DNA from: a virus
DNA: 64,000 nt
IMG/VR virus record: IMGVR_UViG_3300027749_000038
Direction: 5' to 3' (one strand)
A model generated the notes under the pieces. The model made no database searches. It had not been told where the DNA came from and saw only the letters and a list, made by a program, of their open reading frames with translations. A program made the position numbers and the translations under genes. Positions 1-64,000 of this stretch are shown here, piece after piece. How positions within the stretch are numbered: position 1 is the stretch's first letter; each line of letters starts with the position of its first letter.

Positions 1-179
1 AAGTATGGTCTGATTGGTCAGATAGCTGGTTTAAGGCTGAAGAATATAAAAATCGTATTTTTGATAATGAACTAAAACATGCTCAAGAGATAGCTAAATG
101 GTATAGTCAACATGACAAAAAGTGGAGAATTATAAAAGAAGAAATTAAAAGAACAGTTATGGAAGAATGCCATGGATAG
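1..179 (+). CDS. 5'-truncated hypothetical protein (frame from nt 3: VWSDWSDSWFKAEEYK...MEECHG*)
   Basis: Open frame from the window edge to TAG at 177-179, overlapping the next ATG (172). Confidence 0.55.
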   Translation, partial: VWSDWSDSWFKAEEYKNRIFDNELKHAQEIAKWYSQHDKKWRIIKEEIKRTVMEECHG

Positions 180-441
180 AGATCAACTATTAAAAGACTA
201 TGCTCGTATTATAGATGAGCAGAAAGAAGAGATTGAGAAGCTTCATGTAATTGCTGAAAAATGGGGATGGTTAAATACCAAATATATTATACAGATGCAG
301 AATCTAGAAGGAAAGTGGGTTAATTTAGAAGAGCATTCTACAAAGAAATTAGCAACTAGTGCTATGCCATATTATGGCAAAGACTTTTCATTAAGAATTA
401 TTGAAAGAAAATATAATGATTGGGTAGTTAAAGATATTTAA
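172..441 (+). CDS. hypothetical phage protein
   Basis: 89-aa ORF in a tightly packed + strand run. Confidence 0.75.
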   Translation: MDRDQLLKDYARIIDEQKEEIEKLHVIAEKWGWLNTKYIIQMQNLEGKWVNLEEHSTKKLATSAMPYYGKDFSLRIIERKYNDWVVKDI

Positions 442-452
442 TTGACATAATT

Positions 453-707
453 ATGATTCCCGAAAAAGATAAAAAATACTTGCTTGAATATGAGTTTGCT
501 GGCAAAACATACAAAGAGGTTGGAACTTTTGTAGCCACTGTTCTTACTCCTCATTATTTTGATGTTGATTGTGTTGAATACAAATTCAAAGTTGATGAAG
601 GACATATTGTAGTAAAAGAAAATGAAATCATCAGACGATATGTAACTGCTGAAGAAGCATTAGCTCAATACCATTGGCTTAAAGCAAATAGCAAAAGGAA
701 TAAATGA
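453..707 (+). CDS. hypothetical phage protein
   Basis: 84-aa ORF, stop overlaps next start. Confidence 0.75.
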   Translation: MIPEKDKKYLLEYEFAGKTYKEVGTFVATVLTPHYFDVDCVEYKFKVDEGHIVVKENEIIRRYVTAEEALAQYHWLKANSKRNK

Positions 708-997
708 TGACCAATGATCCAGAAATTCAAAGACAGTATCAAGAAGCAATGATTAATATGAGAAACGATTATCCAGAAGATTATAAAGGTCCAAAAGCTG
801 GCGGGTCAGAAGACGAAGAATGGTTAGCGGTTAGAGAGTATGATGCTTTTATGTATATTATATATGGCACATGGTCTTACTCGGATTTTGATTGTTGGTT
901 GGTTGCAAGAGATAGACATCATTACAAATTAGGAGGAGATGTAGCTGTTAATGCTCTAAAAGAAGTTTGGAAAAAATATCCTATAACAGTGAATTAA
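704..997 (+). CDS. hypothetical phage protein
   Basis: 97-aa ORF, ATGA overlap with upstream stop. Confidence 0.75.
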   Translation: MMTNDPEIQRQYQEAMINMRNDYPEDYKGPKAGGSEDEEWLAVREYDAFMYIIYGTWSYSDFDCWLVARDRHHYKLGGDVAVNALKEVWKKYPITVN

Positions 998-1029
998 AAT
1001 CTTAGCATGGTGTCTGATAAATAATAACA

Positions 1030-1611
1030 ATGAATTTTCTAAATTTGGTGGATGTATATATCACAGAAGCCTTGGATAATCCATACCCTTATGAATATAG
1101 TGATCTGGATGGTGGATTTGTTTTCTACCCAGACCCTACTAATAAAAATATATTCTATACAGTACAGACTCTTAGATACAATAAGTCAGCAGACAGTCCA
1201 AGTGAAAATGGTTATACATTAGAAATTCTATTTGATTATAATGACGAGTCTACAAAACAATATGGGGTGACCACCATGATCAATGCCAACAGAGGAGATC
1301 AATTTAGAATCATGGCAACAGTCAAAGATGTGGTAATAAAGTATTTGGCTGATAAGAGAAATTTAAATAAGATTGAAATAATCACCTTTACTTCTAAGAA
1401 TTTTGAAAAAGGTAAGACTCGTTTGTATAGTACCTTAGGTCAGATGTTAGCTCGCACCCTAGGAGCTGACTGGGAGTTTAGTACCGCTCCTGGTACTGGT
1501 GAAGATGCTGGTGCTGTCCGCTTTAATATCAAAAAGAAAGTAGTTACTGCTCCTAAACCAACTACAGCAAGGAGACAGGCAGAGAATCCAATTCGATACG
1601 CCGTGAAATAA
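1030..1611 (+). CDS. hypothetical late protein, putative virion-internal (leader MNFLNLVDVYITE|A)
   Basis: ATAAATA late motif at 1017-1023, 6 nt before ATG; T4-like I-T-E cleavage-type leader. Confidence 0.7.
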   Translation: MNFLNLVDVYITEALDNPYPYEYSDLDGGFVFYPDPTNKNIFYTVQTLRYNKSADSPSENGYTLEILFDYNDESTKQYGVTTMINANRGDQFRIMATVKDVVIKYLADKRNLNKIEIITFTSKNFEKGKTRLYSTLGQMLARTLGADWEFSTAPGTGEDAGAVRFNIKKKVVTAPKPTTARRQAENPIRYAVK

Positions 1612-1649
1612 TTCTTGAGTTTCCCCTCTTCCTCGCGTAATATTATTAC

Positions 1650-2207
1650 ATGATGAGCAAAACCAAAATTGTTTTAGAAGATAATCGAACTAATCGCAAA
1701 GTTGGAATGAATCGCCAAGGCCTTTCTGATTCTCCGTTCTTTGCTACCCGTAAGAATAGGGTTGCGTGGCCTACTTTACGTAAGGCTTATATGACGGATG
1801 ATAATGTTCCAGCTCTGAAGAAGTATGTTACAGGTAAAGGTCGTTCTATTGTATTCCTAGATGCTTTGTATGAGACCAAGTTGAATCGTTATGTTCGTAA
1901 AGACCCTTGGGAACGTGCTGTTTCTTTTGAATTTATGCTTCGTAAGAAAGGAGTCAAAGGAGCTATCCAGGCTTTGGTTTGGTTAGGTAATTTCCATAAC
2001 GGAAACATTGCCCATTTTGCTCCTCAATTTCCACAGATGCAATGTTGGATTGAAGCCTTAGGTTACGAAAGAGCCATGCGTTTCTTTGAAGAAGGTTGTT
2101 TTAATATCTATAAAGAAATTGCCAATATCCTATATGGAGGCAATATCTTAGATGAAGAAGTAAAAGAGTTTATTGATAATGGAAGTAAAGTTCTTGGTTT
2201 AGAATAA
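1650..2207 (+). CDS. early hypothetical protein
   Basis: 185-aa ORF starting 6 nt after the -10 box of the promoter at 1615. Confidence 0.8.
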   Translation: MMSKTKIVLEDNRTNRKVGMNRQGLSDSPFFATRKNRVAWPTLRKAYMTDDNVPALKKYVTGKGRSIVFLDALYETKLNRYVRKDPWERAVSFEFMLRKKGVKGAIQALVWLGNFHNGNIAHFAPQFPQMQCWIEALGYERAMRFFEEGCFNIYKEIANILYGGNILDEEVKEFIDNGSKVLGLE

Positions 2208-2229
2208 CTATTTGATAAATAAATATAGT

Positions 2230-2406
2230 ATGTCCTTTAATGCTTTTGTAAATTATATTCTAGATGAAATGGCTATGGTCAAGACCTCAGACCTCTCTAA
2301 TTGGCCTTATGAACACGGTGAAGGAGGAGGAGATCAAGTTCGTTCAAGGTCCAAGACAAAACCTACCAGAAGTCCGCTCAGTTCGGTAATCGCAAGCTAC
2401 AGGTGA
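2230..2406 (+). CDS. small late protein with CTS-like leader (MSFNAFVNYILDE|MA); possibly chimeric
   Basis: ATAAATA motifs at 2215/2219; 3' half overlaps a better-looking alternative frame. Confidence 0.45.
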   Translation: MSFNAFVNYILDEMAMVKTSDLSNWPYEHGEGGGDQVRSRSKTKPTRSPLSSVIASYR

Positions 2407-2502
2407 TTACCCGAAACCGCAAGAGCTATTCCCGTAAATCTAAATTCAAGGAGGATTTAGATTAGTCTGGAAGTTCCCACCAACCTGTATTACTATAACT
2501 CT

Positions 2503-2724
2503 ATGCTAAAAGAAATGATTGAAGCTATTAGGCAAACCGCTCGGGAACGTTATGAAACCTCTTATGGTTGGCAGGTCATTGAGGAATGTTATACAGACCA
2601 GGAATTAGAAGAAGATATAACAGAATATAATCTCCAGACAGTGGAAGAAGCTATTCTACATTTCGATAGCATTGCTAGACTCCGAACAGAACGATTTGAA
2701 GAAGCTCAATCAGAAATTTTTTAA
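2503..2724 (+). CDS. early acidic hypothetical protein
   Basis: ORF starts 6 nt after the TACTAT -10 box. Confidence 0.8.
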   Translation: MLKEMIEAIRQTARERYETSYGWQVIEECYTDQELEEDITEYNLQTVEEAILHFDSIARLRTERFEEAQSEIF

Positions 2725-2726
2725 TT

Positions 2727-3056
2727 ATGGCTACACGATCCTATATTGCAATCAAAGAAGAAGACAATTCTTACCAAGGTATCTATTGTCATTGGGATGG
2801 TTATCCATCTGGAGTTGGTGCTACATTAGCAGAACATTATAAACTTCAAGATAAAGTTAAAGTGTTGATTAGTAAAGGCGGTTTATCTAGCTTAGGACCC
2901 ACTCTTAAGGAAAGTGAGTTTTATACAGACCGCGGAGAAGATCTTAGAGTAAATACATTTTCCAATTCAGATGAATTAAAAGTGTATGCTAAGGAATCTT
3001 GGTGTGAATATCTCTACATCTTTGAAGACGGAAAATGGTCCACTGAGAAGATTTGA
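2727..3056 (+). CDS. conserved phage early protein (MATRSYI...IYCHWDGYP family)
   Basis: Recognisable YCHWDGYP motif family of phage hypothetical proteins. Confidence 0.85.
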   Translation: MATRSYIAIKEEDNSYQGIYCHWDGYPSGVGATLAEHYKLQDKVKVLISKGGLSSLGPTLKESEFYTDRGEDLRVNTFSNSDELKVYAKESWCEYLYIFEDGKWSTEKI

Positions 3057-3092
3057 CGAGAGGTTCCCCACAACCTCAGCTAAGATATTTAC

Positions 3093-3323
3093 ATGATGGA
3101 TTCCAAACAATACGACGCAGCACTCCTCCGCCTCTTCACCCTCAGCAACAAATACATCGTTCCTGGTTCTAAAGAGGACCGAGAGTTCCGGGAATTGTCT
3201 ATGCAGGTCGAAGCCTATCAGGACTCTCATAACCAGGAAAGTCAAGACGAATACGAGGTCCGATGCCTCCAGCAGGAGATGGACTCCTTCGAGGACCGTT
3301 TCCTCGCTTCCATGGAGCGATAA
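3093..3323 (+). CDS. early hypothetical protein
   Basis: Follows the promoter copy at 3058. Confidence 0.75.
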   Translation: MMDSKQYDAALLRLFTLSNKYIVPGSKEDREFRELSMQVEAYQDSHNQESQDEYEVRCLQQEMDSFEDRFLASMER

Positions 3324-3326
3324 GCG

Positions 3327-3917
3327 TTAAAACTTATCACGTTTAGATATATTATCCTTTGCCCATAACGGTTGAAGGTTAGTATAATGATTGGCCTTTT
3401 TAACTTCTTCTGGATTTGATAGGTCAAAGCTAGTTAGAGGTTTGATATGGTCTATGTGCCAAGTGTATAAACCATAATTCTCCCAAGACATACCTTCTTT
3501 GAATTGAGATTCTATATGTTTGACCACTTCTTCTAAAGGACATCCGAAGGTTTCTTTTGTTCTAATGGTTTTACCAGTAGCAGTTTTCTTTAAGACATCT
3601 TGAATTCTATTTCGGAGATTACATAATAACCTATAAGCCGGATCATTTGCTTTACGTTGTTTGTGATATTCATTACGGTATTGTGGGTTCTTTGAATGCC
3701 ACTTTATCATATTTGCCTTCACTCTCGGTTTGATTACATCCTTATTGTTTTCATAGTATTTTTTAGAATAACTGGAATAGTATTCTTTTCTAGAGATGTA
3801 TCTACAAGATTTGCACTTTGTTCCCTTTCCGTTCTCCGGAAAGTATTCAATAGATTTTTGTTCAGAACAAACTGAACAAACTTTTACGAGATTGGTGGTA
3901 TGGTTATTAGTTGACAT
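3327..3917 (-). mobile_element. free-standing HNH homing endonuclease (paralog of 15400..15984)
   Basis: N-terminal CxxC/CxxC, C-terminal WHIDHIKPL...NHYTNLQPLWAKDN; antisense to the early array; ATAAGTA motif upstream. Confidence 0.88.
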
Positions 3918-3931
3918 AAGCATAAATACTT

Positions 3932-3992
3932 ATCTCCAGGGACCGGGTATTGGTTAACATAAGCAATTAAACGAGCAAAGGTCCCTGGAGAT
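3932..3992. repeat. 13-bp perfect inverted repeat with 35-nt loop upstream of the HNH gene
   Basis: atctccagggacc (3932-3944) / ggtccctggagat (3980-3992). Confidence 0.95.
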
Positions 3993-4040
3993 TCTTTTTG
4001 AGGTGAGGTTCCCCGTAACTTGGGTTATGATTATTTCAAG

Positions 4041-4505
4041 ATGAGAAACACATTCACGCCCACGCAAGCCAATCAGAAACAGCACAATCGCAACGTCATT
4101 GACGTCCTCAGCTACGCCCTCGCGCATGCTGAACGAGGGACGTTGTTTACTCCTTCTAATTGTAATAACATTCCAGAGGTTGTTGTAGGAGGAGAGCAGA
4201 ATGGAGTGGTCACTTATGATACTCCTGGGAAGTTCTCTTTACCTACGAAGATCAATGGCAACCCAGTTCCTCAGAAGCATGCAGGCTTCAAGGTCCGTAC
4301 GAGGATTGTTAAGGTCCAGTCTCCTGGGAATGGAGCCTATGCTTTCAAGGTTAAGACGGGAAGAGATCTTGAAGTCACGGTGTTTTGTAATAGGCTCCAG
4401 GATGAGGGGGTGTATTACTCTTGTGAAGCTAATTGGAAGCAGGGAACTGAAGTTCTCGGGAAGATCCAATATCGCATCAACCCAAATTTAGTGACGCTTG
4501 AATAG
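4041..4505 (+). CDS. early hypothetical protein
   Basis: Start reassigned to ATG 4041 behind the promoter copy at 4003. Confidence 0.75.
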   Translation: MRNTFTPTQANQKQHNRNVIDVLSYALAHAERGTLFTPSNCNNIPEVVVGGEQNGVVTYDTPGKFSLPTKINGNPVPQKHAGFKVRTRIVKVQSPGNGAYAFKVKTGRDLEVTVFCNRLQDEGVYYSCEANWKQGTEVLGKIQYRINPNLVTLE

Positions 4506-4543
4506 AGCTTGCGGTTCCCCATAACCTCAGCTAAGATATTAAC

Positions 4544-5452
4544 ATGATGAAAGTAATTAAAGCAGCTACGAAGTTCCAACGCGTTGGTGAGATTGTTGTT
4601 CCGGATGTTTTTAATCGCCGGTTCAAGACAGGAGTTAATGATTTGGATGTAGCTTTGGGTGGAGATGGATTTGTTCCTGGTTCTACCTTTACCTTAGCTG
4701 GAGAGCCTGGAGCTGGTAAGACCACTTTGCTCCTCCAGGTTTTAGAATTGTTAGAAAAGTCTGGAAAGCATACTGCTTATATCTCCGGAGAAGAATCTAT
4801 CTATCAGTTAGCTTTTGTAGCTCATCGTCTACAATTGCAGAAGGTCTCTATTGCTAATATGACTTGTATCGAAGATATCTTTGATTCGGTTAAGGAGAAT
4901 AATTTCGGTATGATTGTTTTAGATTCTCTTCCTTCTCTTCGTTCTCGTGATGAAGATTTGAGAGGTAAAGCTCTAGAAGAATATCTTGCTAATTATATTA
5001 CCGCTACCGCTAAAGAATATGAAGTGGTTGTAGGTATTGTTCTTCATATTACTAAGCAAGGAAAGTATAAGGGTTCTACTCTTCTTCCTCATTCTGTAGA
5101 TGCTAATATCATGCTTCGTAAGTCAGAAGAAGATTATGCGGTTCGAGAAATTGAAGTAACGAAGAATCGTTTCGGTAGTGCTGGTTTTACCGTGTTTCCT
5201 ATATCTAATACCGGATTCGTATTTGAATCTTTGGAAGCATCAGATGAAGAAGGTCCTAAGGTTTCTAAAGCTAAGAAGACCTCTGATGATGTCTTAGAAT
5301 ATGTATCCAGTCATGGATCTATCAATGCTAGTGAAGCTGCTAAAGTGATTGGAGATGTATCTAAGGTACAGAAGATTATGAAAGATCTAGTGAATGCTGG
5401 ATTGCTTAATCGAGAAGGTCGCGCAGCTAATACGGTTTGGAGCGCTGCATAG
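4544..5452 (+). CDS. radA: RadA/Sms-like RecA-family ATPase lacking the Zn finger and Lon-like domain; probable C-terminal winged helix
   Basis: Walker A GEPGAGKT, YISGEES, Walker B IVLDS, KNRFG motif. Confidence 0.85.
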   Translation: MMKVIKAATKFQRVGEIVVPDVFNRRFKTGVNDLDVALGGDGFVPGSTFTLAGEPGAGKTTLLLQVLELLEKSGKHTAYISGEESIYQLAFVAHRLQLQKVSIANMTCIEDIFDSVKENNFGMIVLDSLPSLRSRDEDLRGKALEEYLANYITATAKEYEVVVGIVLHITKQGKYKGSTLLPHSVDANIMLRKSEEDYAVREIEVTKNRFGSAGFTVFPISNTGFVFESLEASDEEGPKVSKAKKTSDDVLEYVSSHGSINASEAAKVIGDVSKVQKIMKDLVNAGLLNREGRAANTVWSAA

Positions 5453-5595
5453 ACTAGCGATTCTGCGCGCTATAACGCGATTGTACAGGCTTTGTTGTCT
5501 CCTTCGATAGAGGAGCACAGGCCTCCTCTCAAAGCCTTTGTAACTCAGTTTTTCAGTTCTTGCGTTTCCCCATATCCTCTGCTAAGATTATCACA

Positions 5596-6036
5596 ATGAA
5601 AGTAACAATCACCACCACACGCGAAGTTAATCAATCCGGACGTTCCAAGATGGGACGGAGTCTTATCTATATCAAATCTCCGTTGGATGATCTCACGGAT
5701 AAGTTTGCTTGTAATTACGGAGTATATGGTTTGAAGTTTAAGAGCAAGACCTGGAATAAAGTCTGTCGTCAAGTTAATAAGACTCACATTGTTGAATTGA
5801 AGAAGTTGTTTCCAGAAGCTTTGGAGATTAAGTTCTCCGCTAAGGCTGGATGTAATTGTGGATGCAGCCCTTCCTACGTAATGAAACATGAACCCAATCA
5901 ATGGGGTAAAAACTTCTGGGTGAATATCGAAGCTTCTGAAGTAGAATTGAGTATGATATGGAGTAGTATCAATTGTCTTCGGTTCCAATTAGAATTGAAG
6001 AAGGAGATCCGAGATCACGAGACCGTTGCTGCTTGA
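5596..6036 (+). CDS. early hypothetical protein (AGCNCGCSP motif)
   Basis: Start reassigned to ATG 7 nt after the -10 box; stop overlaps the next -35. Confidence 0.8.
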   Translation: MKVTITTTREVNQSGRSKMGRSLIYIKSPLDDLTDKFACNYGVYGLKFKSKTWNKVCRQVNKTHIVELKKLFPEALEIKFSAKAGCNCGCSPSYVMKHEPNQWGKNFWVNIEASEVELSMIWSSINCLRFQLELKKEIRDHETVAA

Positions 6037-6068
6037 GGTTCCCCACATTAGCCTTTATTATCTTAATA

Positions 6069-6296
6069 ATGAACGAACAAATCACCTCCACAGTCTTCTG
6101 CCTCTTCTATGACAAGCAATATGAAGGCTCAGATCTCCTGGGTATCTTCCTTACGAAAGCAGAAGCTGAGACAGCTCGACAGACAGAGCTAGCTCGCCAC
6201 CTTAAACATCTTCCAGAAGATGAGCAAGAAGACGAACGAGAGTACTTCGAAGTGATCTTATGCATCACTGAAGTGCCAGTAGGCAAACTCCGGTAA
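6069..6296 (+). CDS. early small protein (VFxLxxxxxEGSDLLGIFxTKAEA family)
   Basis: Behind the promoter copy at 6033. Confidence 0.8.
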   Translation: MNEQITSTVFCLFYDKQYEGSDLLGIFLTKAEAETARQTELARHLKHLPEDEQEDEREYFEVILCITEVPVGKLR

Positions 6297-6336
6297 TCTT
6301 CTTGCAGTTCCTCGTATAAACCGTTAAGATATTTAC

Positions 6337-6552
6337 ATGATGAAGAACATGATTGATCCAAATTGGAACCTCCTCGCAGAAAATCAATTAGTCGGGGATG
6401 GATGTGGGTTTTGGGTTTTCCGGGACCTGTATGAAACTCAAGAGGGAAAGCGAGTTTCTGTTAAGAAGAGCAAGACCATTTGTGAAAAAGTGTATAAGAA
6501 TTCTGGGAAGACCGAAGCCCAGATCCTGGAAGAAAATCTCCTGAGCAAGTAA
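6337..6552 (+). CDS. early hypothetical protein
   Basis: Behind the promoter copy at 6302. Confidence 0.8.
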   Translation: MMKNMIDPNWNLLAENQLVGDGCGFWVFRDLYETQEGKRVSVKKSKTICEKVYKNSGKTEAQILEENLLSK

Positions 6553-6590
6553 GCCTGGCAGTTCCCATTATAAACCCCTAAGATATTTAC

Positions 6591-6950
6591 ATGATGAAAG
6601 CACAGAAAAACACGTTAATCGCAAGCGCAGACAAGATGACCATTCGGTATCGGGAAGCTATGATGGATTTCCTGAATGATACCCAAGGAGATCAATCAGT
6701 AGAAGATTTCGCTCGAGACCTTCTTAATCTAAGCAGAGCTCTTCAGAATCTTTCTTCTAAGGTTTCTAATACATCTTTAATAGCTTTCAAAGATGAATTA
6801 GCTGCTGGATATACTATGATGATGTTTGATAGTAAAGAGTTTGATCAGCTAGAAGCTTGGAGCGTTGCTGGAGAAGATTTCCAGATTGTTATCTTCCGCG
6901 AAGATGGATCTCCAGTAGGTGTTGTTCAAAAGAAAGAAACCAACTGGTAA
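6591..6950 (+). CDS. early hypothetical protein
   Basis: Behind the promoter copy at 6556. Confidence 0.8.
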   Translation: MMKAQKNTLIASADKMTIRYREAMMDFLNDTQGDQSVEDFARDLLNLSRALQNLSSKVSNTSLIAFKDELAAGYTMMMFDSKEFDQLEAWSVAGEDFQIVIFREDGSPVGVVQKKETNW

Positions 6951-7028
6951 GATTTGTTATACCTATGATTATTCTAATCTTATTTTGGTTTGTTTTTATG
7001 TTACACTTTCAGGATAAGTAATAAAAAT

Positions 7029-7526
7029 ATGAGAAACAAAGATACTATTTTATTAGAACAAGCTTATGAAGCAGTCTATAAACAAAAGACTCTTAATGAA
7101 TCTATAAGCCAAGACGAAGCTAATAATCTTATACAAGGTTTTAATATGCTTGGACCCCGTAAACAAAAGGCATTTGAAGATTTACAAGGTTTAGTTGGTA
7201 AAGAAGTATCTTTGTCTAGGGCCACAAGACTCAAACAATCTACTGGTTACGGGCGCGATGATGGTAGCGCAACAGTTCCTGGTTCAGGTGGTAGTGTTGC
7301 TCATACAGAGACAGAATCAGAGGATAGTGTATTCGCACAAGGTGTTATCCAAGACGTTAAACAATCTTCTGGTGAAGATGATTACACCAAGAATGGTAAT
7401 TTGATTTTAACCATTAACGATCAAGACTATAATGTTAATCAAGGGACCACAGTTAAGGTAAAGTTCTTGGAAGATTCTACAGCTGAAGTTCATGCAGCCG
7501 GTGGTAGAAGTTTCTACAATCAGTAA
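7029..7526 (+). CDS. putative virion-internal protein with MRNKDTILLEQAY leader
   Basis: ATAAGTA at 7014; leader shared with five other genes. Confidence 0.75.
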   Translation: MRNKDTILLEQAYEAVYKQKTLNESISQDEANNLIQGFNMLGPRKQKAFEDLQGLVGKEVSLSRATRLKQSTGYGRDDGSATVPGSGGSVAHTETESEDSVFAQGVIQDVKQSSGEDDYTKNGNLILTINDQDYNVNQGTTVKVKFLEDSTAEVHAAGGRSFYNQ

Positions 7527-7527
7527 C

Positions 7528-8073
7528 ATGAGAACCAAAGATTCTATTTTATTAGAACAGGCTTATGCAAAGGTATTGGAGTCTAATGCTTTGAGCGTTA
7601 ATAAGGCAAAGGTTAATAGAGACCCAGAAGTCCTGGCAAAGATGTTTAAGAACCTTTCTACTAGAGCTGAGTTCTTTGGTTCTATACACGGTTTAGCTTT
7701 TGGAGAAGAAAATTGGTCTAGAGAGAAGTCTATTAGTAAAGACCTAAAGAATGGAAATCTCCAAGATCTATTGATGGAAGCTCCTCAAGTAATTAAAGAT
7801 TTAGCCAATCAAGGATATGATTGGACTCGTATCTTTCTCAGCACACATAAGGTATTAGACCCAGAACATCCAAACATGGGTCGTACAGCTCAACTAACTG
7901 ATATTACCAACACAGTTACTTTAATTCATAACTCTAGTCATATACTCATCAGAGCTTATGATTCATTTGGTATTATGCCATCTAAGGAATTGAAAGTAGA
8001 CAAGACAAGTATTCCAGGTGCTTTGAATAAAGCCGAGTCCTTGCTCGCGAGTCTCTACGGCGTTCAACAGTGA
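7528..8073 (+). CDS. putative virion-internal protein with MRTKDSILLEQAY leader
   Basis: Shared leader; 1 nt after the upstream stop. Confidence 0.75.
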   Translation: MRTKDSILLEQAYAKVLESNALSVNKAKVNRDPEVLAKMFKNLSTRAEFFGSIHGLAFGEENWSREKSISKDLKNGNLQDLLMEAPQVIKDLANQGYDWTRIFLSTHKVLDPEHPNMGRTAQLTDITNTVTLIHNSSHILIRAYDSFGIMPSKELKVDKTSIPGALNKAESLLASLYGVQQ

Positions 8074-8104
8074 CCTTCCCCACATCATCCTGTAAGATAT
8101 TTAC

Positions 8105-8383
8105 ATGATGAAAAAGAACATTCGTGTTGAAGCAGTAAAAGAAGCGCTCCGTAATCCTTATACGTTTCCAGGAGCTTATCCATTAACCTTTGTAGCATAT
8201 GACGGTCGCTTATGTGGTAAGTGTGTTCGCAGTAACTTCCGAGCTGTGGTTAATGATACCAGGGATAATAAGGGTCCATGGAACCTACATGTAGATGTCC
8301 TCTGGGAAGGGGTAGCTTATTGTAATGATTGCGGAACAGAGATTGAATCCGCTTATGGGTCGGTTGAAGAGGAGGTAGAATAA
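8105..8383 (+). CDS. early protein with CxxC...CxxC (Zn-ribbon-like)
   Basis: PYTFPGAYP, CGKC, CNDC; promoter copy at 8070. Confidence 0.8.
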   Translation: MMKKNIRVEAVKEALRNPYTFPGAYPLTFVAYDGRLCGKCVRSNFRAVVNDTRDNKGPWNLHVDVLWEGVAYCNDCGTEIESAYGSVEEEVE

Positions 8384-8384
8384 T

Positions 8385-8606
8385 ATGACTAAAGAACCAT
8401 CACAAATTATCTTGCAAGTTGCAGCAGCTTATGGCTTTGAAGTAAAGTATGTAGAACCTTTGGATAAGTGGATCATCAAAGCCAAATTGTCTGGATGGTC
8501 TGGAGTTGAATTCTATTGGGATTCTACCTATAATGAACAAGACTTCTTTGATGAATTGAGATCTGCCTTTAATCAAGAAGGAGTAGAAAAACAAATCACA
8601 TACTAA
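8385..8606 (+). CDS. hypothetical protein
   Basis: 73-aa ORF 1 nt after the upstream stop. Confidence 0.7.
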   Translation: MTKEPSQIILQVAAAYGFEVKYVEPLDKWIIKAKLSGWSGVEFYWDSTYNEQDFFDELRSAFNQEGVEKQITY

Positions 8607-8607
8607 T

Positions 8608-8832
8608 ATGAACGTAATAAAAGCAAATACCTATACCTTCTTTCTTGGCTTCCTAGAAGATGATGAATTCTGGAGTGTATCTCAATTTGATGATCAAGAC
8701 AAAGCTCAAGATGCTTTTGAACATTATCGAATGGCTTATCCTAAACGCATTGTCCAATTGATTCAAGAGATCAAGATGCATAAAGTATTGGAGACCCATT
8801 ACCCGATCGGTCAAACCCTTCGGCATGATTAG
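8608..8832 (+). CDS. hypothetical protein
   Basis: 74-aa ORF 1 nt after the upstream stop. Confidence 0.7.
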   Translation: MNVIKANTYTFFLGFLEDDEFWSVSQFDDQDKAQDAFEHYRMAYPKRIVQLIQEIKMHKVLETHYPIGQTLRHD

Positions 8833-8870
8833 TTCTTGTGTTTCCCCATTACCTTCGCTAAGATATTTAC

Positions 8871-9116
8871 ATGATGAAAATCAAATCAAAACAAAAGCTC
8901 CGCATCATTCGTCACTTCCCAACTAGTGAGACCAGCTCTGGAAGTCATAATATGATTGTGAATTGTACCTACGGTAAGCTGGATGAAACTGTGGACTATT
9001 GGACCGCATGTGCTGTAGAAGAAGCGGTACAGACTATTGCGAGCGATCGATTCCAATATAAAGGAATCAGTGCTACCTTCCTAGGGATTAGTCTTCAGGT
9101 TGATTTGATTGATTAA
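8871..9116 (+). CDS. early hypothetical protein
   Basis: Promoter copy at 8836. Confidence 0.75.
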   Translation: MMKIKSKQKLRIIRHFPTSETSSGSHNMIVNCTYGKLDETVDYWTACAVEEAVQTIASDRFQYKGISATFLGISLQVDLID

Positions 9117-9120
9117 CATT

Positions 9121-9270
9121 ATGACTGAACATCAAGTAGAAATCTGGGTAGAGATGCAAATAGATCGATTGGATATGAAGTATACTCTTGGTCGCCTTAC
9201 AGAGGAAGAGTACCGTTTAGAGGTCCAAAAGATCAGTAAAGAGGCCGAAAAACTCTTGAAAAATGGGTAA
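9121..9270 (+). CDS. 49-aa hypothetical protein (MTEHQVEIWVEMQIDRLDMKY...)
   Basis: Short ORF read manually, below the track cutoff. Confidence 0.6.
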   Translation: MTEHQVEIWVEMQIDRLDMKYTLGRLTEEEYRLEVQKISKEAEKLLKNG

Positions 9271-9335
9271 AAAGTAGTTAAAAAGCAAAGAAAAATGCTT
9301 AAAAACTGGGAAAAAGTGCTTAAAAACTGGGAAAA
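9248..9335. repeat. nine helically phased A4-5 tracts (intrinsically bent DNA)
   Basis: Tracts start at 9248, 9259, 9269, 9280, 9291, 9301, 9311, 9322, 9332; mean spacing 10.5 bp. Confidence 0.9.
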
Positions 9336-9424
9336 GTTTGATAGAATTGATAATTCTCTAGAAGCAAATAGAAAAAATACAGAAATACGTAGGTTTTCTC
9401 TTTCTGTTTTAACTAAATAATAGA

Positions 9425-10393
9425 ATGAGAGATCGAGACACTATTCTATTAGAGCAAGCCTATCAAAGAGTCTTATTAAAAGAAGATCCGGATAGCACTA
9501 TAAGTCAGGCTTCCGGGACGAGATTACAATATAATGATAAGGATGCTAGACCCTTTGGGTTTGTGAATATAGATCAACCTCGTACAGTGGCTAGACTCGG
9601 TATTACTTTTAGAGGATTTGGACCTAAGTGGCATAATAAATTGTACTTGGCTCCTGCCATAAAATTTAAGACTCCGGCAGCAAAGAGTGGTTCTGAAGGA
9701 GCCTTTGTGGATGAAGAAGAAGATTATTATGGAGAAGAAGCCTGGACTCATAGTAGATTGTTGGATGAGGCTTTGGCTGATATCTTTAATAGTCCTATTG
9801 GAATTATAGAAGGGGGAGTATTCAATAAACAAATCAGAGATCCGGATTTAATAAACAAGACTCTGGATTTGTCTAATCCTTTTGCGGACCAGGTGGAATT
9901 GGACCGAATGAAAAAAGACTTTATAAGAGTTCAAGGATGGAGTGTGGGTTCTAGATCTTTCTTAGCTCCGGCTGGTAGAGTGTGGACTGAGGCAAAGGTG
10001 ATTTCTTTTTGGGCGGTTAGACAGGAAGTTAAACCGGAACATTTGAACAAGGTATTTGCAGGCTTGGGAATTCCTATGGAAGAGGCTTATGGATATGAAC
10101 TAGAATTTGGAGGAGATGATTATCCGGCTGAAACAGTTGGTGAGTTTCTTAGAGGTTCTAAGGTTAATACTTTGTCTAAAGAAGAACAAGAAGCTAAAGA
10201 TAAGAAAGCAGCTGAAGATCAAGCTAAAGCTCATGGAGCTGCAGCAATAGGAACTAAGGATAAAGATGTGCAAAAGATTATAGATGCAAGAAAACAAGCG
10301 ATGGCTAGGATGAATCATCAATTGAGAAACCAAGGAACTATACCTTCTTTACCGGAGAGACAAGCCACTATGACTAGTGAGTCCTGTAAATAA
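9425..10393 (+). CDS. putative virion-internal protein, paralog of 10711..11625
   Basis: MRDRDTILLEQAY leader, LLKE|DPD; near-identical C-terminus to the paralog. Confidence 0.8.
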   Translation: MRDRDTILLEQAYQRVLLKEDPDSTISQASGTRLQYNDKDARPFGFVNIDQPRTVARLGITFRGFGPKWHNKLYLAPAIKFKTPAAKSGSEGAFVDEEEDYYGEEAWTHSRLLDEALADIFNSPIGIIEGGVFNKQIRDPDLINKTLDLSNPFADQVELDRMKKDFIRVQGWSVGSRSFLAPAGRVWTEAKVISFWAVRQEVKPEHLNKVFAGLGIPMEEAYGYELEFGGDDYPAETVGEFLRGSKVNTLSKEEQEAKDKKAAEDQAKAHGAAAIGTKDKDVQKIIDARKQAMARMNHQLRNQGTIPSLPERQATMTSESCK

Positions 10394-10397
10394 TAAT

Positions 10398-10691
10398 ATG
10401 AAGACAAAATTACAAAGTCAGTTTGAAAATGTATATCGTTCGGTGATCAACGAACAACAAGGTCCTAGTGTGTATGCGATATTTGATGCAAATGCATCAG
10501 ATACGAGTATGGATCTTCTTATTGGTTTGTATCTAGATAAAGGACAAGCCGATGAAGCATGCAGAGAATATGAACAAGAGAACTTTAGTGACACAGGATA
10601 TGGCCCAAGACCTTATGTAATTTCACTTCCTACAGGTGGAGCAGCCAGTGACTCATATCTTCGCAGTGCAAAAGATCATATGCAACACTAG
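10398..10691 (+). CDS. late small protein with leader (..VINE|Q), distantly similar to 6069..6296
   Basis: GTAAATA 5 nt before ATG; VYAIF...LLIGLYLDKGQADEA. Confidence 0.7.
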   Translation: MKTKLQSQFENVYRSVINEQQGPSVYAIFDANASDTSMDLLIGLYLDKGQADEACREYEQENFSDTGYGPRPYVISLPTGGAASDSYLRSAKDHMQH

Positions 10692-10710
10692 GTATAAATA
10701 AATAAAAGGT

Positions 10711-11625
10711 ATGAAGTCCAAAGACCAACAACTCTTAGAAGAAGCTTACATGAAGATTCTTCTAAAAGAAGATCCAGATAATACAATTGTTCCAAAAACT
10801 AATCACAGAGTAAATTGGGATGATGATGATGCAAGAGCATTTGGATATGTTAATATAGACAAAGAGCTTAAACTTTACATAAAGACTCCTCTTGTCTTTA
10901 AGGACTTTGGGCCAAAATGGCATAATAAATTTTATATTCAATATGAAGACGACCAGCAGGAAACTCATGGAGATCTTATGAAAAGAATTATGAAAGAGGT
11001 GTTCAAGAGTCCTCAAGGTATTATTGAAGGAGGAATATTTGATCATGTTCTTCCAGCCAAATTTTCCTCATATCTAGGAAAAGCAATAGATTTATCTAAG
11101 AATCCTTTTTCTCCAGAAGATTTCTTTACTCTTACTAAGGAGCTAATATTCAAAAAATTGAACAGGACCATTAATGCTAGAGAATTTTTAGTTCCTGCAG
11201 GACGTATTTGGACTGATGCAAATGTTGTTTCTTTCTGGGCAAGACGAAGAGAGGTCACAGCAGAACATTTGAATGCTTTGTTTGAAGGTGTATATATTCC
11301 CATGGAACAGGCTTATAAATTCCATATTGAGTTCATAGGGGATCTTTATGGACCGACCCAAACCGTTGGAGAATATCTTTCCAATACCAAAGCTCCAATC
11401 TATTCCAAAGAAGAACAAGAAGCTAGCAACAAGAAAGCAGCAGAAGATATGGCTAAAGCTCATGCAGCTGCAGCATTGGGTACTAAAGATAAGGATGTGC
11501 AAAAGATTATAGATGCAAGAAAGCAAGCGATGGCTAGGATGAATCATCAATTAAGAAACCAAGGGACTATACCATCCATAGCTACTACACAACGAGCTAT
11601 GACTAGTGAATCTAATAAGTACTAA
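10711..11625 (+). CDS. putative virion-internal protein, paralog of 9425..10393
   Basis: MKSKDQQLLEEAY leader; TATAAATA upstream. Confidence 0.8.
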   Translation: MKSKDQQLLEEAYMKILLKEDPDNTIVPKTNHRVNWDDDDARAFGYVNIDKELKLYIKTPLVFKDFGPKWHNKFYIQYEDDQQETHGDLMKRIMKEVFKSPQGIIEGGIFDHVLPAKFSSYLGKAIDLSKNPFSPEDFFTLTKELIFKKLNRTINAREFLVPAGRIWTDANVVSFWARRREVTAEHLNALFEGVYIPMEQAYKFHIEFIGDLYGPTQTVGEYLSNTKAPIYSKEEQEASNKKAAEDMAKAHAAAALGTKDKDVQKIIDARKQAMARMNHQLRNQGTIPSIATTQRAMTSESNKY

Positions 11626-11626
11626 G

Positions 11627-12448
11627 ATGAGAGATCGTGATACCATTCTATTAGAACAAGCCTATCGGTTGATCTTAGAAACTAAAGATAGACATAAGAA
11701 AAACTCTATCGTACAAGATATAGTTGGGTTTGGTAGATGGGAATGGGTTGATAGACAATTTTTTCCTTGTACAGAAGAAGGAGAAAAACAAGCAGAAGCC
11801 TTAGTAGATAGTTTTGAATTTGGTGGTAATGTTAGATATACCAGAGGCAAGTATTTGGCTATTGAAATACAGATTCCAGAAGAGGATGTAAGAGAATATG
11901 CCAGAAGAACCTTAGCTGGAGAAAAGGGTTTAACTCTTCCACCCAAACCTCAAATACCAGAGATAAGATTTGAGAACATTAAAAACCTAAAGGCAGAGAG
12001 TTCTCATTTAATGTATGACTTCGGTGGTTCTGAAAGTATAAAGCTTCAACCTCAACAAGCCACTATTACTGATATTGTGGTAGTAGATAAATCAAAACCT
12101 AGGACTGAAGAGTTGGAGGATGCTAATGATAAGACTCTTTACTTTGTCAAGGCTAATCTTTTTGCTCCTATTACTCTACCCAAACCAGCCCAAGAGATCC
12201 ATGTTGGCAAGTTGTTTAGATATGCCAGGGTTCCACAGAAGATCAATGCCTTGGTAGATAACATAGACAGACACTTATTAAAAGGGGGTACCCTTAGTAT
12301 ATTTGAAGACTCTGATGAAGACTCAGGTTCTAATTATGAACCGCTGATGAACAGGTTAATACAAACCTTTGAGACCATAGGTTATACGTTAATAAAGACT
12401 GAGTCTATAAACTCAGATAAAATAGAGATGACTATTTTTAGAAAATAA
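11627..12448 (+). CDS. putative virion-internal protein, possible SAM-methyltransferase-like C-terminal fold
   Basis: MRDRDTILLEQAY leader; LMYDFGGS and LLKGGTLSIFE resemble class I MTase strands (weak). Confidence 0.65.
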   Translation: MRDRDTILLEQAYRLILETKDRHKKNSIVQDIVGFGRWEWVDRQFFPCTEEGEKQAEALVDSFEFGGNVRYTRGKYLAIEIQIPEEDVREYARRTLAGEKGLTLPPKPQIPEIRFENIKNLKAESSHLMYDFGGSESIKLQPQQATITDIVVVDKSKPRTEELEDANDKTLYFVKANLFAPITLPKPAQEIHVGKLFRYARVPQKINALVDNIDRHLLKGGTLSIFEDSDEDSGSNYEPLMNRLIQTFETIGYTLIKTESINSDKIEMTIFRK

Positions 12449-12450
12449 TC

Positions 12451-12480
12451 ATAAATAATCATAAATAATCATAAATAATA
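12451..12480 (+). repeat. 3x 10-bp tandem repeat ATAAATAATC of the late promoter motif
   Basis: ataaataatc ataaataatc ataaataata directly before ATG 12483. Confidence 0.9.
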
Positions 12481-12482
12481 TT

Positions 12483-12785
12483 ATGAAGTCCAAAGACCAA
12501 CAACTCTTAGAAGAAGCTTACAAGAAAGTTATAGAAGGTCATCAAATTATGACTCCTAAACAGGAAGTTCGTTATCAGGAACTAACCGATGCTGGTTATG
12601 AATTTGACTATTGGAAAGAAGAGAACCTTGTTATGACCCGGAAAGAAAGAGGAACAGAACATACTCGGAACTTGGACTCTTTAATGGTTCTTCCAGATGG
12701 AAGATGTATGGATTTAGATCCACAAGAGGATGAAGAACCGGAAAGGAATGATTGGGATGAGTGGGATGATATGACTCTACGTTAA
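12483..12785 (+). CDS. putative virion-internal acidic protein with MKSKDQQLLEEAY leader
   Basis: First 40 nt identical to those of 10711. Confidence 0.78.
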   Translation: MKSKDQQLLEEAYKKVIEGHQIMTPKQEVRYQELTDAGYEFDYWKEENLVMTRKERGTEHTRNLDSLMVLPDGRCMDLDPQEDEEPERNDWDEWDDMTLR

Positions 12786-12960
12786 TGAAAAGACTTTGGT
12801 ATCTATAGCAGACCAGGTGGCTATCATTAGAACGATTATCATTTTAACATACCTTATTACCAATTTGTTTATAGTGGCAGGGATTATCAGACATTGGAAT
12901 ACTTGAGTTAATAGCAACGTGGGTGATAATACATTATAGAATAATAAGGTAAAGTTTAAT

Positions 12961-13260
12961 ATGGACCAAGAGTTTTTAAGCATAGAAGAATTCTTACAAC
13001 AAATTCGATGGAGAGTACAACATACTAGTAAGGCTATAGATGATAAGAACTATGAGCTAGCAGAAGAACATAGTAAGATAGTAAATGATGTATTACTACC
13101 CACAGCTTTAAGATTTAACTTTATAGCAGAAGCTATAAGAACGGTATCAGAAGAAATGGAAAAGATAATGGCTTTGGATACTAGTAAAGCAAAGAAGAGA
13201 AAAGCCTTTACGATAACGAGCGACAATCTAACCGAAGAGATACCAAAGGAATTGGTATAA
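12961..13260 (+). CDS. hypothetical helical protein
   Basis: 99-aa ORF. Confidence 0.65.
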   Translation: MDQEFLSIEEFLQQIRWRVQHTSKAIDDKNYELAEEHSKIVNDVLLPTALRFNFIAEAIRTVSEEMEKIMALDTSKAKKRKAFTITSDNLTEEIPKELV

Positions 13261-13697
13261 ACAACCGATAGATAAATTAAGGTAATAGCAACGCAGTCTA
13301 TATTAACGCATACCTTAATAGAGCCAAGGTTTATAGTACCTCCTTTATTAGAGCATCCCTAATACTACAGACCTCTTAACTAATAGAACTAGGATAATAA
13401 AGACCCTAGGTTCCAGAGTATCCTAAGAGATAAACAAAGTAAGGTCTGACCTTAATAGTAAAGTCCTACCTAACAAGAGAAAAAAGACAAAGGGTAATGT
13501 AAAGGTAAAAGTAAATGGTTGGTGAAGAAGAGATTAAAGACAAAGAGTCAATAAAAAGGGTGATGTGAAGGTAATCAAGTACAGAAGAATGGTAAACCAA
13601 TGTATTAGCCTTAGGGAACTTACCTTAACTTCAACCAATTTCTACAAATGACTAATCGACTATTGCTTTCCCAGGGTCCCAAAGGTATAATAGAACT

Positions 13698-13907
13698 ATG
13701 TCCAACCCAACTAGTAATGAAGCAACGGAACCGAAAATCTGGGGTCCTATGGGTCGGAAGATCTATGAAATGGATCCTAATAGACCCCCCTCAGAATTGG
13801 CGATGTATGGAATCACCCCGACCAATACCCCCTTGAGTCCGGATGGATCAGCCCTCCTTTCCCCCTCTAAGGCGGAGGAGACTCTATACCCCCCGGAAGG
13901 GAGCTGA
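13698..13907 (+). CDS. early Pro-rich hypothetical protein
   Basis: TTGCTT-17 bp-TATAAT-6 nt-ATG. Confidence 0.6.
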   Translation: MSNPTSNEATEPKIWGPMGRKIYEMDPNRPPSELAMYGITPTNTPLSPDGSALLSPSKAEETLYPPEGS

Positions 13908-13981
13908 GTTCGATTCTCCCCTAGATCAGGAGATGAAAGATCCTCGTTGAGGTTCCCTCTATCATCCTCTATGATATTTAC

Positions 13982-14296
13982 ATGATGAAAAACACGATAG
14001 CTGACGCGAACGAAATTACGAACGAGATCTTCAATGAATACGAATACGATCTTCGAAACATATCTTTTAAAGAATGTTTAGAATTTGCGAAAGATTGTAC
14101 AAAAGATCAATGGTTAGAAGAAGCTCAAGATTTCATTAATGCAGATATTGAAGCCTGGACATTAGAAAATAATGATTTAGAAGTTGGAGAAGATACAGAA
14201 GAAGCTCAAGTTTTATTAGTTAAATTGTTAGATGTCGAATATGATAAGATCTTAAAACATCTGATGAAAGATGTTACGATCGAATACGCTAACTAA
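13982..14296 (+). CDS. early acidic hypothetical protein
   Basis: Promoter copy at 13947. Confidence 0.8.
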   Translation: MMKNTIADANEITNEIFNEYEYDLRNISFKECLEFAKDCTKDQWLEEAQDFINADIEAWTLENNDLEVGEDTEEAQVLLVKLLDVEYDKILKHLMKDVTIEYAN

Positions 14297-14316
14297 ATCA
14301 TAGAAAGAAACATAAG

Positions 14317-14577
14317 ATGAAATCTATCAAGATCGAAGCGAAGCGCGTAACTGAAAAGCTCTTTACACAAGTAAAGTATCAAAAGTATTCTCCAGAGAAT
14401 CTAGAATCTGCTTACTATGAAGTATATTCATATTGGAGAATCTTTAATAACGATGTAGATATACGTCTCGTCTTAGACGATCAAGTTCTATTTGATAACG
14501 GCGAGATCGTTAATTACGATAGTAAGCATCCGCTCGTTCTCATCAATACATTAGTAGATCCAGAGACATATCGATAG
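14317..14577 (+). CDS. hypothetical protein
   Basis: 86-aa ORF. Confidence 0.7.
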   Translation: MKSIKIEAKRVTEKLFTQVKYQKYSPENLESAYYEVYSYWRIFNNDVDIRLVLDDQVLFDNGEIVNYDSKHPLVLINTLVDPETYR

Positions 14578-14647
14578 CACATTCCGTGGAACCTCACGAC
14601 AAAAAGAAGTTCGTGAGTTTCCCCCTATAAACCTCTAAGATATTTAC

Positions 14648-15295
14648 ATGATGAAAAAAGTATATCGTTTGAAGCTCGACGCCAAAGCCAAAGCCGCAAA
14701 GGCTAAGATCAAGGAAGTCTCTGGTGGAGACCAGTTCAAGAACCTTAAGGATTGGGTGGTCTTCTTTAAAGAGAATGAGCGCCTCCCTTCCCAGAAGATC
14801 ACCTGTGCTTCTTGCAAGACTAAGCAGACCTCGATGTTCGGAGACAACCTGAAGCGAACGCTTCCCAAGTACGGGTCTATCGAAGGTCTGCTTACGAAGT
14901 TCGAATGCAGTGATTGTCGTAAGGCTAAAGCCCCGGCGAAAGAAGCTAAACAAGTTAAGGTTCCGAAGAGTGGTAAAGCTAAGGCAGGTGATATTAACGT
15001 ATCAGGTAATACTGTAGAGGATTACCTAACCGTGGATGATATCGAGGACCGTAAAGAGAAGGTCCGTGCTACTCTACCCAAGTTTGATCCGGATCGTAAG
15101 CCAGTTAAGGTCAATTTCAAAGACCAAGACGAAGTAGAAGAGCTTACCCGGGGAGTTTGTCAGCGTCCCGATATCTATCTGGATGCCGGTTGTTCCCAGT
15201 GCCCCATTTCCCAGTACTGCATCGCGGGATGTAAGGACATGAGAAGGAAGCCAGAGGATACCCGGAAGTCCCAGGGACCGAAGCGTAAGAAGTAA
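14648..15295 (+). CDS. early basic Zn-binding protein (CASC, CSDC, C-terminal Cys cluster)
   Basis: Multiple CxxC motifs, Lys-rich; promoter copy at 14613. Confidence 0.8.
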   Translation: MMKKVYRLKLDAKAKAAKAKIKEVSGGDQFKNLKDWVVFFKENERLPSQKITCASCKTKQTSMFGDNLKRTLPKYGSIEGLLTKFECSDCRKAKAPAKEAKQVKVPKSGKAKAGDINVSGNTVEDYLTVDDIEDRKEKVRATLPKFDPDRKPVKVNFKDQDEVEELTRGVCQRPDIYLDAGCSQCPISQYCIAGCKDMRRKPEDTRKSQGPKRKK

Positions 15296-15312
15296 TTTCA
15301 TCATGGGCGGAG

Positions 15313-15381
15313 AACTTCTTAGGAAGGCCTTCCCTCTTGTGTGAGAGGGACGTTTTTCATCATGTACCTTCCTAAGAAGTT
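15313..15381. repeat. 15-bp perfect inverted repeat enclosing a 7-bp hairpin, between convergent genes
   Basis: aacttcttaggaagg/ccttcctaagaagtt; inner tccctct/agaggga. Confidence 0.9.
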
Positions 15382-15399
15382 TCTTTCTCTTATATATGT

Positions 15400-15984
15400 T
15401 TAGTGTGTAGCACCTTTAGAAAGATTGTCTTTAGCCCATAACGGTTGGAGGTTGGTATAGTGATTAGCTCTTTTAACTTCTTCTGGGTCTAATAGATTAA
15501 AACTAGACAATGGTTTGATGTGATCGATATGCCAAGTATACAAACCATGATTTTTCCAAGACATACCTTCTTTGAATTGAGATTCGATATGTTTAACCAC
15601 TTCTTCTGTAGAACATCCAAAAGTTACTTTTGTTGTTCTGACAACTTTGCCGTTATATATGTTCTTCAGAACCTTATCTATTCTATTTCTAAGACTACAC
15701 AACAATTTATAAGAGGGATCTTTTGCTTTGCGTTGTTTGTGATAGTTATATGTTTTGAGAGTTTTTCTATAAGCTCTTCGTCTCTCTTTGAAGGATTCTC
15801 TTGATCTTTGAATCTTTTGTTGAGTTCTTACCTTTTCTCGATTGTTTGCATTATATGTTCTACAATTTAAGTATCTACACTTTTTACATTGATTTCCCAC
15901 TTTATAAAAAAGATCAATGGATTTTAGTTCTGAACAAATAGAACAAACTTTAGCGAGATCGGTAGTATGGTTATTAGTTAACAT
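15400..15984 (-). mobile_element. free-standing HNH homing endonuclease (paralog of 3327..3917)
   Basis: Same N-terminus (TNNHTTxLxKVCSxCSE) and WHIDHIKPL...NHYTNLQPLWAKDN. Confidence 0.88.
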
Positions 15985-15998
15985 AGGTATAAATATTT

Positions 15999-16059
15999 AT
16001 CCCCAAGGACCGGGTTTTGGTTAACATAGGAAATTAAATGAGCGAAGGTCCTTGGGGAT
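15999..16059. repeat. 13-bp perfect inverted repeat with 35-nt loop upstream of the HNH gene
   Basis: atccccaaggacc / ggtccttggggat; homolog of 3932-3992 with two compensatory pair changes. Confidence 0.95.
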
Positions 16060-16181
16060 TTGATTCCCTTCCCGGGAGTTTTCATTCCCTGCCCAATTAT
16101 CTATAACTCGTTCTCAATCAAGGTTCTTCCCCTAGAGAAAAAAAGATGGAAGTTCCCTGTACTTTGACTCATAATATTCTC

Positions 16182-16358
16182 ATGATTCGTTCCTTGTCCC
16201 TCTTCGCGTTCCTGGTGTCCCTCACCTACCTCACCTGCCCGGACATCCTCACCTACGCAACCCTCACCGTCCTAGCAGTCCTTTCCCTGGCGATCCACCT
16301 TTCCCACTACGTCCTCCTGGGACTGTTGTTCTTCGCAGTCATCCTCATCGCTCGATAA
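16182..16358 (+). CDS. early small membrane protein
   Basis: Very hydrophobic 58 aa; promoter copy at 16147. Confidence 0.7.
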   Translation: MIRSLSLFAFLVSLTYLTCPDILTYATLTVLAVLSLAIHLSHYVLLGLLFFAVILIAR

Positions 16359-16396
16359 GCCTTGTGTTTCCCCTCTTCCTCCTCCATAATAGAAAC

Positions 16397-16549
16397 ATGA
16401 TTAACGAATACGACATGTCCACCGTAGACAAGCTCAACCTCATCGCTCAGGTGTTCGGGAAGATCGCGATCAACTTCTGGCCGGTGATTGTCCTGGGAAT
16501 CGTTGCAGCAGTGATCCTCCACAAGCATGAGACCCGCAGGACGCGCTAA
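16397..16549 (+). CDS. early single-TM protein
   Basis: Promoter copy at 16362; hydrophobic segment followed by a basic tail. Confidence 0.7.
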   Translation: MINEYDMSTVDKLNLIAQVFGKIAINFWPVIVLGIVAAVILHKHETRRTR

Positions 16550-16557
16550 TTATTAAC

Positions 16558-16788
16558 ATGGGACTCGAGAAAGCAATTCAATATGGTAAAGAACACCGTC
16601 AGCCTTATCGCGGAAGTAAAGCTTGGGATTCTCATTGTAGGAATCACAACGCTTGTGACTATTGTAGGAACAATCGACTTCACGCCGACCAAGTCCGGGA
16701 ATATAGTGCCCGAGAAGAACCCCTGGATTGGGAACTCGACCAGAGCCTCTATCCAGAGTGGTTTGAGCTAGACGGAGTCGCGGAATAG
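16558..16788 (+). CDS. conserved phage protein (KAIxxGKEHRxPYRGSKA..CRNH..C.YC family)
   Basis: Recognisable Cys/His motif family of unknown function. Confidence 0.8.
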   Translation: MGLEKAIQYGKEHRQPYRGSKAWDSHCRNHNACDYCRNNRLHADQVREYSAREEPLDWELDQSLYPEWFELDGVAE

Positions 16789-16825
16789 AGTGGAGGTTCC
16801 CCACATTAACCCTTAAGATATTAGC

Positions 16826-17011
16826 ATGATGAACGAAACAGAGAAGAAGTACAAAGCCAACGTCAAGCGCCTCGAACGGTTCGCCAAAGCTTTCACCAAG
16901 CTGAAGGTGAAGTTCCCCGAGGTCGTAGTCAGAGGAGACCAGAACGGATTTGCCCAGGCGACCATCCACGGTCTCCCAGGAGAGCAAGCCCGGGCCTATT
17001 TGAGCAACTAA
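16826..17011 (+). CDS. early hypothetical protein
   Basis: Promoter copy at 16791. Confidence 0.75.
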   Translation: MMNETEKKYKANVKRLERFAKAFTKLKVKFPEVVVRGDQNGFAQATIHGLPGEQARAYLSN

Positions 17012-17050
17012 GCCTTGCGGTTCCCCACATTAACCCTTAAGATAATCACA

Positions 17051-17248
17051 ATGAGTTACAAAGTCCTCACCCGTTCACTCGCCACCGACAAGTACCCCTA
17101 CCGGACCCATTCCGAGCACGAGACCCTCTGGCAGGCTATGTCAGTAGCTTCCCGGCTTGAGAAGAACACCGAGCTGGATGTCCTGGTCGAGCTCACCGAC
17201 AATGAGATCGTCAAAGTTCCCTTCAACGTCCTCGCTCTTGAAGCTTGA
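17051..17248 (+). CDS. early hypothetical protein
   Basis: Promoter copy at 17015. Confidence 0.75.
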   Translation: MSYKVLTRSLATDKYPYRTHSEHETLWQAMSVASRLEKNTELDVLVELTDNEIVKVPFNVLALEA

Positions 17249-17280
17249 GCTTCCCCACATAAACCCCTAAGATAAACACC

Positions 17281-17466
17281 ATGACAGACATCCTCGAATT
17301 CCGCAAGCAACTCGCAGCCAAGCACCCTAAGCTCGAACAGGTGATGAGAGGGCCAGCGCCTTCCCTCAAACTGCAAGCCACGATGCAGAAGTTCAGCCAG
17401 CAGCTCTGCTTGGCTAGGGCCAAGCAGAGGGAAGGAGTGGTCCTCAAGACTCCCGAGCGTGAGTAA
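17281..17466 (+). CDS. early hypothetical protein
   Basis: Promoter copy at 17245. Confidence 0.7.
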   Translation: MTDILEFRKQLAAKHPKLEQVMRGPAPSLKLQATMQKFSQQLCLARAKQREGVVLKTPERE

Positions 17467-17504
17467 GTGTTGAGCTTCCCCCTTATAACCCTTAAGATAT
17501 TTAC

Positions 17505-17888
17505 ATGATGAATGACACGATGATTGCCCGCACCGAACTCGAAGAGCTGATGGATGAGTATTGTGACTACCACAAGGACGTCCACGGTGTCAAGGCTCGT
17601 TGGATCTACAACACCGGAGTCACGGTAGAGGAGCTGAAGAGGATGCTCGCTAGCCTGGAACGTCAGTACCACGAGCAGGTCGAGTTCGAGCGCAAGCAGT
17701 CGGCTCGCAATGAGCAGGCAGCTCGGGAGCAGATCCGGGTCCTCATGCAGCACGGGGCTCAGGACGTGGCGATGGCGATCCGCTGGTTACACGATGCTCA
17801 GGACACCCAAGGGGACAATCGGTTCCTCGACTTCGACCTGGGATGTACCTACGGCTTCATCGACAGCCTTCTCAAGAACGGCCTCTAA
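17505..17888 (+). CDS. early conserved hypothetical protein (Y.DYHKDVHGVKAR motif)
   Basis: Promoter copy at 17470. Confidence 0.8.
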   Translation: MMNDTMIARTELEELMDEYCDYHKDVHGVKARWIYNTGVTVEELKRMLASLERQYHEQVEFERKQSARNEQAAREQIRVLMQHGAQDVAMAIRWLHDAQDTQGDNRFLDFDLGCTYGFIDSLLKNGL

Positions 17889-17932
17889 GAGAGGTGTTGA
17901 GCTTCCCCAGTATCTCCTTTAAGATCTTAACA

Positions 17933-18169
17933 ATGAGCAATACGATTACTCAAGCAGACCTCTACAACGACTACCTCACCGCCTTTCGAGCCTTGCACCC
18001 TTGTGACGCCAGAGACCTGAGACGCTGTGCCAGGATAGAGCTTCTGAGTCGCGGGGACCGAGAGATTAATTCTGGTGACGTAGACAACCTGGTGTATACC
18101 TGGTTCAAACTATACGAAAGCTTCAGCCAGGAAGTGATCGACGGACTCCGAGACTATTACCTCGACTAA
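17933..18169 (+). CDS. early hypothetical protein
   Basis: Promoter copy at 17897. Confidence 0.75.
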   Translation: MSNTITQADLYNDYLTAFRALHPCDARDLRRCARIELLSRGDREINSGDVDNLVYTWFKLYESFSQEVIDGLRDYYLD

Positions 18170-18241
18170 AGACTTTAGTCGGGGTAAATTACCTCGACTA
18201 AGGTGTTGAGGTTCCCCAGTACATCCTTTAATATCTTAACA

Positions 18242-18538
18242 ATGAAAGACACCATGACCACAAAAGCAACCATCATCGAATCCGTCAAGACTGCAATTGC
18301 CACAGCAACGACCAACCTTATCAACTTCAGTAATGGAGGCATGTTGGTTGATGAAGAACTCGATATGGCTGTACATGCCTTTGTTGTTAATGGAGTTCTC
18401 TTCTCTACAGGATGGGCTGATACTACTCACTACAGCTTCCTGCAGAATGATGGCCCTCTAACTTGCGATGATGCTAAATTACTTCTCTGGTGGTTAGAAC
18501 AGAAAGATACTTGGATAAACAAGATTGGTTGCAACTAG
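18242..18538 (+). CDS. early hypothetical protein
   Basis: Promoter copy at 18206. Confidence 0.75.
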   Translation: MKDTMTTKATIIESVKTAIATATTNLINFSNGGMLVDEELDMAVHAFVVNGVLFSTGWADTTHYSFLQNDGPLTCDDAKLLLWWLEQKDTWINKIGCN

Positions 18539-18595
18539 GACCCCAAGCTCCTCCTCTGGTGGCTCGAACAGGGTGACACCAAGATCAACAAGTAG
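18539..18595 (+). pseudogene. orphan 3' relic DPKLLLWWLEQGDTKINK* duplicating the upstream gene's C-terminus
   Basis: Matches DAKLLLWWLEQKDTWINK of 18242..18538 but uses GC3-rich codons; no start codon. Confidence 0.75.
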
Positions 18596-18633
18596 TCCTT
18601 GCAGTTCCCCACTTAGTCCTCTAATATTATTAC

Positions 18634-18945
18634 ATGATGAAGAACACCAAGAAAGAGTTAGTCAAGGTCAGCAGCCAGTTCCGCCTCTTAGCTCGGCATG
18701 CAGGCTGTGTAGAGATCATTGAGGAACGCTATGCCAACCCTAGCAAGCCTAACCTCACCAAGCTCTGGGTCGTGAATGGGGTCCATGAGTTCAAGCAACA
18801 AGGGCATGCTCGCACCTATATGCGTATGCTGGCAGACAGGGTCGGTGGGGATCAGAAACTTACTGACGAGACCTACAAGGCAGCTTGGGATAATGTCATT
18901 CCCACCTACACCCCAGAAGCTAAGGCAGCAGCCATTCTGGGTTGA
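18634..18945 (+). CDS. early hypothetical protein
   Basis: Promoter copy at 18599. Confidence 0.8.
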   Translation: MMKNTKKELVKVSSQFRLLARHAGCVEIIEERYANPSKPNLTKLWVVNGVHEFKQQGHARTYMRMLADRVGGDQKLTDETYKAAWDNVIPTYTPEAKAAAILG

Positions 18946-18979
18946 GCTTCCCCACATCCTCAGCTAATATAGATACAAG

Positions 18980-19237
18980 ATGAAGAACACATACACCCGA
19001 GTCCTCAGCACGAAGCAAGTCAACGTCCTCGCCAAGGAAGCCAAGCGCGTCCAGTACATCGTCAATAAGGTCCGCGTCTTCCACGCCTCTTCGGTGGATG
19101 CCATCACGGTGCTTGACAATGAGGACAATGCCCTGGTGTTCAAAGCCCTCCGCGCGAACAGAGACACCTGGATAGTGACCTTCTCGAAGACCTACTGGCA
19201 GAGTCCAGAGGACGCCGTACTTGCCCAGGGCATCTAA
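18980..19237 (+). CDS. early hypothetical protein
   Basis: Promoter copy at 18942. Confidence 0.8.
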   Translation: MKNTYTRVLSTKQVNVLAKEAKRVQYIVNKVRVFHASSVDAITVLDNEDNALVFKALRANRDTWIVTFSKTYWQSPEDAVLAQGI

Positions 19238-19279
19238 GTAGTCCGTGAGCTTCCCCATTACCTAAGCTAAGATATAAAC

Positions 19280-19498
19280 ATGATGAAGAACAAATACATC
19301 CAGTCCGAAGCAGCCCAGTCCCACGCCGCAGAGATCCTCAAAGGAGGACATGTCTCAGTGGCTGAGGCAGTCCAGATCATCCTCCAATACATCTCCACCT
19401 GCCGTGGCCGAGCGAACCACGCCGACGGAGTCTCCTACATGGAGGCCGTGCTCGAGCTAGTGTGTCAGGCCTGTGAGCCAGAGCAGGTGGTCCTCTAA
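19280..19498 (+). CDS. early hypothetical protein
   Basis: Promoter copy at 19245. Confidence 0.75.
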   Translation: MMKNKYIQSEAAQSHAAEILKGGHVSVAEAVQIILQYISTCRGRANHADGVSYMEAVLELVCQACEPEQVVL

Positions 19499-19540
19499 GT
19501 AGGCCTTGCGGTTCCCCATCTCCTCTGCTACTATTATTAC

Positions 19541-19798
19541 ATGATGAAGAACGACATGAACCACACCACCGCTGAAGACCATACCACCCCAATCGTCGGC
19601 GCCTCCTACCTCTGGCAGGGCATGCCCTGTGCAGTCCTGGAGACGAGGCCTAGTGAGCTCCGCACCTACACGTGGGATGTGAAGGTGGAGTACTTCAGCA
19701 AGGCCGACAAGTGCTACCTCTCTCTTTGGACTCCGTGGCTTCCAGGATGCTTCCTCCTGACCTTCAAGCCTGGTGGTCAGCTGACCCGAGTAGCGTAG
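19541..19798 (+). CDS. early hypothetical protein (last of the array)
   Basis: Promoter copy at 19506. Confidence 0.75.
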   Translation: MMKNDMNHTTAEDHTTPIVGASYLWQGMPCAVLETRPSELRTYTWDVKVEYFSKADKCYLSLWTPWLPGCFLLTFKPGGQLTRVA

Positions 19799-19810
19799 GC
19801 GGTGAGTCAA

Positions 19811-20072
19811 GCCCCAGGGGCGGAGAGGGACCTCTGGGGCGTTAGAGAGGCGCGGCAATTTTTTACACCGTGGTATGAAAGGACCCCGGTGTTTTGGAAA
19901 CACCCTATAGCTGGGGAAGGCGGCTGGGTGGGGTAGGGACTATTCGGGTACCTAGTCCATATCCCTCCTATACCGCTCTATTAGCTAGTGGGTACCCCCT
20001 ATGGCCTTTCAACGGAGACGGCTTGCGAAAAGGCTAAAAGCATCCGGTCCGCGGGGTACCCACTTTCATATC
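19811..20072 (+). ncRNA. candidate structured RNA (hairpin plus multi-branched domain)
   Basis: Stems 19811-20/19831-40, 19872-81/20063-72, 19888-94/19898-904, 19920-19976 and 19989-98/20053-62; G.U pairs all fit the + strand. Confidence 0.5.
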
Positions 20073-20097
20073 TTACCTTCCCCGGATAAATATCTCC

Positions 20098-20376
20098 ATG
20101 GTATTTTACGAAGAAGGTTCCTATGAAAGATTGCGCGCTGATGCTAGAGAGACTGTTAAGAATCTCCGAAGAGAGGCGGATAGTTATATAGCTCGTATAT
20201 TATCTTTACAAAATTTACTGGCGGAGGTGATGACTCGTAATGCTGATTTAGAATTAGAGAATGAACATCTTAAGGATTTTATTACCGAAAGAGATAAAGA
20301 ATCTAATTTGGTAAGTGAATCTATGATGCCAGTTCTTCAAGAAATAGTGGAAAGAAAGAATAAGAAATCTAAGTAA
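20098..20376 (+). CDS. late coiled-coil protein
   Basis: ATAAATA 5 nt before ATG; heptad pattern. Confidence 0.75.
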   Translation: MVFYEEGSYERLRADARETVKNLRREADSYIARILSLQNLLAEVMTRNADLELENEHLKDFITERDKESNLVSESMMPVLQEIVERKNKKSK

Positions 20377-20381
20377 GGAAT

Positions 20382-21416
20382 ATGATTTCGTTTAAGGCTT
20401 TTTATCGGGTGAATGCTATTCTCAATGAAGGGGGGCTTGCTTCTACTCTGACTCAACAGACTGTTATTAATCCTAGGACTATTGCGATAGTGAAACCTAA
20501 GATAGAGAGTTTGATGGCTCAGTATAATGAATATGCCAGAACGAAGAACTTGCCACCAGCTAAGTTTGGAGCCTTTCTAGGAAGCACGGCTCACTATCAA
20601 GCAGATGAAGCCGATCCTAATACTCAGAAGAATGTCTACGGAGATATAGACATACAAATAGAGGTTCCTCCTTATGAAGAGACTCCTCTAAAGAACCAAA
20701 GCCAATGGTACAAAGTATTCGGACAATTTATCCAAGAGGTTCAACCAGAAGGCATTGCTCCAGACTCTCCAGAAGGGCATCCTATCATTAACATAGGAGG
20801 AGATAATTGGGTCCAGGTAGACTTCATAATTCATCAAAGCCATCTATTAGAATGGGGTAGGTACAGAGCTACTCCAGAACGAGGTCTCAAAGGAATGTTA
20901 TATGGAAATCTGATTTCTGTTTTAGGAGACTGTTTAAATCTCAGTATTCAACACAACGGAGTCCAACTCAAAGTAAAGGAAGGAAAGAGACAACCCTTTG
21001 CTTCCGCCAGAGGACAATTTGAATTGCATACGGTTTCCACCAATCCTCGAACCTTTATCTTAGATATTCTCAAGTATGAAGCAGGTACAGACGCCATGGT
21101 AGCCACAGCCGATCCTTTACTCAAAGCCAATCCAGGAATTAATACTGAAGACGTTAAAGCAGAATATCTAATAAAAGGAATCAAAGGTTTAGTAAAGAGT
21201 TTCGATCGAAACGGAATGTTAGGCAAAGGAAACCTATCGGAATATCAAACTCCTGAAGACTTCCTTAATAAATTTTGGGAACTCTATACAGATAAGATAG
21301 ACGTTACTCTTAATGCTACTAAATGGGATAAAGCTCCAGCAGAAAAGGTAGCTCAGGCTCATGCCAAGATCAAAGGAGATCTGGCTAAGGTTAAAAAGAT
21401 TTTTCAATCTATTTAA
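20382..21416 (+). CDS. Pol-beta-superfamily nucleotidyltransferase-like protein with CTS-like leader
   Basis: GST...GDIDI and VQVDF motifs; MISFKAF...ILNE|GG leader. Confidence 0.7.
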   Translation: MISFKAFYRVNAILNEGGLASTLTQQTVINPRTIAIVKPKIESLMAQYNEYARTKNLPPAKFGAFLGSTAHYQADEADPNTQKNVYGDIDIQIEVPPYEETPLKNQSQWYKVFGQFIQEVQPEGIAPDSPEGHPIINIGGDNWVQVDFIIHQSHLLEWGRYRATPERGLKGMLYGNLISVLGDCLNLSIQHNGVQLKVKEGKRQPFASARGQFELHTVSTNPRTFILDILKYEAGTDAMVATADPLLKANPGINTEDVKAEYLIKGIKGLVKSFDRNGMLGKGNLSEYQTPEDFLNKFWELYTDKIDVTLNATKWDKAPAEKVAQAHAKIKGDLAKVKKIFQSI

Positions 21417-21461
21417 AGATTTTACTAGCCAGAAAGTCCGAACCCTCCTATAATAGGAAAC

Positions 21462-21680
21462 ATGAACACGGACCCTTCAGAATATACAGAATTTCTCCTA
21501 GTAAAGGCAGTACAGTTGCTCCTAGACGATCCTAATGGCATCTCAGATGCAGCTTATGAATTTCTCATGAATTTCATCTATAATGCCTATCCGAAGAGCA
21601 AAGCCCTGGAATACCTAGCAGCTACCCAAAGCTTTAAAGGACGTAAATTCCTAGATGAAGATTTTGAACTTTCCGAATAA
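21462..21680 (+). CDS. hypothetical protein
   Basis: TATAAT 7 nt before ATG. Confidence 0.7.
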   Translation: MNTDPSEYTEFLLVKAVQLLLDDPNGISDAAYEFLMNFIYNAYPKSKALEYLAATQSFKGRKFLDEDFELSE

Positions 21681-21705
21681 TCTCCCCGAACAAAAAACAA
21701 AACAT

Positions 21706-22437
21706 ATGACAAAGAAAACAACCATCGTAGCCAGCCTATTGGCTTTGGCATTCACCACCGTAGCCCCAGCAGCAGATTCCAGGCTTTCTGGATCTCTAGA
21801 AACCAAGGTAGTCTCTAAGCAAGACTATTCTGAAGGGACTCCGGTATCCAATCAAACCACTTACGTTCCAAGACTTTCCTTAAAGTATTCCCTTTTTGAC
21901 GGAGGCTCTTTGTTCCTGAACGCCGCTCAAGAGATCGGAACTAAAGATTCTACTTGGTATCGAGCCAGGTTTCATACCGGAGCCATTCTAACCGTTGGTC
22001 GCTTGACCTTGGTTCCAGGTTACCGTTATGTGACCTTTCCAGACGGCGGCGGACAGAATGCGCAGAGTGTTACCTTGCGGGCGACATTTAATGACGTGGG
22101 CCTGTGGGCAGTGGCTTTGCATCCATATGTCGTTACCGAGCAGTTCACCGATCCAAAGTCGGGGGCCTGGTACGAAACCGGGGTCGTGCCCGGATATAGT
22201 TACGGAAAGCTTCGAGCCGATGTACCCTTGTCCGCAGGAATTAGGTCTGGTAATTATCAGGTTACTAACCTAGAACAGAGGTATGCTTATCTAGGAGCCG
22301 GAGTAACTCTGAGTTATCCTTTGACCGATCGATTGTCGGTTAAAGCCGGAAGTACCTATTACACTACTAATTGTCAAGCCAAAGACGTTGGTACTGGACA
22401 ATGGGTCAACCAGGCTAGTTTAGCAGTTTCTTTCTAA
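21706..22437 (+). CDS. outer-membrane beta-barrel protein with signal peptide
   Basis: MTKKTTIVASLLALAFTTVAPA|AD signal; alternating amphipathic strands; C-terminal ...SLAVSF beta-signal. Confidence 0.8.
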   Translation: MTKKTTIVASLLALAFTTVAPAADSRLSGSLETKVVSKQDYSEGTPVSNQTTYVPRLSLKYSLFDGGSLFLNAAQEIGTKDSTWYRARFHTGAILTVGRLTLVPGYRYVTFPDGGGQNAQSVTLRATFNDVGLWAVALHPYVVTEQFTDPKSGAWYETGVVPGYSYGKLRADVPLSAGIRSGNYQVTNLEQRYAYLGAGVTLSYPLTDRLSVKAGSTYYTTNCQAKDVGTGQWVNQASLAVSF

Positions 22438-22454
22438 AGGAATAAATTCAAAAC

Positions 22455-22490
22455 AAAAAATGCCTTTCTTGAAAAAGAAAGGCATTTTTT
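22455..22490 (+). terminator. intrinsic (likely bidirectional) terminator
   Basis: aaaaaatgcctttctt-gaaa-aagaaaggcatttttt. Confidence 0.85.
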
Positions 22491-22757
22491 ATTGCCTAAA
22501 AAGGGTAAATATTGAAGTATATGAAAACCGCTATCCACTGCTACGGGATTGTTCTAGGTTTGTTGGAAAAGATTCAACAGCTCTTTGTTTTTAAGCAGAG
22601 AGAAGATTTGAACCTTTTCGGAGGAACCTTAAACGACTTCTCCGAAAATTCCAAAAAACCAAACAACAATTATCCAGTTAAAATCCCAAGACTCGGACGA
22701 TAGACAATTTTTATATCTTATAAGGAATAGTTAGCTAAATCCTTATAAGTATATTAT

Positions 22758-23069
22758 ATGTCTTTCAATGTTTATATAGCCAGTGCTTATGCTGTCATAT
22801 GTGCTATAAGCGCTTGGGTGACCTTATCCGTAAGAAGTAAGACCTTACCAAGTTGGTCTACTTTGTTTAGTAGTGTGGTTAGTATGATGATTTGGTCTTT
22901 AGCGGTTAAGAGATCCACTTTGTCCTTAGTACAATTAAGTGCCCTTTTTGACGTGGTAGGATGCTTAGCTTATTTCACCGGATATGTCTTATGCGGAGAA
23001 AGTGTTACCTCCATTCAATGGGTTGGAATATTTTTAATGATCTTTGCGATCTATTTAATCAATTCCTAA
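22758..23069 (+). CDS. 4-TM SMR/EamA-like membrane protein
   Basis: ~100 aa, four hydrophobic helices, GESVTSIQWVGIFLMIFAI. Confidence 0.7.
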   Translation: MSFNVYIASAYAVICAISAWVTLSVRSKTLPSWSTLFSSVVSMMIWSLAVKRSTLSLVQLSALFDVVGCLAYFTGYVLCGESVTSIQWVGIFLMIFAIYLINS

Positions 23070-23333
23070 AAGTAAAATATCTTCTTCTACCTCGTCTATC
23101 AAGTCCTCTGCCTTCTCCATGCCATGAGTGTTTGCATGGATTATTGGTTGTCCATCTGGTAATAGATAAATAGCACTTATAGTAACCTGTTGCTCATCAT
23201 TCTCTTCTATATAAGTTTGGAGTTTTTCACAAAACTTAAACAATAGAGGACCCCATTCTTCTTTGGCTTTAAAATGTTCTAACCTAGAAAATAATTTAGG
23301 ATAGTTTTCTTTTAATTTAAATTCTAAAGACAT
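23055..23333 (-). CDS. hypothetical protein (LKENYPKLF motif)
   Basis: 92-aa ORF. Confidence 0.7.
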   Translation of the reverse strand: MSLEFKLKENYPKLFSRLEHFKAKEEWGPLLFKFCEKLQTYIEENDEQQVTISAIYLLPDGQPIIHANTHGMEKAEDLIDEVEEDILLLGID

Positions 23334-23374
23334 TATTTTATAATAACACTATAGAACCTACAGTCAAGAAAAGA

Positions 23375-23608
23375 TTACTCTTTTAGATTACAGGTAGCAG
23401 CAGACAATAAAAGAAGCTTATATACTTTGATAGTATCTTCTATCAAAATACCACTAAGCAATTCCTCCACATTGTTTTCCTTTATTATCTCTCTGGCATG
23501 ATTTAATAATTCTTGATTATCTGGAGTTTTTTTGTGAATGTATTGATAGTCTTCTATTAAAACCTCTCTTGTTTCTAGAATTAGGTTCAAAGTATCTTTA
23601 ATGGTCAT
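23375..23608 (-). CDS. hypothetical protein
   Basis: 77-aa ORF. Confidence 0.55.
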   Translation of the reverse strand: MTIKDTLNLILETREVLIEDYQYIHKKTPDNQELLNHAREIIKENNVEELLSGILIEDTIKVYKLLLLSAATCNLKE

Positions 23609-23669
23609 AAGTCTATGTTATTTACCGTCTATATCAAAACTCTTAACTTTTTTGAGGATAAGTATAATC

Positions 23670-23942
23670 ATGATGAAATGTAATTTTACAAATTGTAGAA
23701 ATGCTAAATTATTTTTATATATAGCAACTGCTTCTTTGGCTTCTTTAACAGCTGATTTAAACCACTATATACATCCATCTGCTCCTTCTTCTACGGTGCC
23801 TTATTATACTTTTGTTACTTGGGTTATTATTATACTTAATTTTGTGTTGCAAGGGTTAGTAGCTTGGAGAGCCTTTATCGATGACTCCAGTCATATTGGA
23901 AATTCAAACAACCACGAGCCCAAGACAGAAATTTTAAAATAA
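23670..23942 (+). CDS. late 2-TM membrane protein (holin-like)
   Basis: ATAAGTA 5 nt before ATG; two hydrophobic segments; QGLVAWRAFID. Confidence 0.65.
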   Translation: MMKCNFTNCRNAKLFLYIATASLASLTADLNHYIHPSAPSSTVPYYTFVTWVIIILNFVLQGLVAWRAFIDDSSHIGNSNNHEPKTEILK

Positions 23943-23980
23943 ATCTGGAAATCCCCATTACAAAGAACTATAATGGGGAT

Positions 23981-24316
23981 ATGACAAAAAATGTTGAATC
24001 GCTGGCTCAGCTAGTAAAGGGTACTAATATTAAAGTGGTCGTAGATGATCCGGAATGGCAAACTTTGAGGCTTTGGTTTAAAGGCAAATGGGCTTCTATG
24101 GGTCCGGAATGTTCCAACCGGCTTCGACAATATTTTGAAGTAGATAAAACCAATCCCTGGAGAGTGCGTCGGGTTTTAAATTATGTTACCTGTTCTGGTT
24201 TTAGAACTGGAGCTATTAAAGAGCCCTCGATAGATTCTTTAAGAGAAGAAGTAAGAAGTCAATGGTCTGAATTGCTGGGAGACAAGGCAACACATCGTTT
24301 AGGTGGTAAATTGTAA
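23981..24316 (+). CDS. hypothetical protein
   Basis: Variant early promoter TGGAAA-17 bp-TATAAT-6 nt-ATG. Confidence 0.75.
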   Translation: MTKNVESLAQLVKGTNIKVVVDDPEWQTLRLWFKGKWASMGPECSNRLRQYFEVDKTNPWRVRRVLNYVTCSGFRTGAIKEPSIDSLREEVRSQWSELLGDKATHRLGGKL

Positions 24317-24380
24317 TAGTGAATTTATTAACTTTGCCGGGTTGACATAAGAACATGCTGAATAATTACTCTTTAAGAGT

Positions 24381-24812
24381 ATGAGCATTTCCTTTTTAGA
24401 CGACATTTCATTAACCGGGAGTTTATCAGCTACCGGCAACCTAACCACAGTAACCGATGTATCCGGAACCGTTATTTATGCTCACGATGGCAATAGTAAC
24501 CTATGGAGTTCGGTTTATTCTACAGTTTTAGCTAATTCCGCAACAACCTGGACCGGTGGTACGACTGGTGGCGGTTCTTTAAATATTAAGTTTGTTGGAT
24601 ATGTCGGAAATAATACCGACATATTATATCCAGTAACTCACTCTTTAAATTCAGAAGACGTGGTTGTAAGTGTATATGATGTTACCTCTAAGGCTATGGT
24701 AATTGTAGGAGTAGAAATACTGGATGTAGATAATATACAAATAGAATTTGCCCACCCTCCTGGTGAATTGAGCCCTGGACAAGGTTCTTATAAAGTGGTG
24801 GTGATTGGATAA
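24381..24812 (+). CDS. virion structural/fibre-associated protein
   Basis: VTHSLNSEDVVVSVYD domain shared with the C-termini of the collagen fibres. Confidence 0.7.
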   Translation: MSISFLDDISLTGSLSATGNLTTVTDVSGTVIYAHDGNSNLWSSVYSTVLANSATTWTGGTTGGGSLNIKFVGYVGNNTDILYPVTHSLNSEDVVVSVYDVTSKAMVIVGVEILDVDNIQIEFAHPPGELSPGQGSYKVVVIG

Positions 24813-24881
24813 TTTTCAAAAAAAATATTAATTTTTACCTCAATTCTTAGAATAAAATTGGATAAGTATTGGTTATAAGTT

Positions 24882-27533
24882 ATGCCAATTAAAATTTTAT
24901 CCAACACAAGTACTACAGGTTCAACTCAAACACTTGATCTATCTGCTACTAATTTAGTTTCCACAAACGGTTTAACCTCCGTAGATATATACAATTCTCA
25001 TAAAATGGGGATTGGTACCTTTCCAGAAGAAGCAGAAACTCTGAAAGTAGACGGCAATTTTTTAATAACCGGTAATTTGTCAGTTTCTGGTATTAAGACA
25101 TATTTAGAAGGCACAGAAGTAAACACTTATGCCTTCCATGTTCATTCTACAGCAAATCAAACAGCTTTAACCGTTAATCAAGGAGGAGATCATGTCTCAG
25201 CAGAGTTTTATGATCACGGCGGGCAAATAGCTTTATCCGTAGATGCTCATACAGATGCAGCCGGACATGTTGGTATCGGTACACTAGCTGCAGATAGTGC
25301 TTTAACTGTCATTGGAAGTGTTTCTGCTTCACAAACCATAACCGGTATCATGGGCCAATCCATGACAAATATTCCTCATTATGTTTGGGATAATTCCACA
25401 AACTATCTAGCTGGCAATTTTGCGACATATCAAGGTAGTTTATTTATTTGTGCTTCGGACATAGGTGCAAGTGTATATTACCCAAAAGTAGACGGCACAA
25501 ATCCAAATTGGGTGCTTGTGGCTCTTACTGGAAATCAAGGAGACCAGGGTAATCAAGGCAATCAGGGAGATCAAGGTTTTCAAGGCAACCAAGGATTTCA
25601 AGGCAATCAAGGATTTCAAGGAGATCAGGGAGACCAAGGATTTCAAGGCAATCAGGGTGACCAAGGATTCCAAGGTGATCAAGGATTCCAAGGCAATCAA
25701 GGCAATCAGGGGGATCAAGGCTTCCAAGGCAATCAAGGAGACCAAGGCAATCAAGGAGATCAAGGTGATCAAGGATTCCAAGGCAATCAGGGAGATCAAG
25801 GCAATCAAGGATTCCAAGGTGATCAAGGCTTCCAAGGCAATCAGGGAGATCAAGGTTTTCAAGGCAATCAAGGCAATCAAGGTTTCCAGGGCAATCAAGG
25901 AGACCAAGGTTTTCAAGGCAATCAAGGTTTTCAAGGCAATCAAGGATTCCAAGGAGATCAAGGTTTCCAAGGAGCTCAACACGGTTCTTCTGGGGATGTG
26001 TTTGCCGGGGTTTGGAGTACTCAAACATATAATTTAAATACAGTAGTTATAGATCCAATAAACTACAAGAGATACAAATTAACAGAATCTCCAGAGAATC
26101 CAATCGCAGCGTCAATGTATGCAACAGTATACACCACACCACCGAGCTTAATTCAAACAATGGCTTTGAATACTTCTTCTTTGCTTGGTATTTGGGGATT
26201 GTATGAAGATGAAGTTTGGTCTGGTTCTACAGTTTACCAATTAGGAGATATTGTAAAGTTCTCTGGAGTTTATTATCGCTTCATTAACTTAACACCTTCC
26301 TCCGGAGTTTCTGTTAATAACGGATCTCATTGGGATGTTACAACCTATGGTGGTGTAATAGGCAGTGGAGATCAAGGTTTCCAAGGAAATCAAGGCAATC
26401 AAGGCAATCAAGGATTCCAAGGAGACCAAGGCAATCAAGGTTTCCAGGGAGACCAGGGAGACCAGGGATTCCAAGGCAATCAAGGAGATCAAGGATTCCA
26501 AGGCAATCAAGGAGACCAAGGCAATCAAGGTTTCCAAGGAGATCAAGGCAATCAAGGTTTCCAAGGAGATCAAGGAGATCAAGGATTCCAAGGTAATCAA
26601 GGTTTCCAAGGCAATCAGGGAGATCAAGGTAATCAAGGTTTCCAAGGCAATCAGGGCGACCAAGGCAATCAGGGAGATCAAGGTTTCCAAGGTAATCAGG
26701 GTGACCAAGGTAATCAGGGTGACCAAGGCAATCAGGGCGACCAAGGTTTCCAAGGCAATCAAGGATTCCAAGGCGATCAAGGATTCCAAGGCAATCAGGG
26801 AGATCAAGGATTCCAAGGTAATCAAGGTTTCCAAGGCAATCAAGGTAATCAAGGTTTCCAAGGCAATCAAGGAGATCAAGGAGATCAAGGAGATCAAGGA
26901 GATCAGGGCGACCAAGGAGATCAGGGCGACCAAGGATTTCGCGGTACTTCTGGAGATCTTGGAAATCAAGGAAATCAAGGAGCCAGAGGACCAGTTATTA
27001 AATTTTCTAATACAGTTTATCTATCCGGAACTTCTTCAGAAGTTGTTAATATAAACCATTCTTTAGATTCTTTATATCCAACTACAGATATCTTTACCGC
27101 AGTCTATGACTTTGTTGGTGATTTGGTTTATGCTGATAGTACTTTAGTATCTGTTAATCAGATATCTTATACATTTAACTATGCTCCAGCTGGAAATTAC
27201 ACCTTTGTGATAATTGGTTGTAACACAGAATATGCAGCTACAAGATACTTCTATGCTACATCAGATTCATCCTGGTTAACTTTAGGTAATTGGTATGTAG
27301 ATGATGCTCACACTATTACAGCAACCTCTTTACCTACCACAGAAACATTAGCCCTAATAGCTCCAGGAAGTGTTTCTCCTTACGTAAATCTAGACGACCC
27401 ATCCTGGATTCAACCCAAGAAAATAGTTTCTGGAACTATCGGTATAGAGTTTCATTCTACAACTTCGGCTAATGTAACCTGTATTGTAGAAGGCAATGCT
27501 ACCTTCACTGGCAATGCTACCTATAATGTATAA
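24882..27533 (+). CDS. collagen-like tail/whisker fibre protein
   Basis: Gly-X-Gln tracts at 25530-25979 (50 triplets) and 26367-26933 (63 triplets); GIGT fibre motifs. Confidence 0.9.
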   Translation: MPIKILSNTSTTGSTQTLDLSATNLVSTNGLTSVDIYNSHKMGIGTFPEEAETLKVDGNFLITGNLSVSGIKTYLEGTEVNTYAFHVHSTANQTALTVNQGGDHVSAEFYDHGGQIALSVDAHTDAAGHVGIGTLAADSALTVIGSVSASQTITGIMGQSMTNIPHYVWDNSTNYLAGNFATYQGSLFICASDIGASVYYPKVDGTNPNWVLVALTGNQGDQGNQGNQGDQGFQGNQGFQGNQGFQGDQGDQGFQGNQGDQGFQGDQGFQGNQGNQGDQGFQGNQGDQGNQGDQGDQGFQGNQGDQGNQGFQGDQGFQGNQGDQGFQGNQGNQGFQGNQGDQGFQGNQGFQGNQGFQGDQGFQGAQHGSSGDVFAGVWSTQTYNLNTVVIDPINYKRYKLTESPENPIAASMYATVYTTPPSLIQTMALNTSSLLGIWGLYEDEVWSGSTVYQLGDIVKFSGVYYRFINLTPSSGVSVNNGSHWDVTTYGGVIGSGDQGFQGNQGNQGNQGFQGDQGNQGFQGDQGDQGFQGNQGDQGFQGNQGDQGNQGFQGDQGNQGFQGDQGDQGFQGNQGFQGNQGDQGNQGFQGNQGDQGNQGDQGFQGNQGDQGNQGDQGNQGDQGFQGNQGFQGDQGFQGNQGDQGFQGNQGFQGNQGNQGFQGNQGDQGDQGDQGDQGDQGDQGDQGFRGTSGDLGNQGNQGARGPVIKFSNTVYLSGTSSEVVNINHSLDSLYPTTDIFTAVYDFVGDLVYADSTLVSVNQISYTFNYAPAGNYTFVIIGCNTEYAATRYFYATSDSSWLTLGNWYVDDAHTITATSLPTTETLALIAPGSVSPYVNLDDPSWIQPKKIVSGTIGIEFHSTTSANVTCIVEGNATFTGNATYNV

Positions 27534-27572
27534 TAGTATAACTTAAAATTTAATAAATAATATATAATAAAT

Positions 27573-30500
27573 ATGTCAAATCCAAATGCTCAAATTTACG
27601 GCTCTGCGAATTTTTATGACCAGAGTGAAAATGGTGGTGTGGTATCAAATGCTATCTTTCATGACAATGCTCTTAATTCTGGAGTAGTTACTTTATCCGG
27701 AGTTTTTAATGATGCGGCTACTAATGATGGAACAATTTTATCAACAGCCATCTTTACTGGTATCTCTACCAACAACGGAATTGTTAGAAAAATTGCTATC
27801 TTTACAGACTCTGCAGTTAACAGCGAAACCGCCGTTATTCAAGGAAATGCTAATTTTTCTTCTGGAACAGTAAACAACGGAGTTTTACAAGGTACCAATT
27901 CTGGAGCTGGTGGTTTGGTTGATCATGCTTATCATCAAGGATCCTATTGGTCTAATGCAGCTACTTTAGAATTAGGAGACACAGTCTATCTATATCGTTA
28001 TGAAAATGTTAAAGCTTCTAATGTAACAATCTCATCTCCGGGTCTAACTGCAGAGGTCAATAGCCAAGGTATTGTAACTAGTATAACAAGAATAGATCAT
28101 CCCGAGCGTCATAGTATTTATTGGTCTGATGATGCTGTATTGTCTGTAGGCAGTTCCTTATACCCCTCACGATACACAAACACTTTAGCCGGTAGTGGTA
28201 ATTTTACCGCAGCTGGTTATATATTTACCTTTGTAAATGGGTTAGTGACTCAAATCCAAGCAGCCGGATTGCTTGGCTGGTACGAAGACACTTCAAATGC
28301 TCATCACGCCGTTACACTCAATGGCTCTGTGACTCAGAATGATGAAGGTGGTGGAGTTAAGGCTGCAAGATTTGATAACATTGGCAGTTTGACATTTGAT
28401 GCCACAGCATTGGATTTGAGCAATACTACCGATGATATTGCTATAGAGTTTTTTGCAAAACTAGATGCATCTCAAGATAGTATATTTTTGCGTAATGCAG
28501 CAGGGTTGTTTATTTTGCCATCCGCATATCATGGAAACGTGTTGGATGTCGGTGATGGAACGGGCCTTGAGTTATATTCTCAATCCAACGTATTCACATA
28601 CGGTAGTTATCAACACTTCCGTGTTGTGAGATCAAGCGGAGTAACCAAAGTATTTGTCAATGGTGTCAAAGTAACCGAATCTTCAACATTTGATTGGAGC
28701 CACGGATACGACAACTCTATTACATATGTTCTTGGTGGCACGGCAGGTGGTGTTCCTGGATTGGTTGGCAACATTGCTGCTTTCAGAGCAGTGATTGGTT
28801 CTGATCTCGGATCTGGAGACGGGTTTGCCGTACCAACAACATTACCAACAGCAGTTAGTGGTACTCAGTTGTTGCTAAACTTTGGAGCAACAGCAGTGCC
28901 TCATGTAGCTCATTGGTACGATGACGCTTCAGATGCTGCTCACGCAGTAACACTCAATGGCTCCGTAACTCAGAGTGATGAAGGTGGTGGAGTTAAAGCT
29001 GCGTTGTTTGATGGAGGTAGTTCATTCAAAATTACTCCCGACTCTAACTTGGACATTTCTGCATCAGACTTCACAATTGAAACTTGGTTAAAAGTAATTA
29101 GTTACGACGCGGCAAACAGCGCCACACTTATAGCAAAAGATGTTGTCGCTTATCAATACAGAGGTTCCTACGTTATTGGTGCAGAGGGAGATAATAAAAT
29201 TGGTTTTTCCGCTAGCTCAACTGATGCTTGGGGAGCTCCAGATTTTAATATATTAACTAATTCATCATTTAGTTTTAATACATGGAATCATATTGCGGTA
29301 ACAAGAGAAATTTCGACAAATACTATTCGATTGTTCTTGAACGGCATTTTAGAGGCTGAACAAGCGCTTCCGTTTGCTATGCAAGACTTTGGAAGAGCCT
29401 TGACTCTGGGGCGAGCAGAAAGAGATTATCCAAACAGTATGCTAAATGGTGATCTTGCAGGTCTTCGTATAGTTAAGGGATCAGCTCTCTACACCAGCAA
29501 CTTCTCAGTCCCAACAACATTACCAACAGCAGTTAGTGGTACTCAGTTGTTGCTGAACTTTGGTGCTACAGCAGTACCAACGGTTGTATTAAATGACATT
29601 TTCACTGATGTCTCTATCGACGGAAGCTACAACATTACACCTTACAGCTACACCACACACGCCGGTAGATTCTATGTTGACGGCGTTCCCTTTACAGGTA
29701 CTCATCAGGTAACTGATTATGTTATAGAATATGATGGTTATAGCACGATTACAGGTTATCACACAACTACGAGAGACATTTTGTTTATCGTAGGTACTGA
29801 AGTTAATCTCGGAAGTGTGCCTTCTGTTTCTTATACTGATGGAGTTTATACCATTACTGGAGACGTCGATGTCAGCAGCAGAGGTTTAACTTCGTTGCAC
29901 TTTGCAGATTGTGTAGTGACTGGAAATTTCAATTGCAGCAGCAATCAATTGACTAGTTTGCAAGGTGCTCCTAGCACTATAGGTTTTGATTTCAATTGCA
30001 ATAACAACCTATTAACTAGCTTACAGTATGCTCCTAGCACTGTGGGTAGAGATTTCAATTGCAATAACAACCTATTAACTAGCTTACAGTATGCTCCTAG
30101 CACTGTGGGTAGAGATTTCAATTGCAATAACAACCTATTAACTAGTTTGCAAGGTGCTCCTAGCGGCGTTGGTGAAAATTTCAATTGCAGCAGCAATCAA
30201 TTGACTAGTTTGCGATATGCTCCTAGCAGCGTTGGTGGAAATTTCAATTGCAGCAGCAATCAATTGACTAGTTTGCGATATGCTCCTAGTAGTGTAGTTT
30301 TCGATTTCTATTGCAATAACAACCTATTAACTAGCTTACAGTATGCTCCTAGCAGCGTTGGTGGAAATTTCTATTGCAGCAGCAATCAATTGACCGACTT
30401 ACAATATGCTCCTAGTAGTGTAGTTTTCGATTTCAATTGCAATAACAACCTATTAACTAGCTTACAGTATGCTCCTAGCACTGTGGGTGGAAATTTCAAT

Positions 30501-31694
30501 TGCAGCAGCAATCAATTGACCGACTTACAATATGCTCCTAGTAGTGTAGTTTTCGATTTCAATTGCAATAACAACCTATTAACTAGTTTGCAAGGTGCTC
30601 CTAGCAGCGTTGGTGGAAATTTCTATTGCAGCAGCAATCAATTGACTAGTTTGCAAGGTGCTCCTAGCACTATAGGTTTTGATTTCAATTGCAATAACAA
30701 CCTATTAACTAGCTTACAGTATGCTCCTAGCACTGTGGGTGGAAATTTCAATTGCAGCAGCAATCAATTGACCGACTTACAATATGCTCCTAGTAGTGTT
30801 GGTGGTAATTTTGCTTTTTACGGCAATCGATTCTCATTCCCAATCATCTCAACAGATGTTGCTAATGTTTATTGGGAGTATTATGGTTCTAATTACCGCA
30901 AACATGCCACCAATCATCACTATGTCCACGGCAGCTACTATGCAGATGTGGCGGTGTTGGTAAGCGGTACTACTGTATTGTACACAGCCTCGGACAGTAA
31001 TACAGTAGTGGCTAACGTGACGTTCAACACAACCACCAATACGATAACCACTAATGGTAGTGGCGTTGTGACTATTAGTGATCTTTGGTTTAAAGATACT
31101 AGTGCGGCTCAGCATACCATTACACTCAACGGCTCTGTAACTCAGAGTGACGAAGGTAGTGGAGTTAAAGCTGCGTTGTTTGATGGAAGCACTGGGTATT
31201 TGTCTTTAGACCCTCAAAGCGGATTTGTTCTTGATGGAGCATTTGCGTTTGATGGCTTTTTTAACTTTGAAACGCTGAATGGCGAGCATATAATTGTTTT
31301 AGATGATTACATTACAGGTTTTGTGGTGCGCCCTGTTAATAGTGTATTGCAAGTATTCTTTGCCAATACTAGCCACGTAATTGAATGTGGTTTTGTAACT
31401 AACCAAACGTATTATTTAGCTATTTCAAGAGAAGCAAATGGAGATGTAAGTGTGTTTGTTAATGCCTCTTTAATGGGCACATTTAATGACTCTTCTTTCT
31501 TGACCTGTAATACAAATCTTACAGTTGGTGTAGATACATGGTCCTTTACCGAGCATTACGCGGGCAAAATGTACAACGTGCGTCTTATCAAAGACAGCAC
31601 ACTTGATGGCAGTATTCCTACGCAATTACCAACAGCAGTATCTGGTACACAGTTGCTGCTAAATTTTGGAGCTACAAATGCTCCAACTGTATAA
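27573..31694 (+). CDS. receptor-binding fibre with three LamG/ConA-like modules and a 14-unit LRR block
   Basis: WNHIAVTR and similar LamG motifs; 22-aa LTSLQxAPSxVxxxFxCxxN repeats. Confidence 0.85.
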   Translation: MSNPNAQIYGSANFYDQSENGGVVSNAIFHDNALNSGVVTLSGVFNDAATNDGTILSTAIFTGISTNNGIVRKIAIFTDSAVNSETAVIQGNANFSSGTVNNGVLQGTNSGAGGLVDHAYHQGSYWSNAATLELGDTVYLYRYENVKASNVTISSPGLTAEVNSQGIVTSITRIDHPERHSIYWSDDAVLSVGSSLYPSRYTNTLAGSGNFTAAGYIFTFVNGLVTQIQAAGLLGWYEDTSNAHHAVTLNGSVTQNDEGGGVKAARFDNIGSLTFDATALDLSNTTDDIAIEFFAKLDASQDSIFLRNAAGLFILPSAYHGNVLDVGDGTGLELYSQSNVFTYGSYQHFRVVRSSGVTKVFVNGVKVTESSTFDWSHGYDNSITYVLGGTAGGVPGLVGNIAAFRAVIGSDLGSGDGFAVPTTLPTAVSGTQLLLNFGATAVPHVAHWYDDASDAAHAVTLNGSVTQSDEGGGVKAALFDGGSSFKITPDSNLDISASDFTIETWLKVISYDAANSATLIAKDVVAYQYRGSYVIGAEGDNKIGFSASSTDAWGAPDFNILTNSSFSFNTWNHIAVTREISTNTIRLFLNGILEAEQALPFAMQDFGRALTLGRAERDYPNSMLNGDLAGLRIVKGSALYTSNFSVPTTLPTAVSGTQLLLNFGATAVPTVVLNDIFTDVSIDGSYNITPYSYTTHAGRFYVDGVPFTGTHQVTDYVIEYDGYSTITGYHTTTRDILFIVGTEVNLGSVPSVSYTDGVYTITGDVDVSSRGLTSLHFADCVVTGNFNCSSNQLTSLQGAPSTIGFDFNCNNNLLTSLQYAPSTVGRDFNCNNNLLTSLQYAPSTVGRDFNCNNNLLTSLQGAPSGVGENFNCSSNQLTSLRYAPSSVGGNFNCSSNQLTSLRYAPSSVVFDFYCNNNLLTSLQYAPSSVGGNFYCSSNQLTDLQYAPSSVVFDFNCNNNLLTSLQYAPSTVGGNFNCSSNQLTDLQYAPSSVVFDFNCNNNLLTSLQGAPSSVGGNFYCSSNQLTSLQGAPSTIGFDFNCNNNLLTSLQYAPSTVGGNFNCSSNQLTDLQYAPSSVGGNFAFYGNRFSFPIISTDVANVYWEYYGSNYRKHATNHHYVHGSYYADVAVLVSGTTVLYTASDSNTVVANVTFNTTTNTITTNGSGVVTISDLWFKDTSAAQHTITLNGSVTQSDEGSGVKAALFDGSTGYLSLDPQSGFVLDGAFAFDGFFNFETLNGEHIIVLDDYITGFVVRPVNSVLQVFFANTSHVIECGFVTNQTYYLAISREANGDVSVFVNASLMGTFNDSSFLTCNTNLTVGVDTWSFTEHYAGKMYNVRLIKDSTLDGSIPTQLPTAVSGTQLLLNFGATNAPTV
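29924..30820 (+). repeat. 66-bp mosaic tandem repeat encoding LRR units
   Basis: 14 units built from near-identical DNA blocks. Confidence 0.9.
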
Positions 31695-31721
31695 ACTATA
31701 AGAAAATTAAACAAAAGCAAA

Positions 31722-31752
31722 AACCCCTACAAGTCCTATCCTTGTAGGGGTT
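31722..31752. terminator. 12-bp stem hairpin (terminator-like)
   Basis: aacccctacaag-tcctatc-cttgtaggggtt; A-run on the 5' side only. Confidence 0.55.
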
Positions 31753-31756
31753 AAAT

Positions 31757-33253
31757 ATGTATATGCAAATACAGATTCCAAATAAAGAACTTATTGATCC
31801 AACCACTATCAAAAAGATAGAGGTTGCTGGGTTTGCTATAAAACCCAGCGGACCTGCTGAGATATTGTTTAGTGTTTCTCCTGCGGTTGCAACTATACTG
31901 GATTCTGAATTTTTTGAGTTTGACGACTCTTTCTCAAAGACGGTTGATTATGTGCAATTTAAATATAGTCACAGTAATGCTGTAAAGTCTGCTACTTGGC
32001 ATAATAAAGATAACAACACCATGTTGACCAGAAGTGGATATATAAAAATCGGTATACCTGAATCAATTCTTTTGAACGAGAATAACATTCAAGCCCTGCA
32101 GCTAGAAACTGCGGAAGTAAAGGACGGCGAGACCAAAGATTATGTGCCTCTTGAAATATCTCTAGAGAGGTTGAGGGCTGTGGAATTTGTGGATCTGGAT
32201 CTGGATACGTATGAGAAATGTGCAAAAATACAAATACGGGTTTTTTACAAAAACAATATCAGTGAAATTTTTAAGTTTAGTCATAAAACCCAGGCGGTCT
32301 ATCGATCCAAACTGCTGCTAGATGCTCAGTTGTGTGTACGGCATAAAACGTCCGAGTTATATGAAGATTCAACAGAAGGACGCAATTCCTGTCTACTAGA
32401 GCTTGAAGATAAAACCAACACTGTTTGTAAGTTGCGCAAAGAGACAAAAGGAACAAAGAATCTTGTCTACTACACAATTTTTTTTGATAAGGGCTATATA
32501 GAGCTGTTGGATAAATCGGTACTGTCTGTGCTAGAGCGGAGTGAAATTAATTTTGATTTGCTGCTTATTACAGACAGTGAAACCAAAGCAAAGCTAGAGA
32601 GTTGTGCATTCAGGGATAAAATAACTCCCAAATATCTAACTGTTGAAACTCCTCTCGATGGTGTGGAAGCTTCGCAGAATAAAACTAGAGTATTTGAATA
32701 CGAGGATATAGACAGCTACGATAAAATATTATTTCTAGATTGTGATATTGTCTGCCTTAAAGATATCAACAGTATTTTTAATGAAGAGCTGGAGCACGAG
32801 ACGCTGTACACCGCTAGAAACACAAATATAAGATGGCACCATCACAAGTCATTTCATCACGGCTTTGAATTATTGGGGGACTTACATGTTCGAGAAATGA
32901 TGTACGCCCGACAAATGCCTTTTAATGCTGGACAATTTTTGTTTAGAAACTCCAGCAGGATGAGAGCCCATTTCAGTAACGTGAATTGGTTCATGAAAAC
33001 ATGGGCTGGTGAATATTTCTTTGAACAGGCGTTCATGTGCTATTATTTCTGCAAAGCCTATTTAACTGATGACAGCGTCTTAAACAAATACATGAGCATC
33101 ATCTCTACAACGACTACTACCGAATACAGTATTACCGAAGATACATGTTTGGTACACTTCATTGCTCCTCCATTGGACGCTAAAACAAAACTGAAGTTCA
33201 TTGATTTCTTTCTTAAGGAACACGAGACCAATGATAATCACATAATAATATAA
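31757..33253 (+). CDS. protein with C-terminal GT-A (GT8-like) glycosyltransferase domain
   Basis: KILFLDCDIV DxD motif, FNAGQF, EQAFM, CLVHF. Confidence 0.8.
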   Translation: MYMQIQIPNKELIDPTTIKKIEVAGFAIKPSGPAEILFSVSPAVATILDSEFFEFDDSFSKTVDYVQFKYSHSNAVKSATWHNKDNNTMLTRSGYIKIGIPESILLNENNIQALQLETAEVKDGETKDYVPLEISLERLRAVEFVDLDLDTYEKCAKIQIRVFYKNNISEIFKFSHKTQAVYRSKLLLDAQLCVRHKTSELYEDSTEGRNSCLLELEDKTNTVCKLRKETKGTKNLVYYTIFFDKGYIELLDKSVLSVLERSEINFDLLLITDSETKAKLESCAFRDKITPKYLTVETPLDGVEASQNKTRVFEYEDIDSYDKILFLDCDIVCLKDINSIFNEELEHETLYTARNTNIRWHHHKSFHHGFELLGDLHVREMMYARQMPFNAGQFLFRNSSRMRAHFSNVNWFMKTWAGEYFFEQAFMCYYFCKAYLTDDSVLNKYMSIISTTTTTEYSITEDTCLVHFIAPPLDAKTKLKFIDFFLKEHETNDNHIII

Positions 33254-33330
33254 TATGCGCGAAGCTGTATATCAAATATCCTTCAAAAACATAAACTCAA
33301 GACTGTACGAACTAATACAAAAACATAATT

Positions 33331-33942
33331 ATGAGTAATTTATTACTTCCTAAATCCAGCTTTATTCATATTCCTAAATGTGCGGGTACACATTTACAGA
33401 ACTTTCTATATCATCTAGAACTACCTAAATATAGATACAACGAACCCCAAGACGGGCATTTATTTCTTCATCAAATGACTCAAAGCAAGAATGCCTATAA
33501 TTTTTGTTTTGTGCGACATCCTTATACGTGGTGGCCTTCTTTTTACGAGTGGAGTAAACATACTAGATTTAGTGCAATGGAAAAGGAGTCACCTAATTTT
33601 GATACTTGGATTCAAGACTATGGAGCTTTTTGGATGGGCCTTTATACTCAATTGGTGAAGAGATATATAGGAGAAGATAATAACTATATCTCAGATATTA
33701 AAATAAATTTTATAGGCAAAACCGAAAATTTATATAAAGATTTATTTATAATTCTTAAAAATGCTGGGGAAGTGTTTGATGAAACCCAATTTAAAAAGTT
33801 GGTAGAAGAAACAGACTCCAGAGAATCATTAATTAAGTGGGCTAATAAACAGGAATATAATAGAGAAATATCTGAAGAATCTAAAAATATTATATATAAA
33901 ACTGAAAAATGGGTGTTTGATAGATTTGATTATAATCACTAA
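33331..33942 (+). CDS. sulfotransferase family 2-like protein
   Basis: FIHIPKCAGT PAPS-binding motif, FVRHP, FIGKTENL. Confidence 0.8.
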   Translation: MSNLLLPKSSFIHIPKCAGTHLQNFLYHLELPKYRYNEPQDGHLFLHQMTQSKNAYNFCFVRHPYTWWPSFYEWSKHTRFSAMEKESPNFDTWIQDYGAFWMGLYTQLVKRYIGEDNNYISDIKINFIGKTENLYKDLFIILKNAGEVFDETQFKKLVEETDSRESLIKWANKQEYNREISEESKNIIYKTEKWVFDRFDYNH

Positions 33943-33995
33943 TTAGATTAAAATTTTTATAAAATTGTGATTAGTTTCAGCATAAGTATTCACAT

Positions 33996-35936
33996 ATGGC
34001 TCTGCAAATCGTATCTAATTTACAAAATACTGGAAATCTTAATCTACAGGATGTTAGCTCAACTAATATCACTGCCTCACAGGGTGTAAGCTCTGTTGAC
34101 ATCTATGCCTCTGGGAACGTTGGTATTGGTATCAACGCTCCAACAGAAAAACTTCATGTAGTTGGCAATGTTCTTATTACTGGTAGTTTATCTGCGTTAG
34201 GAGACTTTACCTCTTTTCAAACCAATGTTACAGAGACAAGTGCTTTGTCGATTACTAACCTAGGAACCGGACCAGCTTTATTAGTAACACAAACTGGAGA
34301 CGCTCCTATTGCAGCATTTTATGATGATAATGGGTTGGTTAGTTTATTCGTAGATGGGCACACTAGTAGACCTGGTTATGTGGGTATCGGAACAGAACTT
34401 CCAAATGAAAAATTAACCGTGGTAGGAGCTATATCTGCTTCTGGGCATATTCATGGAGATGTTAGTCCTTCCATGGCCTTAATATTCAAAGGACCTTGGA
34501 ATAGTGCCACACATTACTTAGCTGGATTTATAGCAGAATATCAAGGTTCTAGTTATGTATGTGAAGTAGCAAACACTAACCACGTTCCGGCTGGAGACAA
34601 TGTAAGATGGAGTCTTTTAGTTGCAATGGGAGATCAAGGTTTCCAAGGCAATCAAGGCAATCAAGGTGACCAAGGCAATCAGGGATTCCAAGGAGACCAA
34701 GGCAATCAGGGATTCCAAGGCGATCAAGGAGACCAAGGCAATCAAGGTTTCCAAGGAGACCAAGGCAATCAAGGAGATCAAGGCAATCAAGGATTCCAAG
34801 GTGATCAGGGTGATCAGGGTGATCAAGGATTCCAGGGAGACCAAGGTAACCAAGGATTCCAGGGAGATCAAGGTAACCAGGGTTTCCAAGGGGACCAAGG
34901 TAACCAGGGTTTCCAAGGGGACCAAGGCAATCAAGGTTTCCAAGGCGATCAAGGTAACCAGGGCTTCCAAGGGGATCAAGGCAATCAAGGTTTTCAGGGT
35001 GATCAAGGTTTCCAAGGCGATCAAGGTTTCCAAGGCGATCAAGGCGATCAAGGATTTCAGGGTAATCAGGGGTTTCAGGGAAATCAAGGCGATCAAGGAT
35101 TCCAAGGCAATCAAGGCGATCAAGGATTCCAAGGCAATCAAGGCGACCAAGGCGACCAAGGTAATCAGGGATTCCAAGGCGACCAGGGAAATCAAGGATT
35201 CCAAGGCGACCAGGGAAATCAAGGATTCCAAGGCGACCAAGGTGATCAAGGCAATCAGGGATTCCAAGGAGACCAAGGCAATCAGGGATTCCAAGGAGAT
35301 CAAGGCAATCAGGGTGATCAAGGCAATCAAGGATTCCAAGGTGATCAAGGCAATCAAGGATTCCAAGGTGATCAGGGAGATCAAGGCAATCAAGGATTCC
35401 AGGGCAATCAAGGTGATCAAGGATTCCAAGGCGCTCAGGGGGATCAAGGCAACCAAGGATTCCAAGGAGATCAGGGTGATCAAGGAGATCAAGGTGATCA
35501 AGGCAATCAAGGTTTCCAAGGAGACCAAGGCAATCAAGGTTTCCAAGGGGACCAAGGCAATCAAGGCAATCAAGGATTCCAAGGCAATCAAGGTTTCCAG
35601 GGTAATCAGGGAGATCAAGGCAATCAAGGTTTCCAAGGCAATCAAGGTTTCCAAGGGGACCAAGGCAATCAAGGATTCCAAGGCGCCCAGGGTGATCAAG
35701 GCAATCAAGGACCTGTTGGTTTGGTAAAATATGTAGAGACCAACACCCTCACCGGTGCTGCTACAGAAATTGTAAGTGTTTATCATAATCTCAATACAGA
35801 TGTTGTACCAGTAGTTTATAATGTCAGCACTGGAGATGTTATCTTGGTAGCAGCCACAGTTATTACTTCAAATCGTTTAGACTTTACTTTTAATAATGAA
35901 GCTCCTGGTGATTATAAGTTTTTAATATTTGGTTAA
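33996..35936 (+). CDS. collagen-like fibre protein, paralog of 24882..27533
   Basis: 120 uninterrupted Gly-X-Gln triplets at 34629-35708; shared N- and C-terminal domains. Confidence 0.9.
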   Translation: MALQIVSNLQNTGNLNLQDVSSTNITASQGVSSVDIYASGNVGIGINAPTEKLHVVGNVLITGSLSALGDFTSFQTNVTETSALSITNLGTGPALLVTQTGDAPIAAFYDDNGLVSLFVDGHTSRPGYVGIGTELPNEKLTVVGAISASGHIHGDVSPSMALIFKGPWNSATHYLAGFIAEYQGSSYVCEVANTNHVPAGDNVRWSLLVAMGDQGFQGNQGNQGDQGNQGFQGDQGNQGFQGDQGDQGNQGFQGDQGNQGDQGNQGFQGDQGDQGDQGFQGDQGNQGFQGDQGNQGFQGDQGNQGFQGDQGNQGFQGDQGNQGFQGDQGNQGFQGDQGFQGDQGFQGDQGDQGFQGNQGFQGNQGDQGFQGNQGDQGFQGNQGDQGDQGNQGFQGDQGNQGFQGDQGNQGFQGDQGDQGNQGFQGDQGNQGFQGDQGNQGDQGNQGFQGDQGNQGFQGDQGDQGNQGFQGNQGDQGFQGAQGDQGNQGFQGDQGDQGDQGDQGNQGFQGDQGNQGFQGDQGNQGNQGFQGNQGFQGNQGDQGNQGFQGNQGFQGDQGNQGFQGAQGDQGNQGPVGLVKYVETNTLTGAATEIVSVYHNLNTDVVPVVYNVSTGDVILVAATVITSNRLDFTFNNEAPGDYKFLIFG

Positions 35937-35954
35937 TCTAAAATTAAATTAAAT

Positions 35955-35990
35955 AAAAAGAGCCTCTACTAAAATAGAGGCTCTTTTTTT
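35955..35990 (+). terminator. intrinsic terminator
   Basis: aaaaagagcctcta-ctaaaa-tagaggctcttttttt. Confidence 0.85.
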
Positions 35991-36034
35991 GTTTTAATGT
36001 TGGGTTTTTTTTATTTACACGGATAATTAAAATC

Positions 36035-37213
36035 ATGAAACTTTCAATTTTCACACCTACCAACAATATTCAATGGATTCATCTTCCGTACAATTCTATT
36101 ATTAAACAAATAGAATTAGATTCTACACTAGATGTAGAATGGGTTATTGTTCCTAATAATAATGTAGAGGTTCCTGAAGATATTAAAAATAAAAGTTGGG
36201 TCAAAATTATTAGATGTTCTAATGATATGAAAAATATTGGAGCTCTTAAGAAATTTGCTTGTTCTGCAGCAACTGGAGATGTTTTTATAGAACTAGATCA
36301 TGATGATGAATTGCTACCCACATCCCTGAGAAAGATTCATGATGCTATGGTAGACAAACCTAATTCATTTCTTTATTCAGACAAAACCGTAGTAAGGCAT
36401 GATGACAAACCTCATTTATATAGCAATGTGTACGGATGGGAGCATTATGCATATGAAAAAGAAACCATCAATAAATCTTTTCTTCCTGATGCTAGATCTT
36501 TGTGTCAAATTTTTTATGCACCGGATCACGTGCGAGTTTGGTCTAGGAAAGCTTATGAATTGTCTGGAGGTCATGATGAAAAATTATTTGTTGGTGATGA
36601 TCATGATTTGATAATTAAAACCTATTTGGCAGGTAGTGAATTTATTTTTCTAGAAGAACCCTTATACACTTACTACATTCACGGAACCAATTCTTGGCTT
36701 CAGAATTGTCAAGCAGTTCAAGTACAGCAACATAATAATACTGATAAATATCTTCGTAGATTGGTGCAGGAATGGTGTAAGAGAGAAAATCTTCCTACAG
36801 TAAAATATCCTACACCAGATTTCTATAATGCAGCTCCTAATAGTGTAGGTTGTATTGAGGCTAATGATGTAATAGCCTCTATTCCCGCTGGTAAAGAAGT
36901 AATTCATTTTATGAATCGTTGTTATGATATCTTAGCTCCAGGAGGTTGGTTGTTGGTAGATGTACCTTCCACAGATGGTCGTGGAGCTTTTTGTGATCCT
37001 CTTCACGTCTCTTTTTGGAATGAATTGAGTTTCCGTTATTATACTAATAAAAACTTTTCAAAGTTTATTCCGGAATATAAAGGAAGATTTCAACAGGTAA
37101 TTCTAAAGACTCATAACCCAAGTAAGTGGCATGAGGAAAATAAAGTTCCATATGTAAGAGCAGATATGTGTGCCATCAAAGGTCAGCGCCAGCCAGGGCA
37201 ATGTTTTATCTAA
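36035..37213 (+). CDS. GT2 glycosyltransferase fused to a partial methyltransferase-like domain
   Basis: SIFTPT, ELDHDDEL, GGHDEK..GDDHDL; C-terminal ILAPGGWL..DPLHVSFW. Confidence 0.85.
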   Translation: MKLSIFTPTNNIQWIHLPYNSIIKQIELDSTLDVEWVIVPNNNVEVPEDIKNKSWVKIIRCSNDMKNIGALKKFACSAATGDVFIELDHDDELLPTSLRKIHDAMVDKPNSFLYSDKTVVRHDDKPHLYSNVYGWEHYAYEKETINKSFLPDARSLCQIFYAPDHVRVWSRKAYELSGGHDEKLFVGDDHDLIIKTYLAGSEFIFLEEPLYTYYIHGTNSWLQNCQAVQVQQHNNTDKYLRRLVQEWCKRENLPTVKYPTPDFYNAAPNSVGCIEANDVIASIPAGKEVIHFMNRCYDILAPGGWLLVDVPSTDGRGAFCDPLHVSFWNELSFRYYTNKNFSKFIPEYKGRFQQVILKTHNPSKWHEENKVPYVRADMCAIKGQRQPGQCFI

Positions 37214-38118
37214 CAGTTAAAGAAAAATACATGAGTTAATTGAGAATTTTCTTTATCTGAACCAAAATATCCCGTAGAGGCATGCAGAGCTTTAGAGTTA
37301 TAAATAACTAATCTGTTATAGATATTTGCAACACAGTCTACAGATTCTAGATTGTGTCTATCATAAAAGTTATTTTTAAAAGATCTTTGATTGATTTCTA
37401 TAACAGAAGAATCAAATCTCTGTGTGTCTTTAGGGATTGCGGAATGAGTCAATCCCGTAATCTTGCTTTTAAAATTTGAAAATCCAGTAGTTAAAGGAGC
37501 TCCTGGACTGAGGTATATTACAGCAGCATATTCTTGTTCGTCTATACGATGTACAATACGATCTTCCGCTGTGAAATATTGGAAAATACCAGAAGAACCA
37601 GTAAACTCTTTAATAGGTCTTCCTATGTGTCTTTCAAAGGTTTTCTTAATCCAGGAAGGTATAAAGGATTTTAAGGTTCTTTCACCTCTAAGACATTCTT
37701 TCTTGGATACAAATTTTTGAGTCAAAGCATAATCTCTGACTTTGTCTGGATCTTTATAAAAATTATCCACTACAATAATTTCAGGATTAGAAAGATTATT
37801 AGACACCAAAACGGATTCTAAAATTTCTACCCGAACCGTAAAAGTGATCTCTCCGTTGACTAAAATATTAACAGTCTCGGTTTTAGGTTCTAAAATTATA
37901 TTAAATCCACATCTTAGATAATTTATATGTTCTTCTCTGTAAAATTTATAAATGTCTGGTCTCTCTTCTGGAGTGATGCTAATAAAACCATCACAACTTA
38001 CCCCACAAGAGTCAGCAAAAATTAATGGTACCACCCAACCTTTAACATGATAAAACTTTCCTTCTTTTTTGACACTGTCTATAGTTCCTATAAAATTTTC
38101 ATTTAAAGTCTGGTGCAT
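37210..38118 (-). CDS. 2OG-Fe(II) oxygenase-like (DUF6445-type) protein
   Basis: IIVVDNFYKDPDKVR, AAVIYLSP, YNRLVIY...LHAS; HxD appears as HRID (possibly degenerate). Confidence 0.7.
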   Translation of the reverse strand: MHQTLNENFIGTIDSVKKEGKFYHVKGWVVPLIFADSCGVSCDGFISITPEERPDIYKFYREEHINYLRCGFNIILEPKTETVNILVNGEITFTVRVEILESVLVSNNLSNPEIIVVDNFYKDPDKVRDYALTQKFVSKKECLRGERTLKSFIPSWIKKTFERHIGRPIKEFTGSSGIFQYFTAEDRIVHRIDEQEYAAVIYLSPGAPLTTGFSNFKSKITGLTHSAIPKDTQRFDSSVIEINQRSFKNNFYDRHNLESVDCVANIYNRLVIYNSKALHASTGYFGSDKENSQLTHVFFFNC

Positions 38119-38151
38119 ATTTTATTTACCATTTTAATTAAATAAGATTTT

Positions 38152-38778
38152 ATGAATTTAAAACCAAAAGTCGCAATTATTACTTCTACCTATAAAAGAC
38201 CTTTAGATATAGTAGATAGATGCATAAGATCGGTGCAATGGCAAACCTATGGAATGGAGAACATAGTACATTATATATGCCACGATGGTCCTCGAGAAGA
38301 TTTTTTAGAATGTCCGGAATGGAATAATGTAATATATACCGAGGTTCCTTATAATACTAATAGTTACGGAGCAGGGGTCAGACAATATGTATTAGACCAA
38401 TACATCAAAACTCAATCAGATATTAAGTATGTAGTCCATTTAGATGATGATAATCTTTTATTTCCAGACTTTATAGAGTCTCATGTTTCTATTTTAGAAT
38501 CTAATTCAGAGGCTCAATTTTCTATATGTAAAATTTTACATCTAGGACCTTTACCCGGGCATCTCGGAAAACCTCCTCAAATTTTAAACGGCACTCCTCC
38601 GGTGTTTCAAAACATAGATACTCTGCAAGTAATGGTAAGAGTTCCTTCTATGGTTGCTTGTGGTTGGACACAACATCAAGGAAATGCTGGTTATTGTAAT
38701 GATGGATATACCTATGATCGTTTGGGTAAATTGTTTAAGTGGGTGGAATTGCCTAAATTACTAGCAATACATCTATAA
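38152..38778 (+). CDS. GT2 glycosyltransferase
   Basis: IITSTYKR, CHDG, VHLDDDN. Confidence 0.85.
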   Translation: MNLKPKVAIITSTYKRPLDIVDRCIRSVQWQTYGMENIVHYICHDGPREDFLECPEWNNVIYTEVPYNTNSYGAGVRQYVLDQYIKTQSDIKYVVHLDDDNLLFPDFIESHVSILESNSEAQFSICKILHLGPLPGHLGKPPQILNGTPPVFQNIDTLQVMVRVPSMVACGWTQHQGNAGYCNDGYTYDRLGKLFKWVELPKLLAIHL

Positions 38779-38804
38779 GTATAAATATATAGATAAGTAA
38801 TTTT

Positions 38805-39041
38805 ATGAGAATAATTGTACAACCGGAAATTGTAATAGAATTGGATGAAGTAACCATTACTCATATCAATGACTCGGCTAGAGATCAAAGAATTTCCGCT
38901 AAAGTAAGTGGTTTACAACGTTCTGTGTTGCTGTGGGGTCCAGAAGAATATAACGGACATGAAGCTAAAAACTGGACCGATGAAACAGCTTTTCTCAAAC
39001 TTTTAGAAAAGCTTTCTTTAAAAGCAGTTCCTTTTCTTTAA
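38805..39041 (+). CDS. late hypothetical protein
   Basis: ATAAGTA 5 nt before ATG. Confidence 0.7.
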   Translation: MRIIVQPEIVIELDEVTITHINDSARDQRISAKVSGLQRSVLLWGPEEYNGHEAKNWTDETAFLKLLEKLSLKAVPFL

Positions 39042-39098
39042 AATAAGAGTTGATCTTATTTAGTTTTCACATATTATGTGAATAGTTCTTTTACATTT

Positions 39099-39719
39099 GG
39101 GGGCGTATTGGTTTCGACTGAGCGCTGAAAACCTTAGTTGCAATCCGAGGAAGTCTGGTTGGCCTCGTTAAAATCTCTGGACAAAACAAATAAATGCAAC
39201 TGATAATACAGAAGCACTCTTAGCTGAAGCAACGCACATCATCAACAACTTCGAGGACTACCTCGCAGAAGAAGAGATGTACGATCTCGCAGCCTAACAA
39301 ACAGAAATGGATCCTATTAAAATTTCTGGAGTACCACAATAGGTTTGAGTAAAATCGTGAACCTCAGGAAAAACAATCGAGAGGAGTTGGGCCCCTTGCA
39401 GTCCAACAGGTAGACCTTAACTAGTTAGCAGCCTATGGTCTTTAAGAGCTAACAAAATATGATTGTAGACGCTAAAGTCTAAGTTTTCAGGACAGCGGTT
39501 CAACTGAAATGCAGGGTCGGCTATTTGGAAACGAATAGTTCGTAAGGTGTATATCGGCGAACGGTTTAATATCCCAACACCGAGAGAAATCATAGAAATA
39601 TGAGACTCGTAGAGACTACCATCACCTACCTAAAGTAGAAATACTAAGGTAAAGGAATAGTCCAGACTACAAACACGTATGTGGTAGTGAAAACTATAGT
39701 AGTATGCCGCTCGCCTCCA
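39099..39719 (+). ncRNA. ssrA: tmRNA, interrupted by a group I intron
   Basis: GGGGGCG/CGCCTCC-A acceptor stem with G3.U70; GGTTTCGAC; helix 2 (ctgaaaac/gttttcag, gcaatc/gattgt); tag ORF 39196-39297 ending YDLAA*; T-arm agcgg-ttcaact|ccgct. Confidence 0.93.
39506..39706 (+). mobile_element. ORF-less group I intron (201 nt) in the tmRNA T-loop
   Basis: Follows an exon U and ends in G; R element gtagagacta (39609-18) and S element aaggaatagtcc (39652-63) form P7; removal restores a perfect T-arm. Confidence 0.88.
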
Positions 39720-39771
39720 CTCTTTAAAAATAGAGGGTTCAACTCATGTTACTAGAATAAGTAGCATAAGT

Positions 39772-40425
39772 ATGAACCCTCTTTTAATTATAGAATGCAA
39801 TTTTTGTAAATTACCTAAATCCAAGCGTAATATAAAAAGACATCAAGAAAAATGTTTTTATAATCCTTCTTGTTTTATTTTTTGCAAAACTTGCAACAAA
39901 CAACTTTTTGCTAAAAAGAAATTTTGTAATAATTCATGTGCTGCAAAATTCACCAATACAACAAGAACAGTTGACAGATCCTATATAACAGACTCTTGGA
40001 AAGAAAATATTAGTAATAAAAATAAACAAAATTGGAAAGAAGGAAAGTTGACATATTCTCAAAAAAGATTATTTTCTTCAAAGATAGAAAGAGAAATAGT
40101 TGCTCATTTTAAGAAAAAGTTTCCAAGAGACAAATGGAAAAGTGGAGGTAGATTGGCCTTGAATGATACAGAAAATTTAAGCAGAGATTTGTGGTCTGAT
40201 AAGCTTAAAATATGTTTCGAATATGATGGAATATGGCATTTTAAAGACATATACGGTCAATTAAACAAAAAACAAATAAAAGATAACTTATTCGAACTGT
40301 GGTGTATTAACAACAATTATAGGTTGATACGAGTGGATGAAGATTCTTATAAAAATATACAGCAAATTGAAGATTTGATTTATAACAATTATAATAATAT
40401 TATTAAAATAGGAGACAGATATTAA
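39772..40425 (+). mobile_element. free-standing endonuclease (Zn-finger N-terminus plus Vsr/DUF559-like PD-(D/E)XK domain)
   Basis: CxxC and CNNSCA motifs; SKIERE..DLWSDKLKICFEYDGIWH..YRLIRV. Confidence 0.75.
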
Positions 40426-40434
40426 CTCTTCCTC

Positions 40435-40450
40435 CCCCTCGCCTCCACCA
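40435..40450 (+). repeat. displaced duplicate of the tmRNA 3' end carrying CCA
   Basis: cccctcgcctccacca vs ccgctcgcctccac (39707-39720). Confidence 0.85.
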
Positions 40451-40555
40451 TTTTTATTTTAATTGGAGATATACTTCTCCATAAGCTTCTAAAAAAAGAG
40501 TTTCAAAATCTTTCATATCTCTTTACTTAGTGTCAATTAAATATAAATATACAAT

Positions 40556-42127
40556 ATGGCTTATACTAATCATTTTTGGAAAAAAATACAGCAACAATCA
40601 AAAAAGTCTACATTATCAGAAATGTATCGAATGGTTGTAGAAAATGAAAACGTGGCTTTATATTCTAAAGACATTGGAGATTCTACAGTTATCCCACCAG
40701 CTCCGGAAGGTATTGATAAAGTAACTGTTGTTTCTAAAGATTATTTGCCTAAAATTAAATCTTTGTCTAAATTTCAAAACACTCAACAAGAAGGTATTGT
40801 GGTTAAAATTTTAAAAGACAAGGCACATATTTCAGCTAAATATCATAATGTTTTAATACCAGTAATTAAAAATGCTGTCGAATTGTCTGGTTACGAACAT
40901 GTCAAAGAGTTGTTTGAATATAGTCTACAATTAGGTGGATTGTTTGATATTTTAAAGGAAAATAATTATAATGTAATTTCAGCTGTTGTTGAATCTTTAA
41001 ACCAATTCTTAAAAAATCAGGAAAAATTAAACATTGTGGATAGTGGTTTGCAACCATTTTTGTTAACTTTATTATCAGATCGTACACAGTTTGCTAGTAC
41101 ACAAACCGGCCCCGGAGAATTATATCTTGTCCTATTTTCTAACGCTACAACTGCAGGGGCTAGTTCTGGTGGACAAAAATCTGGTGACTTAGAAGTAGAT
41201 GGACAAAAAATAGAACTCAAGTCATCAGGTGCTAGAATGGGAGGAGGGTCTAGTACTTTTGTAGGCCAGTCTAACGCAAATATATCCAAATATTTGAAGT
41301 CTAAAAATCGCAATTATGCCGATTCAGATTTTTTTGAAAAGGAAAAAGCTGAATTGTGCGATCGTTTAAGTGATTTGGTAGTACAAAATAAAAATGTTCA
41401 AAATTTTCTTAGTACGTCTAAACAAATGGTAGAGACTGATGAAATACATTCTATGGTCATCAAGGGGTTTGAATCAGGTATATTCAATCCATTGGCAAAG
41501 ATATTGGCTTCTAGTCCGAATGCAACTTGGGAAATGTTGGTAACTGGAACTGGGACTTTGGCAAAAAAAACTGGTAAACCTTTAAATTATTTTATATTAA
41601 ACAAATTGCGAGAAATAAAAAATGAACACATAAACGAACAACCCACAAATATTTTTGATGAAGTACCGACCAAAGACCAAGCCAATTTAGTTTATTTATT
41701 GGCAAATACTTTTAATATTTTAAAAAGACATCCAGAAGTTGCAAATCAGGTAACAAAGGAGGATCTTATTCAAGTTATTTATTATACCAACAGTTATTCA
41801 GAAGAAGAGTGTTCTGGATTTGATTATTCCATAATAAACGATCTGACACATTATTTTTCAAGTTACACAACAGAACAAATACTGAATTTGTCTTCTGGCA
41901 GATTATTAAACTTGATAGGAGCAATGCATTTGGTTTCATATACCCAGGAACAAAAATTTAATAAATTAATGTTTTTAGAAAAGACCACCGGAAAAGTTGC
42001 AATTTTTGATGCACCTATGACAGTAGAAGATGGTTTAAATGTTTGTAAAAGAACAGACATTACCGTAGACCCGCGAGTTGATTCAGATTATGGTGTCTCG
42101 TGCAAATATTACTATAAACCTTCTTGA
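40556..42127 (+). CDS. late protein with a restriction-endonuclease-like PD-(D/E)XK core
   Basis: GPGELYL...KSGDLEVDGQKIELKS; TATAAATA 6 nt before ATG. Confidence 0.65.
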   Translation: MAYTNHFWKKIQQQSKKSTLSEMYRMVVENENVALYSKDIGDSTVIPPAPEGIDKVTVVSKDYLPKIKSLSKFQNTQQEGIVVKILKDKAHISAKYHNVLIPVIKNAVELSGYEHVKELFEYSLQLGGLFDILKENNYNVISAVVESLNQFLKNQEKLNIVDSGLQPFLLTLLSDRTQFASTQTGPGELYLVLFSNATTAGASSGGQKSGDLEVDGQKIELKSSGARMGGGSSTFVGQSNANISKYLKSKNRNYADSDFFEKEKAELCDRLSDLVVQNKNVQNFLSTSKQMVETDEIHSMVIKGFESGIFNPLAKILASSPNATWEMLVTGTGTLAKKTGKPLNYFILNKLREIKNEHINEQPTNIFDEVPTKDQANLVYLLANTFNILKRHPEVANQVTKEDLIQVIYYTNSYSEEECSGFDYSIINDLTHYFSSYTTEQILNLSSGRLLNLIGAMHLVSYTQEQKFNKLMFLEKTTGKVAIFDAPMTVEDGLNVCKRTDITVDPRVDSDYGVSCKYYYKPS

Positions 42128-42158
42128 ACAATAATAAACAATAATATAACATAAGCAT

Positions 42159-42677
42159 ATGGCTTATGTTGCAATGACCAATTATCAAGGACAGATCTTC
42201 AAGGATATGTCCATTTCAGCACCAGTGGGTGCTCACATATTTGACAATGAAACCCAAGAACGCATCATTCTTAGAGAAAAGACACACTTCCAAACTACCG
42301 GTAACAATCGCCTGGGCATTGGGAGGTATCGCATTAATATGTATAATGTTGTTACAGGACAAAAAGTCTACTGCAACAACTACATGATGGATGATAATGA
42401 TAAAGAAGGACATGCGGTATGGACACTAGAAGAACAACCATATACTCCGGAAATGATCTATGAAAAATATGGTTGGAAGATCGGAGAAGATCATCGCCGA
42501 ATAAAGAAATACAAATTGACTGGCCGCAAGCGAACCTTGAAACTTGCTAAGGAACTACGGGAACTCGGAAGAGAAGCGGACGCTATTAGGATTATTAAAG
42601 AGATGGAAACCACCGTTGCCTCGGGAAAAAGATATATTATTCATCGTAAAGATCTTGATCTTCCCCCCATTTCTTAA
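42159..42677 (+). CDS. hypothetical protein
   Basis: 172-aa ORF. Confidence 0.75.
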   Translation: MAYVAMTNYQGQIFKDMSISAPVGAHIFDNETQERIILREKTHFQTTGNNRLGIGRYRINMYNVVTGQKVYCNNYMMDDNDKEGHAVWTLEEQPYTPEMIYEKYGWKIGEDHRRIKKYKLTGRKRTLKLAKELRELGREADAIRIIKEMETTVASGKRYIIHRKDLDLPPIS

Positions 42678-42691
42678 TACTATAGTTCCAT

Positions 42692-42949
42692 ATGAATTGC
42701 TTAACTTGTCAATCTTCTATTGAATTTGAACGTTTAGAAATTTTGCCAGACACTAAAGTATGTAGTTGCTGCGCTCGAGCTGGTAATGGGCAGAAATCCA
42801 AACCTCGTGGAGTGATGGTGTATACAGAAAAAACAAACGGTTTCATAGAAATCCACAGCAGTGATTCTTGGGAAAGAAATAAAAAATATTATGTTTCCCA
42901 GGGAGCTCGAAGTGCTGTTAAAAATTTTTCTAAGAATGTTTGTCGTTAG
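42692..42949 (+). CDS. DksA/TraR-type C4 zinc-finger protein
   Basis: CLTCQSSIEFERLEILPDTKVCSCC; early promoter copy TTGATC-TTCCCC..-TACTAT at 42655. Confidence 0.75.
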   Translation: MNCLTCQSSIEFERLEILPDTKVCSCCARAGNGQKSKPRGVMVYTEKTNGFIEIHSSDSWERNKKYYVSQGARSAVKNFSKNVCR

Positions 42950-42954
42950 AAAAA

Positions 42955-43701
42955 TTATTTTTTAAAATTATACATTTTAATCCATTTTTGTATTAGAGAT
43001 TTTCCAACATTAAACATTAAAGCCATTTCTTTTCGTGTGTAAAGAGTAAAAGCTTTGTACAAAACATCTTTGGGTGGGATGGGTTTTGTTATACCAATTA
43101 TCTTTTTAGGGCTTAATTTACACTCCCGGAGCCATTCATATACTTTGCTTTTGCTAACTTGAAAATAGTTCATTATACCTTCTACACCTTCAGATTGAAA
43201 TAATTCTTTTACTTTAGATTTGTCACATCGATATTTGTATTTAGAATTTTTATTATTAATTTTTCCCAAATTTATGGAATATATTTTAAACCATTTACAT
43301 ACAGTCATATCAGATACTTTATAAAGAATTCCTATTTTTTTGTAAGACATGTTTTTGTTATAATATAAATTTAGCAGATCATCCTTGGGTGGCATCTTTT
43401 TGGTGATAGTACTTTTGATAAATGCATATTGCCATGAATTTAGTTGTTTTAAATTACCATAAGCCATTGCACTCAAACCCTTAACTATCCTGATGTTAGT
43501 GGGATGAATTTTATACAATAACAAATGGGCAAAAAAATGTTCTCTGGGAGTTAAATATACCAAATTTGAAGGATCATCTGATCCTCCTAAACCTCTAGGA
43601 CGAATGTGATGGCATTCAATATACCCGTCTCTCTCAAGAACTTTTCTAGAATTTATAAATTTCTTATACAATTGTTTATAGTAGTTTTGATTTTTAATCA
43701 T
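42955..43701 (-). mobile_element. HNH homing endonuclease with C-terminal HTH repeats
   Basis: ECHHIRPRGLGGSDDPSNLVYLTPREHFFAHLLL; TATAAATA 5 nt before ATG. Confidence 0.88.
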
Positions 43702-43928
43702 AAATATATTTATACTCAAACACCGTCTCTCTTTGGTCTATTCAAATTATCTCCGAAGATGCTCATAAAGAATGGAAAAAGTATAATCCGTATGGCCGTT
43801 ATACAGGCCGTGGTTCTGGCGTGCATCGCATGATGACTAGTACTTCACGATAACTTCAGTCGGCATGCTAACGTCTTTTGGGTTAGCATTCCTAGTAGAG
43901 TTAGAATCCTCTTTGTGTAAGTAATTAC

Positions 43929-44513
43929 ATGAAGAGGATTTTTTTGTTGACGGCATTTGTATTAATGTCGTGTGCTCCTACTCGTTATATTCCCAAAGAC
44001 TCCGAACCATTATCTAGAGCTGTATATGCTACAAGTGATTCTATAGACAAGGGGCGTATAGATTTAGCCGATCAATATTCTAAAACTGTAATAACTTTAG
44101 TGGTGCCTCCCAAAGAAAGGATAGAAATACAAGCTCTTGTATCTAAATCAAAATCAAATCCAGTTGAAAAATCTAAAAATATTTTAGTTATTCCCAAACA
44201 CTTACAGGGAATGGAAGTAATAGTGGTTGATTCAATTGAATATCAAAAACTTTTAGAGATAAAAGAAAATGTGGTTCAAATACAAAAAGAGGTAATTGAT
44301 TTAAAAAATCAGAAAAAAGAAGTGGAAGATCAGTTAAGAGACCAAACTGAAGCCAAATCTCAATTATTGAAGGATTATGATAATTTAGTTTTAGAATTAA
44401 AAGACAAACAATTAACTCTGTTAAAAAGAAATATAACTATAGCGGGATTATTTCTTTTAATAGGTCTTTATATTTTCTTTAAAGTAAAAAAAATACTTCC
44501 TATATCGCTTTAA
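43929..44513 (+). CDS. spanin-like lipoprotein with C-terminal TM helix
   Basis: Lipobox LMS|C at Cys15, coiled coil, C-terminal TM; adjacent to holin and endolysin. Confidence 0.7.
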   Translation: MKRIFLLTAFVLMSCAPTRYIPKDSEPLSRAVYATSDSIDKGRIDLADQYSKTVITLVVPPKERIEIQALVSKSKSNPVEKSKNILVIPKHLQGMEVIVVDSIEYQKLLEIKENVVQIQKEVIDLKNQKKEVEDQLRDQTEAKSQLLKDYDNLVLELKDKQLTLLKRNITIAGLFLLIGLYIFFKVKKILPISL

Positions 44514-44516
44514 ATT

Positions 44517-44645
44517 ATGTATCATTTTTTATCAGACTTTGTTTTGTATATTTTAGATGTATTGTGTGACCTTGAACAATATCATCCGAGAAAATGTTAT
44601 TTTGTATTAGGGGTATTAACTGCCCTAATTATAAAATATGGATAA
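44517..44645 (+). CDS. 42-aa hydrophobic peptide in the lysis cassette
   Basis: Read manually; overlaps the holin start. Confidence 0.45.
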   Translation: MYHFLSDFVLYILDVLCDLEQYHPRKCYFVLGVLTALIIKYG

Positions 44646-44982
44646 AAAGAGAGATCTTCACAGCAAAGAAAAATTCATGGAAGGCAATAGACAACGGTGG
44701 TTAGTTGTTTTTATGGCCTGCATGTTTATCGTTTTAATTTTAGATGCCACCGGACATGTACAAAAAGTAGATAGTTATCTGACATTTCTAACCTTTTTAA
44801 GTGGAGCATTCATCTTGGGTTACTCTGGAACAGAAACCATGAAGCTATTTTCGGTTAGTTCCACATCTCAAAATGTTTCCCAAAACATTAAACAAGAATC
44901 TAAATCAGAATCTACTCAAACTATTCATACAATAGAAGAGAAGTTGACCCACAATGTAAAGGAGGATGATTATAAGGTATGA
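44638..44982 (+). CDS. putative holin (2 TM, hydrophilic C-tail)
   Basis: Two TM segments; ATGA overlap with the endolysin. Confidence 0.65.
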   Translation: MDKKRDLHSKEKFMEGNRQRWLVVFMACMFIVLILDATGHVQKVDSYLTFLTFLSGAFILGYSGTETMKLFSVSSTSQNVSQNIKQESKSESTQTIHTIEEKLTHNVKEDDYKV

Positions 44983-45590
44983 ATGCTCCATCCAAAAACA
45001 CTTTAGACTTGTTACTAGAATATGAGGTTGGTGGAGGCCAATCTTATTACAATAAAAAACTTTCTAGATTTACTTGGCCGGGTGGAGCCAGTGGACCTAC
45101 TATAGGAATTGGTATAGATACTGCTTATTATACTTCAAAAGAGTTAGAAGAATTATTTAATTTTTTACCACAAGATCAAATTGAATTAATCCAAAAAGCC
45201 CCGGGAAAGACTGGAGCTCGAGGTAAAGAGTATACTTTAATTTTAAGAAAAGCAAACATAGTGGTTACCTGGGATCATGCAATGGAAATTTTTAATAAAT
45301 TAACTTGGACTAAATTTTCGAAAGCTGCTGAAAAAACTTTTCCCGGATTGTCAGATCTTCATGAAGATGTTTATGGGGCTATTGTATCTTTGGTTTTTAA
45401 TAGAGGCACTAGTTTAGCTGGAGATACTCGCCGAGAAATGAGAGTCATTAAAATGTTAGTTCCAACAAAAAATTATGATAGAATATCTCAAGAGTTTAGA
45501 TCCATGAAACGCATATGGGAAGGTAAGGGGTTAGACGGTTTATTGCGCCGGAGAGATGCTGAAGCAGATTTGATTGAGAGTTGTGCTTAA
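44979..45590 (+). CDS. endolysin, lysozyme/muramidase fold
   Basis: LLEYEVGG, SGPTIGIGID, ALVSLVFNRG-like, GLLRRRDAEADL. Confidence 0.85.
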   Translation: MNAPSKNTLDLLLEYEVGGGQSYYNKKLSRFTWPGGASGPTIGIGIDTAYYTSKELEELFNFLPQDQIELIQKAPGKTGARGKEYTLILRKANIVVTWDHAMEIFNKLTWTKFSKAAEKTFPGLSDLHEDVYGAIVSLVFNRGTSLAGDTRREMRVIKMLVPTKNYDRISQEFRSMKRIWEGKGLDGLLRRRDAEADLIESCA

Positions 45591-45793
45591 TCTTTATGTT
45601 TGGTGTAACAAAGGAAAGAGATCTTTTTTTTCAAAATTTATCCAATAACGTTTTTTCTTTAATGTCTGATATAGTTTCAGATGAAGATAAACGAGTTGGA
45701 TATGAAGAACCTGTAAAAAAAAGTTTAGTGACATCTTTGTCAGTAGAAGATGCTATAAAAGAGTTGATAGAACTTGAAAAGAAATTAAAATAA
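45581..45793 (+). CDS. hypothetical protein (start uncertain)
   Basis: Fills the gap between the endolysin and the next ORF. Confidence 0.45.
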   Translation: MCLIFMFGVTKERDLFFQNLSNNVFSLMSDIVSDEDKRVGYEEPVKKSLVTSLSVEDAIKELIELEKKLK

Positions 45794-45796
45794 GAT

Positions 45797-46123
45797 ATGG
45801 ATATAACTGAACATGTCTTATTTAAAATTATAGAAAAATACACAGAATATTTTTTGAAAAATTTTGGAGCAACTTCTTCAATTATCTATGACAGAACAAA
45901 GGGATCTTATTATGTATCAGAACATTTTTTAGAAGTTGAAGTCTTTTGGGGAGATAGTGGCTATCTTACAAAACAACCAGATACTATTTTTAAATTAGCA
46001 AATGAATGCACTTCTATGATCGCTGATATTCAAGAAGCTGGTGGATATATGGTAGAGCCTCTTTTTGAAAATCGGAAAGGAAAACCACTTATGGCTACTG
46101 CCATTTTTTTCCATCAGATGTAG
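45797..46123 (+). CDS. hypothetical protein
   Basis: 108-aa ORF. Confidence 0.7.
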   Translation: MDITEHVLFKIIEKYTEYFLKNFGATSSIIYDRTKGSYYVSEHFLEVEVFWGDSGYLTKQPDTIFKLANECTSMIADIQEAGGYMVEPLFENRKGKPLMATAIFFHQM

Positions 46124-48772
46124 TTATACCTTAAAAAATTCTTTAAAAGATATAACACCTTCAGTCAACGGTAATCCCATTCCTTCTTTAGTTGCTTGAT
46201 ATAATGTTTTGCCGTCTACAGTTATATTATTAGAAACTCCTGTGGCTTGTTGAAATCCTTGTTCATTATTTTCTGAAGCCATTTTACGTGCTAAAGAACC
46301 GGAGATACCACTTATACCTTCTGTGGCATCTGGATCTCGATCTCCGCTGCTTACAAAAGTCAAAGCAACTTGTTCACGACCTTTCGGATCTGTATTAAAG
46401 TCTTTAGAACGGACTGGTCCACTATTCCAAGAAATTAATATTTTTTCAAGACTTCCTGGATTATCACCCAAGCGATCTGAACCAGCCACAAAGATCATAT
46501 TTCGAAATCCTTTTCTATACAAATAATTTGCAGCATAAATGGGATTCAAAACTTTTTCATCCACCATATAAGAGGCATACTCGGGATATATTTTCTTAAC
46601 AAATTCAGCTTTTGTTTCTGGATTCAATGGATCTTTTTTAGAATTTTGAGTATTACTTAAAAATATAAAAGAATTATTTCCACCTTCTTGAATAGTTTTC
46701 TTCATCAATGCACTGTGGCCTAATGTGGGCGGATTCATTCTTCCGAAACAAAATGCTGCTGGAGTCATTTGTCTCTTGGCTACTAACTCATCTTCATTGT
46801 TGGCGTTCTTTGCAAAGTTGGCTCTGCTGAAACCGAGGCGATCAATTAACTTTAATTTATCTTTACCAGCTCCAAAAACATATCCTTCATGTGAGTCTTC
46901 TTCACCGATGCGAGCTTGAATAGGAAGACCAAATTGCTGCAAATCTATTTGCCTCTTAATATTAATTTTAAGATCTGTAAGAGCTGCCCAAATAGACCAC
47001 ACCCCTAGAAGTCCTGCCGCTCCTTCTTTATACAGCCAACCATCTTTATTGGTTCCTAATAATTTTAAAGAAGCTCCTTCTGATAATTTGGTTTTAAGAA
47101 ATGTTAAAAATCTAGGGACTATATTTTCAGCTAAGTTGTTTTCACTTAACATAAACGTAATAAATGGTCCCATGGCTGAGATAACACTTTTAGCTTTCAT
47201 TTCTGCTATCTCTTCCAGGAATCTCTCTACTGTCGCCTTGTGTTGTTGTATAACTCCTTTAGTGTAGTTTAATATATTTTCTGATAAGGCTATTTTAGGT
47301 TTTTCTTCAATCTCTCCAACTAAAAATGTTATTCCTTCATCTTGTTTTAAACCTTGTAAACCTCTTAGAGGTCTGTCTTCTGCACCCATTCCAGGCACAA
47401 AAGTGTGTACGGCTATACCACCTACACTTCGGGAAATACGATGACCTATAGTAGAATCTATTTTAACTCTGTATTTTACAGTATTAGGTTCAAAGGAATA
47501 ATACCCACTTTCTGTTTTAGGCATTCCAGACCACATTAAATCTCCGAAAAAATACTCATCTTCTTTTTGAGGTACACATCTTTTTAGAGACGGTACCATA
47601 ACTGTAGCAGCTTCCCAAAGACTTTGTCTAGTGGCTCCTCTTGATTTATCATATTCTTCTATGGTAGTAAATTCTAATTTACCTTTAACCATCTTATCAA
47701 ACATGTGTTTATCTACAAACAAAAACTGGCCTTCTGGATTAGTTTTTGTTGGTTTTTGCTTCCAACCAAAAATAACAGCTGGAAAACCATCCCACTTAAT
47801 AGTAACTGTATCACTATTCTTAACTAAAGAAGCCAATTCTTTAAATGTCTTTTCAGCTCCAGCAACACCTCCTTTGATAATACTATCTTCCGGATGCTCG
47901 ATGCCTTCCAACAATACTTTTGAAGCCGCGAAATAACTTTCTTGTGGATTGGGATAAAATTCTTTAATAGCATTCCATTTTTCTGGTTGGTTTATTAATT
48001 TATTTTTAATACCGGAGAGACTTGCTAAGTCTCTAGCGGTTGCATCTAAACCTAATAGAATCTGGGCAATTTTGTTTTTATCATCTGCTACTACTTGATT
48101 AGTATCTCGGTCCACTAAACCTCTATCTGGACTAAATTGTAAATTACCCTTTTCTTCTTTGGTTTTAGGGTCTATAAAAATAGTTTTACTGGCTAGTTTT
48201 GCTAAAAGTGGATAAATCTTCAACCAAAGATCTCCTCCCCTCATAGCAGAATCTTTAGTAAAATCATGTGTATGTATTTCCCAAGCTGATTTAGGTCTCA
48301 AGATTAAATCTACTGAATGGCTTCTGTCATTGACTGTATACTGCAAAGTCAAAGTACCAGGGGCGGTTTTATAACCATTTTCAGACATGTATTTTGCCAA
48401 CTCCCATTTACTGGCCTTTAAACGTAATTCATTTTCGTCTCCTGGAGGTTTTTTGTATTTAGGCCCAGCTTGTTGTTTGAGCTCGCCTAAATATTCGTTA
48501 ATATCTTTTGGAAACTTTTGAACCAATTCTATAGGATCTATTAAAATATCAATATCCCCTGAGTCTTCTCTGCCTCCTCCACCATATGGATGTTCGGGGT
48601 CAAAACTACCAGCACCTCCAGCAGACCAATAAGAATGTAAACCTGCTTTTTGAAGAATGGGTTGCAGAATTGATTTAGCTGTTAAAAAGTCTTGTTTATT
48701 TACACGAGACAATTCTATGCCTTGTTTTGCTAAAATTTTGCCAGCCTCGGTAAAAAATTCTTTAAAATTCAT
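46124..48772 (-). CDS. three-domain fusion: Pol-beta-like NTase + ATP-dependent ligase-like (DUF6267-type) + HIGH-family cytidylyltransferase-like
   Basis: GAGS..DSGDIDIL..SVDL; TIKWDG, FGDL, EGYV, KLK; FGRMNPPTLGH, VAGSDR, ISGS..R; MNFKEFFTE leader. Confidence 0.75.
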   Translation of the reverse strand: MNFKEFFTEAGKILAKQGIELSRVNKQDFLTAKSILQPILQKAGLHSYWSAGGAGSFDPEHPYGGGGREDSGDIDILIDPIELVQKFPKDINEYLGELKQQAGPKYKKPPGDENELRLKASKWELAKYMSENGYKTAPGTLTLQYTVNDRSHSVDLILRPKSAWEIHTHDFTKDSAMRGGDLWLKIYPLLAKLASKTIFIDPKTKEEKGNLQFSPDRGLVDRDTNQVVADDKNKIAQILLGLDATARDLASLSGIKNKLINQPEKWNAIKEFYPNPQESYFAASKVLLEGIEHPEDSIIKGGVAGAEKTFKELASLVKNSDTVTIKWDGFPAVIFGWKQKPTKTNPEGQFLFVDKHMFDKMVKGKLEFTTIEEYDKSRGATRQSLWEAATVMVPSLKRCVPQKEDEYFFGDLMWSGMPKTESGYYSFEPNTVKYRVKIDSTIGHRISRSVGGIAVHTFVPGMGAEDRPLRGLQGLKQDEGITFLVGEIEEKPKIALSENILNYTKGVIQQHKATVERFLEEIAEMKAKSVISAMGPFITFMLSENNLAENIVPRFLTFLKTKLSEGASLKLLGTNKDGWLYKEGAAGLLGVWSIWAALTDLKINIKRQIDLQQFGLPIQARIGEEDSHEGYVFGAGKDKLKLIDRLGFSRANFAKNANNEDELVAKRQMTPAAFCFGRMNPPTLGHSALMKKTIQEGGNNSFIFLSNTQNSKKDPLNPETKAEFVKKIYPEYASYMVDEKVLNPIYAANYLYRKGFRNMIFVAGSDRLGDNPGSLEKILISWNSGPVRSKDFNTDPKGREQVALTFVSSGDRDPDATEGISGISGSLARKMASENNEQGFQQATGVSNNITVDGKTLYQATKEGMGLPLTEGVISFKEFFKV

Positions 48773-48832
48773 ACTATAAGAATGTATCTATTTAGTCTAT
48801 TTTACTATAAATATAGTATAGAAATAAAAACT

Positions 48833-49015
48833 ATGCCATACAAAATAAGAAAAAAGGGAAAGGGTTATAAGGTTTGCAAAACTTCTGGAAAATGTTATAG
48901 TAAAAAACCACTTTCTAAAAAAATGGCTCAAAAACAAAGAGCTGCCATAGCTATTAACACTTATGAGAAATTTAATTATTTCTCCAATTTAATTGAATCA
49001 GTTTTAAATGAATAA
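48833..49015 (+). CDS. small basic protein (MPYKIRKKGKGYKVCK...), possibly DNA-binding virion protein
   Basis: Very Lys-rich; late motif upstream. Confidence 0.7.
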   Translation: MPYKIRKKGKGYKVCKTSGKCYSKKPLSKKMAQKQRAAIAINTYEKFNYFSNLIESVLNE

Positions 49016-49172
49016 CTATCCTCAAGGAGTTGTCTGTATAAAAGACCATCCAACACTAAAATTCGGTCAAATTGTTTTAGTGATAGAAGTTACTGCAGAT
49101 TTGTATAAAGTCAAAGCAGATAAAAAATCAGCTCCTACTATAATAAGCAAAAAAGATTTAAGAATGCAATAG
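49008..49172 (+). CDS. 54-aa hypothetical protein
   Basis: Read manually; overlaps the upstream stop. Confidence 0.55.
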   Translation: MNNYPQGVVCIKDHPTLKFGQIVLVIEVTADLYKVKADKKSAPTIISKKDLRMQ

Positions 49173-49202
49173 ATTTTTAATAATCTTAATCCATAATAAA
49201 GA

Positions 49203-49721
49203 ATGGATAAAAATGTTAAAACTCTTATCAATCAAACAGACATCCGTAATGTTATTAAGGGTTTGGGTACTACTATTTCTTATGATTACAGAAACAAAGA
49301 TCTGAATGTCGTTTGTTTATTAGAAGGCAGTTTGGTTTTTACAGCCAATCTTTTATTGCAAATTAAGATTCCAGTCAATCTTTATTCTATTAAAGTTACT
49401 AGTTATGAAGGTAAAACCAGCACCGGAAAACTTAGTTACAATGTAAAAGACCTCGATTTTTGTAAAGATAAGGACATTCTACTCATAGACGATATTTTAG
49501 ATTCGGGATTAACATTGTCTACAGTGGTTTCTGAAATGGAACAAGCTGGAGCACACTCCGTTAGAACCTGTGTACTTCTCAATAAACAAGTAAATAGATC
49601 TGTTAATATTGTTCCAGATTATAAAGCCTTTGATATTGATAATGAATTTGTGATAGGATATGGCATGGATTATAATGGATTATATCGTAATTTGCCTTAT
49701 ATTGGAGTGTTGAAAGGATAA
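49203..49721 (+). CDS. hpt: hypoxanthine phosphoribosyltransferase
   Basis: PRPP motif LLIDDILDSGLTL, LLNK, FVIGYGMDY...RNLPYI. Confidence 0.92.
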   Translation: MDKNVKTLINQTDIRNVIKGLGTTISYDYRNKDLNVVCLLEGSLVFTANLLLQIKIPVNLYSIKVTSYEGKTSTGKLSYNVKDLDFCKDKDILLIDDILDSGLTLSTVVSEMEQAGAHSVRTCVLLNKQVNRSVNIVPDYKAFDIDNEFVIGYGMDYNGLYRNLPYIGVLKG

Positions 49722-49729
49722 ATAAAATT

Positions 49730-50005
49730 ATGAAGTTTAATGAAATTGCAAATCAAATTATAGCAGAAGCCGGGACAGATATCAATTCTGGAAATTGGGA
49801 TTTAGGTCCAGAACCCCGGAATTATTCTCCAAAATATACAAGACGTCAAGAACAAACTACCGGAGAAGGAGAAACTTGGGACATTACTGATTTAGAAACC
49901 AACAAGGTGGTTTATTCTTGTGGTTCCAAAGAAGACTGCTATGCTTGGTGTAAGAAACAACCTAAATCTAAAAACTTTTCCTTTCGTAAAGTTAAAAATT
50001 CTTAA
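49730..50005 (+). CDS. late small protein with leader MKFNEIANQIIAE|AG
   Basis: ATAAATA 5 nt before ATG. Confidence 0.7.
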   Translation: MKFNEIANQIIAEAGTDINSGNWDLGPEPRNYSPKYTRRQEQTTGEGETWDITDLETNKVVYSCGSKEDCYAWCKKQPKSKNFSFRKVKNS

Positions 50006-50048
50006 CAGTTGATTTGATATTCCGTTAAACTTTCTGTATCATATTACT

Positions 50049-50633
50049 ATGGACAGAAAACATTTAGAACAAGAAGTTGTATTGATTCTCAACAAAAATT
50101 GGCAAGCTGTAGGAGTTAAAAATCCTCTAGAGGCTATATCCATGATGTATTGTGATGCAGCAACTGGATTACATGTTGAAGGAGATAACATGACCCCTCT
50201 GTCTTGGCAGGATTGGTTAGAACTTCCAGTTGGAGAAAATGATTATGTTTCTACAGTAACAGACAAAATTAAAATTCCCAAAATTATCATATTGGCCAAA
50301 TATAATCAGGTACCACACAAGAGACCTAGACTCACCGCGAAAAATATTTGGCAACGGGATAACGGTACTTGTCAATATACTGGTAAAAAATTAACGCCAA
50401 ATGAAGGTAATATAGATCATGTGCTTCCTCGTTCTAGAGGAGGTAGAACTTCTTGGTCTAATTGTGTATTATCTCACAAAGATATTAATTCTCTCAAAGG
50501 AGATAAAACACCTCAAGAAGCTGGTTTACGATTACTCAAACAACCACGAGAACCGATAGCCATGCCTACTATTGTATATATTAAAAATCATCACAATATA
50601 GAAGAATGGAACACATTTCTACTAAAAGAATAA
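50049..50633 (+). CDS. HNH endonuclease (McrA-like, VLILNxxW family)
   Basis: RDNGTCQYTG, NIDHVLPRSRGGRTSWSNCV; TTGATA-17 bp-TATCAT-6 nt-ATG promoter. Confidence 0.88.
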   Translation: MDRKHLEQEVVLILNKNWQAVGVKNPLEAISMMYCDAATGLHVEGDNMTPLSWQDWLELPVGENDYVSTVTDKIKIPKIIILAKYNQVPHKRPRLTAKNIWQRDNGTCQYTGKKLTPNEGNIDHVLPRSRGGRTSWSNCVLSHKDINSLKGDKTPQEAGLRLLKQPREPIAMPTIVYIKNHHNIEEWNTFLLKE

Positions 50634-51049
50634 GTTGGGAAGAATATGCTTTGCGCATCGCTGAGGTGGCTTCTTTAAGATCTGAAGATTTGCGTAAAGT
50701 AGGCGCTTGTGCTTTAGACTATAGCAACCGAGTTATTGGAGTTGCATATAATGGTTTGGCTCCTGGTATTAACGTAGATTCTTCTTTTTGGAAAGATAGA
50801 GATAAAAGAAGACCTTTCATGATTCACGCTGAAGCTAATCTTTTATCGTTGTTTGAACGTAATAAATGTAAGCTCCTCGCTTGTACGTTACTTCCCTGTT
50901 CTAGTTGTGCTACTTTAATAGCCGCACACGGAATTAAAACCGTAGTTTATAAAGAATTATATAATAGAGATCAGGCAGCTTTAGATATTTTTAAATTCTA
51001 CAACATAGAATGTCTAAATATATCTAACTATGAAAGAAAAGATTTTTAA
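50606..51049 (+). CDS. dCMP deaminase
   Basis: KVGAC, AYNG, HAEAN, PCSSC. Confidence 0.9.
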   Translation: MEHISTKRISWEEYALRIAEVASLRSEDLRKVGACALDYSNRVIGVAYNGLAPGINVDSSFWKDRDKRRPFMIHAEANLLSLFERNKCKLLACTLLPCSSCATLIAAHGIKTVVYKELYNRDQAALDIFKFYNIECLNISNYERKDF

Positions 51050-52064
51050 ATACGGCTGTATTCCTCAACCAGAAGATCCAAGAGATCTTAGATATGTTAA
51101 AACATCTGCCTCTTTAAATTTTGATTCTATAGATCTTAGGCCAAATTGTTCTGATATAAAAGATCAAGGAAATCTAGGAGCTTGTTCGGCTTTTGGATCT
51201 ACAGAATTATTTAATTTTGTTCGCAACAAAAATAAATTAGTTTCTTGGAATCCATCTCCTTTATTTACATATTATTCTACGAGAAAACTTACCAATCAAG
51301 AAGCAACAGATTCTGGAGCGTGTGTAAGAGATGCATTAAAATCTACTGTGAAGGATGGAGTTGCTATGGAAAGAATATGGCCATATGACATTTCTAAATT
51401 TGCAGAAAACCCTCCTCAAGATGTCTGGGATAATGCTGAAAAACATCAGACCTTACAATATCTTAGCATAGACAGCACAGATAAAAATGCTATTTTAAAT
51501 TGTTTAAATGAAGGATATCCCTTTATTTTTGGTATTAAACTTTATCAATCTTTTAATTCTATTTCTGTACTTTTTGGTGGTCGTGTACCAGAACCTAATA
51601 GAAATACCGAAAAATTATTAGGTGGCCACTGTATGATGGCTGTAGGTTATTTAAAAAATCTAGACGGTTCTGAATCAATAATTGTTCAAAATTCTTGGGG
51701 TAAAGATTGGGGTGATCAAGGATTTTGTTATATTCCAATGAATTATTTTATGTCCAATGATACATTTGATTTTTGGACCATTAGATCCACGGAGTCTTGT
51801 GATACAGATACTCCCGACCCAACTCCAGAGCCAATAGTACCGCCGGCTCCGACTCCAATTCCTGAACCCGAGCCAATAGTGCCTCCAACCCCAACTCCGG
51901 CACCAATAGTGCCTCCAAAACCTACTCCAGAGCCAATTCCGACCCCGGAACCAATTGTGCCTCCGATTCCTGCTCCGGAAGAAACTATAAGCATCTGGAA
52001 AAAACCAGTTACTTATTTTATCATATTTTTTGTTATAGCTTCTTTATTGTTCTTATTTTTGTAA
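51030..52064 (+). CDS. papain-like C1A cysteine peptidase with Pro-rich linker and C-terminal TM anchor
   Basis: QGNLGACSAF, GGHCMMAVGY, QNSWG..WG; PEP/PTP tract; hydrophobic C-terminus. Confidence 0.88.
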   Translation: MKEKIFKYGCIPQPEDPRDLRYVKTSASLNFDSIDLRPNCSDIKDQGNLGACSAFGSTELFNFVRNKNKLVSWNPSPLFTYYSTRKLTNQEATDSGACVRDALKSTVKDGVAMERIWPYDISKFAENPPQDVWDNAEKHQTLQYLSIDSTDKNAILNCLNEGYPFIFGIKLYQSFNSISVLFGGRVPEPNRNTEKLLGGHCMMAVGYLKNLDGSESIIVQNSWGKDWGDQGFCYIPMNYFMSNDTFDFWTIRSTESCDTDTPDPTPEPIVPPAPTPIPEPEPIVPPTPTPAPIVPPKPTPEPIPTPEPIVPPIPAPEETISIWKKPVTYFIIFFVIASLLFLFL

Positions 52065-52106
52065 TAAGTTTTGTATCTTGAATTATAAATTTATAAGTAT
52101 AAAACT

Positions 52107-52538
52107 ATGCAAACCAATCAAAAAAAAGAATTAAATAATTTTGATAGTGAAGGATATGTTAAACACAATCCTTTTGGTCTGGATCATTTTGGTGCAATGG
52201 CTGAAAAATTTGCTAGATTTTTCGGTACACCAAAATTTTTAATAGGACAGTCTATATTTGTTGTTATATGGATTACCTATAATTGTTTTCAAAATTTAAC
52301 TTTTGATCCATATCCATTTATTCTTTTAAATTTAGCATTTAGTACTCAAGCGGCTTATGCTGCGCCTTTAATTTTATTAGCTCAAACCAGACAAGCCGAT
52401 AGAGATAAAGTTTGGGAAAAATCTGATGCAGAACATCGAGAATTGTTACATAAAGATTCCTCTAGAACAAATAAAGAAATACTTTTGCGTTTAGAAAAAA
52501 TAGAAGAACTTATTTTTTCTTTGAAACAAAAGAAATAA
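52107..52538 (+). CDS. DUF1003-family membrane protein
   Basis: FDPYPFILLNLAFSTQAAYAAPLILLAQTRQADRD. Confidence 0.88.
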   Translation: MQTNQKKELNNFDSEGYVKHNPFGLDHFGAMAEKFARFFGTPKFLIGQSIFVVIWITYNCFQNLTFDPYPFILLNLAFSTQAAYAAPLILLAQTRQADRDKVWEKSDAEHRELLHKDSSRTNKEILLRLEKIEELIFSLKQKK

Positions 52539-53229
52539 AATTTTCCACTGAAAGTTTTTTGTCTTGTATGTTGATTAAATGCTGGGATAGTTTGTCCAAG
52601 AGACCTTCATTTCTCAGTTTCTTAAAGACTAAATTGTCTACACCAAACTCACCGTCTTTTATTAAACCTTCCTTACGATCTTGTGAAATTTTCTTTTTAA
52701 TTTTATTCAAAAATTCTAAATTAGTATTTTTGCTAATATTATGGAGTATGAGATCCTGATATTCTTTAAATTTTTTGTGGAATAATTCTTCATCTACATT
52801 TATAGATTCTTCATCAATTAGTACTGGATGCAAAATCCATTTATTATCTAAAATACTATACACCCCAGTTGAAGTGTGTGTTTCTTCTGTATTCTGAATA
52901 TAAACTTCAACCTCTCTGCCTAAAATCTTTATGTCGTGTTCATTATTCCATAAAGATTTTTTAGCCAGTACATAATCTCTGGTTAATTCTTCTTCACATT
53001 TAACCTTACTAAACGGTACTAGAATATGTAAATCTATATCACTAGAGGAAGTATAGTTGTAATTTGCAGAAGATCCAGTTAATGTAATGTCTTCTGGTTC
53101 TTGGTCTATTTTAATAGTGTCATAAAAAGTTGCTGCTATTTCCAATAACTTTTCTTGAATCTCTGGTTTCAATACATCATTATCATCCCACAAATCTGGA
53201 TTTAATTTGTAATGAATTTGTGGCCTCAT
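52510..53229 (-). CDS. Pol-beta-superfamily nucleotidyltransferase
   Basis: TGSSANYNYTSSSDIDLHI, EVEVY. Confidence 0.8.
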   Translation of the reverse strand: MRPQIHYKLNPDLWDDNDVLKPEIQEKLLEIAATFYDTIKIDQEPEDITLTGSSANYNYTSSSDIDLHILVPFSKVKCEEELTRDYVLAKKSLWNNEHDIKILGREVEVYIQNTEETHTSTGVYSILDNKWILHPVLIDEESINVDEELFHKKFKEYQDLILHNISKNTNLEFLNKIKKKISQDRKEGLIKDGEFGVDNLVFKKLRNEGLLDKLSQHLINIQDKKLSVENFISFVSKKK

Positions 53230-54287
53230 AATTCCATTCCTTCAAATTCTGATAAATTAACCTGTGTGTCTCTAGCTCCGATCTTATAAGAGGAGATCTC
53301 AGTTTCTTGAGGAGCAACTTGAACCTTTTCTGAGTTCATAAATTGATCATACCAAGCTCCAAGAGGATTCTTTTTGATATCAAAGATTTTATTATAACCT
53401 AAAGAAGCTAAGCGATTATTGGCCAACCATTCCACATAGCCTTTGAGGATGTCTGAATTTAATCCCATCAATCCACCTTGACTAAAGAGATAATCTGCCC
53501 ATCGTTTTTCTTGTTCCACTGCCAAACCATAGACATCATATATCTTTTGGGTATTTTCCTTTACAATGTCTTGAAATCCTTCTGAAGGTTCTGTTTTAAG
53601 ATAGTGTAAGATGTTCTGAGAAACTGCTACATGAAGATTTTCATCTCTTGCAATAAATTTGATAATTTTTCCATTACCTTCCATCTTACCTCTTGCTGCA
53701 AAAAAGAAACTGCATACAAAAGAAGTATAAAAAGAAAGACCCTCTGTAATTTGGGTTGCTAATAAAGCATCAAATATTTTATTTTTAATATTTTTAGGTT
53801 CACCAAAGAAATTATCATATTCTTTTTTAATCTCATTGGCTCTGTGAACTACTTCTGTATCTTCTAAAATAGAATTCCAAAATAAAGATTCATCTGTATA
53901 AACGTTTTTGAGAATATGAGAATAGGAGCGACTATGAATATTGGATTCAAAAAATGCCCATACATTCATACAAGCTTCTAATTCTGGATTACTAACATAG
54001 CTTCCCATTTTAAGAAGACTTCTACTCAACATAGAATCGGTCATGGTTTGCCATTTCAAATTTGTATCAAATACAAATTTTTCTGATTCGGTGAGATCAT
54101 TATAGTCATTACGATCTTTAACCAAACTTACTTCATTGGCTCTCCAAAAATACTCTTCCATTCTTTCTGCGAGCTCAAATAATTTTGGATACTTGAGCTG
54201 GTCATATCGTTGAAGGGCTAGGGGTTCTCCGAGAAACAATGGTTGTAGGCGTGTATCAATGTTTTTAGTGTTTAAGACGGTAGACAT
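53226..54287 (-). CDS. nrdB: ribonucleotide reductase class Ia beta subunit
   Basis: FWRANE, ESNIHSRSY, EGLSFY, IARDENLH, VAPQETE. Confidence 0.95.
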   Translation of the reverse strand: MSTVLNTKNIDTRLQPLFLGEPLALQRYDQLKYPKLFELAERMEEYFWRANEVSLVKDRNDYNDLTESEKFVFDTNLKWQTMTDSMLSRSLLKMGSYVSNPELEACMNVWAFFESNIHSRSYSHILKNVYTDESLFWNSILEDTEVVHRANEIKKEYDNFFGEPKNIKNKIFDALLATQITEGLSFYTSFVCSFFFAARGKMEGNGKIIKFIARDENLHVAVSQNILHYLKTEPSEGFQDIVKENTQKIYDVYGLAVEQEKRWADYLFSQGGLMGLNSDILKGYVEWLANNRLASLGYNKIFDIKKNPLGAWYDQFMNSEKVQVAPQETEISSYKIGARDTQVNLSEFEGMEL

Positions 54288-54326
54288 ATTTATACTTAGT
54301 TTAATTTATAACTATAAAATTTCAAA

Positions 54327-55382
54327 TTAGATTGTGCAACTTCCACCAACACAGCCACTTCCTTCGTCTGTAGCAGATTGTTTATCTCCGTCATAGGTAT
54401 TGCTGTAATAAAGAGTTTTTACACCCATACTATAAGCATATAACAATTCTTTAAGAATTACCGAATCCGGCAATGCCTTATTTGGATAATGATCATAATT
54501 GTAATACAGATTTGCTGAGATAGCCATATCTGTCCATTTTTGAATTGCTGCTACTATATTGATATAACCAGTGTTATCTGGCATATCAAATTGTAATGTA
54601 TACTTGTTTTTATATGTGGAATAATTTGGAACCAACAAAGGCACTGAATTAGCTTTAGAACCTTTATAGGTAAGCAAAGACCTAGGAGGTTCAATACCGT
54701 TGGTAGAATTTTGAATAACAGAACTAGATTCACACGGCATCATGGCGGTCAATGTAGAATGTCTCATACCATGAGCCAACACTTTCTGTCTTAATTCTTC
54801 CCAATCTAAAGAAGGTTTGCGGGTTACTACTTGATCTACTTTCTTTTTATAGGTGTCTATAGGCAAGATACCTTGAGAATATTTGGTGGTATTAAATTTT
54901 TCACACGGTCCCTTTTCTTTGGCTAGCTCTATAGAAGAGGAAATAAGGTGGTATTGTATTTTTTCCATCAAAGTATCTACAAAGTTAGGAGCCTCTGTAT
55001 CCATATACTTGAGATTATTCTTAGCTAAGAGAGCTGCTAAATTAGTAATTCCTACACCGAGACTTCTACGTTTTCTTGTAAAATTCTCTGCTGCTTTGGT
55101 GAAGTATTCTTGATAATCAATAATTTCATCTAGCATGCGTACAATTGTATCACAGGTATCTATTAAATCTTGATCATCTTTAATTTCTAACACATTAATA
55201 GCAGAAAGAACACAAATACCAATTTCCCCTTCTGGATCATCTATATGTTGAATTGGTTTGGTGGGATGAGTAACTTCAACACAATTGTGTACCAATATCT
55301 TATTGGCGTAAAAATTGCGGTTGTCTTTTACACTGATATCATATACTGCTTCTCGGTTTAACACTTTTTTAATTTTAATCAT
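54327..55382 (-). CDS. nrdA: RNR alpha C-terminal half with 33-aa split-intein C fragment (55284-55382)
   Basis: MIKIKK..VYDISV..NFYAN.ILVHN|CVEV; MPCESSS, GIEP, KTLYY. Confidence 0.92.
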   Translation of the reverse strand: MIKIKKVLNREAVYDISVKDNRNFYANKILVHNCVEVTHPTKPIQHIDDPEGEIGICVLSAINVLEIKDDQDLIDTCDTIVRMLDEIIDYQEYFTKAAENFTRKRRSLGVGITNLAALLAKNNLKYMDTEAPNFVDTLMEKIQYHLISSSIELAKEKGPCEKFNTTKYSQGILPIDTYKKKVDQVVTRKPSLDWEELRQKVLAHGMRHSTLTAMMPCESSSVIQNSTNGIEPPRSLLTYKGSKANSVPLLVPNYSTYKNKYTLQFDMPDNTGYINIVAAIQKWTDMAISANLYYNYDHYPNKALPDSVILKELLYAYSMGVKTLYYSNTYDGDKQSATDEGSGCVGGSCTI

Positions 55383-55394
55383 AATTCTTGTTTT

Positions 55395-57044
55395 TTAAAT
55401 TAAATTTAAAACATCTGACTCCAACAATTCACTAGCCTTAACATAACCTCGGTTGTTAGTGTAAATTAAATGTTCCGGTGTGCAACGAATGGTTTGATTA
55501 GTTTCTGTATCTGTAATTTCAACCAATTCTGCTTCGGGATGAGTCATTGTAGCTCCGGTGAGCAATTTAAATTCATTTTCTTGCGTATCTAGATTCTTGG
55601 ACCAAACGTACATTTCTTCTAAATCCTCTTTAGAATTATATAATTCTGTTATTTGTTCTAATGTTAAAACTGATGACATGAAATTGTTATCTTCTTTGTT
55701 TTTGATAAGACACAAAACTTCCGTGTCACCTGTAAGACACAGATTTGTCATTGAAACTCTTTCTAAGAAAGATCCGTGTTCATTACAATGATCCATATTC
55801 ATCACGTAATATCTTCCAGTCTCTGTTCTTTCTTTAGTAAATTGAGACAATAGAGCAGAAGCTTTGACCTTCCTTTTATACTTTATCGATTTATCTGCTT
55901 CACATTTTATATATAATTCATCAAACTGCGGAAGACCAAAAGATTCGGTCAATTCTGGAACTTCATGTGGAGAAAATAATGTTATAGTTTCATTTTTCAT
56001 GAAGCGCTCATAAAACAATTTTGAAAATTGAATTACATAATCTACTTTTCTAACTCGATTATCTTCAGTACCACCGTTATTTTTTAAAGAGAGAATATCT
56101 TCAATTTCATAATGCCAGATTGGAAAGTTAACCGTAGCTCCCCCTCCTCTGATACCATTTTGTTGACAAGACTTGACGGTGGCTTCAAATACTTTAAGAA
56201 AAGGAATAATTCCGGTATGAATAACACTACCTCCTTTGATCTCTGTGCCAATTCCTCTAATACGACCAAAATTCAATCCGATTCCGTATCTTTGAGTAGT
56301 AGCAAAACCAGCAGCAGTATTGGAACTAAAAATAGATTCCTTAGTGTCACCCACATCAATGAGACAACAAGACGCGTATTGTTTAAGAAGACCTCTAAGG
56401 CCAGCCATTTGCGGGGTAGGTAAATTGATTTTAAATTTACTGAATTTGTCGTATGCTCTTTTGACATAATTTAAACGGGTATTTTGAGAATAATTAATAT
56501 GGCTTACCATGGCTGCAAGCATATAAGCAAATTGAGGAGTCTCGAATATCTCCTTGTTCTTTCTATTTTGAATGAGATATTTGTCACACAATTGCTTTAA
56601 TCCAGAATAGGTAAAGTTGTAATCTCTGTCGTGATTAATTTTGTCATCTAATTTGTCTATCTCTGCTTTAGAATATTTTTCTAAAATTTCTGGATGATAT
56701 AGATTTTTATCTGTATTGTTTTTAATAAAATCATAAAGTCGTGGAGGATTTTTTCCACCCCATACATCTTTACGTATTTGATAATTCAATAATCTAGAGG
56801 CAACCCATTGATAATTAGGATTCTCTTCATTAAACAAATTAATAGAAGCGTCTATCAGTACCTTGTGAATTTCCTTAGTAGTAATGCCATCCGCTAAATT
56901 TAATTTAGTATTAATAGCTATGTCCGAAACACTAACTCCGGTTATATTTTGGGATCCCCATTTTATTACTTTGTATATGTTTTCTACATTAAATGGAACC
57001 CGTGTTCCGTCCCGTTTTGTAACGTGAAGAATTTTTTCACTCAT
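55395..57044 (-). CDS. nrdA: RNR alpha N-terminal half (ATP cone) with 114-aa split-intein N fragment (55395-55739)
   Basis: VTKRDG ATP cone, PTPQM, ASCCL; MTNL|CLTGDT..CTPEH. Confidence 0.92.
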   Translation of the reverse strand: MSEKILHVTKRDGTRVPFNVENIYKVIKWGSQNITGVSVSDIAINTKLNLADGITTKEIHKVLIDASINLFNEENPNYQWVASRLLNYQIRKDVWGGKNPPRLYDFIKNNTDKNLYHPEILEKYSKAEIDKLDDKINHDRDYNFTYSGLKQLCDKYLIQNRKNKEIFETPQFAYMLAAMVSHINYSQNTRLNYVKRAYDKFSKFKINLPTPQMAGLRGLLKQYASCCLIDVGDTKESIFSSNTAAGFATTQRYGIGLNFGRIRGIGTEIKGGSVIHTGIIPFLKVFEATVKSCQQNGIRGGGATVNFPIWHYEIEDILSLKNNGGTEDNRVRKVDYVIQFSKLFYERFMKNETITLFSPHEVPELTESFGLPQFDELYIKCEADKSIKYKRKVKASALLSQFTKERTETGRYYVMNMDHCNEHGSFLERVSMTNLCLTGDTEVLCLIKNKEDNNFMSSVLTLEQITELYNSKEDLEEMYVWSKNLDTQENEFKLLTGATMTHPEAELVEITDTETNQTIRCTPEHLIYTNNRGYVKASELLESDVLNLI

Positions 57045-57061
57045 AAAAGATTGTTGTCTAT

Positions 57062-57448
57062 TTATACTCTCAAATCACTCATATTGCTATTTGTTTTTGC
57101 GTCTAGCAATTTAATTTTTAAACGCTCTTTGTTTGTTTCGGATTGATATATTTTATCAGCTATTTTTTTAAGAAATGTTGCGGCCTGGAGGGTTGTGCAT
57201 GTATTAATTAGACGAGATTCTGCATATAACACAGAAGTTTCATTCCAGGTTGGATGTAAATAATGTATTAGTTCATGCATTGTTGTGGGGATAATATCCC
57301 TACGATAATCCAATTCTATATCAGTCATGTAACAGAGACCTACAGTACTATGCATTTTTCTTAAATTAAAAAATTCTGCTGGTTTAGAATCAACCAAATC
57401 AACCAAATCAACAAAGAGTTTTTGTACTTCTTCATTGTTTAATTTCAT
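57062..57448 (-). CDS. HExxH metallopeptidase-like protein
   Basis: TTMHELIHYLHP. Confidence 0.6.
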   Translation of the reverse strand: MKLNNEEVQKLFVDLVDLVDSKPAEFFNLRKMHSTVGLCYMTDIELDYRRDIIPTTMHELIHYLHPTWNETSVLYAESRLINTCTTLQAATFLKKIADKIYQSETNKERLKIKLLDAKTNSNMSDLRV

Positions 57449-57778
57449 TTATTTGGATTTTTGTTTTTTATCACTAGCTACCTTAGCCAGCTCTTTCAAT
57501 TTATCTTGAACAATTAAAAATCTTTTTTCTGCTTGTTCTAGTGTATTACAAGTCCAACCCCTATCACCCCACTGAGAAGAACTGGGATACAATTCTCCAG
57601 CCTCTATCAAATTTCCGTTAATTGTTATTCCATCGTGTCTGGTAATAATGACCACTTCAAAGTGTGCTGTAGCATTTGTACCGACCTGTTTTCTCCTGTA
57701 TATAGCTAAATCTCCCTCTCGTTTAAGAAGAGTGTGGCGAAATTCTTTTTTGACAAATTTTTCAGCTAGTTTTTTCAT
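57449..57778 (-). CDS. hypothetical protein
   Basis: 109-aa ORF. Confidence 0.75.
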   Translation of the reverse strand: MKKLAEKFVKKEFRHTLLKREGDLAIYRRKQVGTNATAHFEVVIITRHDGITINGNLIEAGELYPSSSQWGDRGWTCNTLEQAEKRFLIVQDKLKELAKVASDKKQKSK

Positions 57779-57859
57779 AAAACAATTATCTGCGATTTTT
57801 AAAAAAATATCAAGAAAAAAAAGTGATTGTTTTTTTGTTTGAAGATATTATATGTTATA

Positions 57860-58657
57860 ATGAATTTACAAACAATAGCAGACCTTGAATCAGCTTTCAA
57901 GGATGTTACCTTTTTTGATAAGGGACATTCTTATAAGATAGGGGATGAGGAAGGAACTTCGGTTTCAAGGATTATCAAAAAATACGAACCATATTTTGAT
58001 GCAGATAAATTAGCTAATATTGTTGCAAAAAGACAAGGGGTCTTGGTAGAAGATGTTAGGCATCTTTGGGATTTTAAAAGAGAGTATGCTTGTGAAAAGG
58101 GTACAATGGTACATAATTATATTGAAAATTATATCTTTCGTAAGAGAACTTTATTAAACAAAGAAAATATAAAAACCTTTATTAAAAGATATCCAGAGAA
58201 TGTAACAGAAGAAACCTTCTACAATGATGTAGCTTGTCATATTAAAAATTTCTTGGAATTCTATAAGTGGTGGAGTGAAGATCATATCTTAGTAAAATCA
58301 GAATATGTCATGGGAGATAAACCATCCCGCATTTGTGGTACCCTAGATAATCTCTCTTACAATTTTAAAGAAAAATGTTTTGTAATTTTTGATTATAAAA
58401 CTAATAAATTATTAACAGAAAAAAAGTCTTCTGATAGTATGTTGGGAATATTGAAACATTTGCAAAGTTCTCACATAGTAAAATATAGTTTACAATTACA
58501 TCTTTATTCTCTTCTAATAGAACGTAATACAGGATTAAAAATAAATAACTGTAACATAGTTTGGATTGGTGGTTCAAATTATGAACTAATTCCTACAATA
58601 GACTTAAGAGTAGAAGCTGAAAGCATAATTAATAACCATACTATAGGAATAAATTGA
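57860..58657 (+). CDS. RecB/Cas4-like PD-(D/E)XK exonuclease
   Basis: GTMVHNYIE, CGTLDNL, FDYKT, YSLQLHLY. Confidence 0.85.
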   Translation: MNLQTIADLESAFKDVTFFDKGHSYKIGDEEGTSVSRIIKKYEPYFDADKLANIVAKRQGVLVEDVRHLWDFKREYACEKGTMVHNYIENYIFRKRTLLNKENIKTFIKRYPENVTEETFYNDVACHIKNFLEFYKWWSEDHILVKSEYVMGDKPSRICGTLDNLSYNFKEKCFVIFDYKTNKLLTEKKSSDSMLGILKHLQSSHIVKYSLQLHLYSLLIERNTGLKINNCNIVWIGGSNYELIPTIDLRVEAESIINNHTIGIN

Positions 58658-58707
58658 CCTAGTTTTTGTCCAACACTTGGATAAGTAATCTTACAACTAA
58701 AAAATAT

Positions 58708-59541
58708 ATGGCTATTATTAATGACTATCTCAATGTCCTGAATGAAAATAAAGGTTCTCATGCAGTATCTGGACCTAAAAAAACTGGACCTTTTTTTGAC
58801 GGTGGAGATAAAAAAGCTCCTTTCAATAATTCAGATGAAGTAGAAACTCCAGAAAAATCTGCAGCTCATTTAAATTCTGCTTCATCAGACTCCAAGCCCA
58901 AAGTTGCAAAGGCTACTACATTAGGTGATTCAGTTAATCCTTTTGACAAATTATTTAATCAAGTGTTGTCTCATGAAAACTGGGAACACGAAGAAGAAGC
59001 TAATGAAATTAGTGGAGGAGAATCTCCAGAAGGAAATTTGGAAATGAATTTTAGTGGAGATACAGAAACTGGTGAGGGAGAGTTCGAAGAACATGGAGAA
59101 GGAGAAGGAGAAATGGATGCAATGTCAGAACTCCTAACCCATTTAAGAGCAGCTGTTGCAGCTTTAGAGAAAATTTCTGGTCATGAAGAAGAAGAAGTAG
59201 AAGAAGAAACAGAAATGGATGATTCAGATTCCGATGATGATGATGCAGATACAGACACAGACACAGATGCAGATAAAGAAACCAATCTTGAAGATTCGGT
59301 TGATGCTGAGGAGTTGGGCCATGCTTTAGTAGATCTACAAAAATTAAGTGCTGGTTTATCAGATCCCAAATCCCGTACAGTAAAGGGAGCAGTTCCAGTT
59401 TCAAAGGGTAAAGCACAAACTCCAAATGGTAAAAAACCAGAAGGCAAGTATGTACCTTTCAAAGGTAACACCAAACCTTTAGAAGGCAAAAAGAATGATG
59501 TTAACGGAGTTTCCAAAGGCAAAGCTTGGTTCGATCAATAA
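58708..59541 (+). CDS. acidic disordered prohead core/scaffold-like protein
   Basis: E/D-rich, several LxE sites, late motif upstream. Confidence 0.55.
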   Translation: MAIINDYLNVLNENKGSHAVSGPKKTGPFFDGGDKKAPFNNSDEVETPEKSAAHLNSASSDSKPKVAKATTLGDSVNPFDKLFNQVLSHENWEHEEEANEISGGESPEGNLEMNFSGDTETGEGEFEEHGEGEGEMDAMSELLTHLRAAVAALEKISGHEEEEVEEETEMDDSDSDDDDADTDTDTDADKETNLEDSVDAEELGHALVDLQKLSAGLSDPKSRTVKGAVPVSKGKAQTPNGKKPEGKYVPFKGNTKPLEGKKNDVNGVSKGKAWFDQ

Positions 59542-59565
59542 TTTGATAGTTCAGTATTAATAGTT

Positions 59566-59603
59566 AAATCCGCCTTCATACTGTATGAAGGCGGATTTTT
59601 TTT
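59566..59603 (+). terminator. intrinsic terminator
   Basis: aaatccgccttcat/atgaaggcggattt followed by a T run. Confidence 0.85.
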
Positions 59604-59622
59604 ACATAAGTACTATAATATT

Positions 59623-60030
59623 ATGGAAGATAATTTTTCTTCATTCTTTAAAAAGAGTAACAATGGTGCAACCTTTAATAGTGGACCTAAAGCAACCAAG
59701 AACACTAGAACTCATCACCAGAGTACTGCTAGAATTACCAAGATGGATCATCGCAAAAGTGGTAAGATGAATTTGGTAGCAGCCAATACAAATCAAAAAA
59801 TTAAGCATCCATTAATCAGTCAATTTGCTAATTCTGGTAAAACTGTCATGCCAAATTTAAAATGGTCTATGGTAAGACCAATATTCCAAGCTTATAAGAT
59901 TAAACATGATTTTGAAGAAGACAAACCTTATACCAAGTCCATCGGTGGTATAAAATGTAAACTAACTGGATCTAAAATTTGTATTAAATATTTTCCAGAA
60001 AATCAAACTTGGACCCTTTTTAAAAAATAA
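59623..60030 (+). CDS. hypothetical protein
   Basis: 135-aa ORF. Confidence 0.7.
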   Translation: MEDNFSSFFKKSNNGATFNSGPKATKNTRTHHQSTARITKMDHRKSGKMNLVAANTNQKIKHPLISQFANSGKTVMPNLKWSMVRPIFQAYKIKHDFEEDKPYTKSIGGIKCKLTGSKICIKYFPENQTWTLFKK

Positions 60031-60033
60031 AAT

Positions 60034-60954
60034 ATGGACTCTTTACGATTTTTAAATAAAAAGATCAATGCCAATGAGAGACAGAATTTCTCTAATTGGT
60101 GGAAAGAACAAATCAGTATAGGAGGTCAAGAAATAGTTTATTATAGTAATCTGACCCAATTATCTTCTAGCAATCCTTTATACGGAGAAAGTCCTGATGC
60201 AGGTTTTGCCCCTGGAGTTCCTATGATATTAGCATTAGCTCTTTCTAATGATTCGATACTTTTATCCAGGATGGGTATTATCGCAGAAGGAGATGTTACC
60301 GCCGTAATTCATCCTACCTTATTTGAAAATGCTTTAAGTTCTTTATCTTTCCACAATTTAAGTGCAGATGTGGTTAATGCAGCTGCTTTTTCTGCATTGA
60401 CTGCTACTTCCTTTATTTGTTTAAGTTCTTCTAAATTAAGTGCAACCGCGTTTGCTTTCTTAAGCACAACCTCTTTGAGTGCTGATGCAGTTAATGCCCT
60501 CGGAAGCCCTTCTTTGAGTTCTTTAACATTAAGTTCTATTACGTTTGATAGTTTAAGTTCCAGTGCATTCTTTACTTTAAGTACTGATGCAGTTAATTCT
60601 CTTAATATATCCATATCATCTTTAAATCTTCAAACGAAAGAACCTAAGGCTGGAGATTTAATTGCTCTTACGGAATTTAATTCTGATCGTATCCATTTTC
60701 CAAAGAGAGGTACTACTGTTTATGAATTAACAGAAAGTATAGATGAATTTAAACAAAATGCTTTGGGAGGACATTATGTTTGGTTTTTAGCTGCTAAGAG
60801 ATATCAATTTAGTCAAGAACCACACAGTCCAGGAGCTGGTCAAGGAGCTAATGTTCTTGATGATAATGATGTAATAGAACTGGCTGCTAATGAAAATTTT
60901 AGTTATATTACAGATAATCCCAATAGCAACCCGTCTGTATACGGTCATTATTAA
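60034..60954 (+). CDS. T4 gp14-like neck (head-tail connector) protein with a Ser/Leu/Ala-rich insertion
   Basis: G..IVYY, LYGE, LSRMGI..E.DVT, EPKAGDLI, EL..KRY pattern of the gp14 family. Confidence 0.65.
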   Translation: MDSLRFLNKKINANERQNFSNWWKEQISIGGQEIVYYSNLTQLSSSNPLYGESPDAGFAPGVPMILALALSNDSILLSRMGIIAEGDVTAVIHPTLFENALSSLSFHNLSADVVNAAAFSALTATSFICLSSSKLSATAFAFLSTTSLSADAVNALGSPSLSSLTLSSITFDSLSSSAFFTLSTDAVNSLNISISSLNLQTKEPKAGDLIALTEFNSDRIHFPKRGTTVYELTESIDEFKQNALGGHYVWFLAAKRYQFSQEPHSPGAGQGANVLDDNDVIELAANENFSYITDNPNSNPSVYGHY

Positions 60955-61259
60955 ACAATATCAACCTTTAAGAAATCTGTAGCACTTTCTTCGGAGTGAT
61001 AAATTTGAATTTTATAATCTTCTTCTAGAAGTTTGCGAAGAAAGATGTCTTGTGTAGAATTAATATAATCCCTGATATCTAAAGGACAAAGCTTAACCTC
61101 TTCAAAGGGTATATTTCTTTCTTCTGCTTTGTCTGCTATGATGTTAACTGCTTCGTAAAAAGCCATCCACTTAGCTAGTGTTAAAGATTTTTCTTGGGTT
61201 TTACCCCACCAGGCTAGAGGTGATTGAAGTTCTTCTGTGGGTTGTGTTTTAGTTTTCAT
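60951..61259 (-). CDS. hypothetical protein
   Basis: 102-aa ORF. Confidence 0.75.
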   Translation of the reverse strand: MKTKTQPTEELQSPLAWWGKTQEKSLTLAKWMAFYEAVNIIADKAEERNIPFEEVKLCPLDIRDYINSTQDIFLRKLLEEDYKIQIYHSEESATDFLKVDIV

Positions 61260-61261
61260 TA

Positions 61262-61750
61262 TTAGTTTTTAAATTGTTGAGTAGGAATCATGTTGCCAAT
61301 ATTCTGTGATACCTGAATAGGTTCAATGAATTCTGTTACTCTAGCAACTGTAAAATTAATAGAAACAACATTTCTGCCTTCACACTTATCACATACAAAC
61401 TCCACTCGTTCCTGTTGATCTGGTACGAATGTGGTAACATTCGGAGTAGCACAAGAAGCACATTGTAGAATAGTGGATAATGGTTCCAATCGATCCAATT
61501 CTGCCAATCTCACCTTGGATTGAAGATATTGAGACACAATAGAAACCAAAACTCCAAATGCGAGATATTGAACACTGGCGGCTAAGATAAAAGCCGGCCA
61601 AAATGGTTTGTCTAGAAGTGTAAAGGCAAGACCCACCAAACCAGAATTGGTTAATACTATAATAGTAGACTTAAAGAAGTCTTTATAAAATAAAAAATAT
61701 TTGATTAATTTCATTAAAACTAATTTATCATTAGTTCTAGGGAAACTCAC
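61262..61750 (-). CDS. membrane protein with C-terminal Zn ribbon
   Basis: Two TM segments, CASC..CDKC. Confidence 0.7.
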   Translation of the reverse strand: MSFPRTNDKLVLMKLIKYFLFYKDFFKSTIIVLTNSGLVGLAFTLLDKPFWPAFILAASVQYLAFGVLVSIVSQYLQSKVRLAELDRLEPLSTILQCASCATPNVTTFVPDQQERVEFVCDKCEGRNVVSINFTVARVTEFIEPIQVSQNIGNMIPTQQFKN

Positions 61751-62258
61751 CCTTATTCAGATCTCTTTCTTGGTGGGGATTAGACGATGGCAATTCCTTA
61801 GACATATCCATAGAAAGAGTAAGCTGTTTGTCTAAATTCTGAATAGCTCCTAAAATTTGTCCAGTATAGCTAAGAAGCTCGTTTAATTTTTTCTTTTGTT
61901 TAGAAGAAACTTTTTTATTTAATTTTAAACAATTTTCTATTTTATTACCAGCTGCTAACAAATAGGTAAAACTATCTGTCAAATCTGCCGTAACCGTTTG
62001 TAAAGGCCACGGCATATTAATAGGATTCTCTGGACCCGGTGCTGTGGGAGGAAAAATAGGAGGAGTATTTTTCTGATACGGAAAATCATATCCCGAAGCA
62101 TTACTGACTGGAGCAAAGTCCTTTCTTGGTGGATCACTATAGCCACCATATGTTGGATTGTTCCAAAGTCCTCCAAGTGCTTCTTGGAATAATTTATCCA
62201 TATCTGTCATATTACTCTTGTGGTTTTCCGATACGAACTGTACATCCACATCGTCCAC
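61737..62258 (-). CDS. hypothetical protein (start uncertain)
   Basis: 173-aa ORF. Confidence 0.65.
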   Translation of the reverse strand: MDDVDVQFVSENHKSNMTDMDKLFQEALGGLWNNPTYGGYSDPPRKDFAPVSNASGYDFPYQKNTPPIFPPTAPGPENPINMPWPLQTVTADLTDSFTYLLAAGNKIENCLKLNKKVSSKQKKKLNELLSYTGQILGAIQNLDKQLTLSMDMSKELPSSNPHQERDLNKGEFP

Positions 62259-62406
62259 AATTCCAACGAATTATTTTATTGGATTGTTTAGAACGAGGAT
62301 CATACTGTTCCATCAGTCTGCCTTGAACATGGTTTCCGCAGTAGGTGCAAGCAACTGGACGATTGGCTAAGGTCTGATATTCTGGTTTGTTATTTGAGTC
62401 ACTCAT
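62212..62406 (-). CDS. small Zn-ribbon protein
   Basis: CTYC..CGRC; ATAAATA just upstream. Confidence 0.7.
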   Translation of the reverse strand: MSDSNNKPEYQTLANRPVACTYCGNHVQGRLMEQYDPRSKQSNKIIRWNCGRCGCTVRIGKPQE

Positions 62407-62416
62407 GTTATATTTA

Positions 62417-63214
62417 TCAATTACCAGGAAACATTTCATGAGAATGGGGTGAGCCATCTTCTATTTTTCCTACTACAAATTTTACAAATTCAGAACGTAC
62501 AATATCTTCTTTATTAAATTTAAAATGATATACTCCGTGATCAGCACTTTCTTGGTCTGAAAAAAGTTTACACATCTTGCTAAATCCACCCATTTTACCA
62601 TGAGGCAAATCTGATTGATTTGGATCTCCCAGAAAAATAATTTTGGAAAATTCCCCCAATCGGGTAATAGTAGTTACTAATTCTCGAAAAGTAATATTTT
62701 GACATTCATCTACGATGATTACTTTAGCTGGCCAATGTAATCCTCTTATATAGTTTACTGGCATAGCACTAACTCTTTTATCAGTATGCAATCTTTTAAT
62801 GGTGTTGTTTTCTAAGAACTCTTCCATCTTTTCTACGAATGGAGCCATATAAGCTTCAAATTTTTCATCAATGGTTCCTGGAAGATATCCAATTTTACTA
62901 TCTGCACTTTCTACAGCACTTCTAACAAAAATAATATCAGAGGCTTTTTTGTTTTTTAATAATTGTAACCCAGCATATACTGCTGTTGAAGTTTTTGAAA
63001 CTCCAGCAGGGCCTTCTATAAAAACACATTTGGTATTTTTATTTAAAAGAATTTGTATAAGTTCTTTTTGTTTATCTGTCCAGGGTAATTCTCTAATAGT
63101 AAAGTCAAAATTTACTTTATCACGCTGGAAGACGTGAGGTGAATTATCTTTTGGTTTTTCTGGTTTGACAGAGTCATCCAAAAGCCGGCTCTTAGAACGG
63201 GGTTTGTTTCCCAT
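62417..63214 (-). CDS. phoH: PhoH-like ATPase
   Basis: GPAGVSKT, IGYLPG, YIRG, IVDECQN, GDPNQSDL. Confidence 0.93.
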   Translation of the reverse strand: MGNKPRSKSRLLDDSVKPEKPKDNSPHVFQRDKVNFDFTIRELPWTDKQKELIQILLNKNTKCVFIEGPAGVSKTSTAVYAGLQLLKNKKASDIIFVRSAVESADSKIGYLPGTIDEKFEAYMAPFVEKMEEFLENNTIKRLHTDKRVSAMPVNYIRGLHWPAKVIIVDECQNITFRELVTTITRLGEFSKIIFLGDPNQSDLPHGKMGGFSKMCKLFSDQESADHGVYHFKFNKEDIVRSEFVKFVVGKIEDGSPHSHEMFPGN

Positions 63215-63260
63215 ATGTTGTTTATATTTACAACTAAGATGTCAAAAAAATTTAATAACC

Positions 63261-63578
63261 TTAAACTACCGGAGAGTTACTAGGTGCTGGAGTTGATGTT
63301 GGAGTTGTAGTTGTTTGAGCAGAATTATAATGAGCATCTAAATCCATTAAGGTTTTCTTTTCAGCATCTGTCAGAGATGTTGGAAGTTGTCCTGGGTTGG
63401 AATTTGTAATTGTAGCATTTATAGCCTTCAAAAAATTAGTCTTCCACAACTGATCTGTGTTTTTGGCAGCAAATAAAGAAGTTATACTCGGGAGAGCAGA
63501 ATTAGAAGAGCCGGGAGTTGGAGCCGCTTCGGAAATGTTGCTGAAAGTCTTTTGAAAGATACTATTAAATTTACTCAT
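63261..63578 (-). CDS. late Ser/Thr/Pro-rich protein with leader (MSKFNSIF...ISE|AA)
   Basis: ATAAATA 5 nt before ATG. Confidence 0.65.
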   Translation of the reverse strand: MSKFNSIFQKTFSNISEAAPTPGSSNSALPSITSLFAAKNTDQLWKTNFLKAINATITNSNPGQLPTSLTDAEKKTLMDLDAHYNSAQTTTTPTSTPAPSNSPVV

Positions 63579-63659
63579 AAAGATATTTATCAAAAGGTTT
63601 GCTTATTCAAATTGGTTTTTGAGACTTTAAAATGGATAAGTAACTCTATATTATTTATT

Positions 63660-64000
63660 ATGTCTACTAGATACATAGCATCACCAGGCGTCCAAATTTC
63701 TGAGGTTGATCAATCCTTAACCACAAGAGCTCAAGCGGGTACTACAGTATTTATTACTGGATTTGCTCCTCAAGGGCATACAGACGAAGTAATCAACATT
63801 ACTTCTGTTTCTGATTTTGAATCTACCTTTGGATTACCTACGAATGAAGCCGAGCGTTATTTGTATCACACAGCTAAACAAATTTTAACTCAATCCCCAG
63901 CTAATTTAGCAGTTACCCGAATGGCCTACGGCTCTGGAATGGGAGCCGGTTTTGCTAATACCTATGCAGCTTTAGTTTATCCGGTTAAAGGAACCACCAC
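63660..64000 (+). CDS. contractile tail sheath protein (T4 gp18-like), 3'-truncated by the window
   Basis: SPGVQISEVDQS, GFAPQG..DE, FESTFG.P, VTR. Confidence 0.9.
   Translation, partial: MSTRYIASPGVQISEVDQSLTTRAQAGTTVFITGFAPQGHTDEVINITSVSDFESTFGLPTNEAERYLYHTAKQILTQSPANLAVTRMAYGSGMGAGFANTYAALVYPVKGTT

Follow-up and report, generated by a model that had tools for sequence, protein, structure and literature searches.

Does the gene at positions 39099-39719 (plus strand) of the 64,000-nt stretch of viral DNA analysed here (the window) encode a working tmRNA, given that its T-loop is interrupted by a 201-nt insert? Our analyses indicate, with a probability of about 0.85, that it is a functional, phage-borne, one-piece tmRNA gene split by an ORF-less group I intron of the IC3 family, with a pre-tmRNA of 621 nt. 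Each element of the complete tmRNA scaffold described in the initial annotation was found in its place. Exon 1 (39099-39505, plus strand) carries the 5' acceptor strand GGGGGCG (39099-39105), PK1, the resume codon and tag frame, PK2-4, and the first part of the T-arm, AGCGG-TTCAACT (39494-39505), comprising the 5' strand of the T-stem (39494-39498) and the T-loop (39499-39505). Exon 2 (39707-39719, plus strand) supplies the T-stem 3' strand CCGCT (39707-39711), the acceptor 3' strand CGCCTCC (39712-39718) and the discriminator A39719, and is followed directly by ACTC, without an encoded CCA. Excision yields a tRNA-like domain with a 7-bp acceptor stem (GGGGGCG/CGCCUCC) containing a G3.U70 pair, a T-arm of a 5-bp stem and 7-nt loop (AGCGG-UUCAACU-CCGCU), and a discriminator A. 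On unspliced DNA, the tmRNA model RF00023 scored 65.7 bits (cut-off 47) over 39107-39506, with the match breaking off exactly at the T-loop, compared to 135-136 bits for intronless relatives. ARAGORN, also proposed as a check in the initial annotation, called no tmRNA on the raw unspliced window, but a 420-nt tmRNA with a 33-aa tag after removal of 39506-39706 in silico.

The tag reading frame called by ARAGORN, ATDNTEALLAEATHIINNFEDYLAEEEMYDLAA plus stop (39196-39297, plus strand), starts with the resume codon GCA at 39196 and ends in YDLAA. In all relatives the frame comprises 32-33 aa and ends in LAA, with conservative substitutions and, in one relative, an in-frame 3-nt indel. Exon 1 is 86-97% identical to the tmRNA genes of ten other lake phage loci. 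A consensus scan revealed a candidate sigma-70-like promoter at 39050-39077 (plus strand; TTGATC, 16-nt spacer, TATTAT; 9/12 matches), about 20 nt upstream of the mature 5' end, which may drive the gene. Downstream, a long hairpin at 39732-39789 (plus strand; AGAGGGTTCA at 39732-41 with TGAACCCTCT at 39773-82, and an inner 8-bp stem), followed by TTTAATT, likely serves as the terminator of the tmRNA gene; it buries the start ATG of the downstream ORF and might occlude it. The 5' arm of this hairpin, AGAGGGTTCAACT (39732-44), resembles a leftover 5' half of a T-arm. A MIR405 match at the hairpin was discarded as a chance hit of the hairpin type.

The boundaries of the insert (39506-39706), which begins after U39505 (T-loop nucleotide 7), before the T-stem, and ends with G39706, were fixed independently by intronless lake phage contigs that display the empty site TTCAACT|CCCCT. 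Nine intronless relatives read ...GGTTCAACT|CCCCTCGCCTCCACCA at the insertion point, and the intronless L128 has ...CCGCT...; these empty sites bear out the earlier claim of an insert after the U of TTCAACT ending in G. Because G39506 differs from C39707 and T39505 from G39706, no shifted pair of boundaries gives an identical product. The T-stem AGCGG/CCGCT differs from the ancestral AGGGG/CCCCT by a change that is compensated across the intron. Both splice sites have the nucleotides expected of a group I intron, namely a U39505.G39515 wobble in P1 and a terminal omega-G39706. The insertion point corresponds to subsite 8 in the numbering of internucleotide positions 1-8 (between loop nucleotide 7 and the stem; PMC11915505), which places the gene among the intron-form tmRNAs as defined there.

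To which family the insert belongs was addressed with R1, a covariance model built from 26 phage tRNA-gene introns of the IC3 type and not from the window; the classical tRNA introns have been assigned to IC3 (bioRxiv 10.1101/2020.01.27.920355). The R1 family consists of introns of about 200 nt in ARAGORN-validated tRNA-Leu(UAA), Asn, Arg, Thr, Ala and Phe genes. R1 matched exactly 39506-39706 (plus strand; model positions 1-202; 155.9 bits, E 7e-42), which was its sole match in the 64 kb and a higher score than that of any non-training intron tested. The family fold pairs in 98.2% of cells and shows compensatory changes in 33 of 49 pairs; none of 500 shuffles came up to this, and slid controls gave 28-41%. 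All helices from P2 to P9 form in the window intron, including the P3/P7 pseudoknot core: P2 (39521-27/39532-38), P3 (39546-49/39623-26), P4 (39554-59/39578-83), P5 (39563-64/39573-74), P6 (39584-86/39606-08), P6a (39590-93/39600-03), P7 (39612,39614-17/39659-63), P8 (39627-30/39648-51), P9 (39666-70/39699-703), P9a (39674-75/39682-83) and P9b (39684-88/39693-97). The R/S-like elements and P7 noted in the initial annotation are real; in P7, GAGACU (39612-39617) pairs with AGUCC (39659-39663), leaving A39613 bulged. Since the set was collected by the P7 motif, P7 is invariant in it and its covariation uninformative, and one relative (L003) has a U-A to C-G change in P7 in the R1 alignment. Changes in P6/P6a of the window intron are compensated. 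Compared to the family, J3/4 reads AUA instead of AAAU, P4 contains a CxA mismatch, P1 has one mismatch, and one A is missing after P7. No plus-strand ORF of at least 40 aa lies inside the intron.

The only one of the proposed checks that failed was the general group I model RF00028 (cut-off 50 bits), which did not match the insert either at the gathering threshold or in searches of 751 nt and of 221 nt with E <= 10 as the limit. The same model scored 91.1 and 88.7 bits on the inserts of two related phage loci (L126 and L129) and 55.4 bits on the tRNA-Leu intron of L002 when this was searched alone, and missed the latter in a pooled search. As it detects relatives and not the window insert, RF00028 is insufficiently sensitive here, and because validated relatives were also missed in the pooled search, we did not read its blank as evidence against a group I intron. 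Searching with a 23-nt P8 word for a near-identical intron elsewhere returned only L061, and R1 had no match in four Chthoniobacteraceae MAGs and three related phage records (G005, G006, G008), so that no intron donor was identified.

The internal guide sequence (39511-39520, plus strand) was read from a table of P1 and P10 pairings made for each sequence. In P1, GGUCGG (39515-20) faces exon UUCAACU with a G.U at -1, followed by G-C, U-A, CxA, G-C and G.U (5/6 paired), and in P10, GCAG (39511-14) faces CCGC (39707-10) with 3/4 paired. Across the family, the homologous guide columns vary in step with the exon and pair with it in at least 20 relatives; the P1 of the window is no weaker than that of many family members. 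The guide GGGUCG of the window is the one found in tRNA-Leu introns inserted after GGGACU (L032, L017, L112). Of this tRNA-Leu target, P1 retains only the ACU, which suggests that the intron jumped to a similar-looking site.

In three lake metatranscriptomes, contigs with 99.4% identity to exon 1 pass directly from 39505 into CCGCTCGCC(TCCAC), which is the predicted exon-exon junction. In runs X15 and X17, the contigs span 39145/39156-39505 with two differences and continue with CCGCTCGCCTCCAC and CCGCTCGCC. In line with the ARAGORN call on the excised form, the RNA junction agrees with the earlier prediction that excision at 39505/39707 gives AGCGG-TTCAACT-CCGCT, and it supports splicing without proving it: the transcribed strain (39353G/39411C) lies two SNPs from the window, its own DNA was not seen, the contigs extend only 9-14 letters past the joint, too few for the search tool to report it as one, and at their 5' ends they switch into host tmRNA via a shared 41-nt stretch, as Logan contigs can be chimeric. 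The sole intronless DNA allele found with a CCGCT T-stem was L128, at just 91% identity, and none above 91% was found. The three RNA runs did not cover the intron or the flanking genes, which we did not take as evidence. At the DNA level, an independent Logan assembly (run X1, which may be the source sample) contains both intron-form junctions with 0 differences, in one piece covering 39466-39634 across the 5' junction and another running from 39605 onward across the 3' junction inside a 12.2-kb contig.

The intron is part of a larger, 929-nt insertion (39506-40434), which also comprises an extra 3' exon and a gene for a putative endonuclease of DUF559 type. The 217-aa ORF (39772-40425, plus strand) starts 53 nt downstream of exon 2, is 60% identical to the ORF at the same position in L126, and combines a Cys-rich N-terminus with a DUF559/Vsr-like C-terminal half. 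In the ESM Atlas it lies closest to clusters of viral DUF559/NUMOD3 'homing endonuclease' proteins (scores 0.93-0.96), which we treat as a lead only; a PHROG HNH match was weak, and Pfam and PDB sequence searches gave nothing usable. Drawn from language-model similarity only, the assignment as a free-standing homing nuclease is putative. Endonuclease relatives L143-L147 lack the R1 intron. Immediately beyond the insertion, at 40435-40450 (plus strand), CCCCT-CGCCTCC-A-CCA is identical to the 3' end of intronless relatives and reads as a 'ghost' of the ancestral tmRNA 3' end, displaced by the 929 nt. Indeed, the sequence that directly follows TTCAACT in L127 aligns to 40435-40492 of the window at 94.8%, and synteny continues beyond. 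Intron and endonuclease ORF are both missing in L124, L125, L127 and L130-L136; presence of the intron is thus polymorphic in the population, with intronless alleles in the majority. L126 has a like architecture with a different intron. Three placements of the splice sites fit the L126/L129 insert, namely after AGGGGU (8-nt loop), within the G run (-1 G), or after UGCAAU, the last with an omega-G in UCAAG, a UGCAAUU loop and subsite 7; the RF00028 alignment does not choose among them.

Could the insert be a group I intron by descent that has lost splicing, or never spliced at this foreign site, leaving a tmRNA killed by a selfish insertion and an RNA junction that stems from a close intronless allele? 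The missing RF00028 match, the atypical J3/4, the mismatches in P1 and P4, the offset of two SNPs in an RNA strain whose DNA is unseen and the predominance of intronless alleles would all suit such a history, as would a guide identical to that of tRNA-Leu relatives, that is, not re-tuned to the new exon. We nevertheless consider it unlikely, since all ten helices are intact with compensated P6/P6a changes, R1 ranks the insert above every non-training intron tested, the two sides of the intron carry matching T-stem changes, the tag frame is the same as in intronless relatives, the P1 pairing is within the range of the family, and the closest intronless CCGCT-stem allele found in DNA is only 91% identical.

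Far less probable are two other explanations. The phage might intend no repair by splicing, and instead use the 5' part alone or deploy the transcript as a decoy against SmpB or the alanyl-tRNA synthetase of the host. Decoys resembling tmRNA exist in phages (PMC4131195), the TLD-only molecule of mycobacteriophage DS6A being a proposed case, and the tRNA-like domain is almost identical to that of the putative host, with no SmpB gene in the complete related phage genome; yet several observations make this very doubtful: the 33-aa frame is maintained, its substitutions being conservative and its indel in frame; the acceptor 3' strand is intact and follows the intron immediately; and the intronless relatives are complete tmRNA genes (RF00023 135-136 bits). 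Least credible of all is an assembly artefact, in which a tRNA-gene intron and a tmRNA gene of different phages were joined via short shared words. The sequence is metagenome-derived, and Logan RNA contigs are chimeric at shared words, but X1 (possibly the source sample) reproduced both junctions without a difference, the boundaries fall exactly at the border of T-loop and T-stem with a -1 U and an omega-G, the T-stem change has its compensating partner in the 3' exon, and the architecture recurs in L126, whose intron is different and whose endonuclease is 60% identical.

Under the preferred reading of a functional, intron-split tmRNA gene, transcription would start near 39085 and stop at the 39732-39789 hairpin, with the 5' leader cut off at G39099. 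The intron would fold with P1 formed by T-loop residues 39500-39505 and the guide GGUCGG, including the U39505.G39515 wobble; external guanosine would attack after U39505, omega-G39706 would then dock in P7, and exon ligation would restore the T-arm AGCGG-UUCAACU-CCGCU. Following trimming of the 3' trailer and CCA addition by host enzymes, the RNA would be charged with alanine (G3.U70) and, together with host SmpB, add the 33-residue tag ending in LAA. SmpB (PF01668) was absent from related phage records, including a complete related 227-kb genome, and the phage tmRNA presumably uses the host protein. The initial annotation proposed that ribosome rescue by this phage depends on self-splicing; this would hold for the phage's own tmRNA only, as the probable host expresses a tmRNA itself, and at a high level.

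The phage tRNA-like domain is near-identical to that of freshwater Chthoniobacteraceae tmRNA, which makes this family a putative host of the uncultured lake phage that can be put to the test. A megablast comparison of 20 kb with the phage collection found no match. The look-alike bacterial tmRNA has an 11-aa tag (ANDYEDLALAA) compared to 33 aa in the phage. The intron was probably a recent, optional acquisition, arriving with a replacement 3' exon and the adjacent endonuclease gene when the 929-nt insertion entered a host-like T-arm. A 33-nt stretch of the T-arm is letter-for-letter equal in intronless phage alleles and in chromosomal ssrA of freshwater Chthoniobacteraceae, the putative host. 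Speculatively, the 929-nt cassette may act as a composite selfish element, with a nuclease directed at this stretch in unprotected tmRNA T-arms, so that the host tmRNA gene could be cut during infection while the intron-split, stem-altered copy stays immune and the 33-residue tag replaces the 11-residue host tag; we regard this scenario as improbable.

Intron-form tmRNA was reportedly first found by Williams in 2002, in Clostridium botulinum. The initial annotation had regarded tmRNA introns as rare, citing a T-loop intron of that species; such introns are no longer known from that species alone, as 883 unique bacterial intron-form sequences from 21 phyla have been collected, at four T-loop subsites (2, 3, 7, 8); the tmRNA_intron covariance model of that study has a criterion of >=150 bits and >=500 bp (PMC11915505). 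Like these bacterial genes, the phage gene is in one piece, with a group I intron in the T-psi-C loop, a -1 U and an omega-G, and excision restores a 7-nt loop. In contrast to them, it resides in a phage genome and uses subsite 8, which is rare and reported from Saprospiraceae only (PMC11915505), and its intron, at 201 nt, is shorter than that of C. botulinum (287 nt; PMC2729099) and than the average of the newest set (414 nt; PMC11915505), making it a compact candidate ribozyme. Moreover, the P7.1 region, where tmRNA introns carry most of their endonuclease genes (PMC11915505), is missing from the window intron, and the endonuclease gene lies outside that intron. Phage-encoded tmRNAs are known from the mycobacteriophage Bxz1 group, Bacillus phage G and Melnitz-like phages, in standard or two-piece form (PMC4131195, PMC9004378); the present gene likewise is an own ssrA gene resembling the tmRNA of a bacterial lineage, but is of intron form. 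As we found no report of an intron-form tmRNA in a phage in the literature, the form, known in bacteria, appears not to have been described in phages yet, and its range is widened here to phages and to the rare subsite 8. As both ARAGORN and RF00028 miss such an arrangement, phage tmRNAs and introns are undercounted.

With IC3 introns in tRNA anticodon loops (cyanobacterial and plastid tRNA-Leu(UAA), phage tRNA genes), the window intron shares full-length homology and the same helices, in which P2 and P9b are capped by GAAA loops and P8 contains a receptor-like CCUAA...UAAGG motif. It differs from them in its site, a tmRNA T-loop instead of an anticodon loop, and in its divergent J3/4 and P6; among more than 119 viral loci with the family motif, none lies in a tmRNA. 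A jump from anticodon loop to tmRNA T-loop, with the old guide kept at a look-alike ACU site, would exemplify how introns colonise new RNA genes. In cyanophage S-PM2, the ORF-less psbA intron and the free-standing endonuclease F-CphI are said to engage in collaborative homing. Similarly, the ORF-less window intron adjoins a separate, putative endonuclease gene, and close relatives lack both; unlike in S-PM2, the cassette brings an additional 3' exon, and the original 3' end survives as a ghost. Intronless alleles, alleles with another, unlike intron, and endonuclease cassettes that have shifted the gene end all occur in this one phage lineage and form a natural series in which to study homing and the escape from it.

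The tmRNA gene on the plus strand (39099-39719) starts with GGGGGCG (39099-39105) and reaches the T-stem 5' strand and T-loop, AGCGG-TTCAACT (39494-39505), where a 201-nt insert (39506-39706), preceded by U and ending in G, separates them from CCGCT, CGCCTCC and A (39707-39719), which finish the T-stem (5 bp) and the acceptor stem (7 bp, with G3.U70). The sequence reads as the initial annotation had described it, confirming a complete tmRNA with this insert. Both tmRNA searches proposed there agreed: the Rfam tmRNA model RF00023 matched at 65.7 bits (cut-off 47; 39107-39506), its alignment ending exactly within the T-loop, and ARAGORN, which called no tmRNA gene on the raw DNA, predicted one of 420 nt, encoding the tag ATDNTEALLAEATHIINNFEDYLAEEEMYDLAA, after scripted removal of 39506-39706. 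Across the relatives (L124-L136), the tag frame (39196-39297 in the window) encodes 32-33 aa, with conservative substitutions and one in-frame indel. The phage tag is acidic and conserved with an invariable LAA ending, and is about three times as long as the look-alike bacterial tag, which it exceeds by 22 residues.

The Rfam group I intron model RF00028, also suggested as a check, did not match the insert, even at E ≤ 10 on 221 nt. Three phage sequences resembled the 3' part of the insert by blastn: an annotated tRNA-Arg gene (286 nt) from a Microcoleus phage, part of a phage of 735 kb, and an intron region in a crAss-like phage helicase gene. A word scan showed that more than 119 viral loci share a 16-nt word from the P7/P9 region. 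ARAGORN, with introns allowed, identified 68 of them as anticodon-loop introns in otherwise normal tRNA genes (tRNA-Leu(UAA), Asn, Arg, Thr, Ala, and Phe), mostly ~196-230 nt long, and none of these viral loci had the intron in a tmRNA. Subgroup IC3 is the class of the classical tRNA introns (Leu CUU/AAAA and others; bioRxiv 10.1101/2020.01.27.920355). A covariance model, R1, built from 26 aligned tRNA-gene introns (A2) with the window excluded, matched exactly 39506-39706 (model positions 1-202, 155.9 bits, E 7e-42) and nothing else anywhere in the 64 kb. The interpretation as a group I intron in the T-loop of a phage tmRNA is supported. A classical tRNA-Leu(UAA) intron from the retrieved loci (L002:465-689) went unseen by Rfam at E ≤ 1 when L001-L003 were pooled and was found at 55.4 bits when searched alone (225 nt); the visibility of compact IC3 introns in Rfam scans hinges on filter settings.

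Fold statistics were derived from a 27-sequence alignment (A1). A group I fold comprising P2, P3, P4, P5, P6, P6a, P7 (pseudoknot), P8, and a three-way P9 was paired in 98.2% of cells, with compensatory changes in 33 of 49 pairs and an invariant P7, the latter because the sequences were collected by a P7 word. None of 500 shuffles was as good, and slid controls reached 28-41%. All helices of the family fold form in the window, including the P7 listed in the initial annotation. Of 84 conserved columns, the window differs from the family at 10. Compensated changes in P6/P6a account for five of these and J3/4 (AUA vs AAAU in the family) for three; the others are one A missing after P7 and one column in the exon. 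Deviations in other family members are as large (up to 14 columns). The J3/4 oddity (39551-39553) coincides with the altered yet compensated P6/P6a pairs (39584-39608; C-G to A-U, C-G to U-A, and G.U to G-C). In group I introns, J3/4 is expected to contact P6, and the two sets of changes may be concerted.

Exact-word scans of viral and metagenome collections gathered 13 loci with related tmRNA genes, with exon 1 identities of 86-97%. Nine are insert-free and read ...ACAGGGGTTCAACT|CCCCTCGCCTCCAC(CA), and the likewise insert-free locus L128, which has the same T-stem as the window, reads ...AGCGGTTCAACT|CCGCTCGCCTCCACCA. Because these loci show the empty site, the insert limits 39505/39707 are independent of intron rules. 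In L127, which comes from the contig of L123, the closest relative, the sequence directly after TTCAACT matches window positions 40435-40492 (94.8%) and synteny extends further; the window therefore holds a 929-nt insertion (39506-40434), downstream of which the original tmRNA 3' end persists as a ghost, CCCCTCGCCTCCACCA (40435-40450).

Across the intron family, a guide sequence in homologous columns just 5' of P2 varies together with the exon (GAGU with ACUU, GGUC with GACU, GGCC with GGCU, GCAGC with GCUGU), the first pair being a G.U at -1 in every case. In the window, the guide GGUCGG (39515-39520) faces UUCAACU as G.U, G-C, U-A, CxA, G-C, and G.U, and the four bases preceding it pair at three of four positions with exon 2 CCGC (P10). 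An identical guide occurs in the closest relatives (L032, L017, L112), which are tRNA-Leu(UAA) introns sited after GGGACU. Most simply, we infer that a tRNA-Leu intron jumped into the T-loop of the tmRNA, at an ACU resembling its former site, and was barely re-tuned.

The intron form was present in DNA run X1 as one contig covering 39466-39634 and a 12.2-kb contig covering 39605-40600, both without differences, and X1 may be the source sample of the window. The same run also contains an intronless allele, a loose end CCCCTCGCCT following 39505. In lake metatranscriptomes X15, X16, and X17 (three study codes), contigs spanning 39145/39156-39505 differ from the window at two positions (39353 A>G, 39411 T>C). 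Past 39505, the X15 and X17 contigs read CCGCTCGCCTCCAC and CCGCTCGCC, exactly 39707-39720 and 39707-39715, which is the junction named in the initial annotation as a test of splicing. L128, the sole intronless DNA allele found with this T-stem, has 91% identity and neither of the RNA-contig variants. The RNA contigs extend only 9-14 letters past the joint, and the two-SNP strain is known from RNA contigs alone. Their 5' ends are chimeric and enter a bacterial tmRNA via a common 41-nt stretch; at window positions 39145-39194, X15 and X16 switch through it from a Spartobacteria-type tmRNA (GTTAGAGACACAGACGGCATG) to the phage tmRNA. The same lake RNA samples thus contain host-type as well as phage tmRNAs, and the continuity of contigs at this point is unreliable. 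As evidence of splicing, the junction contigs are supportive, not conclusive.

Exon 2 is followed by a long two-tier hairpin (39732-39782, then TTTAATT; 39732-39789), whose 5' arm, AGAGGGTTCAACT, resembles a remnant half of a T-arm and whose 3' arm includes the ATG (39772-39774) of a 217-aa ORF (39772-40425). The hairpin is likely a terminator that would also restrain translation of this putative nuclease. The ORF had no match in Pfam and PDB searches; in the ESM Atlas, the clusters closest to it are viral 'homing endonuclease' proteins of the DUF559/NUMOD3 type (0.93-0.96), a lead only. An ORF in L126, likewise located between a live tmRNA 3' end and a ghost CCCCTCGCCTCCACCA, shares 60% identity with it. 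Remoter relatives occur in five viral loci, in one of which (L143:412-1219) the relative, 43% identical, immediately precedes a hit to a permuted, two-piece tmRNA (RF04321, 58.1 bits), which fits a putative nuclease family linked to phage tmRNA genes. In the sister tmRNA alleles L126 (5926-6137, minus strand) and L129 (524-745), the same T-arm is interrupted by a distinct group I intron, ~205 nt long (RF00028 91.1 and 88.7 bits; R1 72-74 bits), and the phage tmRNA lineage was therefore invaded at least twice. No placement of that insert combines a -1 U, omega-G, and the usual UUCAAGU loop; one placement, with a 5' exon ...UGCAAU and omega-G in UCAAG, would give a 7-nt loop, UGCAAUU, at subsite 7. 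The endonuclease ORF and a ghost 3' end are both found in L126 but are absent from L129, where a tRNA-Gly gene follows. R1 detected no intron of its type in related phage records, among them a complete genome of 227 kb. An optional intron and an equally optional flanking nuclease gene, a compensated change in the T-stem (AGGGG/CCCCT to AGCGG/CCGCT), and a displaced gene end together form the pattern of a mobile intron working with an adjoining putative nuclease.

A bacterial tmRNA highly expressed in the same RNA and DNA runs was traced by genome scan to freshwater Chthoniobacteraceae/Spartobacteria MAGs (tag ANDYEDLALAA). Its 5' tRNA-like strand, PK1, and 3' end (AGGACAGGGGTTCAACTCCCCTCGCCTCCACCA) are near letter-for-letter those of the phage, and the remainder is ~60% identical. 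The near-identical stretches in the window are 39099-39194 and 39490-39505 (vs L137-L141). This near-identity offers a host lead for the uncultured phage. Given the shared tRNA-like domain, that bacterium's ssrA also contains the ancestral T-arm, which the putative nuclease is presumed to target. Because the complete genome of a related phage lacks an SmpB gene, the phage tmRNA presumably relies on host SmpB. The phage context is based on collagen-like tail-fibre proteins, a minor coat protein, ribonucleotide reductase, and IMG/VR relatives. A 3.9-kb island (16200-20100) has 47-57% G+C in a genome of ~35% and contains only small plus-strand ORFs (70-127 aa).

The main interest of the locus lies in intron mobility, annotation, and the host link. 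tmRNAs occur in ~2.3% of phage genomes (PMC9004378), and the phage forms named in PMC4131195 include standard, two-piece, and TLD-only; our literature search found no published case of an intron-form tmRNA in a phage. In bacteria, 883 unique sequences of intron-form tmRNA genes are listed from 21 phyla; their intron is always in the T-loop, mostly at subsite 7, else at 2, 3, or 8 (PMC11915505). The C. botulinum intron is 287 nt long and self-splicing (PMC2729099). Among these bacterial forms, subsite 8, where the window intron sits, is reported only from Saprospiraceae (PMC11915505). The window's variant of this known gene form is phage-borne; its intron is of the IC3 tRNA-intron type and lies at subsite 8, and a spare exon and an external putative nuclease gene travel with it.

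Follow-up and report, generated by a model that had tools for sequence, protein, structure and literature searches.

In the analyzed stretch of viral DNA (IMG/VR record IMGVR_UViG_3300027749_000038; its whole length of 64,000 nucleotides is referred to here as the window), the minus strand contained an uninterrupted ORF (P0001, 46124..48772), which started with an ATG at 48772, ended with a stop codon at 46124–46126 and encoded a protein of 882 aa; the plus strand across the same positions contained many stop codons. About 20 full-length relatives of this protein were found, with identities of 59–88%. The preliminary description of this DNA had proposed that three nucleotidyl-transfer folds are combined in one chain, and this was borne out by Pfam, predicted structures and motif conservation, which supported three different folds in the 882-aa protein, namely, a family X polymerase-like (Pol X-like) domain, a DUF6267 domain and a HIGH-motif domain. 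The motifs that it had listed were all found in their places and were conserved among homologues, the residues of catalytic type being invariant or nearly so in 20 full-length and 46 core homologues. The FKEFF motif occurred twice in the protein, at aa 3–7 and aa 876–880. A box ACTAAATA, located 16 nt upstream of the ATG (48789..48796), agreed with the T4 late-promoter core TATAAATA in 6 of its 8 positions, and 12–13 nt around it were kept ahead of the homologue with 72% identity in the complete genome of a related phage (G001). Since a CTAAATA box was found upstream of nrdA as well as of this ORF, the box does not settle the timing of expression. A type I phosphoribosyltransferase gene was located 430 bp upstream of the ORF on the opposite strand and was not conserved with it. 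The box and all the features considered below belong to the minus strand.

The N-terminal domain (aa 10–275; 47948..48745) was modelled by AlphaFold with a pLDDT of 83.5 and resembled a minimal family X polymerase consisting of a palm plus thumb. In the wide VIA search, eight PDB cluster representatives reached Z ≥ 8 against this model, and every one was a Pol X enzyme (8/8), among them Pol beta (Z = 9.6 for residues 143–335, rmsd 3.3 Å, 169 aa aligned), TdT (Z = 8.7), Thermus PolX (Z = 8.6), Pol lambda (Z = 8.5) and ASFV Pol X (Z = 8.1 over 157 of 176 aa). These matches spanned the palm plus thumb (model residues 18–253), whereas TUTase, CD-NTase and CCA enzymes were aligned over the palm only. 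The helix-turn G-S of the Pol beta nucleotidyltransferase motif was found as GAGS (aa 53–56; 48605..48616), with G52, A54, G55 and S56 invariant in 20 sequences. The metal-binding DxD (D73, D75) was located in SGDIDILID (aa 71–79; 48536..48562) on model strand 74–78, with D70, D73, D75 and D79 invariant in the same number of sequences; it is comparable with SGDMDVLL of Pol beta. The third carboxylate, D155, which was likewise invariant in 20 sequences, belonged to SVDLILRP (aa 153–160; 48293..48316) on model strand 150–158. The HhH fingers and the 8-kDa DNA-binding/lyase domain were absent, only ~20–40 residues being present ahead of the palm, and the alignments of Pol beta with the model started at Pol beta residue 92 or 143. 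As ASFV Pol X equally lacks both of these domains, a full-length Pol beta type is excluded and a minimal Pol X is not. The GS, DxD and D elements previously reported for a Pol-beta-like domain were present, but the generic class of Pol-beta nucleotidyltransferases was found to be too wide, since the palm plus thumb matched ASFV-like Pol X. An architecture of this type favours DNA gap filling over CCA-type addition or tRNA tailing, and the first module, judging from its model, would act as a polymerase that fills a gap or extends a 3′ end by one or a few nucleotides.

The central part of the protein (aa 291–655; 46808..47902) was matched by Pfam DUF6267 (PF19782) with an E-value of 3.7e-31 (109.3 bits, gathering cut-off 27), and the corresponding matches of S-PM2 d138 and HTVC008M gp127 had E-values of 1e-111 to 1e-135. 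Its AlphaFold model (pLDDT 90.4) was compared with 48,161 PDB representatives, and the best 20 of them were all ATP-dependent RNA or DNA ligases, with Z = 5.1–7.3 over 166–201 residues, that is, about half of the 376-residue model. The values for RNA ligases were 7.3 for Naegleria Rnl5, 6.1 for Trl1, 6.0 for T4 Rnl2 and 5.7 for both Rnl3 and Rnl1, and those for DNA ligases were 6.0 for LigIV and 5.6 for Lig3. The DNA ligases were no more than one Z unit away from the RNA ligases, so the ranking of the two groups is a tie; at the same time, an RNA substrate remains conceivable, as the nearest structures were the RNA ligases Rnl5, Trl1 and Rnl2. Foldseek alone gave an E-value of 0.02 for this model, which was not significant, and no match of DUF6267 to named ligases was obtained in PDB sequence and profile searches, with PF01068, or by hhalign to T4 gp30 and an Rnl2-like protein.

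The ligase motifs I, III, IV and V, which had been noticed earlier, were confirmed by their invariance and, for the latter three, by their position on the expected strands of the model. Motif I, KWDG (aa 326–329; 47786..47797), contains K326, the predicted AMP-accepting lysine; all four residues were invariant in 46 sequences, and KWDG was likewise present in the S-PM2 homologue. In motif III, FGDLMW with D411 (aa 409–414; 47531..47548), G and D were invariant (46 sequences), and the motif was placed on domain-model strand 122–131, followed by the invariant motif IIIa, PNxxxY, on strand 148–153. All residues of motif IV, HEGYVF (aa 628–633; 46874..46891), were invariant in 46 sequences (domain-model strand 346–349). 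Motif V, KLKLIDR with K639 and K641 (aa 639–645; 46838..46858), was found on domain-model strand 356–359 with domain residues K355, K357, D360 and R361 invariant. Between motifs IIIa and IV, a helical insert of ~115 aa was identified (aa 498–614; 46931..47281; domain-model helices 214–329), which canonical ligases lack. The OB domain and motif VI were absent, the HIGH domain beginning ~30 residues after motif V. The likeness to the RNA ligases Rnl5, Trl1-LIG, Rnl2, Rnl1 and Rnl3 (Z = 5.7–7.3 over 169–189 residues) includes KxDG, motifs III, IV and V and the missing OB domain; unlike in those enzymes, with which no sequence similarity was detected, the specificity module lies inside the domain, between motifs IIIa and IV, and is not appended at an end. 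Accordingly placed by its fold and motifs, DUF6267 is proposed to be a very divergent member of the superfamily of covalent ligases and capping nucleotidyltransferases. K326 would take AMP from ATP and transfer it to a 5′-phosphate, after which the nick would be sealed, and the helical insert probably stands in for the missing OB or C-terminal specificity domain; both Lys-AMP formation and strand sealing are predictions from the model and the motifs.

The C-terminal domain (aa 670–867; 46172..46765) was assigned to the HIGH-motif nucleotidyltransferases, in agreement with the earlier reading, by PF01467 (CTP_transf_like; 23.4 bits against a cut-off of 21) and by PHROG 3041 and 395, both "cytidyltransferase" (E-values of 9e-33 and 1e-19). 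Both signatures were nearly invariant: FGRMNPPTLGH of the (H/T)xGH type (aa 676–686; 46715..46747), with PPTLGH at 681–686, and ISGISGSLARK of the ISxxxxR type (aa 820–830; 46283..46315), with G, S, A and R nearly invariant and ISGSLAR at 823–829; GSDR was found at aa 764–767. NadM/NadR-type NMN adenylyltransferases (NMNATs) have the signature GR(F/M)xPxHxGH, which GRMNPPTxGH resembles. The NMNAT model TIGR00482 matched the domain with an E-value of 0.087, below significance. Across 46 members, the only named sub-threshold matches were to TIGR00482 (4/46, at E-values of at least 0.12) and PRK01153 (1/46), and hhalign gave the highest scores against E. coli NadR and two KVP40 NadR/NatV-like proteins (23–28, probability < 11%). 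All the NMNAT matches were thus far below significance (E-values of 0.02–0.1; hhalign probability < 11%). The domain shares with NadM/NadR-type NMNATs, including the KVP40 NadR/NatV-like proteins, the HIGH superfamily and a similar first signature, but it differs from them in the lack of a significant model match and of a Nudix or ribosylnicotinamide kinase partner in the protein. In nearly all carrier phages examined, the HIGH domain accompanied DUF6267, either fused to it or a few genes off. The third module may provide the ligase step with a nucleotide cofactor or intermediate, by synthesis or recycling, and an NMN-adenylyltransferase-like reaction is the leading, though weak, guess.

The 882-aa protein combines the products of two genes that in other phages are separate neighbours with an overlap: stand-alone Pol X-like genes elsewhere overlap the start of DUF6267-HIGH genes, and fusions occurred in either domain order (P0151, P0161). 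The DUF6267-HIGH core was widespread in T4-like marine and freshwater phages, with 481 phage records matched. In S-PM2, it was located between gp41/MazG and gp61, and in HTVC008M and Melnitz-2, it adjoined UvsX and the primase-helicase; in HTVC008M, a PNK-like P-loop kinase gene lay between the ligase and HIGH genes. A canonical DNA ligase was not detected with PF01068 in eight of ten T4-like genomes with DUF6267, nor with PF01653 in any of the ten (0/10); these genomes are related to one another and are not independent counts. DLP_6 and S-CRM01 had DUF6267 plus a canonical ATP-dependent ligase, and the related phage G001 had an Rnl2-type RNA ligase and no DNA ligase. DUF6267 was absent from T4 and KVP40, both of which are gp30-ligase phages (for KVP40, see PMC5349666). 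According to published work, homologues of g30 are not found in cyanomyoviruses, where distant homologues may remain unidentified (PMC2984593). The position of the core beside replication genes and the lack of a canonical ligase in 8/10 carriers indicate a replication or repair ligase role at least as strongly as the anti-defence role proposed at first.

Three short segments of the protein resemble signals of T4 capsid proteins. The N-terminal leader MNFKEFFTE (aa 1–9; 48746..48772), similar to the T4 capsid-targeting sequence, ends in phi-x-Glu, and the protein as a whole begins with MNFKEFFTE/AGK and ends with LTE/GVISFKEFFKV. The linker at aa 276–290 (47903..47947), which had a pLDDT below 50 in the models and is read as disordered, ends with V-L-L-E/G, a candidate gp21-type cleavage site between the ancestral gene products; E289 was invariant in 20 sequences, and [LIV]-x-E preceded G-x-x-HPED in 106 of 120 family members. 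The C-terminal tail L-T-E/G-V-I-S-FKEFF-K-V (46127..46171) combines an L-x-E site with a second copy of FKxFF, and in 20 three-domain homologues, Glu was found directly ahead of the S/G/N-(x0-3)-F-K-x-F-F tail, with P3 mostly L, otherwise I, V or K. The leader pattern was present at the start of 113 of 119 family members versus 0.5% at internal Met positions. In T4, residues 4, 7, 8 and 10 of the capsid-targeting sequence and an L/I-x-E cleavage rule have been described (PMC9026906), and Alt is processed at either end, with cleavage at ITE-6 and LTE-619 (PMC5694885). The T4 leaders are MKTFKEF in IPI, MKTYQEFIAE/A in IPII and IPIII and MELITE/LF in Alt. The likeness to these proteins lies in a leader of 9–10 residues with aromatics at the targeting positions and a phi-x-Glu end, in the FKEF core shared with IPI and in candidate sites at both ends, as in Alt. 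In contrast to them, the N-terminal site has Phe at P3 (several relatives have L or I), the motif at the N-terminus recurs at the C-terminus, a repeat that has not been described for Alt, and the phage has another leader that is more widely shared. This other leader, the 10-aa MRxKDxILLE, was found in six other genes of the window and is by appearance the better candidate for the cargo signal of this phage. A T4-type prohead protease (PF03420) was present in G001.

From these peptides, it may be supposed that the protein is packaged into the prohead, undergoes trimming or splitting inside it and reaches the cell together with the DNA, a tentative reading of sequence likeness whose chances fall somewhat short of even. 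Of the packaging motifs previously assigned to both ends, the peptides themselves are real, family-wide and similar to T4 signals, and their function in packaging and injection is an interpretation. Close to even odds are given to the view that they are unrelated to the capsid and form amphipathic helices for oligomerization, autoinhibition or docking to the replisome or clamp, with the enzyme acting in the cytoplasm only. The leader tracks the protein family across phages and may be intrinsic to the enzyme; it differs from the leader of the six-gene cassette of the same phage, the FKEFF type is almost unique within the proteomes of the window and G001, and residues 3–16 were modelled by AlphaFold as a helix on the domain. 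This view is opposed by the FKEF core in common with T4 IPI, by the phi-x-Glu sites of gp21 type (PMC9026906) that bound each of the leader, linker and tail, and by short homologues that start exactly at the predicted cut (MGGN...). The leader also appears to be an add-on, as the members from cyanophages lack it and function without it, although its absence there also weakens the packaging reading.

Taken together, the protein is best explained as a three-module enzyme processing nucleic-acid ends that arose from two fused neighbouring phage genes, with DNA as the most likely substrate (probability of about 0.55). In T4-like cyanophages and their relatives, the ligase that seals nicks would be the DUF6267-HIGH pair, to which gap filling would have been added in this lineage. 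A bolder version, considered doubtful, is that DUF6267 and HIGH constitute a new class of DNA ligase, the missing replacement of gp30 in cyanophages, pelagiphages and freshwater relatives, in which HIGH makes or recycles the nucleotide donor in lieu of the OB domain and motif VI, and which here is fused to Pol X, targeted to the capsid and enters the cell with the DNA, as a complete enzyme for filling and sealing or for end joining, before phage genes are expressed.

An RNA (tRNA) repair machine, in which the ligase-like domain seals broken tRNA or mRNA, the Pol X-like domain rebuilds or tails 3′ ends without a template (an ability of TdT and Pol mu), HIGH gives the cofactor and early delivery counters anticodon nucleases or RNA-targeting defences, along the lines first proposed, was judged unlikely. 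RNA ligases as the nearest structures of DUF6267 (Rnl5 foremost, Z = 7.3), the absence of the OB domain, as in RNA ligases, the kinase gene of HTVC008M and TdT among the top matches to the N-terminal domain are in line with it. However, the scores of the DNA ligases LigIV and Lig3 tie with those of the RNA ligases, the N-terminal domain matched the palm plus thumb of templated Pol X and not CCA-adding or TUTase architectures, G001 already has an RNA ligase of Rnl2 type without a DNA ligase, and the core lies in DNA replication modules. Still less probable is a nucleotide-cofactor enzyme, in which HIGH, as an NMN adenylyltransferase, rebuilds NAD+ against NAD-depleting defences or recycles NMN from the host NAD-dependent ligase, and DUF6267 uses the cofactor or adenylylates something else: the similarity of the first signature, the sub-threshold matches to NMNAT models only, the highest hhalign scores against NadR/NatV-like proteins and the neighbouring phosphoribosyltransferase gene agree with it, but the NMNAT matches are insignificant, that gene is neither co-oriented nor conserved with the ORF, no NAMPT or Nudix partner was seen within the window, and the invariant ligase motifs together with the Pol X partner indicate nucleic-acid ends.

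The placement of DUF6267 among ligases gives a testable role, namely, Lys-AMP formation and nick sealing, to a domain that, together with its "cytidyltransferase" partner, is conserved in the searched records of T4-like cyanophages, pelagiphages and related phages, which include some of the most numerous marine viruses, and has hitherto been without a proposed function. The location of the replicative DNA ligase of cyanomyoviruses is a stated question (PMC2984593). The pairing of a ligase fold with a HIGH domain hints at an uncommon route by which the ligase receives its nucleotide, and should the end peptides function like those of T4, a DNA-repair enzyme would be delivered inside the capsid.

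Among known systems, ASFV Pol X with the ASFV DNA ligase comes close: its Pol X is equally minimal, with a palm plus thumb (157 of 176 residues at Z = 8.1), and works together with an ATP-dependent ligase-type enzyme in viral fill-and-seal repair. Unlike in ASFV, the two parts form one chain or are encoded by overlapping genes, the ligase part is a DUF that has a helical insert but lacks an OB domain, a HIGH domain is added, and the host is bacterial. Single-strand breaks are also repaired, or ends joined, by a small gap-filling or tailing polymerase coupled to a ligase in the pairs of Pol beta with Lig3 and of Pol lambda or mu with Lig4, and in bacterial LigD. No Ku partner was seen here, and these systems lack a HIGH domain. 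LigD, a fusion of polymerase and ligase for end joining, demonstrates that such modules are fused in bacteria, but its polymerase has the archaeo-eukaryotic primase fold, unlike Pol X. A fusion of Pol X and a ligase would be the first described in a phage.

The uninterrupted 882-codon minus-strand ORF at 46124–48772, where the plus strand is closed, encodes a protein consisting of a minimal family X polymerase (Pol X), a ligase-superfamily domain (DUF6267) and a HIGH-motif nucleotidyltransferase, which was formed by gene fusion and most likely acts on DNA as a fill-and-seal enzyme, possibly after delivery in the capsid. All the motifs listed in the preliminary description, which was made from the sequence alone, were found in this protein, each at its tabulated position. 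According to Pfam, residues 291–655 corresponded to DUF6267 (E-value = 3.7 × 10−31), and residues 675–769 matched CTP_transf_like marginally over the cut-off; the PHROG label for the last domain was 'cytidyltransferase'. A search of 5.8 billion proteins revealed about 20 full-length, three-domain relatives of 878–900 aa (identity = 59–88%), as well as more than 100 proteins that matched residues 291–870 only (identity = 51–60%) and had variable C-terminal extensions. The protein was matched by 481 isolated-phage records, and in some records from Klebsiella and Pseudomonas the match was limited to the HIGH domain. DUF6267 was detectable in T4-like cyanophages, Pelagibacter phage HTVC008M, Methylophilales Melnitz phages, Stenotrophomonas phage DLP_6 and phage C48C1; the HIGH domain in DUF6267 phages was either fused to DUF6267 or located one to three genes away. 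No functional study of DUF6267, of 'cytitidyltransferase' or of phage Pol X–ligase fusions was found in the literature.

The N-terminal domain (residues 1–290) had only 46 phmmer matches among 1.84 billion cluster representatives, including stand-alone proteins of 280–296 aa and DUF6267 fusions in both domain orders. Foldseek analysis of its AlphaFold model (pLDDT = 83.5) identified family X polymerases (E-value ~1 × 10−4), and structure comparison (VIA) aligned 160–180 residues with Pol X (Z = 9.4–9.6, rmsd 3.0–3.9 Å) over residues 143–335 of Pol β, namely, the palm and thumb. When 48,161 PDB representatives were compared exhaustively, Z reached 8 or more for eight matches, each of them a Pol X enzyme, including ASFV Pol X, 157 of whose 176 residues were aligned; TUTases, CD-NTases, CCA-adding enzymes and MenT-type toxins were aligned to the palm only. 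Residues G55-S56, D73, D75 and D155 were invariant in 20 sequences. Thus, the Pol-β-like fold previously proposed for this region was retained, whereas its assignment as a generic nucleotidyltransferase gave way, on the palm-and-thumb match and the invariant residues, to that of a minimal Pol X. The strings SGDIDILI and SVDLILRP are akin to those of Pol β. As candidate Pol X-like relatives, the genes that precede DUF6267 in HTVC008M, DLP_6 and Melnitz were considered and proved to be unrelated, and the 344-aa ORF at 20382–21416 had no detectable similarity to the Pol X-like domain.

The residues of DUF6267 that were invariant in 46 homologues were exactly the ligase motifs: K-W-D-G (motif I), G-D within FGDLMW (III), P-N-x3-Y (IIIa), H-E-G-Y-V-F (IV) and K-x-K-x2-D-R (V). 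Each of them was located on a strand in the AlphaFold model (pLDDT = 90.4), as in ligases, so that motifs I, III, IV and V, which had been read from the sequence in the preliminary description, proved to be both conserved and placed on the expected strands. Foldseek comparison of the model with the PDB gave no significant match, the best being an archaeal RNA ligase (E-value = 0.02), with RNA ligases at the top of the non-significant list. A clean list of ligases came only from the exhaustive VIA search, in which the best 20 of 48,161 PDB representatives, all with Z ≥ 5, were ATP-dependent RNA/DNA ligases (Naegleria Rnl5, 7.3; Trl1, 6.1; T4 Rnl2 and LigIV, 6.0 each; Rnl3, REL1 and T4 Rnl1, 5.7 each), followed by capping enzymes with Z near 4. 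Two features of DUF6267 are out of the ordinary: motifs IIIa and IV are separated by about 115 residues of helical insert, and an OB domain is lacking altogether. Neither whole-protein phmmer nor the HMM of 46 homologues matched anything among all PDB sequences, even at an E-value of 10; hhalign comparison of the family profile with T4 gp30 and with the Rnl2-like ligase of the complete 227-kb relative genome G001 gave nothing, and a fold search of the ESM Atlas returned DUF6267 clusters only. The family is therefore still a DUF, since sequence methods provide no connection to known ligases.

In the C-terminal domain, the (H/T)xGH and ISxxxxR signatures were nearly invariant. Only weak, non-discriminating matches were obtained with NCBIfam (the protein and 46 members), with the Atlas feature search and with hhalign against E. 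coli NadD, CoaD, HldE, RibF and NadR and two KVP40 proteins. As judged from these generic or far sub-threshold sequence matches, the domain may lean faintly towards NMN adenylyltransferases of the NadM/NadR type.

The fusion origin is indicated by two unfused Pol X-like genes, P0121 and P0126, which on their metagenomic contigs overlap with the start codon of a DUF6267–HIGH gene; the 882-aa protein thus arose by the joining of two neighbours whose translation was coupled. Other, independent fusions, namely P0151 with the domains in reverse order and P0161 without the HIGH domain, confirm the functional link between the polymerase and ligase modules. Other fusion partners of DUF6267–HIGH, in ESM Atlas clusters and in P0107, P0115 and P0120, were Cu/Zn superoxide dismutase, pterin-4a-carbinolamine dehydratase, NT5C deoxynucleotidase and DUF5661. 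Such multi-domain fusions reached 1308 aa in length and may be polyprotein-like cargo.

Packaging of the protein in the capsid is suggested by its end peptides, although we consider it somewhat less probable than the opposite. The N-terminus, MNFKEFFTE↓AGK (arrows denote cut positions), may be compared with the leaders in the T4 record: MKTFKEF in IPI, MKTYQEFIAE↓A in IPII and IPIII, and MELITE↓LF in Alt. For IPIII to be targeted to the capsid, its first 10 residues suffice, with residues 4 and 7 being important for targeting and residues 8 and 10 for processing, and gp21 cleaves after L/I-x-E (PMC9026906); T4 Alt is shortened at either terminus by cuts at ITE-6 and LTE-619 (PMC5694885). The leader pattern M-x(1-2)-φ-x-[EDQ]-φ-φ was found at the start of 113 of 119 family members, compared with 0.5% at internal Met residues. 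An [LIV]-x-E site directly preceded the conserved G-x-x-HPED start of DUF6267 in 106 of 120 members, at residue 16–17 in two-domain forms and at 287–289 (LLE↓G) in the protein studied, where it falls in a linker modelled at pLDDT < 50. The C-terminus of the three-domain forms reads ...GLPL-x-E↓S/G...FKxFF..., the Pol X-like protein has short homologues that start with MGGN..., precisely at the predicted cut, and a T4-type prohead protease is encoded by the 72%-identical relative, whose genome is complete. Doubt is cast on packaging by the distribution of the FKEFF-type leader, which tracks the protein family and not the phage, is absent from cyanophage members, and occurs only in this protein in the window and at about four ORF starts in the 227-kb relative. 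Moreover, six other genes in the window have a different common 10-residue leader, MR(D/N)(K/R)D(T/S)ILLE or MKSKDQQLLE. These six genes (7029–12785) have unrelated bodies, several with CTAAATA or TATAAATA 5–10 nt before the ATG, and they look like a set of T4 internal-protein-style cargo bearing the phage's own capsid-targeting sequence. In Melnitz, three of the four module genes (genes 15, 17 and 18) start with T4 CTS-like peptides (MKKFSEIIEA, MKKFSELTSE and MQGFKTFLSEA).

As for the genomic context, the core has replication genes as its neighbours: in S-PM2 its fused form (d138, T4-GC 71) is located between gp43–UvsX–gp41–MazG and gp61, and in HTVC008M and Melnitz the core comes after UvsX and primase–helicase. 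Gene gp129 of HTVC008M (6706–7368), located between the DUF6267 and HIGH genes, encodes a Zeta/AAA_33 P-loop kinase of the polynucleotide-kinase kind. In ten complete DUF6267-carrying T4-like genomes, the ATP-dependent ligase domain PF01068 was absent from eight and the NAD-dependent ligase domain from all; PF01068 was matched in DLP_6 and S-CRM01, both carriers of DUF6267. An Rnl2-type RNA ligase (PF09414) was present only in G001 among the five genomes that were also scanned for it, and a T4 gp30 query had no match in the window or G001. Conversely, T4 and KVP40 had no DUF6267; both are phages with a gp30-type ligase (according to the T4 annotation and, for KVP40, the comparison table of PMC5349666). 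According to Clokie et al. (PMC2984593), no g30 homologues are found in cyanomyoviruses, and either distant homologues have gone unidentified or the host ligase substitutes. DUF6267 is a natural candidate for such a distant homologue; this missing-ligase argument is suggestive only, because the ten-genome sample is small and phylogenetically clustered. The anti-defence, RNA-repair and NAD role deduced in the preliminary description from the motifs, to which the RNA ligases in the structural rankings and the NadM/NadR leaning are relevant, is a rival to the fill-and-seal reading and not the best-supported account.

Regarding expression, a ACTAAATAGAT box, matching the T4 late core TATAAATA at six of eight positions, was found 16 nt upstream of the ATG and, in G001, 6 nt upstream, the spacers being otherwise diverged. 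In both phages nrdA is also preceded by CTAAATA or TATAAATA; therefore, the box leaves the timing of expression unfixed. No perfect TATAAATA was present upstream of the gene on the coding strand, and the frequency of sigma-70-like sites did not exceed that in shuffled sequence. The TATAAATA at 48806–48813 was rejected as its promoter: it has the opposite orientation and serves a small plus-strand gene, 19 nt before the ATG at 48833. This divergent gene (48806–49015 region) encodes a very basic 60-aa protein (MPYKIRKKGKGYK...) with no Pfam match, and the start of the listed 77-aa ORF from 48782 was probably called too early.

The fusion gene is the sole minus-strand gene among its plus-strand neighbours, with a lysis cassette upstream and, downstream, the small basic protein, a type I phosphoribosyltransferase (49203–49721, PF00156, E-value = 5 × 10−22, 430 bp from the start of the fusion gene), an HNH nuclease and a dCMP deaminase. 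The region at 16000–20000 (about 4 kb) has 52% G+C within a genome of 35% G+C; it contained no ORF above about 190 aa in six frames and no tandem repeats, and Rfam gave no match even at an E-value of 1. The phage is large and has collagen-like tail fibres, NrdB, and NrdA split into two adjacent minus-strand ORFs (54327–57044) covering PHROG 84 positions 59–493 and 488–795; a separate minus-strand gene adjoining nrdB (52510–53229) encodes a small NTP_transf_2/poly(A)-polymerase-like nucleotidyltransferase. The tmRNA gene at 39107–39506 was not called by ARAGORN and scored 65.7 bits with Rfam RF00023 (gathering score 47). The plus-strand gene at 51030–52064, with CTAAATA 9 nt before the ATG, encodes a papain-family cysteine peptidase (PF00112, E-value = 3 × 10−14) with an acidic repeat tail.
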